Assembly (NCBI GenBank): GCA_964408485.1
Contig: CAYOZJ010000002.1
Location: 69,235 to 133,234 of the forward strand
Length of the DNA: 64,000 nucleotides
Direction: 5' to 3'
Source of the DNA: an uncultured Gammaproteobacteria bacterium
GTDB lineage: Bacteria; Patescibacteriota; Microgenomatia; Levybacterales; UBA12049
The notes under the pieces are model-generated. The model searched no databases. It saw nothing but the letters and a program-made list of their open reading frames with translations, and was not told where the DNA came from. Made by a program: the position numbers and the translations under genes. Positions within the stretch are counted from its first letter, which is position 1, and the number at the start of each line of letters is the position of its first letter. Positions 1-64,000 of the stretch are shown one piece after another.

Positions 1-1324
1 TAATCATTTTGACTGCAGGAATATTAAATGAGTTACCCAATGCTTGTCTCATATCAACAACACCATGAAATTTCCCGTCATAATTAACTGGGCAATAGGC
101 AGGACCAGATGGATTTGGAAAACAAATTGGTTGGTCAGCAAAAGGTGTTGCTGCAGAATACCCTTTAATAAGCCCTTCTGCATAGGTGATTGGTTTAAAA
201 GATGACCCTGGTTGTCTGTGTTGGAGTGTAATATTCACATTACCATCTGTATGAGTTGTATCAAAATAGTCACGACTTCCAACCATTGCCAAGATTTCAC
301 CTGTTGCAGGATCTGTAACAACTGTAGCGCCATTGGTCACATGATACCCAACCAATTTAGCAACCTCACTCGCAACAGTATCTTGGGCAAAATTTTGAAT
401 CGTTAAATCAAGACTTGTTGTTACTCGTAGTCCTCCTGCTGCAACGCGGTCAGCCCCATATTGTTTTTCCAATAAGTCTTTTATGTAGAGGACAAAATGA
501 GGTGCTTTAATATCATCGGCAACATTGGCATAGGTAAGAGTCTCTGTAACTGCTTTGTCGTATTGGTCTTTTGTTATGTATCCTTGGTCGCGCATTGCTA
601 TAAGCACATCTTTCTGACGCTGTCTTGCTAGCTCTGGGTGGGGACCAAATGGGGAATAGGTTGTGGGCGCTTCAGGAAGTCCTGCAAGAAGAGCAGATTG
701 AGCAAGGTCTAAATCCTTTGCATGTTTGCCGAAATAGGTTTGGGATGCAGCCTCAATTCCATATGCTGTCCCGCCGTAAGGGATTTGATTTAAGTACAAC
801 TCTAAAATTCGTGCTTTTGGATAAAGAAGTTCGGTAAAAAATGCTAAGACAATTTCTCTCATTTTTCTTGTAACGGTTTGTTCGGGGGAGAGGAGTGAAT
901 TTTTGACTAATTGTTGGGTAATGGTTGATCCTCCTTGAATTTGTTTATGAAATACAATTACATAGAGCGCTCGAGCAATACCACGAAGGTCAATAGGACC
1001 ATGGTGATAAAAATCTCTATCCTCTATAGCAATCGTTGCATTCTGGACGTTATTGGGAATGGTTGCGAGGGGAATAAAAACTTGATTTTTCTTTTCGTAA
1101 ATGTTGTATAACAACGTACCATTTCGATCATAAATCTGTGTTGACTGAGGAATGTTGCCACTCGTCAGACTAATTGGAGATGGAAGGTCACGAAGGATAA
1201 AATAATAAAAAATGCCTGCAAGTAAAAGTAAAGGAAGAGCAATTCGCCCGTATACTATAAGCGTTTTGCGCGTTGGTTTTTTAAATACTTTTCGCACCGC
1301 TTTTGCAAGCTTCATTACTCTCAT
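1..1324 (-). CDS. Class A penicillin-binding protein (GT51 transglycosylase plus transpeptidase), 3' end beyond window
   Basis: My minus-strand translation from ATG at 1324 gives MRVMKLAKAVRKVFKKPTRKTLIVYGRIALPLLLLAGIF (TM anchor), then GT51 motifs EDRDFYHHGPIDLRGIARAL and GGSTITQQLVKN, then transpeptidase SSFKP (SxxK). There is no stop before position 1, and the frame was absent from the ORF track because it is truncated. Confidence 0.85.
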   Translation of the reverse strand, partial: MRVMKLAKAVRKVFKKPTRKTLIVYGRIALPLLLLAGIFYYFILRDLPSPISLTSGNIPQSTQIYDRNGTLLYNIYEKKNQVFIPLATIPNNVQNATIAIEDRDFYHHGPIDLRGIARALYVIVFHKQIQGGSTITQQLVKNSLLSPEQTVTRKMREIVLAFFTELLYPKARILELYLNQIPYGGTAYGIEAASQTYFGKHAKDLDLAQSALLAGLPEAPTTYSPFGPHPELARQRQKDVLIAMRDQGYITKDQYDKAVTETLTYANVADDIKAPHFVLYIKDLLEKQYGADRVAAGGLRVTTSLDLTIQNFAQDTVASEVAKLVGYHVTNGATVVTDPATGEILAMVGSRDYFDTTHTDGNVNITLQHRQPGSSFKPITYAEGLIKGYSAATPFADQPICFPNPSGPAYCPVNYDGKFHGVVDMRQALGNSFNIPAVKMI

Positions 1325-1356
1325 GATATCATTGAGAAGATTTTCTATCAAGAAAC

Positions 1357-2331
1357 ATGTTGAATTGGATAGACTATGCTATTGTAGCAATACTTCTTTT
1401 CTACGCAGTTGAAGGATATGCGTTAGGTGTAATTCCTGCATTCTTTGACTTGCTGCAGTTTAGTGCATCTTTTCTTTTAGGGCTTAAATTCTATAGTGCA
1501 CTCAATCCGCTTATTATTCACTTTTTTCCTCTTCCCGGAGGGATTGCAAGCGCAATAAGCTTTTTTGTTATTGCCTTCGTGAGCGAGTTTTTATTGCACA
1601 TTTTCTTTCGAATTCTGCTTAAAAGAGCATTTCAAGAAAGCTTTCTTCTAAAGCCTAATTTTCAAATGTTGAACAAAATACTTGGTATATTACCAGGAAG
1701 TATTTCAGGACTAGTCCTCGTGATGTTTATTATCACGGTTATTACCGCAATTCCTACAACTCCATTTCTTAAGCAAGCACTAAATACCTCCCGCATTGGG
1801 GGAGTACTTTTAGCAAAATCTCAGATTTTTGAAAAACAAGTTGGAAACATTTTTGGAAAAGCGGCAAATGACACAATTAACTTCCTGACTGTTGAGCCGG
1901 AAAGTAACTCAAGTGTTTCACTTCACTTTACGTATAGCAAAGGATTGCCAGATATATCAGCAGAACAAGAAATGCTTCAGATGGTAAATATGGAGCGCGG
2001 AAAAGTTGGACTTAAGGATTTAGATATGGATAATCTATTGCAGGTTGTTGCCCGCTCGCATGCGCAGGACATGCTTGTCAGAGGATATTTTTCCCATTAC
2101 ACACCTGAAGGCCTGAGTCCATTTGACCGAATGGATAAAGCAGGCATTGTCTACAGTTATGCAGGAGAGAATTTAGCCTTTGCGCCAAATGTCACTATTG
2201 CTATGCAAGGGCTCATGCAAAGCCCAGGCCACAGAGCAAATATTTTATCAAAAGATTTCGGGAAAGTAGGAGTTGGTGTGATAGATGCTGGTATTTACGG
2301 CGAAATGTTTGTACAGGAGTTCACTAACTAA
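1357..2331 (+). CDS. CvpA-family membrane domain fused to a C-terminal CAP/SCP (YkwD-like) domain
   Basis: N-terminus MLNWIDYAIVAILLFYAVEGYALG plus multiple TM segments are typical of CvpA. The C-terminus (YFSHYTPEGLSPFDRM...GENLAFAP...MQSPGHRANIL) matches the CAP/SCP domain signature. Confidence 0.6.
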   Translation: MLNWIDYAIVAILLFYAVEGYALGVIPAFFDLLQFSASFLLGLKFYSALNPLIIHFFPLPGGIASAISFFVIAFVSEFLLHIFFRILLKRAFQESFLLKPNFQMLNKILGILPGSISGLVLVMFIITVITAIPTTPFLKQALNTSRIGGVLLAKSQIFEKQVGNIFGKAANDTINFLTVEPESNSSVSLHFTYSKGLPDISAEQEMLQMVNMERGKVGLKDLDMDNLLQVVARSHAQDMLVRGYFSHYTPEGLSPFDRMDKAGIVYSYAGENLAFAPNVTIAMQGLMQSPGHRANILSKDFGKVGVGVIDAGIYGEMFVQEFTN

Positions 2332-2336
2332 AACTA

Positions 2337-2567
2337 TTAATTCTCGTCACTTCTTCTCCATGTGTCAGGATCAAGACGAGCGCTGCCTCCATGGGTATGT
2401 CGTTCTCCAGATATCGTATCTAAATTTCGTCGCCACATCTCACCAGGCTGCCATGTTTTAAATGGTCTAAGCCCATTACCACCGGTACTTAGATCTACAT
2501 CATTCTCGATTCTTCTTTTTCTTTGTTCTAGGGGCGTTTGATATTTCTTTTTTTGCTCAGTACCCAT
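2337..2567 (-). CDS. hypothetical small charged protein
   Basis: 76-aa ORF that fills the gap between two + strand genes. No recognisable domain and no clear SD. Confidence 0.25.
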   Translation of the reverse strand: MGTEQKKKYQTPLEQRKRRIENDVDLSTGGNGLRPFKTWQPGEMWRRNLDTISGERHTHGGSARLDPDTWRRSDEN

Positions 2568-2662
2568 ACTATTGGAAAAATTCTACCATCTTGAAAAAAG
2601 CAAGTCAATTCATTCTTCCTTAGCTCCTTGATCAAAAGTAATTTCCATACTATACTCAGTCT

Positions 2663-3700
2663 ATGATTCGTGTTGCAATTAATGGATACGGAAGAATTGG
2701 AAGAGTAGCACACAGAATCATGCTTCTTAAACATCCTGAGCTTGATGTCGTTGCAATCAATGCAGGGACTTCAACAGATTTGAAGGGTTGGATGTATCTT
2801 CTTAAGTATGATTCTAATTATGGAATATTGGATGGTGTTGACTTAGATATACGACTAAATACAGATAAGGCAAATCCCAACCTTCTCGGCAAGCTTCTGG
2901 TAAATAAAAAAGAAATTTCTGTTTTTTCCCAGAAAGACCCGAGTCTTCTTCCATGGGGGGATTTAAAAGTAGATGTTGTTATTGAATCCACGGGACACTT
3001 TCTTACGAAAGAAGATGCAAAAGCCCATATATCTGCAGGAGCAAAAAAGGTTGTTATTTCAGCTCCAGCTAAGGACGACACGCCTCCATACGTTGTATCC
3101 GTGAATGAAAAAGAGTATCGGGGAGAACAGATTGTGAGTAATGAATCATGTACAACCAATTGTATTACACCAGTTGCCAAAATAATGGAGGATGCATTTG
3201 GTGTAGAGAAAGCAATGATGACAACAATTCATGCATACACATCAGACCAGGAGCTTCAAGACGGGGGACACCATGATTATCGTCGGGCACGGGCTGCTGC
3301 AAAAAATATTGTCCCAACAACAAGCGGGGCGACTCTCGCTGCAGCACAAGTAATCCCTTCCCTTAAGGGTATATTCAATGGCCTTGCTCTTCGTGTACCT
3401 GTATCAACAGGATCGCTTTCTGATTTTACTTTCCTAGTAAAGAAAAATACAACAGTTGAGCAGGTAAATACTGCATTTAAAAAAGCAGCAAAAAATCCAA
3501 CATTTAAGGGAATTTTAGAAGCAACAAATGAGCCACTTGTTTCCTCAGATATTATTGGGAATTCTCATTCATCTATTGTTGACTTATCACTGACGCAAGT
3601 TGTGGGAGGGAATATGGTCAAAGTAATTGCGTGGTATGACAATGAATGGGGATATGCGCACAGATTGGTAGAATTAACGAGTGAAATTGGAGGAAAATAA
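2663..3700 (+). CDS. gap: glyceraldehyde-3-phosphate dehydrogenase
   Basis: MIRVAINGYGRIGR NAD-binding N-terminus, catalytic SCTTNC, C-terminal WYDNEWGY. Confidence 0.95.
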   Translation: MIRVAINGYGRIGRVAHRIMLLKHPELDVVAINAGTSTDLKGWMYLLKYDSNYGILDGVDLDIRLNTDKANPNLLGKLLVNKKEISVFSQKDPSLLPWGDLKVDVVIESTGHFLTKEDAKAHISAGAKKVVISAPAKDDTPPYVVSVNEKEYRGEQIVSNESCTTNCITPVAKIMEDAFGVEKAMMTTIHAYTSDQELQDGGHHDYRRARAAAKNIVPTTSGATLAAAQVIPSLKGIFNGLALRVPVSTGSLSDFTFLVKKNTTVEQVNTAFKKAAKNPTFKGILEATNEPLVSSDIIGNSHSSIVDLSLTQVVGGNMVKVIAWYDNEWGYAHRLVELTSEIGGK

Positions 3701-4293
3701 TGGACACAAATCCCGCAGACTTACGATTCCGCTTAATTTCCGTTTCCGGAAGAATTGCCTCAGGGTCAACTACGTTAGCCAAAAAACTCGCTCATGCACT
3801 ACGGTGGCAGCGGATGGAAGGTGGAGATATTTTCTGGGAAGCTGTACGGAGTAAATTAGGTCTTGATGTTAAGGATACAGGACTTCGCCCAGATGAGGAA
3901 GATTTAGCATTTGAAGCAATGCAAAAAGAAATTCTTACCACACGGGACCATATGGTTGTTGAAAGTAAACTTGCGGGGTTTGTTGCAAAGGATTTGAAAG
4001 ACGTGTTTCGGGTATTGGTTATTTGTGTTGATCCAGCAGGTGCAGATCAAACTAATATCCGTATCGATAGGCTTGTAAATCGCGAGCACATGAGTATTGC
4101 AGAGGCAAAAGAAGAAGTATTAGTAAGGGAGCAATCAGACGTTGATAAATGGAGACGTCTCTATGCTCCAACAGAGGCAGATTGGACATTTTGGAATGAG
4201 AAATATTACGACTTAGTTATAAATACGTATGCTCATGATCCAGACGAAGTCTTAGCTCTTGTTTTAGAAGCAGTTGGATATACTACGCAATAA
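3700..4293 (+). CDS. archaeal-type cytidylate (CMP) kinase family protein
   Basis: P-loop ISVSGRIASGSTTLAKKLA. Overall length and layout resemble ~190-aa archaeal CMK. The ATG overlaps the gap stop (ATAATGG). Confidence 0.55.
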   Translation: MDTNPADLRFRLISVSGRIASGSTTLAKKLAHALRWQRMEGGDIFWEAVRSKLGLDVKDTGLRPDEEDLAFEAMQKEILTTRDHMVVESKLAGFVAKDLKDVFRVLVICVDPAGADQTNIRIDRLVNREHMSIAEAKEEVLVREQSDVDKWRRLYAPTEADWTFWNEKYYDLVINTYAHDPDEVLALVLEAVGYTTQ

Positions 4294-4341
4294 AACTTCT
4301 TCTTGCAGAAAATAGCTATTGGTATTAGGATAGGAAAGCGT

Positions 4342-4908
4342 ATGAAGAAAATAATACTTATCTCGCTTCTTCTCTTCTTTTTTGTCTTTCCTAAAAATAG
4401 TATTGTTACGGCAGATGACAGCAGTATGAGCGCAACAGCGTCTCCAACAGCAGTGGTTGTTAATGACTATACACTTCCATACCCAGGTCTCTTACCAGAT
4501 AATCCCTTATATGTTATTAAGACAATTCGAGATAGAATTGTTACTTTTTTTATTTCTGATCCATTGAAGAAATCGTCATTTAACTTGCTTCAATCAGACA
4601 AGCGACTTGAAGCATCGTGGTATCTTTTGAAAAAGGATGTCAAGAATAATAGTCTTGCTCTTTCAACACTCTCTAAATCCACAACGTACTTTTCGCTATC
4701 TATTGACGAGTTACATAAAGCGCAGGGAAGCGGGGAAGACATAAATGCGCAGATAGATAGTATAAAAAATGCCATTGCCAAACATGTTGCTGTTGCCCAT
4801 GAAATGCTTTCTCTTCCAGGACTTGGAAATAAAAATGGATTTGCTCAGGAAGTAAAACGACTTGATAATATTCAGAAAACTGTATCGGGGTTTAGCCCTG
4901 AGGAGTAG
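4342..4908 (+). CDS. secreted protein, DUF5667-like
   Basis: Signal peptide MKKIILISLLLFFFVFP. The motif YTLPYPGLLPDNPLYVIK is, from memory, characteristic of DUF5667 proteins common in CPR genomes. The ORF track starts at 4303, but 4342 follows a better SD-like GGAAAG. Confidence 0.5.
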   Translation: MKKIILISLLLFFFVFPKNSIVTADDSSMSATASPTAVVVNDYTLPYPGLLPDNPLYVIKTIRDRIVTFFISDPLKKSSFNLLQSDKRLEASWYLLKKDVKNNSLALSTLSKSTTYFSLSIDELHKAQGSGEDINAQIDSIKNAIAKHVAVAHEMLSLPGLGNKNGFAQEVKRLDNIQKTVSGFSPEE

Positions 4909-5055
4909 GCTGACTTTAAGAAATTGACTAGAATCTGTTAACGAAGAAGAAGAGAATTTTCCACAAAAAAGAAACTGAGGCTAGAAAAAGGACTGACCCA
5001 ATTTGATACACTAATTGCTAGTTGACGCCACAGATTTAGGGTCCTAATATCGATA

Positions 5056-5082
5056 AGGACACTACATATGGGAAGTACTGTC
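5056..5082 (+). promoter_or_regulatory. candidate NrdR-box-like imperfect palindrome upstream of nrdR-nrdJ
   Basis: GGACACTACATATGGGAAGTACTGTCC partially matches the NrdR box consensus acaCwAtATaTwGtgt and lies ~35 bp upstream of the nrdR ATG. I found only one copy. Confidence 0.25.
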
Positions 5083-5113
5083 CAGGGCAGAAGGAGATCA
5101 TTAACAATTCATT

Positions 5114-5566
5114 ATGAAATGTCCATACTGCGGTAATAACCAAACAGAGGTTGTAGAAACACGAGATAACGAAGAGCTAGAGACAATACGCAGAAGACGC
5201 AGTTGCAGTAATTGTGGCAAACGCTTTACCACATATGAGCGCATAGAAAATGTCGATTTATATGTACGGAAAAAAGATGGAAGGCGTGAGCTTTTTAATA
5301 GGGATAAATTAAGAAAAGGTGTGCTAACATCTACAGAGAAAACAAAAATTTCTGTAGAGACAGCAGAAAAAATCGTTGCAGATATAGAGCAAGAGATTCG
5401 TGCAAAAGGAATACTTGAAATAAAAAGTAAAGAAATAGGGGACATGGTTGCAAAACGCTTGAAAAAATTAGACAAAGTAGCATATATTCGCTTTGCCAGT
5501 GTTTTTAAACGCTTTGTCGATGTAGAAGATTTTGAAAAAGAAGTAAGAAAGTTGGTAATTAAATAA
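5114..5566 (+). CDS. nrdR: transcriptional repressor NrdR
   Basis: MKCPYCGNNQTEVVETRD...CSNCGKRFTTYERIE zinc ribbon plus ATP-cone. Confidence 0.95.
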   Translation: MKCPYCGNNQTEVVETRDNEELETIRRRRSCSNCGKRFTTYERIENVDLYVRKKDGRRELFNRDKLRKGVLTSTEKTKISVETAEKIVADIEQEIRAKGILEIKSKEIGDMVAKRLKKLDKVAYIRFASVFKRFVDVEDFEKEVRKLVIK

Positions 5567-5567
5567 T

Positions 5568-8024
5568 ATGGGTGATACAAAAAAAACATTGGTTCCAAAT
5601 TTTGCAGGGACACTGCGCGAAACTGTCTTTATGGATAGATATGCCTTAAAAGATAAAGATGGTTTGCCAATTGAGCATTCCCCTGAAGAGACATGGAAAA
5701 GAGTTGCATGGGGTATTGCGCAAAATGAAAAGCCAAAAGACCGAAAAGTTTGGGAAAAACGATTCTATGATGCAATGTCTGACTTTAAATTTGTTCCTGG
5801 GGGGAGAATTCTCTCAGGAGCAGGGACAGATTATCAGGTAACCTACTTTAATTGTTTTGTTATTCCATCTCCTAGGGATTCACGAGGTGCAATTTTAGAT
5901 ACGCTTAAGCAAATGGTAGAAATTATGGCAAGAGGCGGCGGCGTTGGATTTAATTTATCTTCACTCAGGCCACGAGGTGCACGAGTAAAAAAAGTAAATG
6001 GAACGTCCTCAGGTCCTACAAATTGGGCAGCACTTTATTCTGTCGCCACAAGAGACATTGTTCAGCAAGCAGGGACAAGACGCGGTGCACTCATGCTTAT
6101 GCTGTGGGATTGGCATCCAGATGTTGAGGAGTTTATTACAGTCAAACAAGATCTTTCTAAAATTAATGGAGCCAACCTTTCTGTTTGTCTGTCAGATGCA
6201 TTTATGGAGGCTGTCAAAGCAGATGGCGACTGGGAATTAAAATATCCTGATTTGGATGATCCAAAGTACGATAAATACTGGGACGGAGAATTGGATAAAT
6301 GGATCGAGCGGGGAGGAAAAGTAAAAGTCTACAAAACAATCAAAGCAAAATACCTCTGGGATCTTATTTGTACTGCTGCATGGAGAAGTGCAGAGCCAGG
6401 TCTTCATTTCTTGGATAGGTCCAATAAAAGAAGCAATACGCACTATTTTGAAAGACTAGTTGCAACAAATCCGTGCGGTGAGCAGCCACTTGGTGCATGG
6501 GCTGTTTGTAATTTAGGCGCAATGAATTTGTCTGCGTACGTGAAAGATTCTGACTTGGCAAAAGATATTCCCGGATGGTTTGATTACGAATCATTTGGAA
6601 AAGACGTTAAAGTTGCGATGCGATTTATGGATAATGTGATTGATAAAACGTATTACTTCTTTAAAGACAATGAAGACTGTGCAAAAGATATTAGACGTAC
6701 TGGGCTTGGTATCATGGGGTTAGGAGATGCACTAATAAAGATGCATTTGCCATATGGGTCTGAAGAGTCGCTTCCTGTTATTGAAAAAATCTTTCAAGTC
6801 CTTAGAGACAATTCCTATCAGGCATCAGTTGAGGTAGCAAAGGAAAAAGGAGCATTTCCGCATTTCCAAAAAGAGGAGTTTCTTAAGGGGTATCACATTA
6901 AAGCATTGCCTCAGGATATAAGGGATGGTATTGCAAAGTATGGTATTCGAAACGGTGTCCTCTTAACGATTGCACCAACTGGGACGACATCTCTTGTTTC
7001 CGGCGTCTCTAGCGGGGTTGAGCCAGTGTATGAATTTGCATTCAAAAGACATGACAGGTTGGGTGAGCATATGATTTATCATCCACTTCTTGAAGAATGG
7101 TTAGCCTCTCATCAGGGGCAGGATAGGCCAAAATATTTTGTCTCAGCAAATGATTTGACACCAATGGAACATGTGAAAGTTCAAGCAATCGCGCAGGAAT
7201 ATATTGATTCCTCAATTTCCAAAACAGTGAATGGTCCAAAAACAGATTCTATTGAAGATGTGAAAGAACTGTATATGGCAGCATATGATTATGGTCTGAA
7301 GGGCGTTACGTATATGCGAGATGGATCAAGGCAAGGAGTTTTGGAAAGAGTAGATGATAAAAAGGAAGAAACAGCGGCAGTAGTTCAACCAACACTTCCA
7401 ATGATGCCTATGCTTTCCAGGCCTCAAAAAATTGAAGGAGTGACCTATCAAACAGAAACCCCAATGGGAAGTACATTTATTACGATTAATCACACAGAAG
7501 ATGGACAACCTTTTGAAGTCTTTATTAATATTGGTAAAAGTGGCAGTGATGTTTTCGGAATGGCAGAGGCACTTGGTCGAATGATTTCAACAAACCTTCG
7601 CCTTAATAGTGTTTTGGCTCCAAGAGAGAGAATCAAGCAAATTGTTGCTCAATTAACTGGTATTGGTGGATCAAGAAGTGTTGGATTTGGAGCGAATAGA
7701 GTTAAAAGTCTCCCCGATGCAATTGCAAAAATATTAGCAACACATTACAACTTGTCAGTAAATGGCAAAGTAGAGGATAGGCAAGTTATTACAAAAGTTA
7801 TGACCGATGGTGTTGTTCCAGCTCCTGAAACACATATCTCAGCAGAAGAACATGCGTCAGCAGAAGAAGCACATCCAGTAGCGCAGTTAACACTTGAAGG
7901 GAAAATGGAAGCAGCATCGACGAATACTTCTTTATATGATATTTGTCCAGAATGTGGCGTGAGCGCGTTTGCATATGAAGACGGATGTAAAAAATGCTAT
8001 AGCTGTGGGCATTCAGAATGCTGA
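5568..8024 (+). CDS. nrdJ: class II (adenosylcobalamin-dependent) ribonucleotide reductase with C-terminal zinc ribbon
   Basis: Active-site TNPCGEQPL plus long RNR large-subunit homology. C-terminal CPECG...CKKCYSCGHSEC zinc ribbon. Immediately follows nrdR. Confidence 0.9.
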   Translation: MGDTKKTLVPNFAGTLRETVFMDRYALKDKDGLPIEHSPEETWKRVAWGIAQNEKPKDRKVWEKRFYDAMSDFKFVPGGRILSGAGTDYQVTYFNCFVIPSPRDSRGAILDTLKQMVEIMARGGGVGFNLSSLRPRGARVKKVNGTSSGPTNWAALYSVATRDIVQQAGTRRGALMLMLWDWHPDVEEFITVKQDLSKINGANLSVCLSDAFMEAVKADGDWELKYPDLDDPKYDKYWDGELDKWIERGGKVKVYKTIKAKYLWDLICTAAWRSAEPGLHFLDRSNKRSNTHYFERLVATNPCGEQPLGAWAVCNLGAMNLSAYVKDSDLAKDIPGWFDYESFGKDVKVAMRFMDNVIDKTYYFFKDNEDCAKDIRRTGLGIMGLGDALIKMHLPYGSEESLPVIEKIFQVLRDNSYQASVEVAKEKGAFPHFQKEEFLKGYHIKALPQDIRDGIAKYGIRNGVLLTIAPTGTTSLVSGVSSGVEPVYEFAFKRHDRLGEHMIYHPLLEEWLASHQGQDRPKYFVSANDLTPMEHVKVQAIAQEYIDSSISKTVNGPKTDSIEDVKELYMAAYDYGLKGVTYMRDGSRQGVLERVDDKKEETAAVVQPTLPMMPMLSRPQKIEGVTYQTETPMGSTFITINHTEDGQPFEVFINIGKSGSDVFGMAEALGRMISTNLRLNSVLAPRERIKQIVAQLTGIGGSRSVGFGANRVKSLPDAIAKILATHYNLSVNGKVEDRQVITKVMTDGVVPAPETHISAEEHASAEEAHPVAQLTLEGKMEAASTNTSLYDICPECGVSAFAYEDGCKKCYSCGHSEC

Positions 8025-8222
8025 TGCATTCATAGCAGTATGCAGTAAGAATTATGGGCATATTGCGTAGAGCATAAAGCATAATTCATATATTTATACA
8101 TTGGGCAAACACCGTGTAATTCGGTGGAAGTGCCGCTACTGTAAATCCAGAAAACCATGTATAAATCATTCTCGAGCAAGAACGTTTTTGGGCACGTCCT
8201 TCTCGAGAGAGAGGGATTTTTT

Positions 8223-8885
8223 ATGGAATTAATCAAAAAAGTAATACAACAATGGAGTAAATCGATTGCTATTATTCTTTTTCTTGTCGTTGCGTTTTTT
8301 GCAGGCAATATTACTGTGTTCTCAAAAAGTGACCACCCGCAAGTTTTAGGAGCAAAAACCCAGATTACTCCTATTCCCACACGTACGCCGATTCCAACAA
8401 CAGTGCCAGTTACGATTGTTAACAATATTATTGTTCCAACATCAGTTCCATTAGCCATATCCCCAACACCTGTTCAGTTACCAATCGTTATCGTTGTTAC
8501 CCCCACGCCAACCCCGATTGAATCGGGGCCAACTATTTCACCCACAGAAATACCTATACCAACTGTTACGCCAACACCAGTTTCTCAAACAATAACCATA
8601 GATGTTGACTATGCCGGTGAGCATGCAGAAAGTATCTATACCACTTCAATTGCTGCAGGGGAAAGTGCATGGCAAGCTGTACAAGATGCAATCGGGTTAG
8701 CAAATATTCACTACACGGATTATGGAGGAAGCCTTGGAATATTCATTACCGGATTCAACGGAACAGACGCTAACTCAAGTCAATACTATGATTTCCAAGT
8801 AAATGGAATCTCGTCTAATGTAGGAGTTTCCTCATATACCGCTCAGGATAAAGACACCTTGAAGTTTGTGTTAACCGGTTTCTAA
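8223..8885 (+). CDS. secreted Pro/Thr-linker protein with C-terminal DUF4430-like (transcobalamin-like B12-binding) domain
   Basis: TM/signal IAIILFLVVAFFAG, a long P/T/V linker, and a C-terminal domain ITIDVDYAGE...WQAVQDA...HYTDYGGSLGIFITGFNG...YYDFQVNG that matches the DUF4430 fold family. Starts at ATG 8223 after GAGAGGGATTTTTT. Confidence 0.5.
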   Translation: MELIKKVIQQWSKSIAIILFLVVAFFAGNITVFSKSDHPQVLGAKTQITPIPTRTPIPTTVPVTIVNNIIVPTSVPLAISPTPVQLPIVIVVTPTPTPIESGPTISPTEIPIPTVTPTPVSQTITIDVDYAGEHAESIYTTSIAAGESAWQAVQDAIGLANIHYTDYGGSLGIFITGFNGTDANSSQYYDFQVNGISSNVGVSSYTAQDKDTLKFVLTGF

Positions 8886-8936
8886 TAGGTTCGACAAGCT
8901 CACTATTTATCCTGAGTTTATCGAAGGATTTCTAAT

Positions 8937-9449
8937 ATGAAAAATATTCTCGCTGTGTCTTTTATTATTCTCTCAGCAGTATTATTAAGGCTTGTTCCGC
9001 ATGTGCCTAACTTTGCGCCGATTGGGGCAATGGCACTTTTTGGAGGAGCCCATCTTCAAAAGCGATATGCATTTTTTCTTCCGTTACTAGTAATGGTTTT
9101 ATCAGATATTTTCTTAGGATTTAGCGCAAGTACGCCTTCGGTATATGTAAGTTTTCTTATTATCGTTGGTATTGGTATGTGGTTGAGAAATCATACCAGC
9201 ATTCAAAATGTAATCGTAGCATCGCTTATATCCTCGACTATCTTTTATCTGCTTACTAATTTTAATTTTTGGTATCCTCAAGCTTTATATCCGCGAACGT
9301 TTTCGGGCATGCTTGATTCCTATATCATGGCCCTTCCATTCTTCAGGCCAACAATATTTGGGGATTTGTTTTATAACGGACTCTTCTTTGGTGGGTATGC
9401 ACTGGTTCAAAAAATTCTTTTCAAACAAGTAAAAGTATATGAGCAGTAA
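8937..9449 (+). CDS. small polytopic membrane protein, possible ECF-type S-component (cobalamin uptake?)
   Basis: 170 aa with ~5-6 hydrophobic helices. Sits between the DUF4430 gene and the PduO-type adenosyltransferase gene. No diagnostic motif. Confidence 0.35.
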   Translation: MKNILAVSFIILSAVLLRLVPHVPNFAPIGAMALFGGAHLQKRYAFFLPLLVMVLSDIFLGFSASTPSVYVSFLIIVGIGMWLRNHTSIQNVIVASLISSTIFYLLTNFNFWYPQALYPRTFSGMLDSYIMALPFFRPTIFGDLFYNGLFFGGYALVQKILFKQVKVYEQ

Positions 9450-9990
9450 GATTTATACTAAAACAGGGGATAAAGGGAAGACATCACTTTTTGATGGGAC
9501 ACGGGTCAGCAAAGATAATATTAGACTTGAAACATATGGCACATTTGATGAGTTGAGTAGTTATCTAGGGGTTGCACAGTCATTTTCGAAAGATAAAAAA
9601 TTAATAAAAGATTTGCAATCTATTCAAAAGGATTTACTTGATATTGGAGCATGCCTTGCAAATCCGCATAACACCCCTAGCAGAACGTTTTTAACGTACC
9701 TTGATGCAAGAGTCATCTCCTTTGAAAAAAGTATTGATGAGCAGACTCAGAAACTTAAACCATTAACTAGCTTTATTCTCTTTACTGGGAATAGTGCTAG
9801 TGCTTTTTTGCAATTGTCTCGTTCTGTTGCAAGACGATCTGAGAGACGACTTACTACTCTTTCTCAGAAAACCCCTATTGCTGCTGAATTTATCCGTTAT
9901 TTTAATAGACTTTCAGATTTACTCTATACCATGGGGCGTTTTGCCAATAGAACAACAAAAAAAGAAGTTATTTGGGAGCCTTTTAAGTAA
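9439..9990 (+). CDS. PduO-type ATP:cob(I)alamin adenosyltransferase
   Basis: N-terminal YTKTGDKGKTSL motif typical of PduO/MMAB family. Confidence 0.85.
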   Translation: MSSKIYTKTGDKGKTSLFDGTRVSKDNIRLETYGTFDELSSYLGVAQSFSKDKKLIKDLQSIQKDLLDIGACLANPHNTPSRTFLTYLDARVISFEKSIDEQTQKLKPLTSFILFTGNSASAFLQLSRSVARRSERRLTTLSQKTPIAAEFIRYFNRLSDLLYTMGRFANRTTKKEVIWEPFK

Positions 9991-9992
9991 AT

Positions 9993-11252
9993 ATGGAGCA
10001 GAGTCCACACATGCAGAAAGTACAGGAAATTCATAGTGCTGTAACAGCAAGAAGAAACAAATTCCTTACCGAATATCAAAATCCACGACAAGGGAAGAGG
10101 GCACTTACTTATGAGCCAGCTCTGGATAGAGAAGTGTATAAGGTACTTAAAAGGTATGAACACGATCCTGAAAAAAATGCCTATGTGCACGTGCAGAATG
10201 AGTTAAATGCCTATACAGAGTTTCAGGTAGAAACATTTATTGGAGAACGGCTCAACGTTGGATTATCTTCATTTCGGTACGATTTGCGAGACGGCGAAAT
10301 GTATGGACAAGGAATGAATGAATCCCTTCTAGACATGATTTCCAGGGGGAGGGCATATCGAGAGCAAAGAGTAAAAGATGTTGATATACCAAGACAGGAA
10401 GCAGAAATTGTTCAATTTACCAAAATTCAAGATGTTATGACTAGCCCTCAGGCTGAGCTAGGTACGACCATTGTATCCATCTCCCCGCCTGGCGGAGAAG
10501 GATCGGTCTACGCGCATAATTTTTATGACGTTTTTGTTTTATCCGAAGATAGTGAAAAAAATCGATACGTTGCTGCACGCAGATATGCATCGGGATTATC
10601 ATTAGACGAGTATAAACAACTTGCTTCTCACCTTTCTGCGGGATATATGAATGATTATCGAGGTGAATCATTGGATAGTTACTTCTTATCCAAGCCATTA
10701 GTACTTGCCCAAAGCTCTTTGCTGTCTGGTGATCCAGAAGCAATTCATAAATTCCTTCATAAGGGTCATGAGTTTTTATCAAGTGAAGACTTTAATTATG
10801 TTAAGCGAGCAATTGCAGGATTAATCACAAGTTACGTTAATACACTTGTTGAGAATCCATCAGACGAGTTGCTGCTCAATAGTACATTGAACGTTATTAT
10901 GAATGAAGCAGATACTGTGGCTGATAATCTCAAGTATCCTTCGCGGCGTATTATAGAAATTCATGACCGATCAGTACGGGGATCACTTACTAGGGAGGAT
11001 ATACTTTCTGAAGGAAAGAAAAAAGTAAGGTCTGTTGCAACCGGATGTGGCGAATCTACCGGATTTGAGGTTGGAGGAGAGAATAGGTTGGGAAGTAATA
11101 TGTCTTCATTTAACAGTATGTACGATTTTGGTACAGATACACTTGGATCGCGAACATTTCATTGTCCAGATTGTGGAGAGATGAATCTGCGTCCATTAGA
11201 TGAGACTCTAAAAGAGTGTCAAAACTGTCATAGTCCAAAAGTTGCATGTTGA
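9993..11252 (+). CDS. hypothetical protein with C-terminal CxxC...CxxC zinc ribbon
   Basis: 419-aa ORF ending HCPDCGEMNLRPLDETLKECQNCHSPKVAC. No other recognisable domain. Confidence 0.5.
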   Translation: MEQSPHMQKVQEIHSAVTARRNKFLTEYQNPRQGKRALTYEPALDREVYKVLKRYEHDPEKNAYVHVQNELNAYTEFQVETFIGERLNVGLSSFRYDLRDGEMYGQGMNESLLDMISRGRAYREQRVKDVDIPRQEAEIVQFTKIQDVMTSPQAELGTTIVSISPPGGEGSVYAHNFYDVFVLSEDSEKNRYVAARRYASGLSLDEYKQLASHLSAGYMNDYRGESLDSYFLSKPLVLAQSSLLSGDPEAIHKFLHKGHEFLSSEDFNYVKRAIAGLITSYVNTLVENPSDELLLNSTLNVIMNEADTVADNLKYPSRRIIEIHDRSVRGSLTREDILSEGKKKVRSVATGCGESTGFEVGGENRLGSNMSSFNSMYDFGTDTLGSRTFHCPDCGEMNLRPLDETLKECQNCHSPKVAC

Positions 11253-11303
11253 CGGAGACAACATGCAATCCTGAGCGTAGTCGAAGGATCTCCTCCTTAT
11301 TTT

Positions 11304-11466
11304 ATGGAAGAATGTGTTGAGTGTTTTAAAATTAAATGTCGCGGATGCGGGTGGGAGCCAAATGAAGAGGAAGTTTTACTGGTTCAGTCTGGGAAATTAA
11401 CAACATGCCCTGAGTGTGGGTGGAGACCAGGAGAAATTCCTAATTATCATAGTCAGGATCTATAGC
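11304..11466 (+). CDS. small zinc-ribbon protein (two CxxC pairs)
   Basis: Not in the ORF track (<60 aa). My translation is MEECVECFKIKCRGCGWEPNEEEVLLVQSGKLTTCPECGWRPGEIPNYHSQDL. Confidence 0.35.
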
Positions 11467-11685
11467 ATCACTCGCTAATTCGAGAATACTACTTCTCATT
11501 TTTCGTCCTATTCGTTTCGGAAAAGTTTCAATCGGAGCTTCTTGAAAATCCGTTATAGACTGACTAAACCAATCTTCAGCGAGACTTCTTCTTTCTTCTA
11601 CCCCCAAACGTCTTACATGAGGTTCTAAGGCAGCCCTTGTTGCACCTCTAAGAAGTTTTCGTACTGGACTTTCATTGTATACCAT
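11440..11685 (-). CDS. hypothetical small protein
   Basis: 81-aa ORF, antisense to nothing else, charged. Confidence 0.3.
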   Translation of the reverse strand: MVYNESPVRKLLRGATRAALEPHVRRLGVEERRSLAEDWFSQSITDFQEAPIETFPKRIGRKMRSSILELASDAIDPDYDN

Positions 11686-11799
11686 GGGGGAATTATATAT
11701 GATTATAGGTTATATGTCAAAAAAGTAAGAAAACAATTGTTGGGTTTTTGAAAGGTTAATTTCATTGCCTCGTTTGTCAATGAATGCTATCATGGAGCT

Positions 11800-12267
11800 A
11801 TGGATCCCAAGACTCAGCAACCAATTCAAAATCCTGTCCCACAACAACCAACGCAACCGCCTATTCAGCAGCCGGTTAGACAACCAGTTGCTCCAATGCC
11901 AGCACAACCAATAAGTGGAGGATCCAAAGAAGCACCTGTCCCACTAGGAGCAGCACAAGAATGGGTTAGTCCGTCTACTCCTGAAGTTGTTATGCCAAAA
12001 GAAGTGTCAGAAGCAGGAGTTGAAGCAACACCGGTAATACAACCTATTCCTCAGCAGGTCCAGCAGCTTGGCGTACAGCATGCAAAAGAAGCAACACCTG
12101 TAGAATCTGTTGTTGCTGAGCCTTTAGGACTAAAAACCTCTCGTTCTGTTTTGGATCAGTTAAAGGCTGCGCATAAGAGCGTAAAGGAGTCTTTTTCTTG
12201 GCTTATTCGTCTTATTCTGAAAGAGCAAGAGAAAAAAGAAAACCATACAACATCAGGATATAATTAA
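11800..12267 (+). CDS. Pro/Gln-rich low-complexity protein upstream of coupling-ATPase gene
   Basis: QPIQNPVPQQPTQPPIQQPVRQPVAPMPAQP repeats. Stop is 4 bp before the next gene. Confidence 0.4.
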   Translation: MDPKTQQPIQNPVPQQPTQPPIQQPVRQPVAPMPAQPISGGSKEAPVPLGAAQEWVSPSTPEVVMPKEVSEAGVEATPVIQPIPQQVQQLGVQHAKEATPVESVVAEPLGLKTSRSVLDQLKAAHKSVKESFSWLIRLILKEQEKKENHTTSGYN

Positions 12268-12270
12268 GTT

Positions 12271-14640
12271 ATGCAAAACCTCGCCCAATTAAATGTATTT
12301 GATCTTTTGTCTTCCTTGGCAGCATCGTTTTTGATGCTTGGCTTACTCGGCGTTATTGGTTACTTTGGCGGTTATGCGCTTTTTCTGTGGTATAAGTGGA
12401 GGGATAGAGAGAAGTCCTCCCTAGACAGTGTTCTTCTACAAGTTTCTATGCCTCGGGATAATGAAATAAAAATCGATGCAGCAGAGCAGTTATTTGCCGG
12501 ATTTGCGTCTTTGCATAAGAGTGGAAGATTTGCATTTCTTCACCCACAACAACATATTTCTTTTGAATTGGTTGGCAAGCCAGGAGATATTCGCTACTAC
12601 ATTCATGTGCCAAAAAAACTTCGAGATTTAGTTGAAAAACAAATTAACGGGTCATATCCAGATGCAGACATAACGGTTGTTGATGAAAATGATGTAAAGC
12701 AAAAAGGTGTTATTGGTAATGAGTACAACATTTTTACGGAAGATGGGAAGGTTGCATTTGCTTCGTGGCGACCAAAAGGATCAGGATATTCACCAATGAA
12801 AATTTATAAAGACATGGCAGTTGATGGAATGAGTCTTCTCACGTCCACTATGGCAAAAATGCAAGAAGGTGAGGGAATGGCATTGCAAATTCTCCTTAGT
12901 CCAGCAGATAGCACGTGGAAAAAAGCAGGACGAGCGCACATTGGGAAAGTGAAAAAAGCAGAAAGTAATCCTGAGAAAGCAAGTTATTCTGCAGATCCAA
13001 AAGAGCTTGAGGCAATAGAAAATAAAATCAGTAAGGCAGGATTTGAGGTTATTATACGGGCTGTTGTGTGTTCATCAACCATGGAGGCGGCAAAAGGACA
13101 TTTAGATAATGTTGGAAGTGCTTTGGCAATGTTTGGCGGAGCAAATTCACTCACAAAAAATAAGCACCGCTTTAAAGGACTTTTTATGCAGGATTTTATT
13201 TATCGGTACTGGCCAATGTATAAAGGGACAGGAATTCTATCTTCAGAAGAATTGGCAACAATCTTCCATTTTCCAAATAAGCAAATAACAACTCCTGGCA
13301 TTTTCTGGCTTACATCCAAGCGTGCCCCCGCGCCAACACAAATTCCAGACACTGGACTCTTTCTTGGAAGAAGTACCTTTCGTGGTCTTTCACGACCTGT
13401 CCATATGCTTCAAGAAGATAGAGCTCGTCATATGTATATCATTGGTAAGACAGGTACGGGAAAATCGCAATTTCTTAAGCAAATGATTGTCCAGGATATA
13501 GAAAATGGTGAAGGTATCTGCGTGATTGATCCTCACGGTGACTTAATCGAGGAAATTCTTCTTCGTGTGCCGCCAAGTAGGGCAGAGGATGTAATTGTTT
13601 TTGATCCATCAGATACCCAGCGACCAATGGGAATCAATATTATGGAGGCATATACAGAGGATGAGAAGCACTACATGGTGTCTAGTATTATTGGCTTGTT
13701 TTACAAACTGTACGATCCAAATAAGACTGGTATTGTCGGTCCTCGACTTGAGCATGGCATTCGAAATGCAATGCTTACAGTTATGGCAGAACCAGGGAAC
13801 ACATTTATTGAAGTGCAACGTGCTATGACCGACAGCAATTTTGTCCAAGAGCTTTTACCAAAAGTGAATGACCCTATTATTAAGAGGTACTGGACTGACC
13901 AGATTGCTCAGACAAGTGATTTCCATAAGTCAGAAGTTTTGGATTACACCGTGTCGAAGTTTGGCCGCTTTATTACCAATAAATTAATGAGAAATATTAT
14001 TGGGCAATCTAAATCAGCATTTGATTTTAGAAAAATCATGGATGAGAAAAAGATTTTTCTTGTTAATTTGTCCAAAGGAAAAGTAGGGGAGGAAAATTCC
14101 CAATTCCTAGGTCTTATTCTTGTACCAAAGCTTTTAACAGCGGCAATGAGTAGACAAGATATTCCATATGATCAGCGTAAGGATTTTTATTTGTATGTTG
14201 ATGAATTTCAGAATTTTGCTACCCCCGACTTTGCTGCAATCCTTTCTGAGGCCCGTAAATACAAGCTTAATCTTATTGTTGCAAATCAGTTTACTGGGCA
14301 GATGGAAGATGATGTGAAGAATGCTATTTTTGGTAATGTGGGTACAATTGCATCTTTCAGAGTTGGTGTTCAGGATGCAAATTTTCTGCAGCATGAGTTT
14401 CAACCAACCTTTGCGGAGACAGACTTAATTAATGTAGACAGATTTAACGCGTATATTCGAACCGTTGTCCACGGTGAGCCTGTTAGCTCTTTTTCAATTG
14501 ATGTTACAAAAGATATGGCAAAGGAAAAAGCATTGGATAATCCAAGAGTTGCTGAGTTGATTAAGGAACTGTCTCGACTTAAGTATGCAAAAGACATTCA
14601 TCAGGTAGAGGCAGAAATTTCAGCGCGCGCGCGTCTGTAA
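12271..14640 (+). CDS. VirD4/TraG/TrwB-like type IV coupling protein family ATPase (membrane-anchored)
   Basis: N-terminal TM helices, Walker A IGKTGTGKSQF, Walker B LYVDEFQNF, then ARKYKLNLIVANQFTGQ typical of the T4CP/DUF87 family. Confidence 0.6.
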   Translation: MQNLAQLNVFDLLSSLAASFLMLGLLGVIGYFGGYALFLWYKWRDREKSSLDSVLLQVSMPRDNEIKIDAAEQLFAGFASLHKSGRFAFLHPQQHISFELVGKPGDIRYYIHVPKKLRDLVEKQINGSYPDADITVVDENDVKQKGVIGNEYNIFTEDGKVAFASWRPKGSGYSPMKIYKDMAVDGMSLLTSTMAKMQEGEGMALQILLSPADSTWKKAGRAHIGKVKKAESNPEKASYSADPKELEAIENKISKAGFEVIIRAVVCSSTMEAAKGHLDNVGSALAMFGGANSLTKNKHRFKGLFMQDFIYRYWPMYKGTGILSSEELATIFHFPNKQITTPGIFWLTSKRAPAPTQIPDTGLFLGRSTFRGLSRPVHMLQEDRARHMYIIGKTGTGKSQFLKQMIVQDIENGEGICVIDPHGDLIEEILLRVPPSRAEDVIVFDPSDTQRPMGINIMEAYTEDEKHYMVSSIIGLFYKLYDPNKTGIVGPRLEHGIRNAMLTVMAEPGNTFIEVQRAMTDSNFVQELLPKVNDPIIKRYWTDQIAQTSDFHKSEVLDYTVSKFGRFITNKLMRNIIGQSKSAFDFRKIMDEKKIFLVNLSKGKVGEENSQFLGLILVPKLLTAAMSRQDIPYDQRKDFYLYVDEFQNFATPDFAAILSEARKYKLNLIVANQFTGQMEDDVKNAIFGNVGTIASFRVGVQDANFLQHEFQPTFAETDLINVDRFNAYIRTVVHGEPVSSFSIDVTKDMAKEKALDNPRVAELIKELSRLKYAKDIHQVEAEISARARL

Positions 14641-14681
14641 GCTTTTCTGAGAGCCTCAAATCTGCTACAATTCACTCACTT

Positions 14682-14754
14682 GGGTCGGTAGCTCAGTTGG
14701 TTAGAGCACTTGTCTTATACACAGGCTGTCGGAGGTTCGAGTCCTCCCCGACCC
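14682..14754 (+). tRNA. tRNA-Ile (anticodon UAU)
   Basis: Cloverleaf folded by hand: acceptor GGGTCGG/CCGACCC, D-arm GCTC..GAGC, anticodon stem CTTGT/ACAGG with loop CTTATAC (U33, anticodon TAT, A37), T-arm GGAGG TTCGAGT CCTCC, discriminator A. No encoded CCA. Confidence 0.75.
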
Positions 14755-14760
14755 ACTGGA

Positions 14761-14795
14761 AAAATCCTTTCCCTTGGGGAGAGGATTTTTTTATT
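14761..14795 (+). terminator. rho-independent terminator after tRNA
   Basis: AATCCTTTCCCTTGGGGAGAGGATT hairpin followed by TTTTTTTATT. Confidence 0.6.
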
Positions 14796-14874
14796 GGTTG
14801 TGGACTCGAATGCCGGACTGAAGCGTAGCTGAAGGAGGCGGGGTCGCGAGGCGACAAAGTTGAACTTGTGACCG

Positions 14875-14899
14875 AGTCCTGCCCGACCCACTAACACCT
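14875..14899 (+). repeat. direct repeat of the tRNA-Ile 3' end (att-like)
   Basis: CGAGTCCTGCCCGACCCACT versus tRNA CGAGTCCTCCCCGACCCACT: about 20 nt with one mismatch, 125 bp downstream of the tRNA. Confidence 0.5.
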
Positions 14900-14942
14900 C
14901 ATTGACTCCTGAGCCTACTAGGTGTATGATTTTTGCTTCTTT

Positions 14943-16184
14943 ATGAAAACCGGCGTTATTGTTGATGCCTATTCGTCAGGGAGCTTACTTGCTCCTGAGT
15001 TTGCCAAGAAAGGTTATCAAATGATTCATGTTAGGAGTAAAGAAATCCCCGATAGGGCATATACTAATGCCCCTTTTCAGAAAAAGGATTTTATCGAAGA
15101 TATTTATGAGCCTGACCCTCAAAAACTTCTTGAAAGACTAAAGCAATACGATATCAGATTTGTCATTCCCGGAATTGAAACATCAGTTGAGCTGGCAGAT
15201 TTTTTAAGTGAAAGCCTTAATCTTCCCACCAATGGAACAGTATTAAGTTTTGCCAGACGAGATAAGTATGAAATGGTTAAACTTATTCGTAAAGCAGGGC
15301 TTCATACGGCAAGACAGATTAAGACAAATTCCCTTGAAGAAATGCTCACATTCGGAAGAAGTCTTTCTCAATTTCATGTTGTTTTAAAAGCATTGCGCAG
15401 TGCAGGCAATGATTTGGTATTTATTGCAAAAAATGAAGAGGAAGCGCGTGTTGGTTTTGAGAAAATCCTTGCAACAAAAACACAATTCATGGAAAACAAC
15501 ACGACTGTTTGTGTTCAGGAATTTCTAGAAGGGGAGGAATATATTGTAGATACTGTATCAGCCAACGGTCACGTTGTCGTAACAGACATATGGCGTCATA
15601 CATTCTCTCCCGCTAATGGATTGCCTGTTTTCTATGACTATGACGAACTTCTCTCACCAAGTGATCCCGATGCTGCAGAACTTTGTGAGTACACAGTAAA
15701 GGCTGTTAAAGCATTGGGAATTAAGTGGGGGCCAGCACATCCTGAAATTATGCTTACGCCGGACGGTCCGGCAGTTATTGAAATTGGTGCACGACTCGCA
15801 GGGGCAGGTATTCCTAAGCTTGCAAGAATAGGTCTTGGAAAAGCGCAAGTTGAATACACTGTTGCAGCATTTACGGATGTAAAAGAATTTGAAAACATGG
15901 TAAAGGAGAAAGTAAAACGTGCTAATTATTGCCTGTGGGTTTTACTCCTCTCGCATAATGAGGGAATATTGCAAAATCTTGAAAAATTTAACGATTTAGA
16001 AAAGCTTCCATCTTTTTATGAAAAGATTCTGGAAGTAAAGGTAGGGGAGAAGATAAAGAAAACACTTGATCTTACTTCAACTCCAGGTTTTGTTTTTTTA
16101 GTACACCCAGACAGGAATGTTGTTATGAATGACTATAAAAAGATTAGAGAACTTGAAGAAAATGGTCTATTTCCAGTAAAGTAA
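14943..16184 (+). CDS. ATP-grasp domain protein (ligase-type)
   Basis: ATP-grasp-like central region (VCVQEFLEGEEYIVDTVSANGHVVVTDIW). ATG 14943 (MKTGVIVDAY) is preferred over the track's GTG at 14922. Confidence 0.5.
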   Translation: MKTGVIVDAYSSGSLLAPEFAKKGYQMIHVRSKEIPDRAYTNAPFQKKDFIEDIYEPDPQKLLERLKQYDIRFVIPGIETSVELADFLSESLNLPTNGTVLSFARRDKYEMVKLIRKAGLHTARQIKTNSLEEMLTFGRSLSQFHVVLKALRSAGNDLVFIAKNEEEARVGFEKILATKTQFMENNTTVCVQEFLEGEEYIVDTVSANGHVVVTDIWRHTFSPANGLPVFYDYDELLSPSDPDAAELCEYTVKAVKALGIKWGPAHPEIMLTPDGPAVIEIGARLAGAGIPKLARIGLGKAQVEYTVAAFTDVKEFENMVKEKVKRANYCLWVLLLSHNEGILQNLEKFNDLEKLPSFYEKILEVKVGEKIKKTLDLTSTPGFVFLVHPDRNVVMNDYKKIRELEENGLFPVK

Positions 16185-18041
16185 CTAGGCTGCAAGCATT
16201 CTCCTATGGGTGTTTTCTTGTTTTCCTAATTCATATTCAATAATCCCATCAATAACTGCTGATTCAAGTGCATCAAAATCTCCCATGGATGCTATCGGAG
16301 CGCGCTCATTTGGTCCATGCTCGCCTTTATACTGGGGGCCGTTACTTGCCGCATGTAAAATAAAATCAGGACCAAAAAGTTCCCACAATTTATCCCGAAG
16401 AATCTTGATTTCAACGCCTGCATGAATTGTCGTTGTTTTGAATTTTTTATCTGATGGCAATGCTTTTGCTGCAGCTTTCTCTTCTATCTCTACAATTGGA
16501 TCAGAAAAGTCCGGTTGCCATGGGTAACCGATAAGCTCTGGGATAAAAGTAGTAGTTGCATCAAATTCATTCAAAACATTTCTAATAGCAGTTGCACGAA
16601 TACCATCATCTCCAAGCTGCTCGTTTTGTGAGCTTCTGGACATGATTGTTATCTGTATGCCTTCATCGGTAGTGTGTATGACAGAAAGATTGGATGACGT
16701 TTCGATTGCTTCTGGATCATTTGGACTCCATTCAATACCGAGTACACCATCTGGATTTAATGTATCTAAAAGCGCAAGTGTTTTATTTGTTGCAGCAGAT
16801 GTCATTGGAGGCATATTTTGTGTTTCTTTTCTTTCCTCAACGCGTCTGACCGTCAGAACATCTACTTCATCATCTTCTGCAATATCAGGATGTTCTTCAG
16901 AAAATCGTTTTAAGTCAACAACAGCTTGTGCATTTTTTACAGTTACCATTTCCTGTATTTGAGAAAGTATCTCATCTTCTTTGCCTTCTGGTACTGCTAA
17001 TACGAGATTTCTCACATCTATAGGAATTCCGTTGTGAGCATGTCCTCCATCCATTGCAACAAGGCGAATATCTTCTAAGCCCTCAATATCTTTTAATTGT
17101 CTAAACATTTCTGTAGCCTCAGTTATCTTATTCCATCTGCCGTTACCAATTCTGTCCCGCTCATCTCCAGAATGTCCACCTTGTGTGCCAAAAAGTCCTA
17201 GTGAAAGATGGGTAAATCCTTCGGGCATGGAAGGTTCTCGTGGTGTTTCAAGTGTTACTTTCGATCCAGTAAGTCCTGCATCACCAACAATACCGTTGAG
17301 TCGAGAATTATCTATATTAAGCAGATACCATTCTTTAGGCAATGGTTTGTCACCAAGTAGCTGTTCTCTTGTAAAAGAAAATGCTTTTGCGCCAAGAAGT
17401 CCAGGTTCTTCATCAGAGGTAGCATCTAAGTTGAGATCGGGATGTGCTTTATTTTCTCGTGAGACATGCTCAAGATATGCCATTCCCCAGGAAAGGGCCC
17501 ATGCGCAGTCAATACCTGATGATGTTTCAATACCTGACATCCAAAGGATAGGTTTGCCTGTTTTTTTATCAGGTATTTCCTTGAGCTGAAGAGCAACTCC
17601 TGCAACTGAAGGCTCGAGAAAGCCTACGTTTGCATCACTTACCATATCGTAATGACCTTGCATGTGAATTGCAGGCATTGCTTCAAATGGTTCTCCGCCA
17701 TAGGCTGCCAGATGCATATTAACATTGCCTGCTTTATCAATGCGGAAAGAAAGTTTTTGTTGCATCTCAGGATTTGTATTAAATTGATCTGTATATGCAG
17801 AGAAATATCCCATCATACCCAACTTATCTCCCGGTCCTCGGGGGATAAGAGAGATTTCTGTTGAGTAAAGTTCCAAGGCTCGAAGCGCAACAGGGGAGAG
17901 ATTCAGACGCTCTGGATTACCTGGTGTGAGTTCGTTTCTTCGTTTTACTTCACCGAAAACGGCGAGATTATTTGCGAGGTATTGCTCGGGTTGTAATCTT
18001 TTTCCGGCCTCTGGTCCTTGTTGTATTCTTAGTCTTTCCAT
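16185..18041 (-). CDS. M20-family (PepD/aminoacyl-histidine dipeptidase-like) metallopeptidase homolog, extended
   Basis: HMQGHYDMV (compare PepD HLDMV), SDEEPGLLGAKAF (metal-binding EE) and GGHSGDE (PepD GGHSG). At 618 aa it is longer than canonical PepD. Confidence 0.4.
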   Translation of the reverse strand: MERLRIQQGPEAGKRLQPEQYLANNLAVFGEVKRRNELTPGNPERLNLSPVALRALELYSTEISLIPRGPGDKLGMMGYFSAYTDQFNTNPEMQQKLSFRIDKAGNVNMHLAAYGGEPFEAMPAIHMQGHYDMVSDANVGFLEPSVAGVALQLKEIPDKKTGKPILWMSGIETSSGIDCAWALSWGMAYLEHVSRENKAHPDLNLDATSDEEPGLLGAKAFSFTREQLLGDKPLPKEWYLLNIDNSRLNGIVGDAGLTGSKVTLETPREPSMPEGFTHLSLGLFGTQGGHSGDERDRIGNGRWNKITEATEMFRQLKDIEGLEDIRLVAMDGGHAHNGIPIDVRNLVLAVPEGKEDEILSQIQEMVTVKNAQAVVDLKRFSEEHPDIAEDDEVDVLTVRRVEERKETQNMPPMTSAATNKTLALLDTLNPDGVLGIEWSPNDPEAIETSSNLSVIHTTDEGIQITIMSRSSQNEQLGDDGIRATAIRNVLNEFDATTTFIPELIGYPWQPDFSDPIVEIEEKAAAKALPSDKKFKTTTIHAGVEIKILRDKLWELFGPDFILHAASNGPQYKGEHGPNERAPIASMGDFDALESAVIDGIIEYELGKQENTHRRMLAA

Positions 18042-18058
18042 AGTGTTTTAATAAAAAA

Positions 18059-18086
18059 ATCTCCCTTTGGACAGGGAGATGTATTT
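18059..18086 (-). terminator. rho-independent terminator (minus strand) after recombinase gene
   Basis: ATCTCCCTGTCCAAAGGGAGAT hairpin followed on the minus strand by TTTTTTTATTA. Confidence 0.55.
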
Positions 18087-18145
18087 GCTTCAACAATCTC
18101 CCTTACTAGGAAAGAATGATTGAACATGCTGCAAAATGGTGCATA

Positions 18146-19015
18146 TTAAAGTTCGGTGAGGTGGGTATTTTCTTTTGCTCGGTCCGGGACAAATTCTAAA
18201 TATCTTTCTGTTGTAGAAAGTCTTTTGTGTCCAACAATTTTGGAAAGAAGGACCAACGATACGCCGTGTTTTAAGTGGTGGGCGATAAATGTGTGTCGAA
18301 GGTCATTAACCTTTGCACCTTTAATTTCGGCTAATCTAAAGTATCTTTCAACTGCTGTTCGGATATTTCGGATTAAGAATGGTCTGCCAGATTTGGTAAC
18401 AAAAATTCGCTCTTCAGCAACTGCAGGCCTGCCTTTTATGTATCTTTCCAATGATTCTTTTGCAGACTTATTAATTGGGACAACTCGTTCTTCATGCTTT
18501 TCAAATGGTCGAATGCGAAGACCTTCTGCAAGGACATCGTCCATACGAAGTTCGGCTAATTCGCCAATTCTAATTCCTGTTTGAAGCAAAAGCTCAATAA
18601 CAGCAAACATTCTCACATCATTTCGAGAGGCATCTCTGAGTGCTCGGTATTCTGTAGGTGTCAAAATGCGAGGTGCTGCGAGTGTGTATTGTGGGTGAGC
18701 AACTTGTAACGATGGGTCTTCTGAGACTAACCCTTTAGATTTTAAGAATCGGTAAAATGTGCGGATGGAATTAATCTTTCGGGAAAGGGACTTTGGTGTA
18801 TAACCAGAGCCTGAAAGTTTTGCTAAAAATGCCTCAATGTCTTCTTTTGTGATTCCTTCAATCTCTTTTTTCCCATTTTCTGCCAGAAAAGTAACCAACT
18901 GATCGATGTCTTTGGTGTATGCTACAATGGTAGCGTTTGATCTGGATTTTTCCTTGAGGAAATCGACAAATTGAGTCTTCGCGACGTCTAAAGTGAGTGT
19001 TGCCATAGTGTACAA
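18146..19015 (-). CDS. tyrosine site-specific recombinase, XerC/XerD-like
   Basis: N-terminal SAM-like domain. Catalytic-domain motifs LRHTFIAHHL and HKRLSTTERY (R-H-R-Y). At 289 aa it is Xer-sized. Confidence 0.85.
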   Translation of the reverse strand: MYTMATLTLDVAKTQFVDFLKEKSRSNATIVAYTKDIDQLVTFLAENGKKEIEGITKEDIEAFLAKLSGSGYTPKSLSRKINSIRTFYRFLKSKGLVSEDPSLQVAHPQYTLAAPRILTPTEYRALRDASRNDVRMFAVIELLLQTGIRIGELAELRMDDVLAEGLRIRPFEKHEERVVPINKSAKESLERYIKGRPAVAEERIFVTKSGRPFLIRNIRTAVERYFRLAEIKGAKVNDLRHTFIAHHLKHGVSLVLLSKIVGHKRLSTTERYLEFVPDRAKENTHLTEL

Positions 19016-19048
19016 AGCCTATAATATCATTTAATTTACCATAAGTCA

Positions 19049-19384
19049 ATGAAAAGAATTATTTACTTTGCAGCCATTGTTTTCCTCCTTACCGTAATTG
19101 CTAACCTATCTTTTTCCATTGTAACCCTTTGGTCAAAGCGAGATGTCTTAACGCAGGCACAATCGCAGTTGATAAAAGAGCAGGAAGAGCAGAGAAATCT
19201 TAAAAAACAGTGGAAACAGGTTAATTCACCTAATTTTGTAGAACAACAGGCACGAGATAAGCTCTTCTTAGGCAAACCAGGGGAGAGTTTGGTGCTTATT
19301 CCAACAGCATCGCCTTCAGCTGTGCAGCAGCAGTCTGCTAGCCAAGAACCTGTGCTTGAGCAGTGGTGGAAGCTATTCTTCTAG
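19049..19384 (+). CDS. ftsB: septum formation initiator (FtsB/DivIC family)
   Basis: N-terminal TM, coiled coil, and FVEQQARDKLFLGKPGE motif. Confidence 0.75.
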   Translation: MKRIIYFAAIVFLLTVIANLSFSIVTLWSKRDVLTQAQSQLIKEQEEQRNLKKQWKQVNSPNFVEQQARDKLFLGKPGESLVLIPTASPSAVQQQSASQEPVLEQWWKLFF

Positions 19385-21517
19385 TTATTTCCACACATCA
19401 CGAATATCTGTTGCGGGATTAATGGGAGAGGCAGGTTTGCTCAGATCAAATACCGCATAACGGGGATTATTTTCTGCGCTCGACCCGTCTTTATATGCAC
19501 TTTCGTCACTTCCAAGTCCAGTTGTATGAATCGTCTCTAGAAGATTTCCCATAGGGTCGGGTCTGCCACCCCAAACCTCGTCAGATACCTGATGTGCTCG
19601 AAGCATACCAACTGCTCCTACTTTATCGAGTTCATTTTGAACAGCAACGCGTGCATAATAATACGGTCCGTTGATTGCAGCACCTGTATAATTGGGTTTG
19701 CTAGATCGTCTCATGTTGGGATAAAAGCCTTCCGTGGAGGAGAGGAATTGATATGCTTTTCGTAAATCGCCCAAGCTTCGTTTCGTGGGGATCATCTCTA
19801 AGGTTCCCAAGCGAAAGATACGATCTTGAAAAAGAACTTCCGCATCATCACGATTGCTTGCATCAGTGGAGTCTGTATGAAGCGCTAAGATTTTTTGCAG
19901 ATCATCAAGGATTTGTTTTTTTTGCTGTTCCATTTCTTGTACACGGTTATCTGGAATAGGATCATTCCATGTTATTTGTCCGTCCATAAGCGTAGTTACT
20001 TGTTCTGGAGATAAGTGTGCATATTGATCCATCGTTAATGCTTGTGTTGCAGGTCCTCCATGAACTATAGATTTTCCATCTGCTGTAAATACCATTCGTG
20101 GTAATTGGTTAAAAAGAGAGACGTACTGCATGTTTAATGCCTGTCCTTTTTCTTGGCCAAAGGTTTGAATCAAATGTTGTGGAAATTCATGTGGTTTTAT
20201 TCCACCCGCGGTTTCATGATCTGCTTTCATAATCGTAATATGATCAGGGAAGAGATATTTAAGAGAAAGAATAGCTTCCATTACCTCAGTGTCTTTTGTC
20301 CCACGATCAATCAGATCACCCATAAATACTACTTGGACAGGTTTGCCAGCTGTCAAATCCTCTAAAACATGTTCTTTTTCCAGGACTTGTTTTACTGTCT
20401 TAAGATCACCATGAATATCTCCCAGTGCAACAACTCTTCCGGCATTCTTGGGAAGGAAAATAACGTTGCCCTCATGCGTTGGTATTTCCTGACTTATTCC
20501 GGATGCATCATTCATTTCCTGAATTGTTGCCTTCATCTTGCCTTGTCCAACCCACTTTTCTTTTGTCATTTGGTCAGTGATTGATTCAATAAGTTTGGCA
20601 TTGACCTTACTTCGTTCTTCAGATGGGAGTAGTTGAACCTGTTCAAAAACAAAACGTTTTGCTTTATCAGAGTCTTTTTGTGCTTCTTCCATGTTTATAA
20701 ATGCTCCTTGTGGCTTCTGTTCTGTAATTGACTCTAGTGGCTGTTGGATGGTTTGTTTATTTTTCATTTCTAATCCTTCTTGATAATAAGTAAGAATCTT
20801 TTTGTCTCGTTCTGACCAATCAGAGGTTGGAGTTTGGGAGAATTTAGTCATGTTTGCCCTTGCATCAGGGGATTTCAGATCATCCATTGTTTGGCGAAGG
20901 ACAATAAGCGCGTCAAATGCTTCATCAGATCCAAGCATCCATTTGGTAAGGAAGGTTTTAAGGTGTCTCATTTCATCAACAGTAAGTGCGTTAGCGAGAT
21001 TTTCATTCATATTGCCAGTACAGAATTTTTTATAAAACGCTCCTTCAGTATGCGTATCTCTGTCATAGAATTGCTTTTGTAGTTCTACTATTTCGTCACT
21101 TCCCATATTTCCTTGCATGATGTGTTGTTGAGTGGTGGTATCCAAGTCGAGAAGTTTTAAAAAAACAGCAGCACCTTTTTGTTGCTTAGAATTTACTATA
21201 TTTCCCATCTCTCTCCAGGCCTCAAAGCCCCAAAGTTGCATCTGTTCGTGCCTAATATCCTCCGGGGAAAGGGGATGATCGGGATTATTAATTTTTTTTG
21301 CAAATGCATCTGCATCTTGTTGTCTTTTGGCAACATTTCTATTATGGAGTGCATCAAAGGTTTTTCTACTTACTTCTGTGGGTGGGGTAGTATCCACGGG
21401 TTGAGTTAGATCAAATGCGCCTAATGCAATTCTATGCTTTAGGGCAGGGCTTGCTGGTTGCTTTTCTAAGTCTACAGATTTTTCTTGTGTTGGAATTCCT
21501 TCGGGAGCTTGTAGCAT
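19385..21517 (-). CDS. large protein with central PPP-family (calcineurin-like) metallophosphoesterase domain
   Basis: GDIHGD ... GDLIDRG ... ADHE (variant of GNHE) motifs in the middle of a 710-aa protein. No signal peptide seen. Confidence 0.55.
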   Translation of the reverse strand: MLQAPEGIPTQEKSVDLEKQPASPALKHRIALGAFDLTQPVDTTPPTEVSRKTFDALHNRNVAKRQQDADAFAKKINNPDHPLSPEDIRHEQMQLWGFEAWREMGNIVNSKQQKGAAVFLKLLDLDTTTQQHIMQGNMGSDEIVELQKQFYDRDTHTEGAFYKKFCTGNMNENLANALTVDEMRHLKTFLTKWMLGSDEAFDALIVLRQTMDDLKSPDARANMTKFSQTPTSDWSERDKKILTYYQEGLEMKNKQTIQQPLESITEQKPQGAFINMEEAQKDSDKAKRFVFEQVQLLPSEERSKVNAKLIESITDQMTKEKWVGQGKMKATIQEMNDASGISQEIPTHEGNVIFLPKNAGRVVALGDIHGDLKTVKQVLEKEHVLEDLTAGKPVQVVFMGDLIDRGTKDTEVMEAILSLKYLFPDHITIMKADHETAGGIKPHEFPQHLIQTFGQEKGQALNMQYVSLFNQLPRMVFTADGKSIVHGGPATQALTMDQYAHLSPEQVTTLMDGQITWNDPIPDNRVQEMEQQKKQILDDLQKILALHTDSTDASNRDDAEVLFQDRIFRLGTLEMIPTKRSLGDLRKAYQFLSSTEGFYPNMRRSSKPNYTGAAINGPYYYARVAVQNELDKVGAVGMLRAHQVSDEVWGGRPDPMGNLLETIHTTGLGSDESAYKDGSSAENNPRYAVFDLSKPASPINPATDIRDVWK

Positions 21518-21649
21518 ACAAAAATTGTACTGCAGGGGGAAGGAAAAGAGAAGGTGGGATAATCCTTTTTCTTAAAAAGGGTTTAATCTACTGGGTAGGT
21601 TTAAAAAAAACAATAACTCAGAAGATGTAGGAGAAAGGTTAGAAGAGAA

Positions 21650-21835
21650 TTATTTTTCTGGTGGAGTTCCAGTAATAATTCCTCTAATCCAATCTGGTAC
21701 GCGTCCATCTGAAGTTACTGGGTTTACGGGTGGGTTAGGTAATGAAATACGTTGGATTCCAAATGGATGTCTACCTCCTTCTGGAGTTGTAGATTTTGGT
21801 GCTTCTCTTTTTGATTGTCTTCTTGAATCGGTCAT
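21650..21835 (-). CDS. hypothetical small protein
   Basis: 61-aa Pro/Arg-rich ORF. Confidence 0.2.
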   Translation of the reverse strand: MTDSRRQSKREAPKSTTPEGGRHPFGIQRISLPNPPVNPVTSDGRVPDWIRGIITGTPPEK

Positions 21836-22347
21836 AATTATATTATACTATAAGTTTTAAAGTTGTCAATAAGGGAGTAAAAGGAGCTTGTTTATAACTT
21901 GTGTTGCGGGGCTAGGAGTTGCGCCTAGCCTGTGAGATTATGCATCTGTAATCTCTGATTACTCAGAGTGTCGGACTATATCTTCCAGCCAGTGGCTGGT
22001 TCAGCGTATAGTCTCTACGGGTTCTCACCAAGTGGCGAGTCTTCCCTCGGTATTGTCCTCCGTCAACTGACAGATAGGAGTCCACCGATATAGCTGAATT
22101 CAATTCTCATTATTGCTAATAAGATGGCCCATTATGTTAAGCCTCACGTGCACTGTACACTACCCCGCGTATGAGCATAGTATAGCATTATTTCATTGAT
22201 TTAGCCAGCCTCAATTGGTATACTTAGGGTACTTTCTAGTCACCTGAACTTGATTCAGGATCTCATTTTAAGAATGAGATCCTTCGTTTTACTCAGAATG
22301 ACAGGAGAAGATTGCCACGGAACATTCGTTCCTCGCAATGACGATAC
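21836..22347. other. ~500-bp ORF-free, hairpin-rich region (candidate structured RNA and/or repeat array)
   Basis: No ORF of 60 aa or more on either strand. Several perfect hairpins: GGCTAGGAGTTGCGCCTAGCC, CCAGCCAGTGGCTGG, GATTATGCATCTGTAATC, GATCTCATTTTAAGAATGAGATC. The 3' end carries family repeats (CTCAGAATGACAGG, GATTGCCACG...CCTCGCAATGACG) abutting tRNA. Confidence 0.3.
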
Positions 22348-22420
22348 GCCAGGGTAGCTCAGTGGTTAGAGCACCACATTCATAACGTGGCGGTCGGCAG
22401 TCCGACTCTGCCCCCTGGTA
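22348..22420 (+). tRNA. tRNA with CAU anticodon (Met, or Ile2 if lysidinylated)
   Basis: GCCAGGGTAGCTCAGTGGTTAGAGCACCAC... anticodon loop TTCATAA (CAT). The acceptor has a G1-U72 wobble and the T-loop TCCGACT is atypical (C55), so I am less certain it is functional. Confidence 0.55.
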
Positions 22421-22441
22421 CTAAGGAATTCTCAATTTTTT

Positions 22442-23236
22442 ATGGATGATAGACCAATTGGAGTACTCGATAGCGGAGTAGGGGGCTTGACCATCTGGAA
22501 AGAAATCCTTCGCGAACTTCCTCAGGAATCAACGATTTATATTGGTGACAGTAAACATGCACCGTATGGAGATAAATCACCAGATGAAATCTTTCAATTA
22601 GCTTCAGTTCTTATTCGTTTTCTTCTGAAAAAACGAGTCAAGCTTATTGTCATTGCATGTAATGTTATTACAACAAATGCTCTTGCTAGCCTGAGAAATG
22701 AATTTAAGCAAATTGCTATTGTTGGGACAGTCCCAGTTATTAAAAAGGCAGTAGAAGTCACAAAAACAGGGAAAATAGGAGTTTTATCAACTAACGGGAC
22801 AGCAAAAAGTCATTACCAGAAGCATCTTATTGAGCAGTTTGCTTTAGGGAAAGAAATAGTAAGTGTTGGTAATAATACTCTTGTCCCTTTTATTGAAAAA
22901 GGAATAACATCAGGTCCAAAGATTGATAATGCGCTGCGCACTGTATTGAAGCCATTCCAAAAGAAAAACATAGATGTTATCGCTTTAGGGTGTACTCATT
23001 TCCCATTTCTAAAAAATGAAATACAAAAAATCCTTGGACCAGGCGTTCTTCTTTTGGATTCTGGTCCTGCGATTGCAAGGCAAGTAAAGCGAATTTTACA
23101 GAAAAATGACGAGTTGAATAAGAAAAAGAAAGTTATCCATACTGTCTATACAACAGGGAATGCTGATATATTTGATGACATGATTGCAAAGCTAGGAATT
23201 GTAGGTGCAGGGAGGGCAAAACGACAAAACCTATAA
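22442..23236 (+). CDS. murI: glutamate racemase
   Basis: IGVLDSGVGGLT, IACNVITTNAL and GCTHFPFL motifs. Confidence 0.9.
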   Translation: MDDRPIGVLDSGVGGLTIWKEILRELPQESTIYIGDSKHAPYGDKSPDEIFQLASVLIRFLLKKRVKLIVIACNVITTNALASLRNEFKQIAIVGTVPVIKKAVEVTKTGKIGVLSTNGTAKSHYQKHLIEQFALGKEIVSVGNNTLVPFIEKGITSGPKIDNALRTVLKPFQKKNIDVIALGCTHFPFLKNEIQKILGPGVLLLDSGPAIARQVKRILQKNDELNKKKKVIHTVYTTGNADIFDDMIAKLGIVGAGRAKRQNL

Positions 23237-23253
23237 CCTGATACAATTGCCAT

Positions 23254-24657
23254 ATGAAGATAAGCGAATTACATACAAAACGAATTGCTATTTTGGGTCT
23301 TGGTGTAGAGGGATTAGCAACGGCACAATATTTTTTAGAACATAAGATTGCCTTTTCCATTATTGATGAAAAGTCATTTACCGAACTTTCTGAAGGAGGG
23401 GATTTAAAGAATGCTTTAGAAAAACTTAAAGAGAATACTATTCCACTCGTTTTGGGAGAAGTTCCCACAAAAGAGCAGCTAGCTCAGTACGATGTACTTG
23501 TAAGAGCACCTGGAATCTCTCTGAAGAAAGATTATCTGCGAGGATTTAGCGGTAGCATTACTTCTGCAACTAAGCTCTTTTTTGACAATTGCCCTGGGAA
23601 AATTATTGGTGTAACAGGGACAAAAGGAAAGGGAACAACCAGCACATTGATCTATGAAATGCTTAAAAGTGCAGGAATCGACGCATATCTTGGCGGCAAC
23701 ATAGGACTGCCTCCATTATCATTTTTGGATACAGTAGATGATCAATCTATTGTTGTTCTGGAGCTTTCTAGTTTTCAATTAGAAGACCTTCAAAAAAGTC
23801 CCCACATTAGTGTCATGCTTATGGTAACGCAGGAACACTTAGACGGTTTTGGAAATCAAAATTATCACAGCTCAATTCGTGAGTATGTTGATGCAAAAAG
23901 AAATATTGTCAGATTCCAAACAGCAGATGATATGGCAATTCTTAATACAGACTATCCTGCCACTACAGAATCAGCTGGTGTTACCTCGGCTCAGGTTGCG
24001 TGGGTGAGTAGATACAAGCCTGTTGGAACAGGGTGCTTTGTGAGAGACAATGAGGTAATTCTTCGCAGCAATAATCAGGAGACCAAAGTAATTGACGCAG
24101 CTGATATTTTTCTTCCTGGAGGACATAATTTAGAAAATATCTGTGCAGCAACTATGGCTGCGTATTTTGCAGGCGTTGATGTTGCTGAAATTGCATCAGT
24201 TCTCAAGACCTTTAAAGGCTTAGAACACCGGTTGGAGTTGGTTAGGGAGTTGGATGGTGTTAGATATTATGACGATTCTTTCTCAACGGTTCCTGAGACT
24301 GCTATTGCTGCAATTCAAGCATTTAGTAATCCAGAAATTTTAATCTTGGGGGGGTCAAGCAAGAAATCAGATTTTACTCAGCTTGGAAAGCTTATTAGCG
24401 AAACACCAAATATAAAAGCAATTATTGGGATTGGAGTAGAATGGCCAGTCATAGAATCAAGAATCAAGAATCAAGAATCAAGAATAAAAATAGTGACAGG
24501 GTTAACAACCATGAAAGATATTGTTGAGACAGTCAGGAAATTAAGTGAGCCAGGAGATGTTGTGCTTCTTTCTCCAGCCTGCGCATCATTTGGGATGTTT
24601 AAGAATTACAAAGACAGAGGCAATCAGTTTAAAGAGCAAGTAAACAAATTAACCTAA
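23254..24657 (+). CDS. murD: UDP-N-acetylmuramoylalanine--D-glutamate ligase (carries in-frame repeat insertion)
   Basis: ILGLGVEGLATAQYF plus GVTGTKGKGTTSTLIYEML. Contains an inserted ESRIKNQESRIKI peptide from a GAATCAA tandem repeat. Confidence 0.9.
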   Translation: MKISELHTKRIAILGLGVEGLATAQYFLEHKIAFSIIDEKSFTELSEGGDLKNALEKLKENTIPLVLGEVPTKEQLAQYDVLVRAPGISLKKDYLRGFSGSITSATKLFFDNCPGKIIGVTGTKGKGTTSTLIYEMLKSAGIDAYLGGNIGLPPLSFLDTVDDQSIVVLELSSFQLEDLQKSPHISVMLMVTQEHLDGFGNQNYHSSIREYVDAKRNIVRFQTADDMAILNTDYPATTESAGVTSAQVAWVSRYKPVGTGCFVRDNEVILRSNNQETKVIDAADIFLPGGHNLENICAATMAAYFAGVDVAEIASVLKTFKGLEHRLELVRELDGVRYYDDSFSTVPETAIAAIQAFSNPEILILGGSSKKSDFTQLGKLISETPNIKAIIGIGVEWPVIESRIKNQESRIKIVTGLTTMKDIVETVRKLSEPGDVVLLSPACASFGMFKNYKDRGNQFKEQVNKLT

Positions 24658-24756
24658 TTGACCTAATTTACCTAATTTCTAAAGAAATCCCAATTTCAAA
24701 ATTAGTTATTGGGTATTTTTTAGGTTAATTAGAAATTAGTAATTAGAAATTTTTGT

Positions 24757-26022
24757 ATGACTAGCAAAATTAAGTTCACTATTGAAAAGCGAGATAAAGC
24801 AAGTAAAGCAAGAGCTGGTAGACTTACCACTCCTCATGGAGTAGTCCATACACCAATGTTTATTCCTGTTGGAACACAAGCAACTGTTAAGACGCTTAGT
24901 CCGCATGAGCTGCAGGCTATGGGTGCTGAAATAGTTATGACAAATACCTATCATTTGCATCTTCGTCCGGGGGAGGAAGTAATAGAAAAAATGGGAGGGA
25001 TTGGAAAATTTATGTCTTGGAAGGGCCCTACTATGACAGATAGTGGGGGTTACCAGGTATTTTCTTTGGGTGCAGCTCAGAAAAAGATTACTTATAGAGG
25101 ACATAATGGTCAAAAGCTTAGCAAATTTAATAAGTCGGTTTTTCTCTCCCCTGAGAATATTGGATTACAATTGCCAGCTGTTACCAAAACTCGGGAAGAA
25201 AAAGAACTGAGTAAATTAAAATCAGCAAAAGTTACAGAGGAAGGGGTAAAGTTTTATTCCCATATTGATGGTCACATGGAGTGGTTTGATAGTGAAAAAT
25301 CAATTGCCATTCAGGAAAAATTAGGAGCGGATTTGATTGTTGCCTTTGATGATCATGAGTCGCCACTGTGGGATTACGAGTTAACAAAGATTTCATTAGA
25401 CAGAACTCATCAATGGGGGCTTCGAAGTCTTGCTGCGCAAACGAGGGATGACCAGCTTATGTATGGGATTGTCCATGGAGGTCATTTTCCAGATCTTCGA
25501 ATAGAGTCAGCAAAATTTGTGAATAAATATTTTGACGCAGTGTCCATTGGCGGATCATACAGTAGTAAAGAAATTCTCTACAGTATGGTTGAGGCATGTG
25601 TTAAAGAATTTGATGATGCAAAGCCCAGGCATTTGCTTGGAATTGCCGAAGTACAAGATCTTTTTGAAGCAGTGGAAAGAGGAATGGATTTTTTTGATTG
25701 TGTTGCAGCAACCAGAAGAGGAAGGCATGGAAGTGTATATATCAGTCCAGAAGAAGGCGGAACAACAAAAAACAATTACATTTTGGCTATTAAGCACAAC
25801 AAATACAGTTTGGATTCTGGCCCAATAGACAAAAACTGCACCTGTTATACATGCCAGAACTTTACCAGATCGTATATCTGTCATTTATTCCGTGCAGATG
25901 AAATCTTGGGTCAGCGGCTTGGTGCTTTGCATAATGTCCATTTTATTATTAATCTTGCCAAAAAAATCAGAGAAGCAATTTTGGAAGATAGATTTTTGGA
26001 GCTTAAGCATGAATGGATTTAG
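24757..26022 (+). CDS. tgt: queuine tRNA-ribosyltransferase
   Basis: TPHGVVHTPMFIPVGTQATVK, LGIAEVQDLF and zinc site CTCYTCQNFTRSYICHLF. Confidence 0.9.
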   Translation: MTSKIKFTIEKRDKASKARAGRLTTPHGVVHTPMFIPVGTQATVKTLSPHELQAMGAEIVMTNTYHLHLRPGEEVIEKMGGIGKFMSWKGPTMTDSGGYQVFSLGAAQKKITYRGHNGQKLSKFNKSVFLSPENIGLQLPAVTKTREEKELSKLKSAKVTEEGVKFYSHIDGHMEWFDSEKSIAIQEKLGADLIVAFDDHESPLWDYELTKISLDRTHQWGLRSLAAQTRDDQLMYGIVHGGHFPDLRIESAKFVNKYFDAVSIGGSYSSKEILYSMVEACVKEFDDAKPRHLLGIAEVQDLFEAVERGMDFFDCVAATRRGRHGSVYISPEEGGTTKNNYILAIKHNKYSLDSGPIDKNCTCYTCQNFTRSYICHLFRADEILGQRLGALHNVHFIINLAKKIREAILEDRFLELKHEWI

Positions 26023-27338
26023 TCAGTAGGATGTCCAATTTCTTCTAATGCCTGCTTTACGCTCCGGCCTCCTTGTTCTTCTGGAGTCAGAATGGGACTG
26101 TAACGCTTGGGTCTTCCTCGGAATTCATCTAGTATTGCCCCAGCCTGTCTTCGCGTCTGTCTTGCTTCTCGTACTTTTTCTCTATTAACAACATTAAATG
26201 TTTGGACGAATTCGCTACCTATTGCTTTTCTTCGCGCTTGTCTTGCCTCTCGGATTTTTCGTCTTCGATATTCTTTTATTCCTGCATTTCTTTCTGTCCG
26301 ACGCTTGGCAAGTTGCTCATCAACTCTTTCCATCCATGCTTCAGCTTGTCTATTTGCATCTTGAGGAGAAAAATCCTGATTAAGATAGCGCTCCAAAACT
26401 AACATTTTACCAACTGCAAGAAGTGCTTTATCTGCATTTCCATCCCAAAATGCATTATTTTGCGTGAGAAACTGCTCGACACGCTCAGGAGTTTTGTCTA
26501 GAAAAATAAGATGTCCAGCCATTGGGTCGTTAGTGTTGTGGCCGTTCTGTTTTTCAGCTGTTAAATATTCTTTTAATCTTGTTTGAGTAATTTCCTGGGG
26601 AAGCTGCACCATCCACAATAAATCCCAGTGTCTTTTTTGGTTATCTTCGGCAATGCCAACAAGCGTTGTTTTTGTTGCGTCAGATGTAAGATACGAAAGA
26701 GGAATACCTGTTTCTTCATGAAATTCTGCTTGCATTTGCTCAAGCGCACTTTTAGGCGTAGGGGGAATAAGTTGAGGCAATTCTTCATATCGCGTTGCGC
26801 CATTTGCATTCTTCTTAATGGGAGTTTGGGGTTGTCCTTCCCAGGATCCGCTTGCGGTAGTTGTTAGCGTGCGTGGATACAGGTTAACATTATCAGGTCT
26901 TGTACTTAAAACGATTTTATCGTCGCCAGTTATACCGATTGCCATAACACCACTGTGGCTGAGTTTGCGAGCTGTTTCATAAGGTGTATGTTCGTCTATG
27001 CCTGCACGGTGCTGAAAATAAGTTGCCGGAGCTGTTGTGTATTGGATAGCTTGCTGCTCTCCATGGTCTGTAAAGGAGGTAACAACATCGGCGGACGTTA
27101 TGTTAACTTTTAACGCGTCCCACGCTCCTTTACCGTTTTGTGTTTCCCTAAATGTGTCAATTTTTTGTTGAGATGCATGAAGTTCTTGAGGAGTAAGACG
27201 AGAAGGAGAATTGCCAATGAGTTGTAGGTGGTATCCGCTGAGAGAGGAGGGAGGAGGAATAACAAAACGGGAAGGATAAGGCTGCTTTCTCTCTAAAGAG
27301 AGATGTTTTTCAATCCTCATGAGTGGTTTTTCCCTCAT
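26019..27338 (-). CDS. hypothetical protein with Nudix-like box and Arg-rich C-terminus
   Basis: ALEQMQAEFHEETGI resembles the Nudix REx2EExG box. The C-terminus has repeated REARQARRKA / REARQTRRQA. Confidence 0.35.
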   Translation of the reverse strand: MREKPLMRIEKHLSLERKQPYPSRFVIPPPSSLSGYHLQLIGNSPSRLTPQELHASQQKIDTFRETQNGKGAWDALKVNITSADVVTSFTDHGEQQAIQYTTAPATYFQHRAGIDEHTPYETARKLSHSGVMAIGITGDDKIVLSTRPDNVNLYPRTLTTTASGSWEGQPQTPIKKNANGATRYEELPQLIPPTPKSALEQMQAEFHEETGIPLSYLTSDATKTTLVGIAEDNQKRHWDLLWMVQLPQEITQTRLKEYLTAEKQNGHNTNDPMAGHLIFLDKTPERVEQFLTQNNAFWDGNADKALLAVGKMLVLERYLNQDFSPQDANRQAEAWMERVDEQLAKRRTERNAGIKEYRRRKIREARQARRKAIGSEFVQTFNVVNREKVREARQTRRQAGAILDEFRGRPKRYSPILTPEEQGGRSVKQALEEIGHPTD

Positions 27339-27438
27339 AACCTGGAAGGATTATAAGGAAATGTTGTAGTAATAACAAGAGAGCAACAGGTAAAATTGGG
27401 GCTTGACAAAATACTAGCGTACTAGTATAATAGTACAC

Positions 27439-27690
27439 ATGCAATCTGAAGATCTCTGGTTGTTAGTAGGAGAGTTTACTAAAGCAAATTCAAAAGAAAA
27501 GCTTGAGAATCTGCTTAAAGGACTTCTGACACTAAGCGAAATTCAGGAATTAGCAGAGCGGTTTCGCATAGTGCAGCTTCTTAAAAAGGGAGTTGCTCAG
27601 CACGAGATAGCCAAAAAACTTGGAATTGGAGTGGCAACAGTCACAAGAGGTTCTAAGGAAATAAAACAAGGAAATTTTAAATATGTATAA
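27439..27690 (+). CDS. TrpR-like / YerC-YecD family DNA-binding protein
   Basis: 83 aa. LLKKGVAQHEIAKKLGIGVATVTRGSKE HTH typical of the TrpR/YerC family. Confidence 0.7.
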   Translation: MQSEDLWLLVGEFTKANSKEKLENLLKGLLTLSEIQELAERFRIVQLLKKGVAQHEIAKKLGIGVATVTRGSKEIKQGNFKYV

Positions 27691-27761
27691 CAAAAATAAC
27701 AAAGCAAATTGGCAGGACAACCTTTCTTTGAGGGGTTAAGTTCTGTTGTGGAATTTTTATA

Positions 27762-27790
27762 GCCTCTCGCATAGAGAGGTTTTTTTGTGG
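27762..27790 (+). terminator. rho-independent terminator
   Basis: AGCCTCTCGCATAGAGAGGTTTTTTTGTGG. Confidence 0.6.
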
Positions 27791-27800
27791 AAAGGAATAT

Positions 27801-28016
27801 ATGACAGAACAATTTAGAGAAGTTTTAAGAACAGTTAAGGGAGCAGGGGGATTGATAAGAAATCTTGTAGAAGATGCAGTAGAGGATCTAAGTGGTAGAA
27901 GAGCAAGAGAATACAAAAAACACATTGCTCGAAGACAGCAAGAGGATCCAACATTTGATCCAGGTAAGAGAGATTCGGATTCATATGATACGTCTAAAAG
28001 CTGTGGAAACGTATAG
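27801..28016 (+). CDS. small charged hypothetical protein (operon member 1)
   Basis: 71 aa, SD-like GGAAAGG upstream, follows terminator. Confidence 0.45.
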   Translation: MTEQFREVLRTVKGAGGLIRNLVEDAVEDLSGRRAREYKKHIARRQQEDPTFDPGKRDSDSYDTSKSCGNV

Positions 28017-28026
28017 ATGAAAGGAG

Positions 28027-28497
28027 ATGAGCAATATGAAAGGTGAAGTAAAAAGATTTTTTGAGAAAAGAAAAGACCAAGTGGTACGCCGTGCTTTATT
28101 AGAGCAGAGAGGTGAGGTATTAAAGGCCTCTGGATACCCTGATGTTGCACTTCACCCAATTGAAAGGGAGGGGCAGTATGTGTCCGAACGAAATAGAAGT
28201 CTCGTTCATAGAGTTTCTCTTGCTGAGGAGGATCGACAATACGTCCCATTTGCAGAAAGAAAATCCGAAAATACCACCTCTATGGAAGAATCTCGTGAAA
28301 GAACGTTTCGCGTTGGTGATTCTGTATATGCTCAATCATTTTATGTTGTTAGACCAGGTGGGTATGTGGTGCCTTATTATGAGTCAACGGTTGTTGAAAC
28401 TGAAGGACCTTTTAAAGGGGAGAGATATAAACATTCATTTCGAGGGAAAGATGAGATTGCACTTGCAGAGAGGTTAGAACGTGACGAAAGGAGGTGA
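28027..28497 (+). CDS. small charged hypothetical protein (operon member 2)
   Basis: 156 aa. Strong SD AAGGAGATGAGCAATATG. Arg/Glu-rich. Confidence 0.5.
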   Translation: MSNMKGEVKRFFEKRKDQVVRRALLEQRGEVLKASGYPDVALHPIEREGQYVSERNRSLVHRVSLAEEDRQYVPFAERKSENTTSMEESRERTFRVGDSVYAQSFYVVRPGGYVVPYYESTVVETEGPFKGERYKHSFRGKDEIALAERLERDERR

Positions 28498-28504
28498 ATA
28501 AAAT

Positions 28505-28822
28505 ATGAGTGGAAAACACAATAATGGAAGAAAGCATAAAGCTAAAGGACTAGGTCCTACGCTTTCAAGAAGGGAAAGAGTTGATCTATTGCAACTTTTT
28601 GCCCCAGAAGGAACAGTAGCAGTCAATTCGCACGGTGAAGCTACTCTTGTTACTGCGCGACAGAATGGGGAGGCTATTTTGCCAGGAACAGGAGGACTTA
28701 CGGAGCTACAACTTAATGAGAGCTCTCAGCATGGAACTGAAGTAATGAGAAGAAGAGAAGCGGAAGAAAGTATACGTAGACAAATGACAATGGGAGAGTT
28801 TCTTAGAGGAGGAAGAAAGTAA
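28505..28822 (+). CDS. small charged hypothetical protein (operon member 3)
   Basis: 105 aa. SD GAAAGGAGGTGAATAAAATATG. Confidence 0.5.
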   Translation: MSGKHNNGRKHKAKGLGPTLSRRERVDLLQLFAPEGTVAVNSHGEATLVTARQNGEAILPGTGGLTELQLNESSQHGTEVMRRREAEESIRRQMTMGEFLRGGRK

Positions 28823-28835
28823 TTTTTGAAAGGAG

Positions 28836-29039
28836 GTGATAGGTATGAAAAGACTAGAAATAGGAAGAATCTTGGATAGGGTGATTCCGAGAAGAGTGGA
28901 AAGACGACGCATAGCGCGAGAAGAGGCAGAAAAAGTTAGTATTGCAAGGGAGGTAATCAATAGGCGCAATACAGAGCTTGTCAGCCAAGGGAAAAGACCG
29001 GTTATTCTTGGAGAGTTTGGTGATTACGGATTCTTCTAA
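28836..29039 (+). CDS. small charged hypothetical protein (operon member 4)
   Basis: 67 aa. SD AAAGGAGGTGATAGGTATG. C-terminal GKRPVILGEFGDYGFF. Confidence 0.5.
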   Translation: MIGMKRLEIGRILDRVIPRRVERRRIAREEAEKVSIAREVINRRNTELVSQGKRPVILGEFGDYGFF

Positions 29040-29081
29040 GGTATCGGCAGGAGTGCACTCCTGCCACAAAGAAAGGAAAAT

Positions 29082-29777
29082 ATGAAAAATAAACAAATGA
29101 TAGGTATTTTAGGAGGTATGGGACCAAGTGCATCAGGCTATTTATATAATCTAATGAATAGTTTGGCTGTTAAAGAATATGGTGTAAAAAGAAATGATGA
29201 ATTTCCAGAGACCATTCTGTATTCTGTTCCTGTTCCTGATTTTATCTCTTCAAATAGAAATAAGGAAAAAGCATTACAGATGCTTGAAGGGCGGGTAAAA
29301 AGCCTTAATACATTTCCTGTAAAAGTGATCGGTATTGCTTGTAATACAGCACATATTCTATTACCTAATTTGGCTAAGCAGTCAAAATCACGATTCGTTT
29401 CTATGATTGATGAGGTTGTTGATAGAGTTTCACAGGAGGGTTTTAAAAATGTTGGTATTCTTGCTACTTCATCAACAATAAAGGCAAAACTCTATCAGAA
29501 GGGTTTAAAAATTAAAAACATACATACTATTATTCCTTCTTTGAAAGATCAGAAAGATCTTGATGAGATTATTAAAAGCATGGTGGGGGAAAGAGTTAGT
29601 ATGAAGCAGAGAAAAACAGTACTTTCAATCGTAGATAAATTCAAAAGCAAAGGTGCAGAAGCAATTATTTTGGGATGTACTGAGTTACCATTAATTTTTC
29701 CAAAACAATATTCTTTGCCTGTTTTTAATTCAGTAGAAATCTTAGCACGGGCACTTTTGAGAGAAACAATGATATAA
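29082..29777 (+). CDS. aspartate/glutamate racemase family protein
   Basis: MIGILGGMGPSAS, IGIACNTAHILL and ILGCTELPLIF motifs. Confidence 0.85.
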   Translation: MKNKQMIGILGGMGPSASGYLYNLMNSLAVKEYGVKRNDEFPETILYSVPVPDFISSNRNKEKALQMLEGRVKSLNTFPVKVIGIACNTAHILLPNLAKQSKSRFVSMIDEVVDRVSQEGFKNVGILATSSTIKAKLYQKGLKIKNIHTIIPSLKDQKDLDEIIKSMVGERVSMKQRKTVLSIVDKFKSKGAEAIILGCTELPLIFPKQYSLPVFNSVEILARALLRETMI

Positions 29778-29778
29778 T

Positions 29779-30117
29779 ATGAACAATATGGATAAAATAA
29801 CATTTGATGATTTCGCAAAATTAGAAATTCGCATTGGGACAATTCTCTCAGCAGAAAAAGTTCCAGATGGAGACAAGTTACTTAAATTACAAGTAGACTT
29901 TGGTGATGAAAAACGTCAAATCATGGCTGCAATTGCACTTTTTTATCCAGATCCAGAAGTTTTGATTGGTAAGCAAACACCTGTTGTTACTAATTTGGAG
30001 CCAAGAAAATTTAAAGGACATGAAAGCCAGGGTATGATAATTGCAACTGATAACGAAGAAGGAATAGTATTATTAACGCCGGAGAAAAAAGTTCCATCTG
30101 GAGCACGCGTACATTAA
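29779..30117 (+). CDS. tRNA-binding domain protein (CsaA/Trbp111-like)
   Basis: FAKLEIRIGTILSAEKVPDGDKLLKLQVDFGDE...QGMIIA OB-fold tRNA-binding signature. Confidence 0.75.
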   Translation: MNNMDKITFDDFAKLEIRIGTILSAEKVPDGDKLLKLQVDFGDEKRQIMAAIALFYPDPEVLIGKQTPVVTNLEPRKFKGHESQGMIIATDNEEGIVLLTPEKKVPSGARVH

Positions 30118-30119
30118 CT

Positions 30120-30842
30120 ATGAAAACGAAATTACTCTATTTAGAAGATTCTTATCTAAAGGAAATGGATGCAATAATTCTAGAAGTGTATCCAGATGCA
30201 AATGGTGCATATAAGGTAATTCTTGACCAGACTGTTTTTTATCCTGTTGGTGGAGGGCAATCGACGGATCAAGGAACACTAACGAGCGATTCATGGATTG
30301 GTAAGGTTATTGAAGTAGTCATAAAAGAAGGAGAAGTATGCCACTTTGTGAAGACCCAAGTTGCACCAGTTGTTGGGATGAAAGTGCATGGCGTTATTGA
30401 TTGGGATAGACGATATAAGAATATGCGATATCATTCAGCAGGGCACATTGTTGACTTTGCATTATTTGTGCTTGGATACTCGCCAAATACGCTCAAGCCT
30501 CTTAAAGCCGATCACGGAAAAAAGCCTTGGATTATGTATGGAGGAGAGGTTAAAGAGGACATTCGAGAGCAATTAGAGGAGAAAGCGAATGAATTAGTTG
30601 AGAAAGATTTGAAATTCACATGGCTTTTCCAACCCCTAGAAGACTTACAAAAAGAGGCAATCTATTTGCAGCCTGGTCTTCCAACAAATAAGCCACTGCG
30701 AACTTTGCGGCTTGAAACAGTAGGAGCAGTAGCAGATGGGGGAACACAGGTACATTCAACGAAAGAAGTAGGAAAAATTACCATTCCCGAAATAACGTTT
30801 GATGGACAAGATACAGTAGTACACTACACAGTAGAAGGATAA
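30120..30842 (+). CDS. AlaX-like alanyl-tRNA editing protein (SAD domain)
   Basis: HSAGHIV (HxxxH) and DGGTQVHST (CxxxH-like) zinc motifs of the AlaX / ThrRS-AlaRS second additional domain. Confidence 0.7.
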   Translation: MKTKLLYLEDSYLKEMDAIILEVYPDANGAYKVILDQTVFYPVGGGQSTDQGTLTSDSWIGKVIEVVIKEGEVCHFVKTQVAPVVGMKVHGVIDWDRRYKNMRYHSAGHIVDFALFVLGYSPNTLKPLKADHGKKPWIMYGGEVKEDIREQLEEKANELVEKDLKFTWLFQPLEDLQKEAIYLQPGLPTNKPLRTLRLETVGAVADGGTQVHSTKEVGKITIPEITFDGQDTVVHYTVEG

Positions 30843-30845
30843 AAT

Positions 30846-31841
30846 ATGGATAAAAAGAAAAAAGTATATAGCGGCATGCGGGCAACAGGGACAGGAAGAC
30901 TTCATCTTGGTAATTATTTAGGTGGAGCAAAAGGAATGCTTGCCTTGCAAGATGAGTATGACTGCACATTTTCTGTTGTAGATGCCCATGCAGTAACCAC
31001 TCCGTACGATCCAAAAATGCTTCGTGAGCAGGTACGAAATGTTATCTTGGATTATTTGGCAGTGGGACTTGATCCTGAGAAGTGTCGGATAGAAATTCAA
31101 TCTCAAATTCCCCAACACACAGAGCTGGGGTATTATCTTTCCAGCGTCTATCCATTAGCGCCATTAGAAGATTTACCAACATTTAAAGAGAAAAAAGCGC
31201 AATATCCTAAAAATGTAACCGCAGCTTTACTTAACTATCCTATCCTTATGGCAGCAGATATTCTTTTGTATAAAAGCGAATTAGTACCTGTTGGTATTGA
31301 TCAGGAGCCCCATTTGGAAGTTGCCAGAGAGATTGCTAGAAAATTTAACGCCGCGTATGGACAGACTTTCCCAGAGCCTGTGAGATTTAAAACAAAAGGA
31401 GAATATGTGCCATCACTTTTGGGACATGGGAAAATGAGTAAAACAGTCGAGGGAAGCTCAATTTACTTGGCAGATGATTTGGAAACAATTAAGAAAAAAT
31501 TAGCAAAAGTTACGACAGATTCTGGTACAAAAGGGGGACCAATTCCAAAAGAGGGAAGCGTTACGAATCTTTTTGCACTTTTTGCCCTTTTTAATAAAGA
31601 TGATATGCATAAAAAGTTTAAGAATGACTACGAAAAAGGCGTTATTCGCTACGGCGATATGAAGAATTTCTTGGCAGAGGCAATATATGAAGAGTTAAAA
31701 CCGATCCAAGAAAAGAGGAAATATTTCGAAGAAAATCCAGCGCTTGTTGATGAGATTTTGGCAGAAAGTCACGAAAAATGTCTTGCAATTGCCCGGGAAA
31801 CAATGCTTGAGGTGAAAGAAAAAATGGGACTACCTCTCTAG
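30846..31841 (+). CDS. trpS: tryptophan--tRNA ligase
   Basis: SGMRATGTGRLHLGNYLG (HIGH-class) and KMSKT (KMSKS) motifs. Confidence 0.9.
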   Translation: MDKKKKVYSGMRATGTGRLHLGNYLGGAKGMLALQDEYDCTFSVVDAHAVTTPYDPKMLREQVRNVILDYLAVGLDPEKCRIEIQSQIPQHTELGYYLSSVYPLAPLEDLPTFKEKKAQYPKNVTAALLNYPILMAADILLYKSELVPVGIDQEPHLEVAREIARKFNAAYGQTFPEPVRFKTKGEYVPSLLGHGKMSKTVEGSSIYLADDLETIKKKLAKVTTDSGTKGGPIPKEGSVTNLFALFALFNKDDMHKKFKNDYEKGVIRYGDMKNFLAEAIYEELKPIQEKRKYFEENPALVDEILAESHEKCLAIARETMLEVKEKMGLPL

Positions 31842-31906
31842 ACGAGTATTAAGGGGTTAGTATTAAGTATAAAGCAAAATTTCCTTAATACTTTATACTA
31901 AATTCT

Positions 31907-32686
31907 TTATACTTCTATTGTTGCAATTAGCCCGTAATGGTCTGATAAATGCTCATTGTCCAGTGCCTTAAAATCTCTAACTTTTATATCAGGACTTGCG
32001 AATATGTAGTCCACAGGAAAGCCAGGATTAATATCATGCCAATTGCGATGATTCAGAGGATCAATGGTATTTTTTATTCCAAATTCTTTAGTAAGATCTT
32101 TGGCATATTTCTCTAAATCCAGAATAGTTGGTTGGTCATCCTGAATATTAAAGTCTCCAGAGAGGATAAATGGTGATTCAAGCTTACTCACGTAATCAAT
32201 AAACTTTACGTTTTGTTCTCGTTGATGGGGTTGTTCGAGGGAAGTCTTGGCCCAAGCTAAATGTGCATTAACAACATCTAATCTTTTTCCATCAATCGAG
32301 AAAGTAAGGTGATATGCATTTCTAGCAAAATCCTCAAACGTTGTTCGGCCAACGGGGAAGGGCGTGTCTCTTTTATAGAGCCAAAGTGTATCCTCATGCA
32401 GAAGAGTAAATGATTTTTTGTAGAAAATTGCATTAGATTGACTAATAAAAATTGATTCCGGAACAAACGTACTGTGGATTGATTCTTTCCCAACATATTC
32501 ATCTCCCAAGACTTCCTGTAGCGCACTAAAGCAATCAGTAATAGGATGCATATCAGACTTTTCTGGTTTTAGTTTGCCGACTTCTTGAAAGCAGAGAATA
32601 TCAAAGGTATTTTTCTCTAAGTACGATTTGATAGCAGGAAAGTGCATACCGGTAAGCATATTTAATTGGAGGATTTTTAATTTCAT
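31907..32686 (-). CDS. endonuclease/exonuclease/phosphatase (EEP) family protein
   Basis: LKILQLNMLTGMHFP...FDILCFQEV N-terminus and C-terminal SDHYGL. Confidence 0.7.
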   Translation of the reverse strand: MKLKILQLNMLTGMHFPAIKSYLEKNTFDILCFQEVGKLKPEKSDMHPITDCFSALQEVLGDEYVGKESIHSTFVPESIFISQSNAIFYKKSFTLLHEDTLWLYKRDTPFPVGRTTFEDFARNAYHLTFSIDGKRLDVVNAHLAWAKTSLEQPHQREQNVKFIDYVSKLESPFILSGDFNIQDDQPTILDLEKYAKDLTKEFGIKNTIDPLNHRNWHDINPGFPVDYIFASPDIKVRDFKALDNEHLSDHYGLIATIEV

Positions 32687-32752
32687 AGGGATTTAGTGTA
32701 TCAAAAATAGCAGAGAAAAGGGACTGGAGAGCATGTGGTAGAATGAAACACG

Positions 32753-33658
32753 ATGCGAAAATTACAGCCTGAAAGAGTAAGAGAATTCCGCAGAAAAATA
32801 CTTTCCTGGTATAAAAAGAATAAGCGTGATTTACCTTGGCGCCATCCTTCGCTAAAGCTTCGGAATGGTAAAGGACGTGATCCTTATGCAATTCTTGTTT
32901 CAGAAGTAATGCTTCAACAAACACAAGTGAGTCGAGTCATTGAAAAATATAATGAGTGGATAAAAGCATTTCCAACAATTAGGAAATTGGCAAAAGCATC
33001 TTTTAGAGATATCTTGTCTCGTTGGTCAGGGCTTGGATACAACAGGCGTGCTTTATATCTGCAGCAGCTTGCCCAGGATATTGTGAAAAATCACCATGGA
33101 AAGTTTCCGCAGAATGAAAAAGAGCTACAAAAGCTTCCTGGCATTGGGGAATATACAGCTAGAGCAATTCTTTGTTTTGCATTTAATGAGCAAGTTGCTG
33201 TAGTGGATACAAATATCAGAAAAGTCATACTTACAAATTTTTTCTCTGAGCGAGCGAGGCGAGTCGAAGAGCCTTCGACAGGCTCAGGCAAAAAAGGTTC
33301 TGGGCAAGCCAGAATGACAGATAAAGAAATCCAAGAAATTGCAAATCAGCTTCTTCCAAAAGGAAAGGCCTATGAGTGGAATCAGGCGCTTATGGACTAT
33401 GCATCGAGTGAGTTAAAGCAGGAAAAAATACCAATTCCTAAGCAGTCAAAATTTAAAGATTCAGATAGGTATTATCGTGGAGAGATTTTGCGTATGCTTC
33501 TTACTAATCCTGCCTATTCATTTGAAGAGGTACAAAAACATTTTGTAGAAATCAAAAAAGAAATTTCTTCGCAGCGCCTTGAGAGAATAGTTCAAACATT
33601 ATATAAGGATAGATTTATTGAATATACAAAATCCGTTATAGTTCTGAGAAAGAATTAA
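32753..33658 (+). CDS. HhH-GPD DNA glycosylase (MutY/Nth family) with in-frame repeat insertion
   Basis: WYKKNKRDLPWR, PYAILVSEVMLQQTQV and LPGIGEYTARAILCFAFNEQVAVVDTNIRKV (HhH-GPD). Contains inserted FFSERARRVEEPSTGSGKKGSGQARMTDK. Confidence 0.8.
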   Translation: MRKLQPERVREFRRKILSWYKKNKRDLPWRHPSLKLRNGKGRDPYAILVSEVMLQQTQVSRVIEKYNEWIKAFPTIRKLAKASFRDILSRWSGLGYNRRALYLQQLAQDIVKNHHGKFPQNEKELQKLPGIGEYTARAILCFAFNEQVAVVDTNIRKVILTNFFSERARRVEEPSTGSGKKGSGQARMTDKEIQEIANQLLPKGKAYEWNQALMDYASSELKQEKIPIPKQSKFKDSDRYYRGEILRMLLTNPAYSFEEVQKHFVEIKKEISSQRLERIVQTLYKDRFIEYTKSVIVLRKN

Positions 33659-33885
33659 ATAAAAGGAAGTAGTCGCCATCTTCTTTTTCTTTCGGGCTGA
33701 GGTTGGAAAAGAGGCTGGGAAGCTTCTTGTTGTTGTCGATGGGCAAGTGCAGCATCTTCGAGATCGACAAAAACTCTCGTGACATCAACAATATTACCAA
33801 GCCTATCTCTTTCGAAAACTAAGTGGGTGGGGCGATACTCCAGTGACACAGATATAGGTATACGTTTTGAGTAGTAAAAAATCAA
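33655..33885 (-). CDS. hypothetical small protein
   Basis: 76-aa ORF in an otherwise empty 540-bp spacer. Confidence 0.2.
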   Translation of the reverse strand: MIFYYSKRIPISVSLEYRPTHLVFERDRLGNIVDVTRVFVDLEDAALAHRQQQEASQPLFQPQPERKRRWRLLPFI

Positions 33886-33931
33886 ATAAAAAATCTGCAG
33901 ATTTATGTAAGGAATTTGTCAGGGATAAGAG

Positions 33932-34114
33932 TTAACGGGTTCGTTCGTTTTCAGGATGTAGTTTATGAATGTCTCGTTCCATGTTTATGTCTCTTGTAGT
34001 CCATAGCCTTAAGCCTCGTGGAATTCTTGTTGCTCCAAAAGGGACTGCATGATATCTTGATGCTTCATCTCTGTCTGAAAGATCTCTCAAAAAATAACTA
34101 TCAATTTGTGTCAT
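33932..34114 (-). CDS. hypothetical small protein
   Basis: 60-aa ORF in the same spacer. Confidence 0.2.
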   Translation of the reverse strand: MTQIDSYFLRDLSDRDEASRYHAVPFGATRIPRGLRLWTTRDINMERDIHKLHPENERTR

Positions 34115-34207
34115 AGTCCTATAATATCTAGATCGTAGTACAATGTTAGTTCATTGTCAACTATTTGTCAGATTTTTAGCATTATTAATGCACTATTTTG
34201 TATTCTA

Positions 34208-34217
34208 TGGTATACTC
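34208..34217 (+). promoter_or_regulatory. extended -10 promoter element (TGGTATACT) upstream of ftsH
   Basis: TGnTATACT about 10 bp before the ATG at 34228. Confidence 0.35.
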
Positions 34218-34227
34218 AAAATCACGC

Positions 34228-36099
34228 ATGCCTCAGCCAAAGAAAACTCAGCGAAAAATAGTAAAATTCAAAGTTAATTTTTCCTGGAAAAACCTCTTTT
34301 TGTATGGATTCCTTCTCCTTATGCTCCTTCTTCTTTTTGCTGGATTTACCAGTGAAAATCCAACACAAAAAAGTGTCGCACTTTCTCAAATTGTTAATGA
34401 CGTAAAGAGTGGGAAGGTAAAAGAGTTAACAGTCTCGGATACAAAAATTGTTGCAACCGAACAAAATGGAAGTGTACAAAGTACAAAAGAAGCAGGGAGC
34501 AGCGTCTATACACTTTTTAAAGACGCAGGAGGAAGTCTGGACAAGACAAAAGTAACCATTAAAGATGATAGCAGTCTGACTAACTGGGTCAATATTTTAT
34601 CTGGTGTTTTGCCAATTGTCCTTATGATTGCATTCTTTTACTTCCTCTTTAGACAAGCGAGAGGTGCGCAGGAAAATATATTTTCCTTTGGACAGAGTAG
34701 AGCAAAGCAATTTAGTAAAGATACGCCTAAAACAACCTTTGCTGATGTTGCAGGAGTAGATGATGCAAAACAAGAATTATCTGAAATCGTTGATTTCCTC
34801 AAAAATCCTGGTAAATATAAAGCAATGGGAGCGCGTACTCCAAAAGGAGTACTCATGATTGGTCCAAGTGGCACTGGTAAGACGCTTTTAGCCCGCGCAA
34901 CAGCAGGAGAAGCAGGCGTTGCATTCTTCTCTATGGCAGGATCTGAATTTATGGAAATGCTTGTTGGTGTTGGGGCTTCAAGAGTGAGAGATCTGTTTAA
35001 CACAGCTAAAAAAGCACAACCTGCAATTATCTTTATTGATGAAGTTGATGCAATTGGGAGACAACGGGGAAGTGGACTTATGGGCGGACATGATGAGCGT
35101 GAGCAGACGCTTAATCAAATTTTGGTTGAGATGGATGGATTTACTCAAAATGAGCAAATCGTTGTTATGGCAGCAACCAATAGACCAGATGTCTTGGATC
35201 CTGCATTAGTACGTCCTGGAAGATTTGACAGACGCGTAAGTCTGGATATGCCCGATTTGGAAGGCAGAAAAGCAATTCTTCTTATTCATTCTAAAGGCAA
35301 ACCAATGGAGAAAAATGTTGACTGGGAGAAAGTTGCCAAGAGGACTGTTGGATTTAGTGGTGCAGATTTGGAAAACATGCTTAATGAAGCAGCGATTGGC
35401 GCAGCAAGAAGTGGAAAGACAGCAATAGATATGGCAGAGCTGGAAGAGTCTGCAACAAAAGTAAAATTAGGACCTGAGAAAAAAAGGTTACAGTCAGAGG
35501 AAGATAAGAAAATGACTGCATATCACGAAGGAGGTCACGCATTGGTGAGTTGGTTTATGCCTCATTTAGAGCCAATTCATAGAATTTCTATTGTGAGTCG
35601 TGGTATGAGTCTGGGACACACGATGGCAGAGTCAGATGATCATTTGCACGAAACCAAGACATATCTCCTTGAACAAATCGCTATGATGCTTGGTGGGAGA
35701 GCAGCAGAGCAGGTGGTATTTGGAGAAATAACAACTGGAGCCTCTAACGATATAGAAAAAGCAACGTCAGTTGCAAGACAGATGGTCTTAGAGCTTGGAA
35801 TGAGCGATTTAGGACCGGTTAATTTGGCGCCTGACAAGAGATTTATCTATGAGGGATATGAAGTATCTCCTGAAATGAAATCTCATGTAGATAGTGAAGT
35901 AAAAAAGATTTTAGATGAAGGGTATAGAATTGCAATGAAAGTCCTTAAAGACTTACGCAAAGACTTAGATAAATTGGCAGAAGCATTACTGAAGAAGGAG
36001 ACAATGGAATCAGAAGAATTTGTCTTGCTTCTTGGAGCAAAGCCAAAGGGTGTTAGTCCATTTCTTCCTAGAATTGCTGCAGCTAAGGTAAGAAGTTAA
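34228..36099 (+). CDS. ftsH: ATP-dependent zinc metalloprotease FtsH
   Basis: Two TM segments, AAA Walker [12 protein letters not shown], and HEGGHA zinc motif. The track start of 34198 is also possible. Confidence 0.95.
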
Positions 36100-36294
36100 G
36101 CAGCTTTTCTCGCAGGTGATTGTGATCGTGTTCTTCCTCTTGCAGCTCTTACTCCTCTAAAAAGAAGTTCAACAGGTTTTTGTAGAATCCTTCTAGGAAT
36201 TTCCGGTTGAGCAAGAAGAGGTCCAACCACTTGTATTGCTTGCTCCGCTAGTTGTTCGAGTATCATATAGTAATTATATCATGGAGGTAGAATA

Positions 36295-37320
36295 TTGTCA
36301 TGGTATACTACAAAGTACATGAAAAAGTTACTTCTGATTGATGGAAATGCCATTTTACACCGTGCATTTCATGCCTATCCACCAGTATTTTCTGACAAAG
36401 AGGGTAATCCTACAAATGCTATTTATGGCTTTTATGCAATGCTTTTAAAAGTTATGGAGGAGGTAAAACCAGATTTACTCACCATTTGCTTTGATCAAGG
36501 TGCGCCGACTTTTCGCATGAATATGTATGCTGGGTATCATGCCAATAGGCCAAAAATGCAGGACACATTGGGAGTACAGGTCGAGCCCTTGCGTGAGTCT
36601 TTGCGTAAAATAGGAATTCCCGTTGAAGCAATCGATGGATATGAAGCAGATGATTTAATTGGGACATTATCTCATCAAGCGTCAAGCGTAAGGCGTAAAG
36701 GGGAAAGTTTGGAAACAATAATCCTAACAGGTGACAGGGATCTTTTGCAGTTAATTAACGAGCATACCAAAGTTCTTATGCCAATAACAGGAATTACGAA
36801 GTCTGTCTTAATGGATGAAGGAGCAGTTGAGGCAAAATACGGCATAAAGGCAAGTCAGGTAATTGATTACAAAGCCTTAGTTGGCGACCCGTCTGATAAC
36901 TATCCAGGTGTTGGGGGAATAGGTCCTAAAACAGCGGCAACACTTCTTAAAGAGTGGGAAACATTGGAGAATTTGTATACCCATTTGGGAGATATAAAAC
37001 CTGAGTTGAGTCAAAAATTAGCTCAAGATGCAGAGCAGGCAATGCTATGCAAGAAGTTGGCAACCATTCAGCTAGACGTACCTGTTCATTTAGATATAAA
37101 GAAAGCAGATGTAGACAATTTTTCTCTGGAAAAGTTTTTGGATATTTTCGAGCACTTCAATATTCACTCATTGGTTAAGAGGCTTAGTCTAGCGCTAGGA
37201 AGTGAAGCACCTATAACACGAAGCGAGACGAAGCAATCTAGTTTAAAGAAAGATTCTGGACAAGCCAGAATGACGAAAGAAGAAAAGAAGAAAGAGGATA
37301 GTCAACTAGAGCTACTTTAG
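36295..37320 (+). CDS. 5'-3' exonuclease (stand-alone Pol I 5'-nuclease/FEN domain) with repeat-derived C-terminal tail
   Basis: LLLIDGNAILHRAFHA and GDRDLLQL, H3TH region. The C-terminal ~40 aa (SETKQSSLKKDSGQARMTKEEKKKED) derive from repeat DNA. Confidence 0.85.
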   Translation: MSWYTTKYMKKLLLIDGNAILHRAFHAYPPVFSDKEGNPTNAIYGFYAMLLKVMEEVKPDLLTICFDQGAPTFRMNMYAGYHANRPKMQDTLGVQVEPLRESLRKIGIPVEAIDGYEADDLIGTLSHQASSVRRKGESLETIILTGDRDLLQLINEHTKVLMPITGITKSVLMDEGAVEAKYGIKASQVIDYKALVGDPSDNYPGVGGIGPKTAATLLKEWETLENLYTHLGDIKPELSQKLAQDAEQAMLCKKLATIQLDVPVHLDIKKADVDNFSLEKFLDIFEHFNIHSLVKRLSLALGSEAPITRSETKQSSLKKDSGQARMTKEEKKKEDSQLELL

Positions 37321-37502
37321 TGTGGTCTGTGTGAGATTTTTCTTGCATGTAATTCTCTAAAAATTGCTTCCATGCCTCCTCGTTCTCTCGTAGCGACTGT
37401 TTCTATTGGTGACCTTGTTTCACCAGCTAACATTTTTTGAGCAGTCCTTCTTTTTGCTCGGGTAATCTTTGCTTCTTGGGTTTTACTTCGCAATTCGGTC
37501 AT
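37317..37502 (-). CDS. hypothetical small basic protein
   Basis: 61 aa, Arg/Lys-rich. Confidence 0.25.
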   Translation of the reverse strand: MTELRSKTQEAKITRAKRRTAQKMLAGETRSPIETVATRERGGMEAIFRELHARKISHRPH

Positions 37503-37556
37503 CTGTCTGAGTATGAAGCAATAGAATGTCCTGTCAATGTGTCAATAAAAAGATAG

Positions 37557-38300
37557 CTATTCTGATTTCTTCTTCCAATTTACGGCCTTAATAAGTGGAG
37601 CAAAAAGATCTTTATCCGGAGGATAAGTAACTGACTCTCGCTCTTCCTTTGTGGGTTTTCTTTCAACAAAAGTAATATCAGGAATATCAATAATAACAGC
37701 TAAAGGTTGTTGTTCTTTACCTTCACCCATGGTAAAGCCTGCTGCAATAGACAAGCCATCAACGAAATTTGTCTGTGTATATTTCATTTCTTTTCCAAAA
37801 ATATCTTTTGTCCCAATGTAATTTTTTATAGGCATAAATCCACACCAGCCAAGTCCAACACTTACAGAGCCATTGCGAAGGGGAAGATAGGTGCTGTCTG
37901 CAATAATTACGCCAACATGGTTTAGGCCGTACGTTTTACGCAGGAATTTCCATATTCTTTCAGCAGAGACAAAAGAATCTTTTGGAAGAAGGACATAAAC
38001 CCTATCTGCATTAGACTCATCAATGCCAGCCCAATACATAACAATATTGTCCTTGATGGTGAGTATACTTTGCCATTCTTTTGGCCAATCAGGATTACTC
38101 AGATATCTATCTGCTTCTTGATGGATTAGTTTTTCTTTATCTTCTGTAAGTGGTGCAACGCGGCCTTCTGTAATGCTGACAATCTTAGATGTAATGACAA
38201 CAATAGTGTTTTCTTGAAGTTGAGGAAGAGAGTCGTTAAGAATTTCCTCAAGCTTATCTCCTATAACGATCTTTTTTGTTTTAATTGGTGTTATTAGCAT
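37557..38300 (-). CDS. CofE-like (F420-0:gamma-glutamyl ligase family) protein
   Basis: IKTKKIVIGDKLEEI...VVITSKIVSITEGRVAPL resembles the CofE N-terminal signature (AQKIVSKAEGRVV). Confidence 0.45.
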   Translation of the reverse strand: MLITPIKTKKIVIGDKLEEILNDSLPQLQENTIVVITSKIVSITEGRVAPLTEDKEKLIHQEADRYLSNPDWPKEWQSILTIKDNIVMYWAGIDESNADRVYVLLPKDSFVSAERIWKFLRKTYGLNHVGVIIADSTYLPLRNGSVSVGLGWCGFMPIKNYIGTKDIFGKEMKYTQTNFVDGLSIAAGFTMGEGKEQQPLAVIIDIPDITFVERKPTKEERESVTYPPDKDLFAPLIKAVNWKKKSE

Positions 38301-38393
38301 AGAAGAAAATTGCTCTATTGCTGAATTACTAAATTGTTCTAGAAAAACAATATAACAATTTAAGAATTTAACAATTAGTATAGTGAGATTGCT

Positions 38394-39101
38394 TCACTTC
38401 GTTCGCAATGACGAATCACTTTTTAACCAGCGGACGCCGAGATACACTAGTGGTGTTTCAATAATAGACATAAAGCAGCGAAGAAGCCAATAGGGAAGAG
38501 CTATGCCTGCAATAAAGGAAATATTTGCTCCAAAGGATACATTGAGGGCCCAGAATGCTAGCGTCATAAAGATTGCTGTATCAAAAAACTCAGAGACAAA
38601 ATTACTTACATTTGTCCTGAGCCAGAGGTTTTTCTTGCCTAATTTTTGCCTCATTTTCGCAAAAATAAATACGTCAGAGAATTCAGAAATCGCAAATGCA
38701 ATAAGGGATGCTGCAGAAAAACGAATGGATATACCAAAGATTGTGTTGTACGCATTATTTGTTGAAAGAAATCTGGTGCTTGGAGGAAGGGAGGTCGCTA
38801 ATATAGAGAAAAGAAGTAAGAAAAAAATCATAAAAAGACTACTTCTGACAATGCTTTGTGCGCGGGCCTTGCCATAGACCTCTACAATAATGTCATTTGC
38901 TGCGTAAATGAATGGCAAAATAAAAATAACAACAGTTGCATTAAGGTGAAATGTACCAAGAGTTGCGATAGGAAATGTTTTAGCACCCATGACTTCGGAA
39001 ATAATTACGCAGGTAATATAAAATGCTGCAAGGAGGTCAAATTTCTGGATATTTATCATGATGTAGAGCATGATACGGGAAGTATATGAGGCTGTCAACA
39101 T
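38394..39101 (-). CDS. YhhQ/DUF165 family queuosine-precursor transporter-like membrane protein
   Basis: Polytopic. PFIYAANDIIVEVYGKARA resembles the YhhQ/VUT family core. The last 10 codons and the stop derive from a repeat element. Confidence 0.5.
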   Translation of the reverse strand: MLTASYTSRIMLYIMINIQKFDLLAAFYITCVIISEVMGAKTFPIATLGTFHLNATVVIFILPFIYAANDIIVEVYGKARAQSIVRSSLFMIFFLLLFSILATSLPPSTRFLSTNNAYNTIFGISIRFSAASLIAFAISEFSDVFIFAKMRQKLGKKNLWLRTNVSNFVSEFFDTAIFMTLAFWALNVSFGANISFIAGIALPYWLLRCFMSIIETPLVYLGVRWLKSDSSLRTK

Positions 39102-39183
39102 GGTAAATTACTATACAAAGTGGGTCAGATTGATACATTGTATTTTAATAAGCGGGTCGTATAATTCAACTTGTTGAAAGGGG

Positions 39184-39405
39184 GTGAAAAATATGGCAAC
39201 ATCAGAAGGAGATTCATATCTTGTTTACGATCTTAAGCGAGGGGGTGAAATGGTAACTGTTTGGAGACCAACAGCTCCTAAAAACGGCCCAGGATATTCT
39301 GCGCAAGAAGCAGGTGTGCAGATTGCAGCTGCAATTCATCAAGGGAAAAGAAATGCGAGAATAGAGGTTGTTCGCCCAGCAGATACAAGACGTTTAAGGG
39401 TATAA
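39184..39405 (+). CDS. small hypothetical protein (dispersed small-protein family candidate)
   Basis: 73 aa, SD AAAGGGGGTGAAAAATATG. Motif EMVTVWRPTAPKNGPGYS. Confidence 0.45.
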   Translation: MKNMATSEGDSYLVYDLKRGGEMVTVWRPTAPKNGPGYSAQEAGVQIAAAIHQGKRNARIEVVRPADTRRLRV

Positions 39406-39446
39406 GTCCAATTGTTTTGAACTAACGAACAGGTTATACTTGTTTC

Positions 39447-40727
39447 ATGCCTAGAATAGCCCTGGTTCACGATTATATTAAAGAATACGGTGGAGCGGAA
39501 AGGGTACTAGAGACTTTGCATGAAATGTATCCCAATGCACCTGTATTTACCCTAGTATATTGTCCAAAATTCTTAGGACCACATAAAGATAGATTTAAGA
39601 ATTGGGATATCCGCACATCATTTCTTCAGTCTATCCCTTTTAAAGAAAAATTTATTAGCATCTTTCGGCTTTTTGCCCCATTTATTTTTCCATTTTTCAA
39701 CTTTGCTGGGTACGATGTAATCATTGTAAGCGCAACAGGGGCATATAGTCCCAACGTAGTTGGGACAAGAGGTAAGAAGGAAGAGGTAAGAAGTAAGGAA
39801 AGTGACCATACGCCATACGCCATACGCCATACGCCGTATCACATCTGCTACTGCCACACGCCGCCCAGATATTTGTATGGATACGCAACAGCTAGAGAAC
39901 TAAAAAAGAATTCTCTTATTCGATTATTGGCAGAATGGATGAATAAATGGCTTGTGCGAGTAGACAAAAAGTCCAGTAAAAATGTGGATTTGTATATTGC
40001 CAATTCAGAAGAAGTACGAGCACGAATTAAGAAATTTTATAACAAAGATGCAATTGTTGTGTATCCACCAGTTGATGTTCCTTCAGTGTCATTCCTGCGA
40101 AGGCAGGAATCCAGGAAAGGAACTGGATCCCGGATCGGAGTCCGGGATGACAATTTTTATCTAGCAGGCGGGCGTCTTGCCAGGCCAAAGCATTTCGATT
40201 TAATCATCAAGGTAGCAAATGAATTAAAGTTGTCCCTCAAGATTTTTGGGAAAGGATTTGCAGGGTATGGAGAAGAGCTGTATGATTTGGCAAATAGACT
40301 ACAGCAAGCAGACTACAGTAAAGAAGCTGTAGTCGGTAGTCCGAAAGCTGTAAGCGTTATTACGTTTTTGGGAGAAGTAACAGATGAAGAAAAAATACAT
40401 CTTATGTCCGGTGCTAAAGCATTTATTATGAGTAGTGAAGATGAGGATTTTGGCATAACACCAGTTGAGGCAATGGGGGTTGGGACACCGGTGATTGCAT
40501 ATAAGAGTGGTGGACTTAAAGAAACAGTTATTGATGGCAAGACAGGAGTATTTTTTGACATGTTATCTGCAGAAAGTCTAATTGGGGCAATAAAGAAGTT
40601 TGAAGCCCTTCGACAAGCTCAGGGTAAAAGACTGTCTGAGAATTGTATTGCGCAAGCGCAAAAATTTAGCAAAGAGAACTTTGAAAAAGGAATTCGTTCT
40701 GTCATCTCTAAAATCTTGTCATCCTGA
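39447..40727 (+). CDS. glycosyltransferase family 4 (GT1-fold) with multiple in-frame repeat insertions
   Basis: MPRIALVHDYIKEYGGAERV N-terminus and C-terminal EDFGITPVEAMGVGTPVIA (E-x7-E region). Inserted peptides EEVRSKESDHTPYAIRHTPYH and SFLRRQESRKGTGSRIGVRDD. The stop lies inside a GTCATCCTGAG repeat. Confidence 0.8.
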   Translation: MPRIALVHDYIKEYGGAERVLETLHEMYPNAPVFTLVYCPKFLGPHKDRFKNWDIRTSFLQSIPFKEKFISIFRLFAPFIFPFFNFAGYDVIIVSATGAYSPNVVGTRGKKEEVRSKESDHTPYAIRHTPYHICYCHTPPRYLYGYATARELKKNSLIRLLAEWMNKWLVRVDKKSSKNVDLYIANSEEVRARIKKFYNKDAIVVYPPVDVPSVSFLRRQESRKGTGSRIGVRDDNFYLAGGRLARPKHFDLIIKVANELKLSLKIFGKGFAGYGEELYDLANRLQQADYSKEAVVGSPKAVSVITFLGEVTDEEKIHLMSGAKAFIMSSEDEDFGITPVEAMGVGTPVIAYKSGGLKETVIDGKTGVFFDMLSAESLIGAIKKFEALRQAQGKRLSENCIAQAQKFSKENFEKGIRSVISKILSS

Positions 40728-40942
40728 GCTTGCGAAGGATATATTCTTCACTTTGTTTAGAATGACAAAGGAAAAAGATTTCTCACTTCGTTCGAAATGA
40801 CACTCTTCTTACTTATTTCTAACCTCCTCTTACACAATATTAATTGTAATTTCATTTAAGAGTTCTATCCTGTCAGGAAGCTGTTGGGGAATCGTTGGCC
40901 ATAGGTCAAGTTAAAGATTCTCTGCAGGAATATAATTAGCTT

Positions 40943-41143
40943 ATGGCAGAAGATTTATTTTTCACCCCAGACATGGTATTTGATCCTAAAGCACTCGACA
41001 TACTTCTTCCTCCTCAGCCTTATACTGCTGAGTCTTCCCCAATTGTAAAAGTACAAAACGTAGCGCCTATTGGGCAGGAAAAACAAAGAAGAAAACCTCG
41101 CGAAAGATCCAAGCCAGCGAAGCGCCTGCGAATGGCAACCTAA
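40943..41143 (+). CDS. hypothetical small protein
   Basis: 66-aa ORF, weak support. Confidence 0.2.
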   Translation: MAEDLFFTPDMVFDPKALDILLPPQPYTAESSPIVKVQNVAPIGQEKQRRKPRERSKPAKRLRMAT

Positions 41144-41328
41144 GGCTGACAAAAAACTGACAAAATAGTTTAAAAATAGATAAATTTAGCCTCAGAAGTC
41201 CTCTTGACATCCCGTAGTAAAGGGAGTACTATTTCTTCTATTGTTATTGTTTTGGACGATAAAGTTGAAGCAAGGTACTGCCTACTCCTAATTTCTTCGT
41301 CAAAACTCTGAGGAGGTGAATTTATTTT

Positions 41329-41514
41329 ATGTCAGAAAGAAAAGATGGATATGACTACGGAGCAGATAGCGGAGATGATAATCTTGCTCGTGTACAAAGA
41401 CAGGTAGAAGAGGGCAGACGCCCAGTTATATTAAGAAGTCCACGAGATGGAAGTGTAACTGTAGTAACAAGAGTTATTCACGATTTACCAGGTCAGTCAA
41501 AGAAAAAAATCTAG
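41329..41514 (+). CDS. small hypothetical protein (dispersed small-protein family candidate)
   Basis: 61 aa, strong SD GAGGAGGTGAATTTATTTTATG, followed by terminator. Motif GRRPVILRSPRDGSVTVV. Confidence 0.5.
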   Translation: MSERKDGYDYGADSGDDNLARVQRQVEEGRRPVILRSPRDGSVTVVTRVIHDLPGQSKKKI

Positions 41515-41538
41515 TTAAAACCTGAAGAATTTTATCTT

Positions 41539-41575
41539 ACAACCTCTGATTGAACTCAGAGGTTGTATTTTTATG
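41539..41575 (+). terminator. rho-independent terminator
   Basis: ACAACCTCTGATTGAACTCAGAGGTTGT hairpin followed by ATTTTTAT. Confidence 0.7.
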
Positions 41576-41644
41576 TCTCTTCTTGCTATCTTACTCATTC
41601 TTTGCTATTATTTTCAATTGGAACTAGTAAAATAGTTTCACTGT

Positions 41645-42349
41645 ATGGGATCGAATTATTTAGATAAAATAGTCATATCTATTGGTGGATCCCTTATCGT
41701 TCCTAATGGAGGAATTGATACACAATTTTTGAAGCAACTTAATGACTTCATAAGACAGCAACTGGCAAGTCACCCCGACCGCCAGTTTTTTTTGGTAATA
41801 GGGGGTGGAGGGACAGCCAGACAGTATCGTGATGCAGGAAAAGATTCAGTAAAGAATATTACTGAAGAAGATTTGGACTGGCTTGGTATCCATGCGACTC
41901 GCCTTAATGCTCATTTAGTCCGTACTCTTTTTGCAGATATAGCCCACCCAACCATTATTGAGCATTATGATGTCATACGAAAAGTGGAAGAGCCAGTCGT
42001 TGTTGCGTCAGGTTGGAAGCCTGGTTGGTCAACTGACTTTGATTCAGTCCTTCTCTGCGAAGACTACAGCGTAAAAACAGTCCTCAACCTCTCCAACATC
42101 AAACAAGTTTACACAGCAGATCCTAAAAAAGACCCAAATGCCAAACCAATTGACCATATTTCCTGGGCAGATTACAGGAAAATGGTTGGAGACGTGTGGA
42201 CACCTGGGCTTAATGCGCCATTTGATCCTATTGCTTCAAGAAAAGCAGAAGAACTTGGAGTAAAAACAGTTGTTATGGATGGATTAGACTTTGCAAATAT
42301 AGAAAAGTATTTTGATGGAAAACCCTTTTTAGGGACAGTGATTGAGTGA
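41645..42349 (+). CDS. pyrH: uridylate (UMP) kinase, archaeal-like amino-acid-kinase fold
   Basis: IVISIGGSLIVPNGG and FFLVIGGGGTARQY. Confidence 0.7.
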   Translation: MGSNYLDKIVISIGGSLIVPNGGIDTQFLKQLNDFIRQQLASHPDRQFFLVIGGGGTARQYRDAGKDSVKNITEEDLDWLGIHATRLNAHLVRTLFADIAHPTIIEHYDVIRKVEEPVVVASGWKPGWSTDFDSVLLCEDYSVKTVLNLSNIKQVYTADPKKDPNAKPIDHISWADYRKMVGDVWTPGLNAPFDPIASRKAEELGVKTVVMDGLDFANIEKYFDGKPFLGTVIE

Positions 42350-42510
42350 GCTACAGGCTCACAATTCTTCGAGTGAGGCTAAAGCCGAATCGAGAAGTTC
42401 TCGACTTCGCTAGCGCTACGCTCGAACAATAATAGTCTACTTCCTCTTGCATTTTTGATTTTTCGTACTATAATTGCTTTTTGTTGAGTCGGAATCAGCA
42501 GAAAGAAGAA

Positions 42511-42764
42511 TTATGCCATTTCTAACAAAATCGCACTGTGAATATTTAAGAGAAGATTTAAAAAATGAACAGAACGTTTATGATTCTTGTGCCAACAATG
42601 ATGGAGTTCGCTGGGTACAAGGGAGCTATAAAGATGAAATATCGGGTTGTCAAAGAAGAATACTTGAAAATAATATTATCCCCCTCATAGGAGGACTTAA
42701 TACAAATGGCTGTAATTATGATTTACGAAGAAGTGTGCAAAAAGGCCTTGAAAAGCTTAAATGA
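42511..42764 (+). CDS. small Cys-containing hypothetical protein
   Basis: MPFLTKSHCEYLRE... with 5 Cys. The track ORF is 42474..42764. Confidence 0.3.
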
Positions 42765-42776
42765 TATAATCACTCC

Positions 42777-43997
42777 ATGATCCTCAGGTCAATTCTTCTT
42801 CAGCATTTTCGCAATTATACCCAGGAAAAGTTTGATTTTTCAGAAACTCTCACTCTTATTATTGGAGTAAATACTGCCGGTAAAACCAATCTTTCTGAGG
42901 CAATATATTTACTTGCAACAGGGAAGAGTTTTAAGGCAGGTAATGATACATTTATGATTGCTTTTGGACAAGAGATTGCAAGGGTGGGAGGATTGCTGGA
43001 AGATGTCATCCCCGACCAGATCGGGGATCCAGGAAAAGAACTGGATTCCCGCTTTCGCGGGAATGACAGTAAAAAAAAGGATGACGGTTTGGACAAGACT
43101 AAAATAGAAGTAGTTATCGCCAGTCCTCAGGCAACTGGAGGGAGATTTAGCAAGAAATTTCTTATAAATGGTGTTGGAAAATCGCGGAATAGTTTGCGAG
43201 GTATGCTCCCAATTGTCCTTTTCCGGCCTGAAGAATTGGACATTATTATTGATGGACCAAGTCTCAGGCGCGCATTTCTTAATGAAGTACTTGAGCAGGC
43301 AGATAAAGAATATGCCCAAGCATTATCTGTCTTCGAACGGTCTCTTAGGCAGCGCAATGCGCTTCTTCGTATAGCTCAGGAGACTGGAAAACGAAATAGT
43401 GAGCAATTTGATTATTGGGACGAGCTTCTTATTGAGAGTGGGCAGACAATTACACAAAAGCGTGAAGAATTTTTGGTATTTATCAATTCATCCACTCATG
43501 ATATTTTTCCTTTACAGACTTTTTTCGATAAGAGTATTATTTCTCGCGAACGGTTAGATGGATATGAGATGGCAGAAGTCGGGGCAGGGGTGACCCTTGT
43601 AGGGCCTCACAGAGATGATTTCTTTGTGAACATGGAATATCCTGGTTTTAATCCCAACCCTCATCCCAGCTCGCCGAGGCAAGCTGACCTTCTCCCAAAA
43701 GGAGAAGGAGAACAAGGTGATATCCACTACGTGGATATACGATTTTTCGGTTCGAGGGGGCAGCAGAGACTTGCAGTGCTCCAGTTAAAAATGCTCCAAA
43801 TACAGTATTTGGAAAAGAAACTAGGAGTATTGCCACTTCTTATCTTGGATGATATTTTTTCTGAATTAGATAGTAACCATATTCAGCTTGTTTTGGATAA
43901 CGTGAAAGGATGCCAAATCATTCTAACCACAACGCATAGGGAGTTTATTCCACAAAAGGTATTACGTGAGGCTAGTGTGGTAGAATTAGAGCGATAA
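42777..43997 (+). CDS. recF: DNA replication and repair protein RecF with in-frame palindromic-element insertions
   Basis: MILRSILLQHFRNY, Walker A GVNTAGKTNLSEAIY and C-terminal LILDDIFSELD. Inserted VIPDQIGDPGKELDSRFRGNDSKKKDDG. Confidence 0.85.
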   Translation: MILRSILLQHFRNYTQEKFDFSETLTLIIGVNTAGKTNLSEAIYLLATGKSFKAGNDTFMIAFGQEIARVGGLLEDVIPDQIGDPGKELDSRFRGNDSKKKDDGLDKTKIEVVIASPQATGGRFSKKFLINGVGKSRNSLRGMLPIVLFRPEELDIIIDGPSLRRAFLNEVLEQADKEYAQALSVFERSLRQRNALLRIAQETGKRNSEQFDYWDELLIESGQTITQKREEFLVFINSSTHDIFPLQTFFDKSIISRERLDGYEMAEVGAGVTLVGPHRDDFFVNMEYPGFNPNPHPSSPRQADLLPKGEGEQGDIHYVDIRFFGSRGQQRLAVLQLKMLQIQYLEKKLGVLPLLILDDIFSELDSNHIQLVLDNVKGCQIILTTTHREFIPQKVLREASVVELER

Positions 43998-44093
43998 TTG
44001 TTATATTGTTATCGCTCGCAATGCTCGCTTATTGTTACATGGTTAACAATTTAGCCATATAGCAATTTAGCAATTTTTTAACGCAGTTAGTCT

Positions 44094-44972
44094 ATGCAAC
44101 AATTTGACATAAAACAACTGAAACAGCTTTACATTCCACCAGCTGGATCTCATAAAGGGGACAATGGAAAGGTTATGGTTATTGGCGGAAGTCAGCTTTT
44201 TCATGCTGCATCACTTTGGTCTTTGGAAATTGCATCAAAAATTGTAGATATGGTTTTTTACTCATCAGTTGATGCAAACAATGCACTCGTTGAAAAAGAA
44301 AAGGAAGCATTTAGAAATGGGATTATTGTTCCAAGAAATAAAATTGAAGATTACATTGCAGAGGCAGATAGCGTACTTATTGGGCCAGGATTACCAAGAG
44401 AGAATGGCTACGAGGCAGGCGATGACGATACAAAAATTCTCACCGAAAAACTTCTTAAAAAATATCCCAATAAGCGATGGGTAATTGATGGTGGTAGTTT
44501 GCAGGTGATTAACCCTGACCTTATTCCACAAAATGCTATTCTTACGCCACATCATCAAGAATTTGAAAGACTGTTTGGAAAGCGTCAAGCGTCAAGCGTC
44601 AAGCGTAAAGGAGAGAAAGAGATTGCCGCGGTCGCTAAAGACTCCCTCGCAATGACGGTTGGGGAGATGGCAAAGAAATATCACTGTATTGTTTTACTGA
44701 AAGGTCCAGAAGATGTTGTTTGTTCGGAAAATGAATGTGTAAGAGTTCCGGGAGGTAATGCAGGTATGACAAAAGGTGGAACAGGAGATGTGCTTGCAGG
44801 GCTTACAGCAGCTTTATATTCCCAAAACGCTGACGCATTCTTAGTAGCAACTTCTGCAAGCTATATCAATAAAAAAACAGGTGAGTCTCTTTTTGAAAAA
44901 CAAGGCTATTACTTTAACTCAAGTGATTTAGTGAAGGAAATCCCAGGAGTCATGAAAGAATTACTGCTCTAA
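44094..44972 (+). CDS. ADP-dependent NAD(P)H-hydrate dehydratase / YjeF C-terminal carbohydrate-kinase-like domain protein
   Basis: GDNGKVMVIGGSQLFHAASL and GGTGDVLAG. Carries the insertion KRQASSVKRKGEKEIAAVAKDSLAMTVGE. Confidence 0.75.
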   Translation: MQQFDIKQLKQLYIPPAGSHKGDNGKVMVIGGSQLFHAASLWSLEIASKIVDMVFYSSVDANNALVEKEKEAFRNGIIVPRNKIEDYIAEADSVLIGPGLPRENGYEAGDDDTKILTEKLLKKYPNKRWVIDGGSLQVINPDLIPQNAILTPHHQEFERLFGKRQASSVKRKGEKEIAAVAKDSLAMTVGEMAKKYHCIVLLKGPEDVVCSENECVRVPGGNAGMTKGGTGDVLAGLTAALYSQNADAFLVATSASYINKKTGESLFEKQGYYFNSSDLVKEIPGVMKELLL

Positions 44973-45266
44973 TTTTTCTTTTATTTTGCTTAAATTTATT
45001 GTTATAAGTACTGCAAGAATCGTAATAATCACTGCGTAGATAAGAAGAGAGAAGATGCCGTAGTTTGCGGGGAAGAATTTTTTAATGTAGTCATTCACAA
45101 CGCTTTGAATAACGTTATTCCATGCGAGTGCAGCAACTAATCCAAATCCGCTTGTTGCAAGGGTGATCATTTGCGTAACAATAGCAATTTGCAATTCCTT
45201 TTTTTGTGACTTTGTTGGGATTGGTTTGTCCGATTTTTCAGCCATGCTATAATTGTACCATAACAA
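44961..45266 (-). CDS. small two-TM membrane protein
   Basis: 101 aa with two hydrophobic helices. Confidence 0.4.
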   Translation of the reverse strand: MLWYNYSMAEKSDKPIPTKSQKKELQIAIVTQMITLATSGFGLVAALAWNNVIQSVVNDYIKKFFPANYGIFSLLIYAVIITILAVLITINLSKIKEKLEQ

Positions 45267-45354
45267 ATTATTTGTTTATTTCGAGTTAATGCGTTAACGG
45301 GTTAGATTTCTTAACTCGTGAACTCGTTAGCCCGTTAATATTTTAATAAAAATT

Positions 45355-46407
45355 ATGTATACCCCAACCTACACAATAAGCAATACAATCCTTCGTAATA
45401 TTGGTCTTATTGAGGCTGCAAAACAGGTAATTGATAGCGCTCCACTTCTTCCGTACTATGAAAAGAAATTTCGCGACGATGCTATGGTAAGAGCTGTCCA
45501 TTATGGCACGCATATTGAAGGAAACGAACTGTCACTCAATCAGGCAGAAAAAGTTTTGTCTGGTCAGATTGTTGACGCACGCGACCGAGATATTCAAGAG
45601 GTCTTAAATTATCGAAAGGTTATGGAGATGATCGGTTCATCGGAAATCGGGAATCGGGAATCGGGAATTGACGAAGAACTTATTTTTAAACTCCATAAGC
45701 TTACAGTCACTAAAGTTTTACCCGAAGAGCAGTCTGGTAATTATCGAAAAACAAAGGTAGTTATTCGCAATAGCCGCAGTGCAGAAGTAGTATTTACGCC
45801 GCCTTCTCCTGAGGAAGTAGCTGGACAAATGAGTGATTTTATTGCATTTATACAAACTCAGTCAGGTCAAGATATTCATCCAATATTGAAATCTGGAATT
45901 GTTCATTATGAATTCGTGAGAATTCATCCGTTTGTCGATGGAAATGGTCGGGTAGCACGGGCACTCTCGACTCTTATTCTTTTTTTGGAAGGGTATGACA
46001 TTCGACAGTTTTTCTCTTTGGAAGAATACTTTGATAAAGATGCTCTCAGCTATTACGAGGCACTGCAAAGTGTTGGGAAAAATAATGGAGACGTGACAAA
46101 TTGGCTTGAGTATTTTACTCATGGTCTTGCCTATGAGTTGGGAAGAATCCGGGAAAGAGTAGAGCATGTATCTGTAGATAATAGGCTTAAGCAGCGACTT
46201 GGTGGCAAGCCAATGATGCTGACAGACAGGCAGTTGAGGATTGTTGAATATATTCAAGAAACAGGTTTTCTGCAAAATCAAGCATTTAAAGAATTATTTC
46301 CAATGATTTCTGAAGACGCAGTGCTTTTGGATTTAAAAGAACTAGTTAAAGCTGGTCTTATTAAGAAATCAGGTGTCACTAAGGGCGCAAGGTATGTGAT
46401 GAGCTAA
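45355..46407 (+). CDS. Fic family protein (AMPylase-type) with C-terminal wHTH
   Basis: Fic motif HPFVDGNGRVARAL. Contains inserted IGNRESGI repeats from GAATCGG heptamers. Confidence 0.85.
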   Translation: MYTPTYTISNTILRNIGLIEAAKQVIDSAPLLPYYEKKFRDDAMVRAVHYGTHIEGNELSLNQAEKVLSGQIVDARDRDIQEVLNYRKVMEMIGSSEIGNRESGIDEELIFKLHKLTVTKVLPEEQSGNYRKTKVVIRNSRSAEVVFTPPSPEEVAGQMSDFIAFIQTQSGQDIHPILKSGIVHYEFVRIHPFVDGNGRVARALSTLILFLEGYDIRQFFSLEEYFDKDALSYYEALQSVGKNNGDVTNWLEYFTHGLAYELGRIRERVEHVSVDNRLKQRLGGKPMMLTDRQLRIVEYIQETGFLQNQAFKELFPMISEDAVLLDLKELVKAGLIKKSGVTKGARYVMS

Positions 46408-46450
46408 ATAATATTTGAGTTTTTAGCATTTTAGGTATAAACTTTTCGTT

Positions 46451-47302
46451 ATGACAAATGGACCAGTACCCGAAGCAAATAGAGGAAAAGAGGCTGCAAG
46501 AAGCTCAACAAGAATTCATTTTGGTTTCCAAGGAGAGCAGACTCCATTTGCAGATCCTCGAATAAATGCACATCAATTAAGAATACTTGGTAATGGAGTA
46601 ACAGGATTCATGAATAAATGTGTCCAAGATGGGATTACAACTGCAGTCTTTTTTGACACAAAGTCCCGTCCAGCTGCCCTTATTTTTAGAGATGTCTGGA
46701 GAAAGACATTGGGAAAACAAGGAATTCCCATGCCAAAAATACGCTTTGTTAATAATGGGAGAAGGGAAATGGATCCTGATGGAGATGCAGCAAATGCTGC
46801 AAGAGTAAAAGAAGCTCCACAAGTACTACCTAAGCGATTTGGAACATTAGCAGACGAACGTGTTTGCCTTGTCGATGACACTTCTGTTTCAGGACAAACA
46901 ATGCGAAATGGTAAGGCAGCATTTGATGCGGCATTTCCTCAAGCTGAGCAGATTTCGCAGCACATCCTCTTTACAGGACTGCCATTTTGGGATTCTAATG
47001 GAACAAATGATCCTGACTCTCTTGGAGTTGGAAGACTATTTCATGCCTCTTATGAAGAGGGCAAACCAAGCGTGAGTGATTGGACAGCAGCATCCTTTCT
47101 TAAACGTCTTGATCAGGCTCGGAAGAACACAATACCAGAAGATACATATGTTGAAGGAGACCCAACAGGTCCCATTAGTGCTCAGCAACATCGTGAGCTT
47201 CGTGCGGCAACTCTACAGCGTATGAGAGCGCTGAGAAGTCAGTTGCACGATGTATCAGATGTAATTGTTGCAAATTCTCAAATAATTACACCCCATAAGT
47301 GA
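46451..47302 (+). CDS. phosphoribosyltransferase (type I PRTase)-like domain protein
   Basis: RVCLVDDTSVSGQTM matches the PRPP-binding motif. The rest of the protein is unrecognised. Confidence 0.45.
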   Translation: MTNGPVPEANRGKEAARSSTRIHFGFQGEQTPFADPRINAHQLRILGNGVTGFMNKCVQDGITTAVFFDTKSRPAALIFRDVWRKTLGKQGIPMPKIRFVNNGRREMDPDGDAANAARVKEAPQVLPKRFGTLADERVCLVDDTSVSGQTMRNGKAAFDAAFPQAEQISQHILFTGLPFWDSNGTNDPDSLGVGRLFHASYEEGKPSVSDWTAASFLKRLDQARKNTIPEDTYVEGDPTGPISAQQHRELRAATLQRMRALRSQLHDVSDVIVANSQIITPHK

Positions 47303-47424
47303 GTGTGCTCTAATGAAAAGACACAGCAAATGTGCTAGGATTGGTCTATGACTTTTACTCATTTAGCTTCATTTCTTCATGTAATTAATAGACAAAAATG
47401 GGACAGTAAGGTATACTATAAGTT

Positions 47425-47703
47425 ATGAATACAGATAGATGTAGTTATGGAGGTAGAGCATGCGGACGTGATGGAATTCGTTGTGTTCTTCGCGAAGGAG
47501 TGAAGAGCCAAGGGAAAATGGGGGCTCCAGATGCAAACGACCCAACAGTTGGGGGGCCAAACTGGCCTTCAGAAACATGGGATACCTATACCCGTGATGT
47601 TCAGCAACAGGCAGATACGAGAGGGTGTCGAAAACCAGATGGCGTAAGACGAACAATACAAAGAGTTACGAGTGCAAAAAAGAAGCGAGGAGAGTTTAAA
47701 TAG
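47425..47703 (+). CDS. small hypothetical protein
   Basis: 92 aa, Gly/Arg-rich. Confidence 0.3.
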   Translation: MNTDRCSYGGRACGRDGIRCVLREGVKSQGKMGAPDANDPTVGGPNWPSETWDTYTRDVQQQADTRGCRKPDGVRRTIQRVTSAKKKRGEFK

Positions 47704-47730
47704 AATTTCTTTTCATGATATACTCGTGTT

Positions 47731-49521
47731 ATGACCTTTGCGAAATTAGCCTCGTATTTTGAAAAATTAGAAGCAACTTCCTCCCGTTTAGAGCTTATCC
47801 GTATTCTCTCAGAACTCTTCAAAGAAATAAAAACTCCAGATGAAATAGAAAAGGTATGTTATTTGGTTCAGGGTCGTATTGCGCCATTTTTTGAAGCAAC
47901 AGAAATCGGAATGGCAGAACGGACTGTGGCACAGTCCGTTGCTACAGCATTTAATGTCGAAAAAGAGAAAGTCTTAAAAGAATATAGTAAGCGTGGAGAT
48001 TTAGGGTTGGTTACGTATGAGCTTGCGCAAGAAGTAAGAAGTAAGAATTATGAATCAAGAATAACCATAGATGAGGTGTTTGAAACTTTAATAAAAATAG
48101 CAAAGACTAGTGGGGAAGGAACTGTTGAAAAACGACTAACATTATTAACAGATCTTTTGCAAAAAGTAGACGCACTTTCAGCAAAGTTTCTTGTACGCAT
48201 TCCACTAGGTAATCTTCGTTTGGGAATTGGTGACCCAACTGTTTTAGATGCACTCGCGACAGTAAAATTGGGAGATAAAACCCAGCGACATTATTTAGAA
48301 GATGCATACAATAGGACATCTGACTTAGGACTTATTGCAAAAACTCTTTGGTCAGAAAAAAGCGCAATGAAAGCATTGGGTGCAGTCGAAAAATTAGAAG
48401 TAACAGTTGGTAAGCCAATTCGAAGCGAATTGTGCGAGCGTCTTCCTAGTCCTGAAAAAACAATAGAAAAAATGGGGACAGTGGATTCACAGTTTAAATA
48501 CGATGGATTTCGCGTACAAATTCATAAAAATGGAAATGAAATCTCGCTTTTTTCTCGTAATTTAGAAAATATGACCCATATGTTTCCAGAGCTTATAGAG
48601 GGAGCCAAGAGACAAATTAAAGCGCGTAGCGCAATTCTGGATAGCGAAGCATTAGCATACATACCTGAGTCTGAAGAATTTTTGCCTTTCCAGGAGACAA
48701 CAAAACGAAGACGTAAGCATAATATAGAAGAAACAATGGCCAAGCTTCCACTTAAGTCATTTGTTTTTGACATTTTGTATAAAGATGGCAAGTCACTTAT
48801 TGGCGAACCTTTAGAAAAGCGTTTGGAGATTTTGTCAAAAACCCTTCGGCCAGCTCAGGGCAAGCAGTTTAACGATAGTGTTCTTTTTCCAGCAGATACT
48901 AAAAAGATTTCTGATGCAAAGGTGTTATCTCTTATGCTTGATGACGCAATTTCTAAAGGCTTAGAGGGAATAGTAGTAAAGAAATTGAATAGTCTTTACG
49001 AAGCAGGCGCGCGCAATTTTAACTGGGTAAAGCTAAAGCGTAACCAGTCTGGTGAGTTAACAGATACGGTTGACTGTGTGATTTTAGGATACATTTTTGG
49101 CAAAGGAAAGCGAACAGCATTTGGCGCAGGAGCATTATTGGTTGGTGTGTATGATAAAGCATCAGATAGCTTTGTAACAGTAAGTAAGATTGGAACAGGA
49201 TTAACTGATGAGGAGTGGAAAAGTATTAAGGAAAGGACAAAAGGATTAGAACTTTCTCATAAGCCAGCTCGGGTGAGCTCTATTATAGAACCAAGTGTTT
49301 GGGTAAAGCCTGAGATTGTTATAGAGGTCTTGGCAGATGAGATTACAAGAAGTCCTATTCATACAGCAGGAGCTACTTTGGAGAACGGAAAAGTCGTTGA
49401 GCCAGGATATGCTCTCAGATTTCCACGGTTAGTTAACTTTCGGGATAAAGATAAAAAATCAGAAGATGCAACGGATGTGAAAGAGTTGATTGAAATGTAT
49501 AAGAGTCAAGGAAAGAAGTAG
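47731..49521 (+). CDS. ATP-dependent DNA ligase
   Basis: Adenylation motif KYDGFRVQIH (KxDG), OB domain. Inserted heptamer-derived QEVRSKNYESRI. Confidence 0.85.
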   Translation: MTFAKLASYFEKLEATSSRLELIRILSELFKEIKTPDEIEKVCYLVQGRIAPFFEATEIGMAERTVAQSVATAFNVEKEKVLKEYSKRGDLGLVTYELAQEVRSKNYESRITIDEVFETLIKIAKTSGEGTVEKRLTLLTDLLQKVDALSAKFLVRIPLGNLRLGIGDPTVLDALATVKLGDKTQRHYLEDAYNRTSDLGLIAKTLWSEKSAMKALGAVEKLEVTVGKPIRSELCERLPSPEKTIEKMGTVDSQFKYDGFRVQIHKNGNEISLFSRNLENMTHMFPELIEGAKRQIKARSAILDSEALAYIPESEEFLPFQETTKRRRKHNIEETMAKLPLKSFVFDILYKDGKSLIGEPLEKRLEILSKTLRPAQGKQFNDSVLFPADTKKISDAKVLSLMLDDAISKGLEGIVVKKLNSLYEAGARNFNWVKLKRNQSGELTDTVDCVILGYIFGKGKRTAFGAGALLVGVYDKASDSFVTVSKIGTGLTDEEWKSIKERTKGLELSHKPARVSSIIEPSVWVKPEIVIEVLADEITRSPIHTAGATLENGKVVEPGYALRFPRLVNFRDKDKKSEDATDVKELIEMYKSQGKK

Positions 49522-49541
49522 ATTTGTAATCTATAGTATAT

Positions 49542-49819
49542 TCTTGCTTATGGTTGATAGGAAATGCGGATTAGATACTACCAAGGATTGCAAAGATTGT
49601 GGGGGACAGTTTGGTGCAGATAGATTGAGAGAGTTACGCGAACGAGAAAAAGATCTTCAAATAGACACAGAAGTTGATACTGATAGTAAAAGAAAAACCA
49701 TAGCAGATATAGGGAGAAGAAAAAGAATGGTTAACGAATGGCTTAGAAATGGGCGATGTCGTGTTGCTACAGGACATATTGCTGATCTCCTTAAAACCTT
49801 AGAAAAACCACAAGTATGA
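49542..49819 (+). CDS. small Cys-containing hypothetical protein
   Basis: MVDRKCGLDTTKDCKDCGG...RNGRCRVATGH. The track ORF 49490..49819 overlaps the ligase end, so ATG 49542 is preferred. Confidence 0.3.
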
Positions 49820-49874
49820 TATGTATCACGATTTTTCTTTCGCTCAATTAATTAGTCTATGTTAGAATAACTTC

Positions 49875-51374
49875 ATGGTTGATGTTGTTGCAGATTTACA
49901 TCTGCATTCTCGTTTCTCCAGAGCGGTTAGTCCTCAAATGACTCCTCCCACAATGGCACAATTTGGAGACCAGAAAGGGATAGATCTTTTGGCAACAGGA
50001 GACTGGACACATCCGGTATGGTTTCGGGAAATCAGCAACTTTCTCACAGAAGCAGAAGAAGGACTGTATAAAATCAAGAATCCAACTCCCCAAAATGAAA
50101 AGACACGATTTCTTCTTTCTGTAGAAATTGCCTCTATTTATTCCCAAGGAGGGAAGGGAAGAAGGATTCACAACTTAGTATTTGTTCCATCCTTCGAAGT
50201 GGCAGCAAAAGTAAATAAAGAGCTGATAAAACGCGGATTTAATTTATCTTCTGACGGGAGGCCAATCATAGGATTTTCCTCAAAGAATTTACTTTCACTT
50301 CTCCTTGAAGTAGATGAGCGGTGTCTTCTTATTCCCGCTCATGTCTGGACGCCATGGTTTGGCATTTACGGACAGATGTCTGGGTTTCAAAGTCTTGCGG
50401 AAGCATTTGAAGAATTAGCACCAAAGATTTATGGAATAGAGACAGGTCTTTCAAGTGATCCGGAGATGAATTGGCAAGTTGATGAGCTAAAGACAAGGTC
50501 AATTCTTAGCTTTTCTGATGCACATTCTCCTGCGAAAATGGGGCGAGAAGCAACGGTTTTTCGCTTGGACAGCTTGTCTTATGAGAATATTCGTCAAGCA
50601 ATAATGGCGCCAAGCCTTCGTTCCGTCATTGCGAGCAAAGCGAAGCAATCTAATATAAATAAGGAGAAGATTGCCACGTCGCAAGCTCCTCGCAATGACA
50701 ATGTTAATAAAGTACTCTACACCATAGAATTTTATCCAGAAGAGGGGAAGTACCATTATTCAGGCCATAGAAATTGCGGAATTACCATGACGCCACAAGA
50801 GCAAGCAGCAGCGCATAATATTTGTCCTGTATGTAAAAGGTCTCTTACCGATGGGGTTATGAGACGTGTTCAGGAACTCGTAGAAAAGGACCCTTCGGCA
50901 TCGGTTCGGCAAGCTCACGACGAGGGCTCAGGGCAAGGTCCCTTTGGAAGTCATACGCCTAATAAAAGTGGCCTTGTCTGGATAACAGACCCTAAAGAAA
51001 ATCGTCCACCATTTGTCAAAATAGTACCGCTCCAGGAAATAATTAGTGAGGCAATTGGGAGTCCTTTTGCAAGCCCGAAGGTAAAAGTAATCTTCGATAT
51101 GCTCTGTAAAGACGGACTCTCTGAATTTAATGTACTCCTTAAATTGCCCTTACCAGATATTGAGCGAATAAGTCTTAGTATTACTTCAAAAGAATTTGCT
51201 GAAAAAATTACTGATGGAATAAAGAAAGTACGTGCAGAGCAAATTGTGATTAAGCCAGGATACGACGGTGTATTTGGGGTAGTAAAGATTTGGAGTGATG
51301 AGAATGACAGTGAAAACCCTTCGACTTCGCTCAGGGAAAAAGATACTGAAGAGCAGATTGGATTAGAGTTTTAG
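49875..51374 (+). CDS. Endonuclease Q (EndoQ)-like PHP-domain nuclease with zinc finger
   Basis: DLHLHSRFSRAVSPQMT PHP N-terminus, LIPAHVWTPWFGIYG, SFSDAHSPAKMGREAT, KYHYSGHRNCGI and CPVCKRSL zinc finger, RPPFVKIVPLQEII. All are collinear with archaeal EndoQ as I recall it. Confidence 0.7.
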   Translation: MVDVVADLHLHSRFSRAVSPQMTPPTMAQFGDQKGIDLLATGDWTHPVWFREISNFLTEAEEGLYKIKNPTPQNEKTRFLLSVEIASIYSQGGKGRRIHNLVFVPSFEVAAKVNKELIKRGFNLSSDGRPIIGFSSKNLLSLLLEVDERCLLIPAHVWTPWFGIYGQMSGFQSLAEAFEELAPKIYGIETGLSSDPEMNWQVDELKTRSILSFSDAHSPAKMGREATVFRLDSLSYENIRQAIMAPSLRSVIASKAKQSNINKEKIATSQAPRNDNVNKVLYTIEFYPEEGKYHYSGHRNCGITMTPQEQAAAHNICPVCKRSLTDGVMRRVQELVEKDPSASVRQAHDEGSGQGPFGSHTPNKSGLVWITDPKENRPPFVKIVPLQEIISEAIGSPFASPKVKVIFDMLCKDGLSEFNVLLKLPLPDIERISLSITSKEFAEKITDGIKKVRAEQIVIKPGYDGVFGVVKIWSDENDSENPSTSLREKDTEEQIGLEF

Positions 51375-51512
51375 GCTTCTTGACTTTTGATTGCAAATTT
51401 CTCCATACTAAATATGTAGTAAGTATTAGGTATTACGTATTAAGTATATTAAGGAACTTTATTTATACATACTACTTACTACTTAATACAAAACGGGAGG
51501 GGGGTGAAATAT

Positions 51513-51950
51513 ATGGCACAAAGTAAAAATTGGCAAGATATGATGGAAGAATGGTTTGGCAAATTGCCAATGCTTCCAAAAGGAGGACGGGATGTCTTGG
51601 TAAAAGTTGCTCCATGGGTCGCATTAATTTTTGGAGTCTTAGGTGTTTTGGTTGGCCTTGGAGGACTTGGTTTGTTATCAGTTTTGTCTCCAATGATGCT
51701 TCTTGGATCTGGAATGAGTAATACAGCAGGATCACTTTTGAGTGTTGCTGTTTCTTTAGTAAGTTCAGTATTATTACTGCTTGCTTTCCCAGGTCTTAAA
51801 AAGCGAAAGATGCAAGGATGGAACATGCTTTTCTGGAGTGAAGTTGCAGCATTTGTTTCGTCGTTAGTTGCATTATCTATCGTTGGCGGCGTAATAGGCG
51901 CAGCTATTGGATTTTATCTGTTATATCAGATTAAGAGTTATTACAAGTGA
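51513..51950 (+). CDS. small polytopic membrane protein
   Basis: SD GGGAGGGGGGTGAAATATATG. Gly/Leu-rich TM helices. Confidence 0.5.
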   Translation: MAQSKNWQDMMEEWFGKLPMLPKGGRDVLVKVAPWVALIFGVLGVLVGLGGLGLLSVLSPMMLLGSGMSNTAGSLLSVAVSLVSSVLLLLAFPGLKKRKMQGWNMLFWSEVAAFVSSLVALSIVGGVIGAAIGFYLLYQIKSYYK

Positions 51951-52002
51951 TTTGTTTATAAACAAATAAAAAAAGGATACGGTGAAAACCTGTGTCCTTT
52001 TT

Positions 52003-52235
52003 TGTCATTTCGAACAAAGCGAGAAATCTCATTCAAGTATTTTTCTTCTTCTGTACTTTTGTGCCGACAAAAGATACCAAAAACTCTCGCCAAGGTCTTG
52101 TTCGAGCTTTCAAAAAAGAGCTCCAAAGCTAAAAGTACGCAGTTCGCTTTCACTTTCTTTACGCTTTTATGCCCTTTTTCTTATGCACTCACTGCAAATT
52201 GGCGAATAAGAACCATTTACATGAGGAGTATAATA
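52003..52235 (+). repeat. ~200-bp dispersed repeat copy A (upstream of pth)
   Basis: Near-identical core to 63530..63745 (..CTCTCGCCA.G..CTTGTT..AGCTTTCAAAAAAGAGCT.CAAAGCTAAAAGTACGCAGTTCGCTTTCACTTTCTT.ACGCTTTT..). Confidence 0.7.
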
Positions 52236-52241
52236 AGACAT

Positions 52242-52856
52242 ATGAAATTAATAGTGGGACTCGGTAATCCAGGCGAAAAGTATGAGAAAACAAGACATAA
52301 CATAGGATTTATGGCATTGGATAGTTTCCTCAAAGATTTTGAGTCTACAAAAGATACGGTTTGGACAGATAGTAAAAAATTCAAATCAGATATTGCAGAA
52401 ATTGCGTGGCAACGACAAACTGATGGTGACAAATCTCATGACCCTGAAAAAGTTATTTTAGCCAAGCCTAAAACATATATGAATGATTCAGGTCTAGCTG
52501 TTAAATTACTGATAGATTTTTACAAGGTACAGCCAGAAGATCTGTGGATACTGCATGACGATGTGGATTTTCCTGCAGGATCTATGCGAATTCGATTAGG
52601 AGGAGCATCAGCAGGGCACAGAGGGATCATGTCTATTATTGAGCATTTGGGTACAGACCAATTTTATCGCTTTCGCTTAGGCATTGGGAGGCCGGGGGAA
52701 AGTGAACACAGTGGAGTAAGTCATTATGTACTGGATACCTTTAACCATGAAGACCACAGTAATGTAAGGGAACTTCTTAAGCGGACAAGCAAGGCTATTG
52801 AGCTAGGACTAGAAAAAGATTTAACCGCTGCAATGAACAAATATAACTCCAAATAG
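52242..52856 (+). CDS. pth: peptidyl-tRNA hydrolase
   Basis: MKLIVGLGNPGEKYEKTRHNIGF N-terminus. The track ORF extends upstream through the repeat, so 52242 is preferred. Confidence 0.85.
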   Translation: MKLIVGLGNPGEKYEKTRHNIGFMALDSFLKDFESTKDTVWTDSKKFKSDIAEIAWQRQTDGDKSHDPEKVILAKPKTYMNDSGLAVKLLIDFYKVQPEDLWILHDDVDFPAGSMRIRLGGASAGHRGIMSIIEHLGTDQFYRFRLGIGRPGESEHSGVSHYVLDTFNHEDHSNVRELLKRTSKAIELGLEKDLTAAMNKYNSK

Positions 52857-53002
52857 GCTTTGTCCTTTCAGGACACCAGGAAAGACGGCACGTATATGTT
52901 TTTGCCTCCGCTCAAACTATGTAATAAGTTCCTTACGGAATTACAGTAAGCCTATCAGGATTCAGTCAAGCAGGAAAGAAAAAAGACGATATAATACTCC
53001 TT

Positions 53003-53527
53003 ATGGTAGAAGGTAGAACACGATATCAACGAGTCCGAACATCTAAGGCAACCCTTCCTGAGTTACTTGCCGATCCAGATGCAAGAGTAGTTGTAGTTAC
53101 GGAAAAATCTGGTGTTTCTGAGCGTCAACGACATACAAAAGCAAGTCTTGTTACTGGAAGAGAGCTTGATGCATATGACGTTGCTGGTGGGCAAGAAGGC
53201 GCTTCGTTAGTAGTTGCGAAGCGACGTAGAGGGCCACGAATAAACTCGGATGGAAACGTTGGTCTTGCAAGAAGGAGTTACTATGATGACATGGATGTTC
53301 AGGGATTGAATACTTCCAATGTAGACCTAACAGATCCTAAAGCAACGCTTTCTGTAGGATGGGGTCAAAATAGAAAAGAAACAGGGGCAGTGGTAGGGAT
53401 ATTTGTGAAAAACGTATTAGAAGATGAAGACGATTATCAGTCGAGTTGGCGAGAGAGAAGGGCAAGGGTTGAGAGTGACAGTAAATGGATGCTACATGGT
53501 CTTGGTATGGGAACATGGGATAGCTAA
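53003..53527 (+). CDS. hypothetical protein (dispersed small-protein family candidate)
   Basis: 174 aa, Arg/Gly/Asp-rich. N-terminal EGRTRYQRVRTS...ARVVVV. Confidence 0.4.
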   Translation: MVEGRTRYQRVRTSKATLPELLADPDARVVVVTEKSGVSERQRHTKASLVTGRELDAYDVAGGQEGASLVVAKRRRGPRINSDGNVGLARRSYYDDMDVQGLNTSNVDLTDPKATLSVGWGQNRKETGAVVGIFVKNVLEDEDDYQSSWRERRARVESDSKWMLHGLGMGTWDS

Positions 53528-53577
53528 TTTTTCCTCCAAGGGTCTTTAGTTATTGTTTGTCTGCTATACTATCCTCA

Positions 53578-53858
53578 TGCAATCCATCAAGCAGGTTTTA
53601 GATAAATTCAATCCCACAACAGATAAATATATTTCCCGTGAATTTCAGAGCTTTGGCGTCCATTTAGCAGAGGCGCTTGATGACATGAAACATAAGTCAC
53701 TCTATATAAAAATGGCCAAAACAATTCATAGATCTATTCTTGAAAAAGCGCTTTCATTTTGTGTTGATAGTAATGCCAAAAGCAAAGGCGCTCTTTTTAT
53801 GTGGAAAGTGACACAATTACGCAAAGATTATAGCGCGAAGCTCAAAGAACAAAAGTAA
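53578..53858 (+). CDS. hypothetical small helical protein
   Basis: MQSIKQVLDKF... The track start 53553 is a TTG. Confidence 0.35.
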
Positions 53859-53930
53859 TTGGGTCATCCTGGCTTGTCCAGGATCTAGATTCTGGATGCG
53901 CTTTGCTTACCAGAATGACAGGAGAATTTT

Positions 53931-54494
53931 ATGTCTAAGATTAAGCAGCAAAAACAGAAAAAAACATCTTTTTTTACCTCTCCCAGGTGGGCGTATGTTG
54001 GGTCATTTGTTTTATCTGTTGTCCTTATTTGGCTTGCGTTTCATTTTCGTACTCGACTCGAACACTTTAGGTCTTTAGGACTTTTGGGAATCTTTTTAAT
54101 TAACCTTTTTGCTTCGGCAACTATTTTTCTTCCTGCACCTGGTATTGCCAGTGTTGTTGCTGGGGGAGCATTGTACCCACCACTTCTTGTAGGGCTTGTC
54201 GCGGCACTAGGGGCGTCTTTCGGAGACATGCTGTCTTATTTTCTGGGAAGGGCAGGGACACATGTTGTCCTTAACCATACGCAGTATAAATTTTATGAAA
54301 AGTTTAAAAAGTTCTTTTCGCGCTTCGCAGGACCATTAATTTTCCTTTTTGCTTTTATTCCTAATCCTGTTTTTGATGCCATTGGTATTTTGGCAGGAGC
54401 AACAGAATACCCACCAATACGCTATTTCTTGATTATGTTTGGAGGAAGGTTTGCAAGAAATATACTCTTGGCATTGTTGGGGGCAAGACTTTAG
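53931..54494 (+). CDS. DedA/VTT-domain family membrane protein
   Basis: FLPAPGIASVVAGGALYPP...GASFGDMLSYFLGR typical of DedA/YqaA. Confidence 0.6.
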   Translation: MSKIKQQKQKKTSFFTSPRWAYVGSFVLSVVLIWLAFHFRTRLEHFRSLGLLGIFLINLFASATIFLPAPGIASVVAGGALYPPLLVGLVAALGASFGDMLSYFLGRAGTHVVLNHTQYKFYEKFKKFFSRFAGPLIFLFAFIPNPVFDAIGILAGATEYPPIRYFLIMFGGRFARNILLALLGARL

Positions 54495-54576
54495 CAGCAG
54501 TATGCGATATGAATAATGCAATAAAAATAAAATACACCGTAGGCCTACTGCTTAATTCATATTGCTTTTTGCACAA

Positions 54577-54858
54577 ATGAAAATAACGCATCTTCTTATT
54601 TTTGGCAAAGTTCATGGGGTAGGGTTTCGCAAATATATAAAACATAACGGGACCAAGCTTGGATTAAAAGGATGGGTTAGGAATCTTCCCGAAGGGACGG
54701 TAGAAGCAGAAGTATCGGGATCAGAAGAACAAGTTGGAAGGCTTATCTCCTTAGCAAAAAAAGGCCCATTCTTGGCAGAGGTAACTAATGTTGAAATTCA
54801 AGAACATGAAAAAGATTTTCCGTATGAAGAATTTCTTCTTAGGCACGATATTGACTAA
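54577..54858 (+). CDS. acylphosphatase
   Basis: FGKVHGVGFRKY, GLKGWVRNLPEGTVE. Confidence 0.8.
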   Translation: MKITHLLIFGKVHGVGFRKYIKHNGTKLGLKGWVRNLPEGTVEAEVSGSEEQVGRLISLAKKGPFLAEVTNVEIQEHEKDFPYEEFLLRHDID

Positions 54859-54895
54859 TTATTAGTTGATTAACGGGTTAATGTGTTAACGAGTT

Positions 54896-55285
54896 ATGAA
54901 AATAACCAAATTTGAAGACCTCGATGTTTGGAAATTAAGTTTAGAGATAACAAAGTTAATATACGATCTAACATCTAAGAAATTATTTTCTCAAGATTAC
55001 GGTTTAAAGGATCAAATAAGAAGGGCAATTGTATCTGTTAGTTCTAATATTGTTGAGGGGTTTGAAAAAAACAATAATAATGAATTTATTAGGTATCTTC
55101 TGATTGCGAAGGGATCTGTTGGGGAGGTAAGGAATCAATTGTATGTGGCTTTAACAGTACAATACATTTCTCGAGATGAGTTTGAACAAATTAATCCAAA
55201 GCTTTTTATATTAGCAGATCAAATTGGTAGGTTTGTTATTTATTTAAAGACGAAACGAAATAACAAAGAATTCCAAACCCGTTAA
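54896..55285 (+). CDS. four-helix-bundle protein (TIGR02436 / 23S rRNA IVS protein / Avd-like)
   Basis: FEDLDVWKLSLEITKLIY...SNIVEGF...LLIAKGSVGEVRNQL signature of the family. Start and stop codons lie inside flanking palindromic repeat arms. Confidence 0.8.
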   Translation: MKITKFEDLDVWKLSLEITKLIYDLTSKKLFSQDYGLKDQIRRAIVSVSSNIVEGFEKNNNNEFIRYLLIAKGSVGEVRNQLYVALTVQYISRDEFEQINPKLFILADQIGRFVIYLKTKRNNKEFQTR

Positions 55286-55304
55286 CCCGTGAACTCGTTA
55301 ATTA

Positions 55305-56459
55305 TCAAATCCTCTTAATAATCCTGGAGACAAAATACGCCCCTAGGATTGTTGCTATTGGGACTGAGAGCATAAGGCCAATACTTCCGGCAAGTGTACG
55401 CACAATTTCCTCCCCAAATTGCTGATTATTAATAATTACCCACAGTGGTAAATGGCTGGGGTTAAGAAGTAAGAAGATAAAAATAGGAAGAGAAGTGCCT
55501 GCATATGCCAGGACTAGTGTATTAATGAGTGAGGCAATATGCTCTTTGCCAATATTCATGCCATGCTCAATAAGGTGTAAAAATGATTGATCTTTATTTG
55601 CTTTAAAAAGGGCAAAAATGCTAGCAACTTGGGTGGTGGTAATGTCATTAAGTGCACCTAATGTACCAATAATAATGCCACCAAGGAGGATTCCTTGCGG
55701 GTTAATACTTATATTTGGTGCAATCTCCAGCAAATAACTGTCTTCTGTGCCAAGGCCTGTTAGGTGAGCAATATTTACAAATAAAACAGACAAGAAATAG
55801 GTTGCAATAAGCGCAAGAAAAGTAGATGCAACAGCAATGGTCGTTTGCTTGGAAAAGCCGTGGGCAAGAAATGTTGTGACAAATAAAATAACAAATGATC
55901 CAAGAAGAGAAGTGGTGAGAGGGTCTGCGTTGTGGAAAAGAATTTGCGGAACAATGTAGCCAATAATAACAAAAAGACTTACTCCAAGGCCAAGGAGTGC
56001 CCCAAGCCCCTTCTTACCGGCAATAAGAAAGATACAGAGAGCAAAGGCAATAAAAAGGCCAATAAGTTCTGGAATTCGGTAAACATCGGTAATAGTGTAG
56101 CGGGTTTGTCCATCAGGTCCGACATTTTTATCTACAACAACTGTTTGACCGTCGTGATATTTAACAAACGCAGCAAGTCTTGCATCAGAGCCTTGATCGA
56201 GAGTAATCTCTTTACCGTTGTCAGCTCCATCTAAAATTTTCAGTCGCAATGTTTGGGTAATAGTTGTGTATCCGCCATCGGTAATAAGCGTAGATTCTTT
56301 TAAAACGCGCTCAACAACTGCTTTTTCATAAATTTCCTTATTGGTCATTGCTTGTCCCGAAGAAGGTGGGGTTTGGGCAAGTGCTTTAGGTGCAGCATAT
56401 GGCAAATAGCATATGGCACATAGGAGGAAACCAAAAAGAAAAGAGAAGACTTGTTTCAT
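55305..56459 (-). CDS. YibE/F family membrane protein
   Basis: Signal/TM N-terminus, then many TM helices. LVLAYAGTSLPIFIFLLLN typical of YibE/F. Confidence 0.6.
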   Translation of the reverse strand: MKQVFSFLFGFLLCAICYLPYAAPKALAQTPPSSGQAMTNKEIYEKAVVERVLKESTLITDGGYTTITQTLRLKILDGADNGKEITLDQGSDARLAAFVKYHDGQTVVVDKNVGPDGQTRYTITDVYRIPELIGLFIAFALCIFLIAGKKGLGALLGLGVSLFVIIGYIVPQILFHNADPLTTSLLGSFVILFVTTFLAHGFSKQTTIAVASTFLALIATYFLSVLFVNIAHLTGLGTEDSYLLEIAPNISINPQGILLGGIIIGTLGALNDITTTQVASIFALFKANKDQSFLHLIEHGMNIGKEHIASLINTLVLAYAGTSLPIFIFLLLNPSHLPLWVIINNQQFGEEIVRTLAGSIGLMLSVPIATILGAYFVSRIIKRI

Positions 56460-56533
56460 GAGTTAGAGTATAGCAAATGAAGATGAACAAACCCAATCCT
56501 TGACGCCCAGAGAATATATACTATAATACCTTT

Positions 56534-57103
56534 ATGTCAGAAAATGAAGCACTACTTTTAGTAAATAAAGGCAAAGTGACTCGAGCAAACCGCGTAAGAA
56601 GCAGAATCAGAGGAATTATCGAAGGAGCAGATGAGGTTTTAGAAGTAGATTCTCGTAATAATCCAACCCACGAGCTTGAAGGAGTACTATTTGCTAGGTC
56701 TTTAAGACTACCTGGCGCAACAACAAAAGAGGTTCAGAGAGTAGCAGGACCATGGTTAAAAAGATTGGCAGCAATGCGAAACGTAGCAGGACAACTATAT
56801 GCAGGTGAGTCTGTTTTGCTAAAGACAGCAGAAGAAGGAGATTATCAGGTAGCGGGAGGAGTGTCCAAGGGCGAGTTATTAGCAACAAATTCTCATCTCT
56901 TAATTAGAGAGCTTGATACAAATGAAGAGCTGAGGATTTCACAAAGAAGAGGATGGGAAGGTGGTCTATTTTGGGGACCTGTGACAAAAACGACATTTGA
57001 AGCGGGTGGTAGAAAATATACAGTTAGATCTCAGAGAGATGGAGCTGAGCAAGTGGTCGTTGGTTTTAAATCATCAAAAAAAGGAAAATCAAGAACTTCA
57101 TAA
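56534..57103 (+). CDS. hypothetical protein (dispersed small-protein family candidate)
   Basis: 189 aa. C-terminal GRKYTVRSQRDGAEQVVVGF closely resembles GRRPVILRSPRDGSVTVV of the 41329 ORF. Confidence 0.4.
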   Translation: MSENEALLLVNKGKVTRANRVRSRIRGIIEGADEVLEVDSRNNPTHELEGVLFARSLRLPGATTKEVQRVAGPWLKRLAAMRNVAGQLYAGESVLLKTAEEGDYQVAGGVSKGELLATNSHLLIRELDTNEELRISQRRGWEGGLFWGPVTKTTFEAGGRKYTVRSQRDGAEQVVVGFKSSKKGKSRTS

Positions 57104-57222
57104 CTCCTCTTGGTCCTTTCGACAAACTCCGGGTCAATGCAGAGTAAAAATTACAGTCTTGACAAATGCAACTGAGTTGCATATACTAACAATGTTTGAT
57201 CTTGTATAACTAAGGCAATACA

Positions 57223-57687
57223 TTGATTACATTTGAGAATCTGTCTGCAGCAGGTTTTCAAAATAACTTTATGAATATGCAACACGATTGTTCTATTGAA
57301 TTAAGAGAAGCAGATTTGGCAGCAACACCTGCCAGGATTGCAGCGCTACGATTGTTTGAATCGCATGAATCACCACTAGACGCTGTTCATCTTATCGATC
57401 ATTTGCAAAAAGAATTGGGAATAGACAGAGTAACTGTTTTTCGCATACTTAATGCATTTGTAGAAAAAGGACTTATTACAAAACTAGAATTCGGGGAAGG
57501 GAAGGCACGGTACGAATTAGCAAAGGAAGATCACCATCATATTATTTGTGAAAATTGTGGAGCTGTGGAAGATGTTGCAGATACTGTTTTGCCAGCTTTG
57601 GAGAAACAAATTAGTAAGAAAACAGGGTTTTTAGTAAAACGCCACTCACTTGAATTCTTTGGATTATGTAAAAATTGTCAAGCGTAA
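57223..57687 (+). CDS. Fur family transcriptional regulator (Zur-like)
   Basis: HHHIICENCGAVEDV...CKNCQ metal-binding motifs. Precedes the znuACB-type genes. Confidence 0.8.
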   Translation: MITFENLSAAGFQNNFMNMQHDCSIELREADLAATPARIAALRLFESHESPLDAVHLIDHLQKELGIDRVTVFRILNAFVEKGLITKLEFGEGKARYELAKEDHHHIICENCGAVEDVADTVLPALEKQISKKTGFLVKRHSLEFFGLCKNCQA

Positions 57688-57817
57688 GTGTCATCCTGAG
57701 CAAGCTAGAGGATATATTCTTTCCCGACTCGGGACTAGGTTCGCAGAACCGTTGCACACGTTCAGAATGACAATAGGACTGGATCCCGGATCGGAGTCCG
57801 GGATGACAAATTAATAT

Positions 57818-58732
57818 ATGAAAAAAATATTTATCATTATTTTACTTATTATCCTAGGAGTAGGGGGATTTATTGTTCTAAACAATACACAAAAAGTTAC
57901 GCAAAATTCTAATAAGCTCCAGATTGCCGCATCTTTCTATCCAATGTACTTTTTTGCTTCCCAAATTGCAGGAGATAAGGCGGATGTTTTTAACATTACT
58001 CCCGCATCTGCTGAACCCCATGATTACGAGCCAACCACACAGGATGTTGCAAAAATAACAACAAGCAAGATGCTTATCCTCAATGGTGGCCAGCTCGAAC
58101 CGTGGGGAGACAAAATACAAGATCAATTGAAAGGATCGGACGTTTTGATCGTTACGGCAGGTCAGGGTCTTGCAGATAAGACACTTAATGAGGATGGGAA
58201 GACAATTCAGGATCCACATATTTGGCAAAATCCAGAACTTGCCAAACAACAAGCAGCTGTTATTGAAAAGGGTTTTGAGAAAATTGACTCTAAGAATTCC
58301 AACTATTATAGTGAGAACTTGAAAAAACTAGAAGATGAGCTAGATCAATTAGACAAAGAGTATAAAAATGGTTTAGCAAGCTGCACATTAAAAGATTTTG
58401 TCACTTCTCATGCGGCATTTGGCTATATGGCAGCACAATATGGTATTAACCAAGTAGCAATTAGTGGCGTAAGTCCTGATGAAGAACCATCTTCTCAGAA
58501 GCTTGCAGAGGTAGCAGACTTGGTGAAAAAAGAGCATATTGGTGTGGTCTTTTTTGAAAGTTTGGTCAGTCCAAAATTATCAGAAACAATTGCCCAGGAA
58601 ACAGGAGCAAAGGCTTTAGTGCTTGACCCACTTGAAGGAATTCCACAGGAGGAGGCCCAGAAAGGCGCTAATTATTTTTCTATCATGAGACAAAATTTAG
58701 CTAATCTTCGTACCGCTTTGCAATGTAAGTAG
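57818..58732 (+). CDS. metal (zinc) ABC transporter substrate-binding protein, ZnuA/TroA family
   Basis: Signal peptide. Cluster 9 SBP homology (QIAASFYPMYFFASQIAGDKADV, DPHIWQNP). Confidence 0.8.
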   Translation: MKKIFIIILLIILGVGGFIVLNNTQKVTQNSNKLQIAASFYPMYFFASQIAGDKADVFNITPASAEPHDYEPTTQDVAKITTSKMLILNGGQLEPWGDKIQDQLKGSDVLIVTAGQGLADKTLNEDGKTIQDPHIWQNPELAKQQAAVIEKGFEKIDSKNSNYYSENLKKLEDELDQLDKEYKNGLASCTLKDFVTSHAAFGYMAAQYGINQVAISGVSPDEEPSSQKLAEVADLVKKEHIGVVFFESLVSPKLSETIAQETGAKALVLDPLEGIPQEEAQKGANYFSIMRQNLANLRTALQCK

Positions 58733-58890
58733 GCTTTGTCCTTCGGACACCGGGAAAGCCTGCCGCAAAAGTATTGGCCACCGCCAATATTATTAATAAT
58801 TGCCTGTCGGCATTGCGGTAATTTTTGAGCAAAGCGAGAAGTTCTCACTTTCGTTCGGACAATAGAACCAATATACTAAAGTTAATCCTT

Positions 58891-59637
58891 ATGCATAACG
58901 AAAATATCATTGAGTTAAAAAATGTTTCTTTTTCGTATGGGGAAGAGGCAGTAATAGATAACATTAATTTGTCTGTCCATAAAGGTGATTACTTGGGCAT
59001 TATTGGGCCAAATGGAGGAGGGAAATCAACGCTTCTGCGTCTTATGCTTGGACTTTTAAAGCCAACTCATGGAGAGGTTTTGCTGTATGGGAAAAAGATT
59101 ACGGAATTTAAAGATTGGTCAAAGATAGGCTATGTCAGCCAACATGTAACGCATATTGATCCACATTTCCCTATGACAGTTGAAGAAGTGGTAAGTATGG
59201 GAAGGTATCCAAAAGTAGGGCTTTTTAGAATGCTCTCTCAAAAAGACAAAGATATTGTTAAAGAAGCAATTTGTCAGGTAGAAATGCTGCCATTTCGTAA
59301 CCGTCTGGTAGGAGACCTATCTGGTGGACAACAGCAACGAGTTTTTATTGCCAGAGCGCTGTCTGGTCAACCAGAAGTAATTCTTCTTGATGAACCAACG
59401 GTTGGTGTTGATGAAAAAACCCAAAAGCAATTTTATTCACTTCTTCAAAAATTGAATGTGGAGCTTAATTTAACTCTTATCTTAGTGTCTCACGAATTGG
59501 ATATTGTTGCTCATGAGGCAACAGAGATTGCATATATTAACCGCGAACTTGTCTATCATGGAATTCCTAAGAAATTTCTTCATAGTGAATATTTTGAAAA
59601 ACTAACAGGGAAGGGAGAACACGAGCATAGCTCGTGA
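58891..59637 (+). CDS. metal ABC transporter ATP-binding protein (ZnuC-like)
   Basis: Walker A GPNGGGKST, signature LSGGQQQRV, Walker B ILLDEP. The track ORF starts 58825 inside a repeat, so ATG 58891 is preferred. Confidence 0.85.
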   Translation: MHNENIIELKNVSFSYGEEAVIDNINLSVHKGDYLGIIGPNGGGKSTLLRLMLGLLKPTHGEVLLYGKKITEFKDWSKIGYVSQHVTHIDPHFPMTVEEVVSMGRYPKVGLFRMLSQKDKDIVKEAICQVEMLPFRNRLVGDLSGGQQQRVFIARALSGQPEVILLDEPTVGVDEKTQKQFYSLLQKLNVELNLTLILVSHELDIVAHEATEIAYINRELVYHGIPKKFLHSEYFEKLTGKGEHEHSS

Positions 59638-59735
59638 GAAGCAAGAATCATGAATTAAGAATTATGCAGAGGGTTTATTAAAAATAAAGTACCTTATATC
59701 CATAATTCATACTTCTTGATTCATAATTCATATTT

Positions 59736-60533
59736 ATGCTAGATATATTTCAATACTCATTCATGATAAGAGCTTTAGAGGTGGGACTCCTTATTGGTGC
59801 GATCGCACCGCTTATTGGTATTTTCTTAGTGCTTCGGAGATATTCACTTATTGCCGATACATTGTCTCATGTCTCTTTAGCAGGTGTTGCTGTAGGCTTA
59901 CTTATAAATGTTAATCCACTCCTTACTGCAATTGGTGCAGCAGCTATTTCGTCGGTCATTATCGAGCGTCTTAGGCTTTCTAAAAGGGTATATGGTGAGT
60001 CTGCCTTGTCTATTTTCCTTTCAGGAAGTCTTGCAGTTGCAATTATTCTTATTAGTCTTGCACATGGATTTCGTGTTGATTTGTTTAACTATCTTTTTGG
60101 AAGTATTGTTACGGTTAAGCAATCTGATGTGTATATTATTCTGGGTGCTGGAATAATTGTTTTTTTAACTATTCTTGCTTTCTATAAAGAGCTTGTCTAT
60201 GTAACATTCGATGAAGAGGCAGCGCAAGTTGGGGGAATTCCAACGAGATTTATTAATATTCTCCTTATTATTCTAGCTGCAATTACTGTAGCGCTTTCTA
60301 TTCCTATTGTTGGTGTCCTTCTTATATCAGCTCTTATTGTTATTCCTGTCGTGACAAGTCTTCAGCTTCAAAAAAGCTTCTTGCAGACTATTTTGTATGC
60401 GGAAGGGATTTCTCTTTTCTCCGTTATTGCAGGTATTATCGGGTCATTTTACTTAAATATTCCAGCAGGTGGAGCCATTGTGGTGATTAATTTAGTTTTG
60501 TTCTGTTTGTCTTTATTGATAAAACAAAAGTAA
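59736..60533 (+). CDS. metal ABC transporter permease (ZnuB-like)
   Basis: Polytopic. Typical ABC-3 family layout. Confidence 0.8.
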   Translation: MLDIFQYSFMIRALEVGLLIGAIAPLIGIFLVLRRYSLIADTLSHVSLAGVAVGLLINVNPLLTAIGAAAISSVIIERLRLSKRVYGESALSIFLSGSLAVAIILISLAHGFRVDLFNYLFGSIVTVKQSDVYIILGAGIIVFLTILAFYKELVYVTFDEEAAQVGGIPTRFINILLIILAAITVALSIPIVGVLLISALIVIPVVTSLQLQKSFLQTILYAEGISLFSVIAGIIGSFYLNIPAGGAIVVINLVLFCLSLLIKQK

Positions 60534-60574
60534 GAGTAGTTTGTCTGGGAAGTGAGTAGGAGTATACCTACTCT

Positions 60575-60814
60575 TTACCTTTCTGTGCTTCCGCCAGAAC
60601 GAATTGCTCTTATGAGGGTTCCTCCGAGGTCTCTTTTGGTAGCTTCATCTGCTACGGCAAATATTGTCCTAAGACCAACCTCTCTTGCGTAAAATTTGAG
60701 CCCATCCTGAAGTAATTCTCTCATTTCTTGAACTGCCTCTCTGCGTACCCGTTCATTTTTTGCAATACGTCGTTGATTCCAAGATATAGCTGCATCAACA
60801 GGTTTAATTCTCAT
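60575..60814 (-). CDS. hypothetical small basic protein
   Basis: 79 aa, Arg-rich, no domain recognised. Confidence 0.3.
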   Translation of the reverse strand: MRIKPVDAAISWNQRRIAKNERVRREAVQEMRELLQDGLKFYAREVGLRTIFAVADEATKRDLGGTLIRAIRSGGSTER

Positions 60815-60911
60815 ATAGCAATACTATATCACGTTTAAAATAAACCGCTTGACTGAATCCTGACAATTATTATAGGTTGACATTTTTAATAGAACGCTGT
60901 ATTATCCCTTC

Positions 60912-61448
60912 ATGGTATTTGGAAGAGCAGCAGAAAGAGTAGAAGCCATTGATAGGATGGTTGGTCGTCTTAACGCAGCGTTTCTTTCTTCTCGCACGCG
61001 AAAACCTTCAGAATCTTCTGCAAAAGGATTACCATCTATTCCTTCCAAGCAATTAGCTATTATCGAGCAAGGGTTACGAAGAGTGGCAAAGAAGAGACCT
61101 TTGTTACCTAGACCTCGCTTTTTTCCTCAAGTTGAAAACACAGAAACCACATTAGCAAGACCAGGCAATGTTGCCGCAGATGTCTATACAGAGACGCAAG
61201 GTTTGGGTGTAGTAGGGGGAGCGGTAAAAGTAGATGCTACTTTGAGACCTCATACTTTTGCTGCATCAATTCCAGGCGTTCCGTATGAAGTAAAAGCTAC
61301 CTATAAAGCGCATGGTCCTCATGACATATTTAGACCCGGTCAAAGCGCAGAACTTGACGTAACGTATTTTGAGTACGATGGGATAGGGCCTGACGGGCGA
61401 ATAAAAGTTAAAGCTGTTGCACATTCCAATAAACCACTTCATCCATAA
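60912..61448 (+). CDS. hypothetical protein
   Basis: 178 aa, Arg/Pro/Gly-rich, no domain recognised. Confidence 0.4.
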   Translation: MVFGRAAERVEAIDRMVGRLNAAFLSSRTRKPSESSAKGLPSIPSKQLAIIEQGLRRVAKKRPLLPRPRFFPQVENTETTLARPGNVAADVYTETQGLGVVGGAVKVDATLRPHTFAASIPGVPYEVKATYKAHGPHDIFRPGQSAELDVTYFEYDGIGPDGRIKVKAVAHSNKPLHP

Positions 61449-61526
61449 GATCTAATCCAACGCTCCAGAAGTAGTTGTTCCACATGAAGAGATTCTTTAA
61501 AGTAGAGAAGATTTTTTGATTTAACC

Positions 61527-62327
61527 TTATTTTGCTAGTGCGGCATCGATTGCGGCTTTGAATTGTGCGTAAGGTACTGCACCGGAGATAAGAACACCGT
61601 TAACAAATGTTGCTGGTGTTCCATTAACACCTGCTTTTTGTCCGTCATTATAATCCGCAGTTGCTTTACTGTCTTCTTTTTTAGTATCTAGACAGGTCTT
61701 GAAGTCATCACCATTCATACCCAGGCTGACAGCTGTTTTCGTAAGATTATCGGTAGTGTACATGGATGTATCAGACTCATCTGGTTGATTCTTGTATAGC
61801 CAGTCATGATAATCCCAGAATTTTCCTTGATCATTTGCGCATTCTGCTGCATCTGCTGCAACATTACTTGCTGGTCCAAGGAAGGGGAATTGTCTAAATG
61901 CAAACTTTACTTTGCCCGTATCCACATAGTCTTTAATCAACTGAGGCTCAACTTTTGTAAAGAATTGTTCACAGTATGGGCATCTAAAATCTGCAAATTC
62001 TATAATAGTTACTTTTGCATCTTTATTTCCTAAGACTGGAAAATGACCAACAGATACATCAACTGGAGCTCCTTGTGCAGCAGCGGGAGCTGTACCTGCA
62101 TCTTGTGTTCCGGCTGTTTGAGCGGGTGCATATGCGCTACCACTAACCCAGAAAACTTTTGTTAATAATGATCCTAGAAGAAAGGACGCAACAAGAAGAA
62201 GAGCCATAAGGACTGGTGTCCAAGACGAGGGAAGTGGAACTCTAGATGGAATTGTAAAAGAGACTGTTCGTTTTTTAGATTCTGCTGGAGTGGATTCTGT
62301 ATGCTCTGAGGTTTTTCGTGTTGGCAT
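61527..62327 (-). CDS. DsbA-family thiol:disulfide oxidoreductase, membrane-anchored
   Basis: N-terminal TM, CPYC active site in FADFRCPYCEQFF. Confidence 0.8.
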   Translation of the reverse strand: MPTRKTSEHTESTPAESKKRTVSFTIPSRVPLPSSWTPVLMALLLVASFLLGSLLTKVFWVSGSAYAPAQTAGTQDAGTAPAAAQGAPVDVSVGHFPVLGNKDAKVTIIEFADFRCPYCEQFFTKVEPQLIKDYVDTGKVKFAFRQFPFLGPASNVAADAAECANDQGKFWDYHDWLYKNQPDESDTSMYTTDNLTKTAVSLGMNGDDFKTCLDTKKEDSKATADYNDGQKAGVNGTPATFVNGVLISGAVPYAQFKAAIDAALAK

Positions 62328-62484
62328 AATAAAGAGTATACCGAGTTCTTAACAAATATGTCAAGAAACAAAAGCATATTTCTATTGCTAAATTACTATA
62401 TTGCTAAATTGTTATTAACAATATAAGAATTTGTTAATTTAACAATTTCGTTTTACTCAATGTGACAGTTGTTTGTAATACTAC

Positions 62485-63504
62485 ATGTATAGTAATGTAA
62501 AAGGTATGAGTAAAATAATCTTCTTTGAAGTACAAGAGTGGGAAAAGGAATTTTTAGAAAAAGCATTTGGGGAAAGGGCAGTGTTAACCGATAAAACATT
62601 AGATGCAACAAATGTTTTGGAATATAAAGACATAGAAATTGCTTCTTGTTTTCGAAATTCAACTTTTAATAAACAAGTTTTAGACCAGCTTCCTCATTTA
62701 AAATATATTACAGCTCGCGCAACAGGATTTGACCAGATAGATATTGCGTATTGCACAGAAAAGGGAATCGTTGTGAGTAATGTGCCAGCATATGGAGTGC
62801 ATACTGTTGCCGAGCATGCTTTTACGCTTATGCTTGCTTTAGCAAAAAAACTTATTCCCTCAATTGAGCGTACACGAAAAGGGGATTTCAGCCTGAAAGA
62901 TCTCATGGGAATAGATTTAAATACTAAAACACTTGGTATTGTTGGTGCGGGGAAGATTGGAACAGCGGTTATTCATATTGCCAGATGTTTTGGTATGCAT
63001 ATACTCATTCTTAAGCATCACGATGAAATAAGTGAAAATAGTAACATAGAATATGTTGATTTACCCACACTTCTGAAAAGATCTGATTTTGTTACACTCC
63101 ATTTGCCCCTTACCCAACAGACAAAACATATTATTAATAAGCAAAATATTAAAGAGTTTAAAAAGGGGTCGTACCTTATTAATACAGCTCGGGGAGGACT
63201 TATTGAAACAGAGGCAATTTTGGATGGACTGGAGAGTGGAATTTTGGCAGGAGTAGGACTTGATGTATTGGAAGATGAGAAAATGATTAGTGAAGAAGGG
63301 GAATTATTATCTAACAAGCCGCTACATGAGCATCCATCGGGGACAGAAAGAATTGAAATGGAGCTTCTTAAAAGAGACGATGTGCTCATAACTCCCCATA
63401 AAGCTTTTTATACACAGGAAGCAGTACACGAGCTTTTGGAAGTAACGAAAGAAAATATAGAGAAGTTTGAAAAAGGCGAGCCACAGAATGTTGTAGAAAG
63501 TTAA
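62485..63504 (+). CDS. D-isomer-specific 2-hydroxyacid dehydrogenase family protein
   Basis: NAD-binding GIVGAGKIGTAV and catalytic region ...TLHLPLT...NTARGGL. Confidence 0.85.
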   Translation: MYSNVKGMSKIIFFEVQEWEKEFLEKAFGERAVLTDKTLDATNVLEYKDIEIASCFRNSTFNKQVLDQLPHLKYITARATGFDQIDIAYCTEKGIVVSNVPAYGVHTVAEHAFTLMLALAKKLIPSIERTRKGDFSLKDLMGIDLNTKTLGIVGAGKIGTAVIHIARCFGMHILILKHHDEISENSNIEYVDLPTLLKRSDFVTLHLPLTQQTKHIINKQNIKEFKKGSYLINTARGGLIETEAILDGLESGILAGVGLDVLEDEKMISEEGELLSNKPLHEHPSGTERIEMELLKRDDVLITPHKAFYTQEAVHELLEVTKENIEKFEKGEPQNVVES

Positions 63505-63529
63505 CAGAAGCTTGATTCAGTCTCCTTTC

Positions 63530-63745
63530 ATTGTCATTTCGAACAAAATGAGAAATCTTTTCTTTTTAACTTCTCTTGTACCGACAAGAGAAGCAGAAGC
63601 TCTCGCCAGGCCTTGTTCCAGCTTTCAAAAAAGAGCTTCAAAGCTAAAAGTACGCAGTTCGCTTTCACTTTCTTAACGCTTTTCCGCTCTTTTTCTCTCG
63701 CAGTCACAGCGGATTGGCGAATAAAGACCGCGGAAAATTTACCTC
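63530..63745 (+). repeat. ~200-bp dispersed repeat copy B (upstream of partial ORF at 63780)
   Basis: See copy A at 52003..52235. Confidence 0.7.
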
Positions 63746-63779
63746 ATAGTTGTTGACTTTTTTCAAAAAGAGAGTAGAA

Positions 63780-64000
63780 TGCAAACCAGTATGGTAGTTG
63801 ATAGAGCAGAACAAGCAGCAGCAATAGAGGAAGCACATCAAGCGGCAGAAAGTTTATTAAGAGAAGTTACCCCCAACGAACAACGCAGAACTAGAGATGA
63901 GAATGGTGTCTACAGCGGATACTTTGGAGTAAATGGTACATCTATTGATGTTTTTCAAGATTCAACAGGACACGTAAAAAGCATACGTGTAAGATATCCT
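63780..64000 (+). CDS. hypothetical protein, 3' end beyond window
   Basis: ATG at 63780 (MQTSMVVDRAEQ...) continues to the window edge. Confidence 0.35.

What the first reader, a model, noticed from the sequence alone, without database searches (positions are those of the whole stretch)
5056..9990. Adenosylcobalamin supply cluster beside the B12-dependent RNR: NrdR-NrdJ, a DUF4430-like protein, a small membrane protein and a PduO adenosyltransferase
The only ribonucleotide reductase in the window is class II (AdoCbl-dependent). Immediately downstream are a secreted DUF4430-like protein (a domain family linked to cobalamin binding), a 170-aa polytopic membrane protein (possible ECF S-component-like B12 importer) and a PduO-type ATP:cob(I)alamin adenosyltransferase. 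For an organism with minimal biosynthetic capacity, this would form a self-contained scavenge-B12, adenosylate, make-dNTPs module under NrdR control.
Basis: partly seen in the sequence, partly recalled or inferred. Interest (0 to 1): 0.6.

Follow-up and report, generated by a model that had tools for sequence, protein, structure and literature searches.

The report
Riboswitch-controlled vitamin B12 salvage operon
A reduced-genome (Patescibacteria) bacterium keeps its B12-dependent DNA-precursor enzyme next to a B12-sensing RNA switch that controls genes to capture, import and activate the vitamin, including a candidate new B12 transporter family (DUF6580) and a fully uncharacterised protein family.

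Summary
All five genes exist: NrdR, class II NrdJ, a DUF4430 protein, a 170-aa membrane protein and a PduO adenosyltransferase. The predicted cobalamin riboswitch is present at 8093-8165 (AdoCbl-II, RF01689). A terminator/SD-sequestering hairpin follows it, so the DUF4430 gene most likely starts at 8223, not 8157.

The DUF4430 domain is homologous to the B12-binding beta-domain of haptocorrin and transcobalamin. The membrane protein is neither BtuM nor CbrT. It is DUF6580, with an ECF S-component-like fold and a weak sequence link to CbrT. It has no cysteine and no AxxxA motif.

Across phyla, 43 of 65 DUF6580 loci scanned with Rfam carry a B12 riboswitch on the same strand. In Bacteroidota and Ignavibacteriota the order is riboswitch, TonB-dependent receptor, DUF6580. 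DUF6580 is therefore a strong candidate for a third S-component-like cobalamin transporter family, and the searchable literature does not mention it.

The unit extends beyond the finding. ORF419 (9993-11252) has no Pfam match and no structural neighbour, and carries six conserved cysteines. It always follows PduO and often has its own B12 riboswitch. NrdR control of the B12 genes is unproven, and genome-wide absence of other RNRs or an ECF module could not be tested.

The parts
5027..5074 (+). Candidate NrdR boxes upstream of nrdR: 5059-5074 ACACTACATATGGGAA (11/16 matches to the consensus) and a weak partner at 5027-5042 (9/16), 32 bp apart.
   Evidence: for the window; clear box pairs 30-33 bp apart upstream of nrdR in 7 of 28 related loci, against 0.6% of random 320-nt windows. 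Inconclusive for this window.
5114..5566 (+). nrdR, the transcriptional repressor of RNR genes (zinc ribbon plus ATP-cone).
   Evidence: TIGR00244, 177.7 bits (cutoff 124.65); PF22811 and PF03477.
5568..8024 (+). nrdJ, class II (adenosylcobalamin-dependent) ribonucleotide reductase with a TSCPD domain and a C-terminal Cys-rich zinc-ribbon tail.
   Evidence: TIGR02504, 581 bits (cutoff 399.95); PF02867, PF00317 and PF12637; tail sequence.
8093..8165 (+). Cobalamin riboswitch aptamer, class II (Rfam AdoCbl-II, RF01689).
   Evidence: 44.3 bits against a gathering score of 36.5. Homologous elements sit at the same position in relatives. Covariation: 4 of 5 pairs of the P5-like hairpin show 8-11 double compensatory changes among 21 sequences.
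8166..8222 (+). Expression platform. The hairpin at 8196-8217 (GTCCTTCTC-GAGA-GAGAGGGAT) is followed by a run of six T. Its 3' arm contains the GAGGGA Shine-Dalgarno sequence of the ATG at 8223. An alternative, mutually exclusive hairpin spans 8168-8212.
   Evidence: This is the only terminator-like site in 4800-11500. MFE folds (z = -2.2 and -2.6). Coupling to ligand binding is inferred.
8223..8885 (+). Membrane-anchored DUF4430 protein: an N-terminal TM helix or signal anchor, a Pro/Thr-rich linker and a C-terminal transcobalamin beta-domain-like module. Proposed extracellular corrinoid-capture protein. Public gene calls use the 242-aa form that starts at 8157.
   Evidence: PF14478, 31.8 bits (gathering score 23.8). 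All 12 syntenic proteins match PF14478, best E=7.5e-20. Their profile hits haptocorrin 4KKI at E=1.5e-6, the TC2 beta-domain 5NO0 at 0.012 and 3U7Z at 0.027. Alignment.
8937..9449 (+). DUF6580 membrane protein, 170 aa with about six helices. Proposed S-component-like cobalamin translocator.
   Evidence: PF20221, 173.9 bits. The only PDB sequence hit for the profile is CbrT, 6FNP_A (E=0.023 for the single sequence, where one other weak unrelated hit also appeared; E=0.0078 for the profile, where it is the sole hit). AF2 model pLDDT 84.9. The only Foldseek hits with TM above 0.45 are the ECF S-components FolT and PanT. B12 riboswitch on the same strand in 43 of 65 loci.
9439..9990 (+). PduO-type ATP:cob(I)alamin adenosyltransferase. 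It overlaps the DUF6580 gene by 11 nt.
   Evidence: TIGR00636, 162.6 bits (cutoff 108.45); PF01923, 177.4 bits.
9993..11252 (+). ORF419, an uncharacterised cytoplasmic protein family. It has the motifs TFIGERLNVGLS, SPPGxEGSxYxHNFYDVF, RRYASGLS and TGCGxSGGF, a C-terminal CPxCG...CQxCG zinc ribbon and a terminal Cys. Proposed accessory factor for cobalamin processing or adenosylation.
   Evidence: No Pfam or NCBIfam match. 575 family representatives at E<=1e-3. AF2 pLDDT 82.7, with no PDB fold neighbour (TM below 0.2). Always directly after PduO. Its own B12 riboswitch lies immediately upstream in at least 12 of 19 loci.

Best explanation
This is a cobalamin salvage operon placed directly behind the enzyme that consumes its product. 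nrdR and nrdJ encode the repressor and the AdoCbl-dependent ribonucleotide reductase. A class-II cobalamin riboswitch sits 68 nt after nrdJ. When a corrinoid is bound, it favours a hairpin that both terminates transcription and buries the Shine-Dalgarno sequence of the next gene.

When B12 is scarce, four tightly packed genes are expressed:
(1) A membrane-anchored protein whose C-terminal DUF4430 domain is homologous to the beta-domain of transcobalamin and haptocorrin. It captures corrinoids outside the cell.
(2) DUF6580, a small membrane protein of about six helices with an ECF S-component-like fold. It carries the corrinoid across the membrane, most likely without a dedicated ECF module, in the manner of BtuM.
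(3) A PduO-type adenosyltransferase that converts the imported cobalamin to AdoCbl for NrdJ.
(4) ORF419, a Cys-rich cytoplasmic protein that works with PduO. It may process or reduce incoming cobalamin, or hand AdoCbl on to NrdJ.

Shown here: gene identities, the riboswitch and its covariation, DUF4430 homology to B12 carriers, the S-component-like fold, and the cross-phylum association of DUF6580 and ORF419 with B12 riboswitches. Inferred: the transported substrate, the way transport is energised, the OFF-switch logic, and the role of ORF419.
For: - Family assignments exceed curated cutoffs.
- RF01689 lies at 8093-8165, followed by the only terminator-like hairpin of the region, which overlaps the SD sequence. 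Compensatory changes occur among 21 homologous elements.
- Gene spacing is operon-like: gaps of 51 nt, -11 nt and 2 nt.
- The DUF4430 profile hits the haptocorrin and transcobalamin beta-domains, and 12 of 12 syntenic proteins match PF14478.
- For DUF6580, the only PDB sequence hit of the profile is the B12 S-component CbrT, and the only structural hits with TM 0.48-0.60 are the ECF S-components FolT and PanT.
- Of 80 genome loci, 34 have NrdJ and 25 have PduO within 6 kb.
- 43 of 65 loci scanned with Rfam have a B12 riboswitch, all on the DUF6580 strand. Adding a lineage profile gives 54 of 80.
- In Bacteroidota, Ignavibacteriota and Verrucomicrobiota the order is riboswitch, TonB-dependent receptor, DUF6580 in 11 loci tested (in L044 the riboswitch lies directly before DUF6580 and a second one precedes the receptor). 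L061 adds a BtuF-like binding protein. CPR loci L004 and L029 add transcobalamin-like alpha-toroid plus DUF4430 proteins.
- ORF419 homologs always follow PduO and often carry their own riboswitch.
Against: - No biochemical data exist for any DUF6580, bacterial DUF4430 or ORF419 protein.
- The sequence link from DUF6580 to CbrT is marginal (E about 0.01 in a PDB-sized database), and the Foldseek E-values are weak (0.6) despite TM 0.6.
- B12 riboswitches also control cobalt transporters and B12-independent isozymes, so riboswitch control alone does not fix the substrate.
- 26 of 80 loci show no riboswitch within 6 kb. Fifteen loci were not scanned with Rfam, and 14 of them are among those 26; some are also short contigs.
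- In several CPR loci the only Rfam-level riboswitch lies after PduO, so DUF6580 and PduO are not always demonstrably under it. The lineage profile does find a second upstream copy in most of these.
- The whole region is syntenic in this lineage, so adjacency alone is weak evidence.
- Ligand selectivity of class-II aptamers varies (PMC6158498), so the corrinoid form that is sensed is unknown.
Confidence: 0.78

Rival explanations
1. DUF6580 is a conventional ECF S-component like CbrT. It binds B12 but needs a shared EcfA/A'/T energising module encoded elsewhere in the genome to transport it.
For: The only PDB sequence relative of the profile is CbrT, which is inactive without its ECF module. 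The fold matches the ECF S-components FolT and PanT. One JGI homolog is annotated as the riboflavin S-component FmnP. Group II ECF systems encode their modules away from the S-component genes (my own knowledge of the family).
Against: No ECF module is present in the 64 kb window. Only 7 of 81 loci have any ABC-ATPase-like ORF within 6 kb, and none shows an EcfA/A'/T arrangement. The helix-1 AxxxA motif used to dock onto EcfT is present in 1 of 39 family members (the role of the motif is from my own knowledge). The family is common next to btuB-like receptors in Bacteroidota and Ignavibacteriota, which is the context described for the solitary BtuM (PMC6072759).
Confidence: 0.25
2. DUF6580 transports or handles something other than an intact corrinoid, such as cobalt or a lower-ligand or precursor compound. 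Alternatively, it is a membrane anchor or processing enzyme and not a translocator.
For: B12 riboswitches commonly regulate cobalt transporters as well (my own knowledge, from comparative genomics of B12 regulons). No binding or transport data exist.
Against: Its neighbours are corrinoid-specific: DUF4430 and transcobalamin-like proteins, BtuF-like Peripla_BP_2, TonB-dependent receptors, PduO and NrdJ. No cob/cbi biosynthesis genes that would need cobalt are present in the window. The S-component fold is a vitamin-translocating fold.
Confidence: 0.08
3. The linkage is incidental conserved synteny. The B12 genes simply lie next to nrdJ in one lineage and have no functional coupling to it.
For: The whole stretch from CMK and DUF5667 through nrdR and nrdJ to a ~790-aa TraG-like ATPase is syntenic in related Microgenomates and Levyibacteriota.
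Against: The riboswitch ties the downstream genes to B12 status directly. DUF6580 is riboswitch-linked in distant phyla with entirely different neighbours. PduO makes exactly the cofactor form that NrdJ uses (established enzymology of the two families). NrdJ lies within 6 kb of DUF6580 in 34 of 80 loci, including Saccharibacteria, Berkelbacteria, Doudnabacteria and Woykebacteria.
Confidence: 0.03
4. ORF419 is not a B12-handling protein. It is instead a B12-independent backup function that is repressed when B12 is plentiful, in the way metE or nrdAB/nrdDG sit under B12 riboswitches elsewhere. One example would be an alternative route to deoxynucleotides.
For: In many relatives ORF419 has its own dedicated riboswitch, separate from the one before the uptake genes. 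That is the typical pattern for B12-independent isozymes (my own knowledge). It is cytoplasmic and has conserved catalytic-looking residues: E85, R86, R134, E138, D179, R197 and C352.
Against: It is almost invariably fused into an operon with PduO, with 2 nt between the genes in the window. That arrangement argues for a role in the same pathway. It shows no similarity to any RNR or nucleotide-salvage family.
Confidence: 0.12

Closest known systems
BtuM (Thiobacillus denitrificans; PMC6072759), a solitary S-component-like vitamin B12 transporter
   Same: A small inner-membrane protein of about 20 kDa with an S-component-like fold. It is encoded without an ECF module, and in Gram-negative relatives its gene lies next to a btuB-type TonB-dependent receptor under B12 regulation.
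   Different: No detectable sequence similarity: no BtuM chain appeared among the PDB hits at E<=10. The essential cobalt-ligating cysteine (Cys80) is absent, since the window protein has no Cys and none is conserved in the family. Cysteine-mediated decyanation cannot therefore occur. The taxonomic range also differs: CPR, Bacteroidota, Ignavibacteriota and Verrucomicrobiota, as against alpha-, beta- and gamma-proteobacteria.
ECF-CbrT (Lactobacillus delbrueckii; PDB 6FNP; PMC5997447), an ECF-type ABC importer for cobalamin
   Same: CbrT is the only solved protein with detectable sequence similarity to DUF6580 (helices 1-3, E=0.008 with the profile). It has the same fold class and the same proposed substrate.
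   Different: CbrT is inactive without EcfAA'T. No ECF module is encoded near DUF6580 genes, and the AxxxA docking motif is missing. The similarity is marginal and DUF6580 is a separate Pfam family.
Transcobalamin, haptocorrin and intrinsic factor (eukaryotic B12 carriers; PDB 4KKI, 2BB5, 5NO0)
   Same: The C-terminal domain of the 8223-8885 protein is homologous to their beta-domain (DUF4430). Relatives L004 and L029 also encode an alpha/alpha-toroid domain like their alpha-domain.
   Different: The window protein has only the beta-domain, tethered to the membrane by a TM helix and a Pro/Thr-rich linker. Corrinoid binding by a lone bacterial DUF4430 domain has not been shown in the searchable literature.
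Class-II cobalamin riboswitches (Rfam RF01689; env8 and env50 Cbl-IIa; PMC6158498)
   Same: Compact aptamer of about 75 nt with the conserved GCCGCNACUG core. It scores above the Rfam gathering threshold and sits in a 5' leader before B12 uptake genes.
   Different: Six consensus positions at the P1/J1-3 junction are deleted, so the element that tunes AdoCbl versus MeCbl selectivity cannot be read. It lies inside an operon directly after nrdJ, not at a clear promoter-proximal 5' UTR.
PduO/MMAB-type adenosyltransferase systems with accessory proteins (PduS reductase; human MMACHC and MMADHC chaperones)
   Same: The PduO gene is paired with a conserved accessory gene (ORF419). ORF419 has conserved cysteines that could provide thiol or Co-S chemistry, as in MMADHC or BtuM (PMC12501144, PMC6072759).
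   Different: ORF419 shows no sequence or fold similarity to PduS, MMACHC, MMADHC or any solved structure. Any functional analogy is an inference from gene context only.

Membership tests
NrdR (TIGR00244) | N-terminal zinc ribbon plus an ATP-cone, full length, above the equivalog cutoff | tested here: met
   177.7 bits against 124.65; PF22811 over residues 1-42 and PF03477 over 50-134.
NrdR regulon | Paired 16-bp NrdR boxes about 31-32 bp apart upstream of the regulated RNR operon | tested here: inconclusive
   The window has one site with 11/16 matches (5059) and one with 9/16 (5027), 32 bp apart. Strong pairs occur in 7 of 28 relatives against a 0.6% background.
Class II RNR NrdJ (TIGR02504) | RNR alpha barrel above the NrdJ equivalog cutoff | tested here: met
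   581 bits against 399.95. The class I model TIGR02506 reaches only 341.1 bits against its cutoff of 341.05, far below the NrdJ score.
Class II RNR NrdJ (TIGR02504) | AdoCbl-dependent catalysis | not testable with these tools
   Requires an enzyme assay.
PduO-type adenosyltransferase (TIGR00636 / PF01923) | Full-length match above the curated cutoff | tested here: met
   162.6 bits against 108.45; PF01923, 177.4 bits, profile positions 1-170 of 171.
Cobalamin riboswitch class II (RF01689) | Covariance-model score above the gathering threshold over the full model | tested here: met
   44.3 bits against 36.5, model positions 1-81.
Cobalamin riboswitch class II (RF01689) | Conserved structure supported by compensatory changes in homologs | tested here: met
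   Among 21 elements, 6 of 8 predicted pairs have double changes, with 8-11 sequences changed per pair in the P5-like helix. P1 and P3 were not resolved by the MAFFT/RNAalifold alignment.
Cobalamin riboswitch class II (RF01689) | Ligand binding and the regulatory response (OFF switch) | not testable with these tools
   A terminator/SD-sequestering hairpin and an alternative hairpin are predicted. The coupling to ligand binding is inferred.
DUF4430 / transcobalamin beta-domain (PF14478) | Domain match above the Pfam gathering score | tested here: met
   31.6-31.8 bits against 23.8 for the window protein. 12 of 12 syntenic proteins match, best E=7.5e-20.
DUF4430 / transcobalamin beta-domain (PF14478) | Homology to the cobalamin-binding beta-domain of solved carriers | tested here: met
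   The profile hits 4KKI residues 332-433 at E=1.5e-6, 5NO0 at 0.012 and 3U7Z at 0.027.
DUF4430 / transcobalamin beta-domain (PF14478) | Corrinoid binding | not testable with these tools
   No experimental report on a bacterial DUF4430 protein was found.
ECF S-component (CbrT-like) | Six-helix S-component fold | tested here: met
   AF2 pLDDT 84.9. Foldseek gives FolT 4HUQ_S at TM 0.60 and probability 0.96, 4Z7F at TM 0.53, and PanT at TM 0.48-0.49. All other hits have TM below 0.27. E-values are weak, at 0.6 or above.
ECF S-component (CbrT-like) | Significant sequence relationship to CbrT | tested here: inconclusive
   The profile hits only 6FNP_A, but at E=0.0078 (E=0.023 for the single sequence), and the alignment covers helices 1-3 only.
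ECF S-component (CbrT-like) | AxxxA motif in helix 1 for docking onto EcfT (the role of the motif is from my own knowledge) | tested here: not met
   Present in 1 of 39 aligned family members and absent in the window protein.
ECF S-component (CbrT-like) | Cognate EcfA/A'/T module in the genome | tested here: inconclusive
   None in the 64 kb window. ABC-ATPase-like ORFs lie within 6 kb in only 7 of 81 loci. Whole genomes could not be searched.
BtuM | Essential cysteine (Cys80) acting as a cobalt ligand and decyanation catalyst (PMC6072759) | tested here: not met
   The window protein has no cysteine. Most family members have 0-1, and none is conserved.
BtuM | Sequence similarity to BtuM | tested here: not met
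   No BtuM chain appeared among the PDB hits at E<=10, with either the single sequence or the profile.
BtuM | Co-localisation with btuB in Gram-negatives and absence of an ECF module | tested here: met
   Gene context only: riboswitch, TonB-dependent receptor, DUF6580 in 11 non-CPR loci, with no adjacent ECF module.

The most novel reading that the evidence does not exclude
Two uncharacterised families complete a B12 salvage route that is widespread but undescribed.
(i) DUF6580 is a third, cysteine-free family of S-component-like cobalamin transporters. It acts without an ECF module and takes substrate from interchangeable outer partners: DUF4430 or transcobalamin-like proteins in CPR, and BtuB, BtuF-like or DUF5074 proteins in Bacteroidota and Ignavibacteriota.
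(ii) ORF419 represents a new fold and a new cobalamin-processing enzyme or chaperone. It could be a thiol-dependent reductase or dealkylase that prepares cob(II)/cob(I)alamin for PduO, or an escort that hands AdoCbl to NrdJ. In either case it would be a bacterial functional analogue of the human MMACHC/MMADHC step.
Probability: 0.3. Interest if true: 0.82.

Novelty: new variant of a known kind. Interest (0 to 1): 0.64.

Why it matters
About half of B12-auxotrophic bacteria lack the known inner-membrane importer BtuCDF, and only CbrT and BtuM have been characterised as alternatives (PMC6072759). A riboswitch-linked family found across Patescibacteria, Bacteroidota, Ignavibacteriota and Verrucomicrobiota would fill part of that gap, and it can be tested directly with the established E. 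coli delta-FEC complementation assay.

For CPR bacteria, DNA synthesis in this window appears to hang on a scavenged cofactor. The operon therefore defines a concrete metabolic dependency on the community or host, and suggests a possible handle for cultivation.

ORF419 is a family of several hundred sequence clusters with no annotation. It is locked to PduO and to B12 riboswitches, which makes it a good candidate for a missing step in bacterial cobalamin processing.

Tried and rejected
- Foldseek of ORF419 against the PDB returned nothing meaningful: all TM-scores were below 0.2, and weak PAS/GAF/IclR-like partial hits were disregarded.
- The PDB sequence-profile search for ORF419 hit only generic zinc ribbons such as L37ae.
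- I considered that the ORF419 tail is homologous to the NrdJ C-terminal Cys-rich tail. A pairwise BLAST shows only zinc-ribbon-level similarity (E=0.01, 22 aa), so this is kept as a resemblance only.
- I considered a kissing-loop contact between aptamer loop L5 (UAAUUC) and GAAUUA at 8226-8231, just after the start codon. It is a 6-nt AU-rich match seen by eye and was not tested, so I make no claim.
- A strict scan for NrdR-box pairs did not find a pair in the window. Relaxed scoring gives one fair site and one weak site.
- The promoter scan found no convincing sigma-70 site between nrdJ and the aptamer. Whether the B12 genes have their own promoter or depend on read-through from nrdRJ remains open.
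- Literature searches for DUF6580, PF20221, and Patescibacteria combined with B12 and riboswitch found nothing relevant.
- The exact-sequence look-up returned only a 2.9 kb Logan contig, and no source gives these proteins a name, so the organism is placed only through its relatives (Microgenomates/Levyibacteriota-like Patescibacteria).
- My running tally of riboswitch-positive loci was miscounted during the work as 33/48 and then 44/66. The recount gives 43 of 65 distinct loci.

Full report
**1. What is in the sequence**

Between 5114 and 11252, six + strand ORFs are packed with gaps of 1, 132 (198 if the DUF4430 gene starts at 8223), 51, -11 and 2 nt. Five of them exceed curated thresholds:
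- NrdR, 5114-5566: TIGR00244, 177.7 bits against a cutoff of 124.65.
- NrdJ, class II RNR, 5568-8024: TIGR02504, 581 bits against 399.95, with a TSCPD domain and a Cys-rich zinc-ribbon tail.
- DUF4430 protein: PF14478, 31.6 bits against a gathering score of 23.8, covering only the last ~60 residues.
- A 170-aa membrane protein, 8937-9449: PF20221 (DUF6580), 173.9 bits. It matches no annotated ECF, BtuM or CbrT family.
- PduO-type adenosyltransferase, 9439-9990: TIGR00636, 162.6 bits against 108.45.

The sixth ORF, ORF419 (9993-11252), has no Pfam or NCBIfam match. Composition is uniform across the window at about 39% GC. The gene content is that of a reduced-genome Patescibacteria (CPR) organism. 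The closest relatives are Microgenomates/Levyibacteriota-like MAGs.

**2.

An Rfam scan of the whole window returned two tRNAs and one cis-regulatory hit. That hit is AdoCbl-II (RF01689) at 8093-8165 on the + strand, 44.3 bits against a gathering score of 36.5, E=2e-7 (alignment). It lies 68 nt after the nrdJ stop codon.

The only terminator-like site between 4800 and 11500 follows it directly. A 9-bp hairpin at 8196-8217 is followed by a run of six T and then an ATG at 8223. The 3' arm of that hairpin is GAGAGGGAU, so it contains the Shine-Dalgarno sequence for that ATG. An alternative hairpin at 8168-8212 uses the same CUUCUCGAG segment. This is the usual anatomy of an OFF switch that acts on transcription and translation together.

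The annotated start at 8157 lies inside the aptamer. The gene therefore most likely starts at 8223 (220 aa). The L003 ortholog starts a similar distance, about 55 nt, after its aptamer.

The RNA is not a chance match. Twenty further elements of the same class occur at equivalent places in related loci. In an alignment of all 21, the P5-like helix keeps pairing through 8-11 double substitutions at four of its five pairs, and the GUGCCGCNACUG core is invariant. Class-II aptamers range from AdoCbl-selective to MeCbl-selective (PMC6158498). Six consensus positions at the P1/J1-3 junction are deleted here, so I cannot say which corrinoid form is sensed.

**3. DUF4430**

The assignment holds and can be sharpened. 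Twelve proteins that occupy the slot between the riboswitch and DUF6580 in different genomes share one architecture: an N-terminal TM helix, a variable linker (Pro/Thr-rich in the window) and a conserved C-terminal domain of about 90 aa. All 12 match PF14478, best E=7.5e-20.

Their profile hits the beta-domain of human haptocorrin (4KKI residues 332-433, E=1.5e-6). It also hits the isolated transcobalamin beta-domain (5NO0, 0.012) and the bacterial DUF4430 structure 3U7Z (0.027). In CPR loci L004 and L029, the same slot also holds proteins with a prenyltransferase-like alpha/alpha-toroid domain, and in L029 that domain is fused to DUF4430. Those are the two domains that make up transcobalamin-type carriers.

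The protein is better described as membrane-tethered than as secreted. I found no experimental work on bacterial DUF4430 proteins.

**4. The membrane protein**

Its only related solved sequence is chain A of 6FNP, the B12-specific S-component CbrT of the ECF-CbrT transporter (PMC5997447). The hit has E=0.023 for the single sequence and E=0.0078 for a 39-member profile, and it covers helices 1-3. The AlphaFold model is confident (pLDDT 84.9, pTM 0.81). All Foldseek hits with a meaningful TM-score (0.48-0.60) are the ECF S-components FolT and PanT, and everything else is below 0.27. The E-values are weak, so the fold assignment is likely but not proven.

The protein fails the hallmark features of both named B12 families.
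- BtuM depends on Cys80 as a cobalt ligand (PMC6072759). The window protein has no cysteine, and none is conserved in the family.
- The helix-1 AxxxA motif, which ECF-dependent S-components use to dock onto EcfT (my own knowledge), occurs in 1 of 39 members.

No ECF module is encoded in the window, where ZnuABC is the only ABC system. Only 7 of 81 loci have any ABC-ATPase-like ORF within 6 kb.

**5. Comparative genomics gives the decisive evidence**

A scan of one genome per species found at least 586 DUF6580 loci, and 80 were retrieved. Within 6 kb of the DUF6580 gene, 34 have NrdJ, 29 have NrdR and 25 have PduO.

Rfam found a B12-class riboswitch (RF01689, RF00174 or RF01482) at gathering score in 43 of the 65 distinct loci scanned. 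Every one lies on the DUF6580 strand (recount). A lineage-specific sequence profile raises this to 54 of 80.

The association is independent of nrdJ and of CPR. In Bacteroidota, Ignavibacteriota and Verrucomicrobiota, 11 loci tested run classical Cobalamin riboswitch, then TonB-dependent receptor (Plug plus barrel), then DUF6580. Individual loci add further detail:
- L044 has a riboswitch directly in front of DUF6580 and a second one in front of the receptor.
- L061 has a BtuF-like Peripla_BP_2 protein next to DUF6580, with no BtuC or BtuD.
- L040 and L044 have DUF5074 beta-propeller-type proteins.

This is the same kind of context that led to the prediction of BtuM (PMC6072759). I conclude that DUF6580 is most likely a corrinoid translocator of the cytoplasmic membrane. 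It works like BtuM or CbrT but is a member of neither family. NCBI already labels some members 'DUF6580 family putative transport protein'. No paper in the searchable library mentions the family or ties it to B12.

**6. The unit extends beyond the finding: ORF419**

ORF419 starts 2 nt after the PduO stop codon. Word-indexed search found only 36 relatives, all unnamed. An exhaustive profile search found 575 cluster representatives at E<=1e-3 and 275 at E<=1e-30.

Residues conserved across the family are E85, R86, G119, R134, E138, S164, Y173, D179 and R197, plus six cysteines. These are C352 in a TGCGxSGGF loop, C391/C394/C409/C412 of a zinc ribbon, and the C-terminal residue C419. The AlphaFold model is confident (pLDDT 82.7, pTM 0.74) but has no structural neighbour in the PDB.

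In 19 loci that carry a family member (15 of the DUF6580 loci, one of them a duplicate of the window, plus the window and four loci fetched through ORF419 homologs), the gene lies downstream of a B12 riboswitch on the same strand in every case.
- In at least 12 of them the riboswitch is immediately upstream of ORF419: L005, L010, L011, L014, L019, L022, L031, L038, L045, L049, L082 and L083. Several of these loci carry a second riboswitch before the uptake genes or PduO.
- When sampled through ORF419 itself, the gene always directly follows PduO, even where DUF6580 is absent, as in L083 and L084.

ORF419 is therefore a B12-regulated partner of the adenosyltransferase. Its chemistry is unknown. 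The conserved cysteines, and a tail that resembles the NrdJ tail only at the zinc-ribbon level, suggest thiol or redox chemistry on cobalamin. That is an inference.

**7. Regulation**

Two candidate NrdR boxes lie upstream of nrdR, at 5059 (11/16 matches) and 5027 (9/16), 32 bp apart. Clear pairs occur in 7 of 28 relatives against a background of 0.6%. I found no convincing promoter between nrdJ and the aptamer. The B12 genes may therefore be read through from the nrdRJ promoter and gated by the riboswitch, but this is unproven. The regulator that can be demonstrated for the salvage genes is the riboswitch, not NrdR.

**8. Limits**

Only 64 kb of a 145.7 kb contig was available, and whole genomes could not be scanned. 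The absence of other RNR classes, of cob/cbi genes and of an ECF module is therefore established for the window only. No function was tested experimentally. Fifteen loci, mostly short non-CPR contigs, were not scanned with Rfam.

**9. Verdict**

The finding is real and its interpretation is essentially correct. The known parts are ordinary: NrdR, NrdJ, PduO and a class-II cobalamin riboswitch. The value lies in two uncharacterised families that the riboswitch ties to B12.
- DUF6580 is a probable third kind of S-component-like cobalamin transporter with a wide phyletic range. I rate it a new variant of a known kind.
- ORF419 is a PduO-coupled Cys-rich protein with no recognisable fold, and its function is open.

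Noticed in passing
window 9993-11252: ORF419 lies just outside the finding's end coordinate. It is a 419-aa protein with no Pfam, NCBIfam or PDB relative. Its family has 575 representatives, always follows PduO, and frequently carries its own B12 riboswitch.
   Followed up: yes
window 11304-11465: A small 53-aa ORF made of two CxxC pairs (MEECVECFKIKCRGCGW...TCPECGWRPGE). Its CPECGWRPGE motif resembles the C-terminal end of a divergent ORF419 homolog, P0156 (...CPDCGWRPGES). It could be a stand-alone zinc-ribbon partner or a remnant.
   Followed up: no
window 8157-8222: Public gene calls (P0303, 242 aa) start the DUF4430 gene at 8157, inside the riboswitch aptamer. The ATG at 8223, which has an SD sequence, is the more likely start. 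This is probably a systematic mis-annotation where riboswitches precede short leaders.
   Followed up: partly
window 7935-8024 (NrdJ C-terminus): NrdJ ends in a Cys-rich zinc-ribbon tail (CPECG...CKKCYSCGHSEC) with a terminal Cys. ORF419 ends similarly (CPDCG...CQNC...VAC). Pairwise similarity is only generic (E=0.01).
   Followed up: partly
window 11800-14640, and the same position in L003, L005, L006, L010, L014, L020, L022, L031 and L082-L084: A ~155-aa Pro/Gln-rich protein and a ~790-aa membrane ATPase (DUF87/HerA, TrwB/TraG-like, DUF8128) follow the B12 cluster in conserved synteny. Where the riboswitch sits after PduO, they lie downstream of it on the same strand. Whether they are co-regulated is unknown.
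   Followed up: no
L019 4167-4234 and 4307-4386; also L005, L010, L014, L015, L038, L041, L082 and L083: L019 has tandem class-II cobalamin riboswitch copies in front of one gene. The other loci have two separate riboswitches within one gene string, one before the uptake genes or PduO and one before ORF419.
   Followed up: partly
L061 4213-4905 and L047 5215-5976: A Diphthami_syn_2 (PF01902, ATP-pyrophosphatase-like) protein sits inside the riboswitch, TonB-receptor, DUF6580 operon of an Ignavibacteriae MAG and a Verrucomicrobia MAG. Its link to B12 is unexplained.
   Followed up: no
L004 4567-5985 and L029 4199-5929: CPR proteins with a prenyltransferase-like alpha/alpha-toroid domain lie under a B12 riboswitch next to DUF6580. 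In L029 the toroid is fused to DUF4430. Together these are the two domains of eukaryotic transcobalamin-type carriers.
   Followed up: partly
L034 5965-6810: The DUF6580 homolog of a Berkelbacteria chromosome is 281 aa, about 100 aa longer than usual. It may carry an extra domain, or the ORF may be mis-extended.
   Followed up: no
window 37557-39101 (- strand): An F420-0:gamma-glutamyl ligase-like gene (PF01996) lies next to a Vut_1 putative vitamin uptake transporter (PF02592). This may be another cofactor-salvage pair in this reduced genome.
   Followed up: no
window 16185-21517 (- strand): A tyrosine recombinase (18146-19015) is flanked by two large ORFs: a 618-aa ORF with no Pfam match and a 710-aa ORF with only a metallophosphoesterase domain. 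They lie in a stretch where GC and AT skew dip. This could be an integrated element.
   Followed up: no

Follow-up and report, generated by a model that had tools for sequence, protein, structure and literature searches.

Four small orphan genes in a CPR genome probably occupy a variable slot of a predicted tryptophan-controlled operon

Results

Genes and features of the locus

The DNA analyzed here, a stretch of 64,000 nucleotides from a CPR/Patescibacteria genome (hereafter the window), contains a gene for a TrpR-family repressor, a short leader ORF with alternative RNA pairings, four consecutive small ORFs, which we call A to D, and a series of genes that includes one for tryptophanyl-tRNA synthetase. 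The features are listed below by position in the window.

27403..27431, + strand: trpR promoter, TTGACA-17-TATAAT, 12/12 matches to the sigma-70 consensus
27411..27436, no strand assigned: predicted TrpR operator, tandem TACTAG/CTAG repeats 8 bp apart, over the -10 box
27439..27690, + strand: TrpR-family repressor gene (trpR), 83 aa, PF01371 E 1e-20
27683..27739, + strand: trpL-like leader ORF MYNKNNKANWQDNLSLRG, 18 codons, with homologous leaders in related loci
27719..27737, + strand: predicted attenuator hairpin 1:2 (AACCTTTC / GAGGGGTT), in the 3' end of the leader ORF
27729..27768, + strand: predicted antiterminator pairing 2:3 (TGAGGGGTTAA with TATAGCCTCTC), an alternative duplex
27761..27786, + strand: predicted attenuator terminator 3:4 (AGCCTCTC-GCATA-GAGAGGTT) plus T7, 8-bp stem
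27801..28016, + strand: A, 71 aa, orphan, no Trp, codon log-odds 0.34
28036..28497, + strand: B, 153 aa (156 aa from ATG 28027), orphan, no Trp, codon log-odds 0.31
28505..28822, + strand: C, 105 aa, no Trp, one homolog, purifying selection
28845..29039, + strand: D, 64 aa, no Trp, C-terminal tail GKRPVILGEFGDYGFF, one homolog
29046..29065, + strand: D-linked stem-loop without a U-run, identical after D in locus L011, arms retained in locus L010
29082..29777, + strand: amino-acid racemase (Asp/Glu racemase family), PF01177, TIGR00035, no Trp
29779..30117, + strand: tRNA-binding domain protein, PF01588 E 9e-27
30120..30842, + strand: AlaX-like editing protein
30846..31841, + strand: tryptophanyl-tRNA synthetase (trpS), TIGR00233 292.8 bits vs 176.75, no Trp

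The four consecutive + strand ORFs that an earlier note had delimited from the sequence (27801-28016, 28027-28497, 28505-28822 and 28836-29039) are real, and 4/4 are called in the NCBI and Logan annotations. The lengths of 71 and 105 aa given there are kept, while 156 aa probably becomes 153 and 67 aa almost certainly becomes 64. Because the alternative GTG at 28836 falls within the Shine-Dalgarno (SD) sequence, D almost certainly starts at ATG 28845, in agreement with the NCBI call, and because AAGGAG directly adjoins ATG 28027, B probably starts at ATG 28036, as in a Logan call. The unusually strong SDs ascribed to the block are found at C and D, which have perfect 10-mers (AAGGAGGTGA), and not at A, where the site is modest (AAAGGA). 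In the whole 64 kb, GGAGGTGA precedes the start codon of only three ORFs, namely C, D and a small ORF at 41329; most genes of the window lack an SD, and strong SDs are atypical of the genome. Spacers of 8-13 bp had been reported within the block, and the intergenic gaps are instead 19, 7 and 22 nt. The hairpin said to close it is present as a perfect 20-bp palindrome, GGCAGGAGTGCACTCCTGCC, at 29046-29065 (dG -15.7, z -3.5). Its stem is followed by ACAAAGAAAGG, with no U-run, and the terminator scan did not call it. The same sequence lies 3' of the D homolog in L011 and its arms, GGCAGG/CCTGCC, are retained in L010, and the palindrome is absent from the rest of the window and from the other loci. 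L010 and L011 come from ERZ27233565 and ERZ27274652. Integron attC-like cassette boundaries were considered and rejected, the palindrome being single and located after D.

A predicted TrpR operator and a predicted trpL-type attenuator precede A to D

The trpR product scores 73.9 bits against PF01371 (cut-off 27) and 59.8 bits against the TrpR equivalog model TIGR01321 (cut-off 67.25), and its 35.6 bits against YerC/YecD (TIGR02531) lie below both the cut-off of that model (42.2) and the TrpR score. The layout of the trpR promoter is common to related loci. From the end of its -10 box to the trpR ATG there are 7 nt, which implies a leaderless mRNA, an organization frequent in this genome, where 18/50 long genes carry the -10-at-ATG signature. 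Within the operator, a near-palindrome, GTACTAGTATAATAGTAC, at 27419-27436 overlaps the -10 box, and we take it to resemble the E. coli trp operator (GTACTAGTTAACTAGTAC). The operator pattern has its sole exact match in the window here, and CTAG repeats occupy the same position in 43/49 distinct TrpR-like loci. A test for binding of the TrpR-like protein to 27700-27800 had been suggested; an operator-like site is absent there, and the one predicted coincides with the trpR promoter (27411-27436).

The leader ATG overlaps the end of trpR (ATGTATAA), and the leader contains a single Trp codon, TGG at 27710-27712. In ~33 of ~55 distinct related loci, a TrpR-like gene is likewise followed by a homologous leader, with 1-3 Trp codons, for example MKNKINSNNWWTNDLW. 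Tandem Trp codons, which the window leader lacks, occur as WW or WWW in more than 20 other loci; a single Trp is also present in L002-L004 and L005. The 2:3 duplex (dG -12.0) is more stable than expected from shuffled sequences (z -3.1, p 0.003) and the corresponding pairing reaches p<=0.05 in 13/26 loci; segment 2 starts 15-26 nt past the first Trp codon in 25/26 loci, and 6/8 pairs of the 3:4 stem covary across loci. A covariance model made from other CPR loci only, with the window left out, matches the window at 27701-27786 with 46.8 bits (E 3.4e-7), the next match scoring 18.1 bits. We thus predict that 27683-27786 is a trpL-type ribosome-mediated Trp attenuator responding to charged tRNA-Trp. 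The Rfam family Trp_leader (RF00513, threshold 41 bits) has no match in the window at E<=5, and its near-threshold match is the predicted leader of L018 (35.9 bits vs 41). A riboswitch or T-box in the intergenic region was rejected, as Rfam gave no match. The terminator noted earlier at 27762..27790 is real as a hairpin with a T-run (27761-27786), and it is the 3:4 hairpin of the attenuator, not a separate operon boundary.

Elsewhere, the genes behind this module encode TrpB-type PALP proteins (18), racemases (6), TrpE (5) and TrpRS (5), as well as TrpG, TrpD and TrpA, and tRNA-Trp lies behind it in L065. Many CPR loci have the order trpR-leader-trpB, and the Asp/Glu-type racemase family follows TrpR in 6 other loci. 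Across CPR, the Trp content of proteins encoded behind the attenuator is 0.17% vs 1.07% elsewhere (Fisher p 6e-58, with homologous proteins counted as independent). These sequences predict that TrpR repression together with attenuation by a leader peptide is widespread among CPR; no description of it in CPR was found in the literature searched.

Coding evidence, homologs and the variable slot

All four ORFs have host-like codon usage. The in-frame codon log-odds of A (0.34) and B (0.31) compare with 0.30+-0.07 for host genes, and the other five frames are negative. The description of the proteins as Arg/Glu/Gly-rich applies to Arg (11-20% vs 4.7+-2.4%), while Gly is enriched in C only; charged residues account for 28-41% vs 23+-6%, and the proteins are very hydrophilic. 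A GC-rich region had also been noted, but the excess is marginal (0.38-0.43 vs 0.395+-0.016 for genes) and lies in codon positions 1 and 2, reflecting amino-acid composition, with GC3 at 0.21-0.37 vs 0.30. A foreign origin based on GC content was rejected in view of the native GC3 and codon usage. Trp is missing from all 393 residues of A to D (0/393, P 0.026), which by itself is modestly unlikely.

C has a single homolog, P0014 (68% identical), and D has a single homolog, P0015 (69% identical). Judged by dN/dS, C (0.22) and D (0.14) are under purifying selection, and they are clearly real protein-coding genes; A and B, we infer, are translated too. Across the last 24 codons of D, dN/dS falls to 0.06, with 7 synonymous vs 2 nonsynonymous differences by the Nei-Gojobori count, and 22/23 of the last residues match the homolog, the C-terminal 17 being identical. 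Of the likeness suggested earlier between the tail GKRPVILGEFGDYGFF and other small proteins of the window, a single weak instance is left: ORF 41329-41514 contains GRRPVIL, with an hhalign probability of 33% and a pairwise P of 4.5e-4.

None of A to D belongs to a characterized family in Pfam, NCBIfam, PHROGs, PADLOC or the PDB, where no match was better than E 0.006 and curated cut-offs were never reached, so that the earlier description of proteins without recognizable domains still holds. A has no family, PDB, phage or IMG/VR match, B matches only itself among 5.8 billion clusters and 1.84 billion representatives (full HMMER), and a JGI metagenome scan with the D alignment returned nothing. 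By structure, the AF2 model of C (pLDDT 71, pTM 0.35) has no fold match in the PDB (best E 0.77), and the single-sequence model of B (pLDDT 42) is unusable.

Several possible relationships were tried and rejected. Paralogy within the window found no support: tblastn searches with A to D and U439 as queries had no match below E 0.09 there. A common Arg-rich ...GEF module in A, C, D and U439 was not supported by hhalign (P 0.038 to 0.11); an HMM of the C-terminus of C ranked U439 first, yet with E 1.1. A match between D and TrpRS (LEVAREIA...KGEY segment), weak but recurrent in tblastn, had raised the idea that D is a piece of the synthetase or mimics it; this idea was dismissed at an hhalign probability of 0.3%. 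Comparing 108 downstream proteins with 27690-29100 also rejected A to D as decayed trp genes or remnants of the cargo of relatives, no match being better than E 0.02 (1.4-kb database).

In the closest syntenic relatives, whose TrpR is 90% and 69% identical, the slot of A to D is filled by unrelated genes. Relatives retain the frame of the operon and differ in this cargo, the content of the slot being different in every relative, and toxin-antitoxin pairs (RelB-like, PhdYeFM/YafQ) occupy adjacent slots in some. C and D are found elsewhere beside different neighbors. As L010 has D in the form of a pseudogene, A to D are not an obligate set. The earlier note had viewed the four as a small-protein system, with lack of conservation in relatives as evidence against it; since the ORFs are not conserved there, this reading is weakened.

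The same observations bear on whether some or all of the ORFs, A and B above all, might be non-functional, either young de novo ORFs or decaying filler that is passively transcribed. The lack of any A or B homolog in the searched collections, the changing slot, the disrupted D in L010 and the low AF2 confidence for B would all fit. However, the codon log-odds of A and B match those of housekeeping genes in one frame only, 71 and 153 codons are long for a genome of 39% GC, C and D are under purifying selection, and Trp is avoided in all four, as in the remaining regulon. We consider this explanation unlikely.

A to D probably lie within a longer transcription unit

Between 27790 and 31841, a consensus scan (which may miss weak non-consensus promoters) found neither a + strand promoter of at least 10/12 nor a terminator, and no gene from A through TrpRS has the -10-at-ATG signature. 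Since promoters and terminators are not seen between the attenuator and trpS, the likely unit is trpR-trpL-attenuator-A-B-C-D-racemase-tRNA-binding-AlaX-TrpRS. The unit would thus be co-transcribed and respond to Trp, with trpS as its apparent final gene. Co-expression of the four small genes, as proposed earlier, is probable, but their self-contained operon starting past the terminator is not, given that this terminator is the 3:4 hairpin of the attenuator and that a promoter is absent before trpS.

An autonomous four-gene operon would have its own promoter past a true terminator and form a dedicated system, maybe under TrpR-like control at 27700-27800. The genes are indeed tightly packed with strong SDs, and a hairpin lies at the end of the block. 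Against this, 27690-27800 holds no promoter-like site, and A has an SD without a -10 box; the 27761-27786 hairpin belongs to a conserved attenuator; 27700-27800 has no operator-like site; the closing hairpin lacks a U-run, and the racemase gene beyond it lacks a promoter of its own; and A to D are not co-inherited. Together, these make an autonomous operon distinctly unlikely.

Signs of mobile origin are few

Phage, plasmid-like or defense origins of A to D were searched for and rejected, as there were no matches. The block could in principle be phage or mobile-element cargo, such as moron-like cassettes, a toxin-antitoxin set or an anti-phage defense set, and its small, SD-led genes, the mosaic order between contigs, the toxin-antitoxin pairs in neighboring slots of relatives and the strength of SDs unusual for this genome are what such cargo might look like. 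This is nevertheless improbable, because PHROG, PADLOC, phage-genome and IMG/VR searches gave no match, codon usage and GC3 are native, the flanks of the block have no integrase, repeats or att-like sites, and the D-linked palindrome is found after D only. Highly improbable is a RiPP-like precursor role for D, with a charged leader and GKRPVILGEFGDYGFF as the conserved core: its 17 identical C-terminal residues (in homologs 69% identical overall) and the seven synonymous changes in its last 24 codons are explained equally well by a docking motif, and genes for a modifying enzyme (radical SAM, cyclodehydratase, protease or exporter) are absent from its vicinity in the window, in L010 and in L011.

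Discussion

We propose, with a probability of about 0.6, that A to D are lineage-restricted accessory genes, inserted where a tryptophan-controlled operon has a variable slot. In the model that follows from the predicted elements, the Trp-bound TrpR-family repressor would sit on the operator of CTAG repeats that overlaps its own -10 box and reduce transcription of the whole unit. Ribosomes ending trpR would re-initiate at the overlapping 18-codon leader. When charged tRNA-Trp is plentiful, the ribosome would reach the leader stop (27737-27739) and cover segment 2, allowing the 3:4 terminator to form and transcription to stop at 27786. When charged tRNA-Trp is scarce, the ribosome would stall at the TGG at 27710-27712 and cover segment 1; segments 2 and 3 would then pair, and RNA polymerase would read through A to D to trpS. 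B, C and D would be translated within this transcript from strong SD sites. A to D would accordingly be products of Trp starvation.

The small, basic, Arg-rich and soluble proteins A to D may bind RNA (tRNA or the ribosome) or a conserved partner during Trp starvation, a doubtful but conceivable role. Under the partner option, the invariant aromatic tail of D would be the contact. A wider and still more speculative suggestion, for which we see a small chance, is that they belong to a CPR starvation set: small, Trp-free, Arg-rich proteins, made by an episymbiotic bacterium only when host tryptophan is short, that act on tRNA, on ribosomes or at the host interface, with D docking via GEFGDYGFF and the slot being a general landing pad. 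If so, CPR lineages would use the position directly after the trpL attenuator to gain new genes for the starvation response, by evolving or capturing them.

CPR/Patescibacteria genomes are rich in small orphan genes without an experimental handle. Because their likely operon has a repressor and a leader-peptide attenuator, the regulation of A to D can be predicted, and this context offers such a handle: limitation of tryptophan or tRNA-Trp as the predicted induction signal, together with a predicted operator and a predicted attenuator testable by point mutations. The CPR arrangement is unusual in its predicted leaderless trpR translationally coupled to trpL. The module is predicted to control trpS, tRNA-Trp, trpB and a recurrent racemase, and the controlled proteins avoid Trp strongly, about six-fold, which makes it simple to delineate, by sequence alone, the Trp-starvation regulon in uncultured symbionts.

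Comparison with known systems

The E. coli trp operon is controlled by the TrpR repressor and by attenuation at the TrpL leader peptide (mechanism summarized in PMC7755916). The window resembles it in having a TrpR-family repressor gene, a CTAG-type palindromic operator overlapping a promoter, and, past a short leader ORF that contains one or more Trp codons, the hairpins 1:2, 2:3 and 3:4, which exclude one another, together with a U-run. Unlike in E. coli, the window trpR is on the same transcript, 5' of the leader, with its stop overlapping the leader start; the mRNA is predicted to be leaderless, the leader has one Trp codon and the element has no RF00513 match; and the predicted targets, not biosynthetic enzymes, comprise trpS, AlaX, a racemase, a tRNA-binding protein and the four orphans.

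In the trpRBA operon of Chlamydia trachomatis, trpR comes first, is autoregulated from PtrpR and is followed by an intergenic regulatory region and trpBA (PMC7755916). The TrpL there, long as annotated and without tandem Trp codons, was judged a poor attenuator, with control exerted via YtgR (PMC7755916). The order of trpR, intergenic regulatory region and Trp-related genes is shared by the window and other CPR loci, whereas in the CPR elements the leaders, with WW or WWW, are compact and the terminators are clear.

As predicted for the window, trpS lies behind a conditional terminator that senses tRNA-Trp charging, and a similar logic operates in B. subtilis. There, trpS, an essential gene, is under a T-box, whose conditional terminator reads tRNA-Trp charging by binding the uncharged tRNA directly. 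In the window, by contrast, the predicted sensor is a ribosome translating the leader ORF, and the element, ~85 nt long, has no Rfam T-box match.

Finally, A to D are short, lineage-restricted, hydrophilic and without a detectable family, like other orphan small proteins of CPR/Patescibacteria, and they differ from these in their predicted induction by Trp starvation, their avoidance of Trp and their strong SDs in a largely leaderless genome.

Four small ORFs behind a TrpR-family gene

The window is a Patescibacteria/CPR contig, and the nearest species representative with the same TrpR-like gene is 'Patescibacteria group bacterium'. The features of its 27439-29066 region are as follows.

27439-27690, + strand: trpR, the first element, a TrpR-family repressor gene (83 aa; PF01371, E 1e-20)
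27719-27726: attenuator segment 1, AACCTTTC
27730-27737: attenuator segment 2, GAGGGGTT
27761-27768: attenuator segment 3, AGCCTCTC
27774-27781: attenuator segment 4, GAGAGGTT, followed by T7
27761-27786: hairpin and T-run
27801-29039, + strand: four consecutive ORFs, A-D
29046-29065: perfect palindrome, 20 bp

The four ORFs reported in the earlier note are real, and each is annotated as a gene in public annotations of the same organism; only the starts of two had to be shifted: D starts at ATG 28845 (64 aa) because GTG 28836 falls within its SD, and B most likely at ATG 28036 (153 aa) because AAGGAG directly abuts ATG 28027. C and D each have a perfect 10-mer SD, AAGGAGGTGA, and across the 64 kb GGAGGTGA precedes the start codon of only three ORFs: these two and one of 61 aa at 41329. 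The in-frame codon log-odds of A, B, C and D are 0.34, 0.31, 0.28 and 0.15, respectively (host genes, 0.30 ± 0.07), those of the remaining five frames are all negative, and an antisense ORF of 190 aa scores -0.06. C and D have a single homologue each, P0014 (68% identical) and P0015 (69% identical), with dN/dS of 0.22 and 0.14, and the last 24 codons of D hold 7 synonymous and 2 nonsynonymous differences (Nei-Gojobori) with one amino-acid change (omega 0.06). Because these homologues show low dN/dS, C and D are real proteins; codon usage is the one argument for A and B as putative genes.

Arg makes up 11-20% of the four proteins (background 4.7%) and charged residues 28-41%; GRAVY is -0.6 to -1.1 and pI 7.9-11.1, and no hydrophobic segment was found in them. 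The higher GC content claimed for the region proved marginal and confined to codon positions 1 and 2. A-D were rightly called uncharacterised, as they match no family in Pfam, PHROG, NCBIfam or PADLOC; nor did they match PDB sequences, phage genomes or IMG/VR contigs. B retrieved only itself among 5.8 billion clusters and in the full HMMER read of 1.84 billion representatives. AF2 modelling gave an unusable result for B (pLDDT 42). For C (pLDDT 71, pTM 0.35) it predicted a helix followed by a small sheet and another, long helix, and a PDB comparison yielded no neighbour (best E 0.77). Such orphans are in themselves ordinary for CPR. The 61-aa ORF (41329-41514) stands alone, lacks Trp and lies between a promoter at about 41203 and a terminator at about 41543-41570; its GRRPVIL resembles GKRPVIL of D (hhalign probability 33%, pairwise P 4.5e-4).

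Leaderless trpR and a predicted attenuator

At 27403-27431, the trpR promoter agrees with the sigma-70 consensus at 12/12 positions, and its -10 box ends 7 nt upstream of the ATG, which makes the trpR mRNA leaderless. TATAAT with at least 5/6 matches ending 4-10 nt before the start occurs in 18 of 50 long genes compared with 4.3% of all ATGs, and the genome is largely leaderless. Most stand-alone small ORFs in the window also carry a near-consensus TATAAT 4-10 nt before the ATG (leaderless starts include 11685, 21835, 36266, 40943, 42777, 47731 and 56534), and strong SD sites are rare across the window. Over the trpR -10 box lie TACTAG repeats in tandem and a near-palindrome, GTACTAGTATAATAGTAC (27419-27436), and 43 of 49 distinct TrpR-like loci show this arrangement. 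This predicted operator closely matches the E. coli trp operator; the earlier note had placed the TrpR-like binding region wrongly. Elsewhere, GAACTAGTAAAATAGTTT (41621-41638), just 5' of an amino-acid-kinase-family gene (41645-42349), differs from the operator pattern at 3 positions and is a possible second TrpR operator.

An ATG within the last trpR codons (ATGTATAA) starts an 18-codon ORF, MYNKNNKANWQDNLSLRG (trpL, 27683-27739), with a single Trp codon, TGG at 27710-27712. Leaders at the equivalent position in related loci, e.g. MKNKINSNNWWTNDLW, MKNLNNNWWTNFLW and MITGNYKNWWWTSTSGRLRR, overlap the trpR stop in about half of the cases. The attenuator segments allow the alternative pairings 1:2, 2:3 or 3:4. 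In the window, dG of the 2:3 duplex is -12.0 (z -3.1, p 0.003); p is ≤ 0.05 in 13/26 loci despite differing stem sequences, and segment 2 starts 15-26 nt past the first Trp codon in 25/26. A covariance model of 18 other loci, leaving out the window and its closest relative, matches the window once, at 27701-27786 (46.8 bits, E 3.4e-7; runner-up, 18.1 bits). Rfam Trp_leader has no match in the window and came near threshold on the predicted leader of one related locus, L018 (35.9 bits vs 41). Judging from the sequence and by analogy with the established E. coli TrpR/TrpL mechanism (summarised in PMC7755916), Trp-bound TrpR would repress the trpR unit and the leader would attenuate its transcription; that this leader has just one Trp codon is a reservation.

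Operon extent and Trp avoidance

We found no + strand promoter of at least 10/12 and no terminator between the attenuator and the trpS end (TIGR00233, 292.8 bits). The co-expression claimed for A-D is probable. The -10-at-ATG signature is absent from A, B, C, D and the genes for the racemase, tRNA-binding protein, AlaX and TrpRS. The simplest reading would be one unit, trpR-trpL-attenuator-A-B-C-D-racemase-tRNA_bind-AlaX-trpS; a weak promoter inside it is conceivable. None of the 393 residues of A-D is Trp (background 0.92%, P 0.026), and Trp is also absent from the racemase, the tRNA-binding protein and TrpRS; AlaX has four. Over all loci, the Trp content is 0.17% (60/34,514) for ORFs behind the TrpR/attenuator module and 1.07% (413/38,694) for ORFs on the upstream side of these loci (Fisher p 6e-58, the homologues being non-independent). 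This avoidance, A-D included, fits proteins that have to be produced under Trp scarcity. That A-D, being basic, Arg-rich, soluble and co-expressed with tRNA-related genes, bind RNA is a guess that we consider unlikely to hold, and it is similarly doubtful, as a guess, that the invariant aromatic tail of D is a docking motif.

A-D in a variable slot

The frame trpR ... tRNA_bind-trpS is conserved among relatives, and A-D therefore fill a variable slot directly behind the attenuator. Relatives with shared flanks (TGT 83%, TrpRS 81%, TrpR 90% identical) carry unrelated 121- and 207-aa genes after TrpR, a relative at 69% has a 299-aa orphan in the slot, and further relatives have orphans of 137 and 331 aa, or one of 338 aa. 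C and D recur with different neighbours on two short metagenome contigs. In L010, C follows another gene and precedes a disrupted D, after which comes a small membrane protein; in L011, D follows another gene and precedes a small membrane protein and then one more small, charged protein. At least one lineage can do without D. The 29046-29065 stem-loop accompanies D and is seen nowhere else. The unrelated genes in relatives and the changing neighbours of C and D contradict a conserved four-gene system. What the earlier note observed largely stands; its reading holds for lack of characterisation and probably for co-expression, and fails for an autonomous conserved system and for the binding region.

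Window 27787-27812 and 3877-3915 of L005, a related locus, share 15 identical nt, TATATGACAGAACAA, that take in codons 1-4 (MTEQ) of the first post-attenuator gene (A and the 299-aa orphan, respectively). This suggests a replacement boundary just within that gene, the two diverging completely afterwards. The closest syntenic relative, L002, has toxin-antitoxin pairs at 9394-9956 and 14447-14957 (RelB-like with a 94-aa protein; PhdYeFM/YafQ) where the window has U439 and the trpS operon end, and both positions are flexible insertion points. U439 (26019-27338, - strand), a 439-aa orphan divergent from trpR, has no match in Pfam, NCBIfam or PADLOC and has a 44% identical homologue in the equivalent position in another locus, L014; by eye, its C-terminus contains two Arg-rich repeats, each ending EF. 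The window (33655-34114, 36096-36266 and 37317-37502, all - strand) and L002 (15811-16290 and 18266-18451, both - strand) have small charged ORFs flanked by the same housekeeping genes; judged by position, these may be positionally conserved small proteins.

Genes behind the module in other CPR loci

In other CPR loci, the module is followed by PALP (TrpB-type; 18), Asp/Glu racemase (6), TrpE (5), TrpRS (5), TrpG (3), and also TrpD and TrpA. In one locus, L065, a tRNA-Trp(CCA) gene (5258-5333) lies 5 nt past the attenuator terminator/T-run. Next come a 338-aa Trp-free protein of no known family, which has a 63% homologue in L063, and, after it, TrpRS. The Asp/Glu-type racemase accounts for 6 of 62 ORFs scanned downstream of TrpR elsewhere (L027, L030, L031, L033, L047 and L048, assigned by ORF length) and is also present at 29082-29777 of the window; its recurrence suggests a Trp-related role, e.g. 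D-amino acid use. Two distant loci, L015 (5853-6848) and L058 (6755-7714), share a 320-330-aa protein behind the attenuator (32% identity, E 5e-50), which has no Pfam family and is a candidate Trp regulon member.

Comparison with known systems

Our literature search found no paper describing a TrpR-trpL module for CPR; this CPR-wide module and the Trp-starvation context of A-D are new and testable. The regulatory part of the window would function as the TrpR+TrpL pair of E. coli does and has the same layout as the Chlamydia trpRBA operon (PMC7755916). The window differs from both in its leaderless trpR coupled to trpL and in its translation-centred regulon.

Follow-up and report, generated by a model that had tools for sequence, protein, structure and literature searches.

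What is a compact palindromic segment doing, in frame, within the gene of a DNA glycosylase, and where did it come from? In the stretch of DNA analysed here (the window, 64 kb), from a tiny uncultured bacterium of the CPR/Patescibacteria, the host is a MutY-like HhH-GPD DNA glycosylase gene (32753..33658, plus strand, 301 aa in the list of open reading frames), whose product contains the Pfam domains HhH-GPD (1e-17) and HHH, finds its best PDB relatives among adenine DNA glycosylases (8uuc_A, 2.9e-39), and possesses E51 and D152, both invariant alignment columns, which we take to be the catalytic Glu and Asp of MutY. A sequence-only reading of this DNA had quoted a 73-base segment of the gene as a palindromic insertion sharing modules with other genes; the segment was located at 33246-33318 on the plus strand, in frame within the glycosylase, and its GC content is 57.5%, against 35.9% for the remainder of the gene.

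Three short palindromic units, each of the hairpin-forming type, make up the segment (Table 1). The earlier reading had recognised an outer palindrome CTGAGC/GCTCAG (6 bp) and an inner GTCGAAG/CTTCGAC (7 bp), and both appear as nested hairpins in the single-strand DNA fold, a nesting that arises because units A and B are inverted back-to-back copies of one module. Unit A has an expanded loop and lacks the GTCAT tag, and a pattern scan found the CCTGAGC-N4-TCGAAGG module also at 11270-11288, 40606-40623, 48842-48859 and 51317-51335 and in other genomes. The 17-nt core of unit B is found in L087, there followed by A instead of C, and the inverted A+B pair recurs in metagenome contigs L180, L186 and L216 (64-72% GC); a metagenome scan with the A+B junction 17-mer GTCGAAGAGCCTTCGAC returned no further orthologue, nearly all matches being chance ones in high-GC DNA. 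Unit C forms a separate TTCTGG/CCAGAA hairpin 3' of the nested pair (fold −15.3 kcal/mol, z −2.4, as single-strand DNA); its partner in the segment is a module pair of a different type. The earlier reading had noted this module, but its parsing as TTCTGG-GCAA-GCCAGAATGAC has to be replaced by TTCTGG-GCAAG-CCAGAA, in which the loop measures 5 nt and TGAC comes next. On the coding strand unit C reads ...SGQARMT, with its TGTC tag at 33316-33319 (minus strand).

The recurrence of this last module in a 5'-nuclease gene, and the peptide SGQARMT said to be common to both proteins, were borne out as well. The sequence TTCTGGRCAAGCCAGAATGAC lies at 33298-33318 and at 37254-37274, both on the plus strand and 20/21 identical, and is read in the same frame in the two genes, as KKGSGQARMTDKE in the glycosylase and as KKDSGQARMTKEE in the nuclease. 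Pairwise alignment of the two sites gave a local score of 49, compared with a maximum of 26 over 1971 random window segments, and ungapped identity is 33/43 with flanks included. A third copy, with two mismatches, lies between genes at 53863-53883 (minus strand), making three matches in the window where shuffles lead one to expect 0.01.

The glycosylase segment is also an insertion, as had been claimed: 8uuc_A, the closest solved homologue, shows an 18-residue gap exactly at this position, and the spacing from ...VILTxFF to xKEIQxIA is 25 residues in the window protein and only ~6 in many orthologues. In an AlphaFold model whose fold is otherwise confident (mean pLDDT 87.7), residues 169-189 are coil and pLDDT falls below 50 at 177-184, so that the encoded insert is predicted to form a disordered surface loop between two helices. 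The same loop bears other inserts in about half to 60% of ~104 scorable orthologues (120 listed). These are of several unit types and are read in two or more frames at either end (VIL.../RH.../HPE... and ...RMT/...ND), some encode the peptide DSRFRGND that matches published peptides, and at this very site L002 and L003 have complete GTCAT...ATGAC elements; by their sequences the inserts appear to be independent, repeat-derived insertions. Two orthologues, P0012 and P0018, with the peptides RHSGGVQNL and HHAGGVQHL, would imply a T-A to G-C pair swap, as judged from the peptides alone. The second length-variable site of the glycosylase coincides with a low-pLDDT block at residues 31-40 and is possibly an older, decayed insert, likewise presumed to be of repeat origin. 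If translated, the segment would yield tryptic peptides such as VEEPSTGSGK and MTDKEIQEIANQLLPK.

Table 1. Repeat units and length-variable sites in the 64-kb window (R1, covariance model).
Feature	Position	Strand	Description
Unit A	33245..33271	+	Degenerate CCTGAGC-N4-TCGAAGG copy: TCTGAGC-GAGCGAGGCGAG-TCGAAGAG
Unit B	33272..33288	-	Second, oppositely oriented CCTGAGC-N4-TCGAAGG copy; minus strand CCTGAGCCTGTCGAAGG
Unit C	33294..33319	-	TGTC-tagged REP unit TGTC-ATTCTGG-CTTGC-CCAGAAC-C; R1 29.8 bits, E 1.4e-5; hairpin in DNA fold
Approximate net insertion	33258..33311	+	~18 aa, RRVEEPSTGSGKKGSGQA, relative to 8uuc_A (phmmer); exact borders not determinable
Second length-variable glycosylase site	32843..32878	+	HPSLKLRNGKGR; ~60% of aligned orthologues have 3 residues (alignment A1)
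Best-scoring REP unit of the window	37250..37275	-	CGTC-ATTCTGG-CTTGT-CCAGAAT-CTT; R1 44.5 bits, E 1.7e-9
Canonical dimer, tags outward	40087..40152	.	TGTC-ATTCCTGC-GAAG-GCAGGAAT-CCAG ... CTGGAT-CCCGGATCGGAGTCCGGG-ATGACA; inside GT4 glycosyltransferase gene
Canonical dimer	43004..43068	.	Inside RecF-like (SMC_N, Pfam) gene 42777..43997
Intergenic dimer, unit C subfamily	53862..53920	.	GTCATCCTGG-CTTGT-CCAGGAT-CTAG-ATTCTGG...CCAGAATGAC; R1 38.8 + 24.7 bits
Intergenic unit	57780..57808	-	Between Fur-family and ZnuA-like genes (Pfam); R1 23.7 bits

At E<0.01, covariance model R1 recovers nine units from the window. Six lie within genes, namely those of the glycosylase, the 5'-nuclease, the RecF-like protein and the GT4 glycosyltransferase, in keeping with the claim that modules are common to several genes. 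In the 5'-3' exonuclease gene (36295..37320) the best-scoring unit occupies the C-terminal linker, which is variable and is followed by a conserved QLELL end. This insertion would seem to be recent, since the nearest orthologues, which reach 85% identity in alignment A2, lack the unit and have a shorter linker; at the DNA level the comparison gives a 33-nt gap in L124, the linker being too diverged for a clean junction. The dimer in the glycosyltransferase gene (R1 20.7 + 23.7 bits) adopts a cloverleaf DNA fold (z −5.6) and encodes SFLRRQESRKGTGSRIGVRDD, which matches published peptides of the R. conorii CGTC-1 family, SFLRKQES... there and SFLRRQES in the window, while the dimer in the RecF-like gene scores 21.8 + 25.8 bits with a fold z of −5.8. 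The intergenic dimer of the unit C subfamily adjoins, on the upstream side, a ribosome-binding site and ATG at 53931.

These units resemble the CGTC/TGTC-tagged REP superfamily (Di Nocera, De Gregorio and Rocco 2013, PMC3733652), which includes RPE-6 (CGTC-1) and RPE-4 (CGTC-4) of Rickettsia conorii and dRS3 of Neisseria. Its members are described there as ending in a CGTC tag that stays unpaired (or in one of its recognised variants, TGTC and CCTC) and as having an 8-9 bp stem with A-T/T-A as its first two pairs, a 4-5 nt loop and a three-base unpaired tail, mostly CCA; they are dispersed and multi-copy, form mainly head-to-head dimers, have no associated transposase gene, and in other phyla occur in frame inside genes, often ones related to repair, replication or tRNA. 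In the window units, likewise, the (C/T)GTC tag is unpaired, the stem begins with AT, the loop has 4-6 nt and the tail begins with C, and dimers have their tags outward. Unit C is tagged TGTC and the 37250-37275 unit CGTC, units A and B being untagged, and among 210 units in related loci TGTC accounts for 141 and CGTC for 51. Stems are of 8 bp and start with AT in the canonical units 40087, 40124, 43004, 43042 and 57780; that of the TCTGG subfamily, to which unit C belongs, has 7 bp (ATTCTGG), and unit C itself forms six Watson-Crick pairs, its first pair being broken (G.T, coding strand). Loops are CTTGC in unit C (5 nt), CTTGT at 37250-75 and 4-6 nt long in the canonical units, whose tails are CCA(G), compared with CTT/CCT in the TCTGG subfamily; every one of the 15 commonest tails, together 208 of the 210 units, begins with C. 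Dimers are formed by 40087/40124, 43004/43042 and 53862/53886.

For the canonical units the likeness extends to the nucleotide level. The 43000-43072 dimer is 93-100% identical over ~27-33 nt to repeats of Sinorhizobium, Azospirillum, Neisseria, Legionella and Sphingopyxis, the 40083-40156 dimer has matches of 88-96% to repeats of CGTC-family species, and the canonical units together match repeats of species from which the CGTC families were defined: Sinorhizobium, Azospirillum lipoferum 4B, Neisseria (each record with 40 or more places) and a Rickettsia endosymbiont. Neither unit C nor the whole 83-nt segment had a significant match in a plasmid collection of cultivated taxa (E at least 0.2), and unit C departs from the published CGTC families in its stem of 6-7 bp (theirs 8-9), its CTTGY loop and its CTT tail (theirs CCA). 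The untagged module type of units A and B is absent from PMC3733652, and their link to the superfamily is architectural only; Patescibacteria are not among the five phyla named in the available part of that paper. The segment belongs to a known kind of element and not to a new one; on sequence grounds unit C may at best represent a new subfamily of CGTC/TGTC REPs.

Several other systems invite comparison. In the best alignment to Rfam anywhere in the window, a sub-threshold one, the 43000-43076 dimer aligns with RF02625, the Wolbachia sRNA 46 (WsnRNA46), at 27.9 bits (E 0.01; gathering score 65.3), whereas no Rfam family, ribozymes and introns included, covers the glycosylase segment at the gathering score or at a permissive E-value. 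CGTC-4 units are recorded in Wolbachia of Drosophila (PMC3733652), and we suspect that the WsnRNA46 locus contains repeats of the same kind. Like MITEs, the repeats are short and non-autonomous, and complete copies have inverted ends (GTCATYCTGG...CCAGRATGAC); unlike MITEs, they are built of independent hairpin units that also occur singly, with no parent IS known, and no target-site duplication flanks the complete copies in the window, L002 or L003. GTAG REPs and REPINs (RAYT, Y1 HUH) are likewise tagged hairpins with inverted doublets and, probably, a single-strand hairpin biology, but carry a GTAG tag and are mobilised by RAYT transposases, while the window units have (C/T)GTC and a tblastn search with five RAYT/TIRYT sequences from the supplement of PMC3733652 found nothing in the window, where no transposase-like gene turned up. 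A Y1 (RAYT/TIRYT-like) transposase was also considered as mobiliser but found no support: 4 of 119 repeat-selected loci (L007, L010, L058, L085) have a Y1 gene, flanked in each case by its own palindromes (one of them GTAG-tagged) and not by CGTC/TGTC units.

Palindromic repeats read in frame are familiar, as a textbook oddity, from Rickettsia. Those of the RPE-1 type, which Ogata and colleagues are said to have presented in 2000 as palindromic selfish DNA in frame in housekeeping genes, are reportedly encoded in loops and compatible with protein function. The glycosylase insert shares with them an in-frame, stop-free reading, absence from orthologues and, in the model, a predicted surface loop. 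RPE-1 elements are described as longer palindromic insertions (PMC3733652), and, insofar as the descriptions allow the contrast, RPE-1 is a single longer element whereas the window holds a mosaic of 20-30 nt units. The link to named RPE families is an indirect one, through the identity of CGTC-1 with RPE-6 and the peptide match noted above.

Beyond the window, the exact 21-mer is common to many phyla, including Patescibacteria, Nitrospirota and other uncultured lineages; only three viral contigs contain it, and phage carriage of the units was rejected on that count. Patescibacteria copies often lie inside housekeeping genes, mostly in the DSGQARMT frame. Of 24 copies deep in long open reading frames, 16 are read that way, out of five open frames (P ~9e-7). 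Repeat-bearing genes of Patescibacteria include those of the glycosylase, 5'-nuclease, RecF-like protein, DNA ligase, UvrC and UvrD, and the unit is also found inside genes for tRNA synthetases, GMP synthase and glycosyltransferases. Among 55 units selected by flanks and loop alone, 47 keep Watson-Crick pairing at 5/5 pairs, over seven different stems.

The architecture of the family, its many copies, the gap in homologues, the position in a loop, the bias in frame and the covariation of stems are all shown; taken together, they make it probable that the segment consists of three REP-like hairpin units of the CGTC/TGTC kind that were copied, in frame, into a tolerant loop of the glycosylase. 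Units of this kind are non-coding palindromes in many copies; they would have spread by copying of single-stranded hairpin DNA and entered the surface loop at some point in the ancestry of this lineage. The insert would persist because it lengthens the gene by a multiple of three, the frame used is stop-free, and the peptide (...EEPSTGSGKKGSGQARMT) is hydrophilic, disordered and placed between two helices, features that may allow the enzyme to tolerate it; it is presumably translated and near-neutral. SGQARMT in both proteins would then be a by-product, the same DNA unit being read in the frame that selection most often permits.

The rival that survives best, unlikely though it seems and overlapping with this explanation, regards the hairpins as functional nucleic-acid elements that selection maintains as DNA or as mRNA, with the peptide incidental; they might affect how mRNA is processed or how stable it is, cause pauses in translation, bind a protein, or serve as a signal in replication or supercoiling. 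In its favour is the left half of the segment, where A+B is 45/48 identical (94%) to the orthologous insert in L126, with a third-codon identity of 0.93 against a gene-wide mean of 0.43 (P ~6e-7), in a gene pair otherwise saturated at synonymous sites; all three differences fall at positions left unpaired in the nested stems (centroid fold). Such identity is unexpected for neutral junk, and the stem covariation across units and the exact 21-mer shared across phyla point the same way, but the identity could also stem from conversion by other copies of the repeat or from a patch acquired laterally not long ago. The unit C hairpin, kept in the window, is lost in the L126 copy (14/21 identical), so that it can be cited on either side, and the A+B insert of L127 is truncated and decayed. 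Against this rival, too, many orthologues lack an insert or carry one that is unrelated, the genes that bear units have no relation to one another and neither do the positions of the units in them, and no Rfam family is reached at gathering score.

A broader version, somewhat less probable still, would see the intragenic hairpins of Patescibacteria as an active cross-phylum family, acting at the DNA or mRNA level and kept by selection or continual gene conversion inside essential genes, especially those related to repair, replication and tRNA, where they might offer a handle to an enzyme of single-strand DNA, say, or control the expression of their host genes. It is entertained because synonymous-site conservation of A+B, stem covariation and identical 21-mers in distant phyla coincide.

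It is highly improbable that the insert serves the protein adaptively, as a linker or interaction peptide recruited to alter glycosylase function. Di Nocera and colleagues did speculate (PMC3733652) on mutator phenotypes for REP-tagged repair proteins, and both the strong one-frame bias and the many repair and replication genes bearing repeats, in the window, in other Patescibacteria and, according to the same source, in other phyla, might be read in its favour. That tally, however, is not background-corrected, and information-processing genes abound in CPR genomes anyway; moreover, disorder is predicted for the insert, its content, length and frame vary among orthologues or it is missing altogether, and the same unit appears in tRNA synthetases, GMP synthase and glycosyltransferases. 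Scarcely credible at all is a removed intervening sequence (mini-intron or intein-like), or a product of chance or assembly: compact structure and the inverted ends of complete copies (GTCAT...ATGAC) would suit the former, but frame bias and stop-free reading favour translation, 18 aa are far too few for an intein and no ribozyme or intron family matches, while chance is excluded by the repeat statistics, and the identical protein on the independently assembled contig L001 speaks against an assembly artefact.

A search of the available literature turned up no relevant account of palindromic or MITE-like repeats in CPR/Patescibacteria, and in-frame hairpin repeats seem to be undescribed in this group. 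Their wide occurrence in its core genes, among them MutY-like glycosylase, Pol I-type 5'-nuclease, RecF, DNA ligase, UvrC, UvrD and tRNA synthetases, would mean that intracellular Proteobacteria are not alone in showing the phenomenon. In CPR proteins the repeats would account for some of the puzzling differences in length, for some of the GC-rich patches of low complexity, and for peptides that recur in predicted proteomes (DSGQARMT, RHSG..SRI, VILS..KD), segments that annotators could mask; they would also be natural experiments on insertion-tolerant loops in conserved enzymes. We know of no dedicated transposase for CGTC REPs, which is why the spread of CGTC-type units is a question of interest, and one that the many recent, polymorphic copies in these small genomes make more tractable to study.

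The sequence-only reading had placed a palindromic sequence in an HhH-GPD glycosylase gene; a sequence check located it at 33246-33318 of the window, and its position, reading frame, host Pfam domains and nested hairpins were all borne out. The best solved relatives of the 301-residue host protein are MutY-type adenine DNA glycosylases (8uuc_A, E 2.9e-39), and residues E51 and D152, invariant in the alignment and presumably the catalytic Glu and Asp of such enzymes, are retained. The segment, at 57.5% G+C vs 35.9% elsewhere in the gene, forms two separate hairpins as single-stranded DNA, a nested one in which CTGAGC/GCTCAG encloses GTCGAAG/CTTCGAC and, after it, TTCTGG/CCAGAA, the whole at -15.3 kcal/mol (z -2.4). 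The module said to be common to this gene and the 5'-nuclease gene is indeed shared: the 21-mer TTCTGGRCAAGCCAGAATGAC at 33298-33318 is identical to 37254-37274 at 20 of 21 positions, with SGQARMT encoded by both copies in the same frame, and pairwise local alignment of the two sites scored 49 against a maximum of 26 among 1971 random segments, an identity beyond chance. A third copy with two mismatches lies on the opposite strand at 53863-53883; the chance expectation for such matches in the window is 0.01.

Alignment of orthologues places the insert in the loop between ...VVDTNxRKVILTxFF and xKEIQxIAxQLLP, which holds 25 residues in the window and about 6 in many of the 41 aligned homologues (Levybacteria, Microgenomates and other Patescibacteria, judged from few named matches), and the closest solved homologue, 8uuc_A, has an 18-residue gap exactly there. 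These gaps, together with repeat units in four genes of the window, uphold the claim of an in-frame insertion sharing modules with other genes. In an AlphaFold model built on the same alignment (mean pLDDT 87.7, pTM 0.84), helices 153-168 and 190-200 are joined by a coil (residues 169-189) whose pLDDT drops below 50 at 177-184. A second length-variable site of the glycosylase, also of low pLDDT, directly follows DLPWR (32843-32878); the window has HPSLKLRNGKGR here, about 60% of the orthologues in the alignment make do with 3 residues, and others carry RVPYDTHLKQR, QIPFGTSLQQR or longer inserts. The site may go back to an old repeat insert that has since decayed.

The segment draws on GC-rich hairpin units that form a family in the window and have GTCAT...ATGAC at their borders. 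A complete unit runs from (C/T)GTC through AT and an arm of 5-6 nt, a loop of 4-6 nt, and the complementary arm with its AT, to C..., and the usual arrangement is two inverted units with tags outward, sometimes with a central hairpin that turns the dimer into a cloverleaf (40083-40156, z -5.6; 43003-43072, z -5.8). A covariance model built from 50 units of other genomes and run with filters off identified nine units at E<0.01, six of them within four genes (glycosylase, 5'-3' exonuclease, RecF-like SMC_N protein and GT4 glycosyltransferase, by Pfam). Unit C forms the right end of the segment; the left part, units A and B, is built from another module, CCTGAGC-N4-(T/C)CGAAGG, present twice in inverted orientation, and since the copies are placed tail to tail the nested palindromes follow automatically. 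Other genomes contain this module too, and in the window it recurs at 11270, 40606, 48842 (within the gene for an ATP-dependent DNA ligase) and 51317; the back-to-back pair ...CCTGAGCCTGTCGAAG-AG-CCTTCGACAAGCTCAGG... is also found in unrelated metagenome contigs of 64-72% G+C. Separately, a 499-residue ORF without Pfam match (49875-51374) contains several repeat-like GC-rich modules (50604-50700, 50886-50948, 51301-51335), comprising TCGCAATGAC-type units (weak covariance-model matches, E 0.13-0.6), CCCTTCGG...GCTCAGGG and CCCTTCGACTTCGCTCAGGG; the 10-mer TCGCAATGAC occurs at 22333, 38403, 44647, 50625 and 50690.

Host gene, covariance-model repeat units and other features of the window, with Y1 transposase genes of other loci
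Feature	Position	Strand	Score	Context
Host ORF, 301 aa	32753..33658	+		Pfam HhH-GPD plus HHH
Unit C	33294-33319	-	29.8 bits, E 1.4e-5	right end of segment
Unit	37250-37275		44.5 bits	in 5'-3' exonuclease gene
Unit	40087-40113			GT4 gene
Unit	40124-40152			GT4 gene
Unit	43004-43031			RecF-like gene
Unit	43042-43068			RecF-like gene
Unit	53862-53887			
Unit	53886-53920			
Unit	57780-57808			
AdoCbl-II riboswitch	8093-8165	+	44.3 bits, above gathering score	
tRNA-Ile, anticodon UAU	14682-14756	+		
Y1 (RAYT/TIRYT-like, HUH) gene	3717-4388			L007
Y1 (RAYT/TIRYT-like, HUH) gene	865-1605			L010
Y1 (RAYT/TIRYT-like, HUH) gene	~4120-4686			L058
Y1 (RAYT/TIRYT-like, HUH) gene	~3184-3528			L085

Judged by sequence features, this unit family appears to have the architecture of the CGTC-tagged REPs as set out by Di Nocera et al. 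2013 (PMC3733652): a tag left unpaired, CGTC or often TGTC; a stem of 8-9 bp, almost always AT-first; a loop of 4-5 nt; and a 3-nt tail, mostly CCA. The paper describes predominantly head-to-head dimers without an associated transposase, with intragenic copies, many in replication and repair genes, and equates R. conorii CGTC-1 with RPE-6, CGTC-4 with RPE-4, and Neisseria CGTC-1 units with dRS3. The canonical window units (the GT4 and RecF-like dimers and 57780..57808) show all of the features listed there. By BLAST at 93-100% over 27-33 nt, the 43000-43072 dimer matches repeats in Sinorhizobium (54 records), Azospirillum lipoferum 4B, Neisseria gonorrhoeae (40 or more places in each record), Legionella, Cupriavidus and Sphingopyxis, where the repeat lies inside ileS, and the matches of the 40083-40156 dimer include a Rickettsia endosymbiont; most of these taxa are among those used to define the family. 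The GT4 peptide SFLRRQES...VRDD likewise parallels the R. conorii CGTC-1 peptides SFLRKQES...DSRFRGND reported there. Unit C resembles the CGTC REPs so described in its tag, 5-nt loop and C-initial tail and in belonging to a subfamily with an AT-first stem, the first pair of which is broken in unit C itself (G.T on the coding strand). Its stem, however, is only 6-7 bp, and it gave no significant match in the plasmid collection searched; on these two grounds it is assigned to the same kind but to a subfamily of its own. Units A and B are tagless, and are tied to the CGTC REPs solely by association and by their nature as hairpin modules.

Beyond the window, exact matches to TYCTGGRCAAGCCAGRATGAC, sought in a single genome of each species, were found at no fewer than 119 loci, which among the matches listed include Levy-, Davies-, Gottesman-, Roizman-, Shapiro-, Peri-, Berkel-, Howlett-, Gracili- and Saccharibacteria and Paceibacterota within the Patescibacteria, and also Nitrospirota/Thermodesulfovibrionales, uncultured Gammaproteobacteria, Bacteroidetes, Ignavibacteriaceae and Desantisbacteria; among viral contigs, only three contain the 21-mer. 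The commonest context among these matches is the dimer GTCAT-TCnnn-CTTGT-nnnGA-ATC...GA-TTCTGG-ACAAG-CCAGA-ATGAC. The stems covary: among 55 units chosen by flanks and loop only, leaving out those matched by the search pattern, 47 have five of five Watson-Crick pairs in the variable arms (chance 0.1%), with seven different stems. At site 1 of the glycosylase orthologues, P0012 reads RHSGGVQNL and P0018 HHAGGVQHL (S to A, N to H); read from the peptides alone, the codon changes would convert a T-A stem pair to G-C in compensatory fashion.

Deep inside ORFs of at least 200 aa lie 24 of the 127 matches listed. Those with record titles shown are mostly from Patescibacteria, and the Nitrospirota copies listed are nearly all intergenic. 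Nine host ORFs were assigned by Pfam: GT2 glycosyltransferase, ArgRS, UvrC, CysRS, UvrD, CCA-adding enzyme, FemAB protein, GMP synthase and ATP-dependent DNA ligase. Of the six frames five are open, yet 16 of the 24 listed copies use the one that reads D/xSGQARMT (P about 9e-7). Such a bias is what one would expect of translated inserts that persist only when their reading is hydrophilic and flexible; the peptide shared by glycosylase and nuclease would thus reflect a translation filter on the frames of the unit. One UvrC gene (L017, bacterium DBS2-1.bin86) holds three separate copies, reading DSGQARMT, DSGQARMT and DYGQARMT, and in L008 (Thermodesulfovibrionales) the ORF around the unit, 921 aa long, looks on visual inspection like a restriction-modification methylase.

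An insert in this loop of the glycosylase is present in about half to 60% of some 104 scorable glycosylase homologues (120 listed). Among those listed, several unit types are represented, and each end is read in two or more frames (VILS..KD.., VIPD..DSRFRGND, RHSG..SRI..DSGQARMT, RHCEERSD..SLAMT, HPERSEGS.., MLKQVQHD), and two loci (L002, L003) have complete GTCAT...ATGAC elements at the site. Since different frames cannot come from divergence, the loop was either struck repeatedly or is the sole place where insertions survive. The A+B+C composite of the window itself is old, with an orthologous insert in contig L126 (protein P0002, 62% identical to the window glycosylase) and a shortened, decayed version in L127.

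Comparison with L126 sets the two halves of the segment apart. The genes are 62% identical in nucleotides and 43% at third codon positions, whereas A+B is identical at 45 of 48 positions, and third-position identity over a 15-codon stretch there reaches 0.93, the highest in the gene; all three differences fall at positions left unpaired by the nested stems (centroid fold). Unit C matches at only 14 of 21 positions, its hairpin kept in the window and lost in L126. The A+B identity could be due to constraint at the nucleotide level, to conversion from copies elsewhere or to a lateral patch of recent date; a metagenome scan for further orthologous A+B copies returned mostly chance matches.

The 5'-nuclease unit looks like a recent gain: it sits in a variable linker ahead of the QLELL conserved at the C-terminus; in the closest relatives (up to 85% identity in the nuclease alignment) this linker is shorter and lacks the unit, and more distant ones carry other repeat-derived peptides there. 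In this stand-alone 5'-3' exonuclease (36295-37320) the strictly conserved QLELL end, which we take as a possible sliding-clamp-binding motif, follows a hypervariable, lysine-rich linker, a second hot spot for repeat-derived peptides in orthologues (ISRQARDDKK, PKQVRDDKKK, RHSGK...SWTSQDD). Many period-7 tandem repeats of 3-5 copies also occur in coding regions (24453-24485, 36677-36700, 39767-39835, 44580-44610, 45639-45668, 48029-48062), among them CCATACG x4.3 in the GT4 gene, giving HTPYAIRHTPY, AAGCGTC x4.4 in the gene for NAD(P)HX dehydratase, and, in the 5'-nuclease, AAGCGTA x3.4, giving SSVRRKGES, residues that its orthologues lack. These tandem repeats may represent another class of in-frame insertion in the genome.

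As to mobilisation, tblastn with five RAYT/TIRYT sequences from the PMC3733652 supplement found no Y1 transposase in the window. Y1 genes were present in 4 of the at least 119 loci fetched solely via the 21-mer, each with its own hairpin palindromes on both sides (GTAG-tagged in L085, ACAAGGTTCGACCTTGT-type in L010); in L058, from the same MAG as L010, a palindrome like the ACAAGGTTCGACCTTGT-type adjoins a unit. A role of Y1 as dedicated enzyme for the units studied is unsupported, as the flanking palindromes differ from them. Elsewhere in the window, the tRNA-Ile is followed by a GC-rich, structured-looking stretch of about 100 nt (14802-14901) ending in ...CCCGACCCAC, like a tRNA 3' end, that could be a tRNA remnant or duplication.

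Taken from its sequence, the segment is best described as several short palindromic units, of the CGTC/TGTC-tagged REP kind and related to Rickettsia RPE-4/-6, that are joined in frame as a mosaic; by the structural model, the MutY-like glycosylase appears to tolerate it in a surface loop that is disordered. The kind is already known, and no description for this phylum or subfamily was found in the searchable literature. None of the cross-phylum unit identity, the insertion hot spot and the synonymous-site conservation shows a new mechanism, and all three are worth following up.
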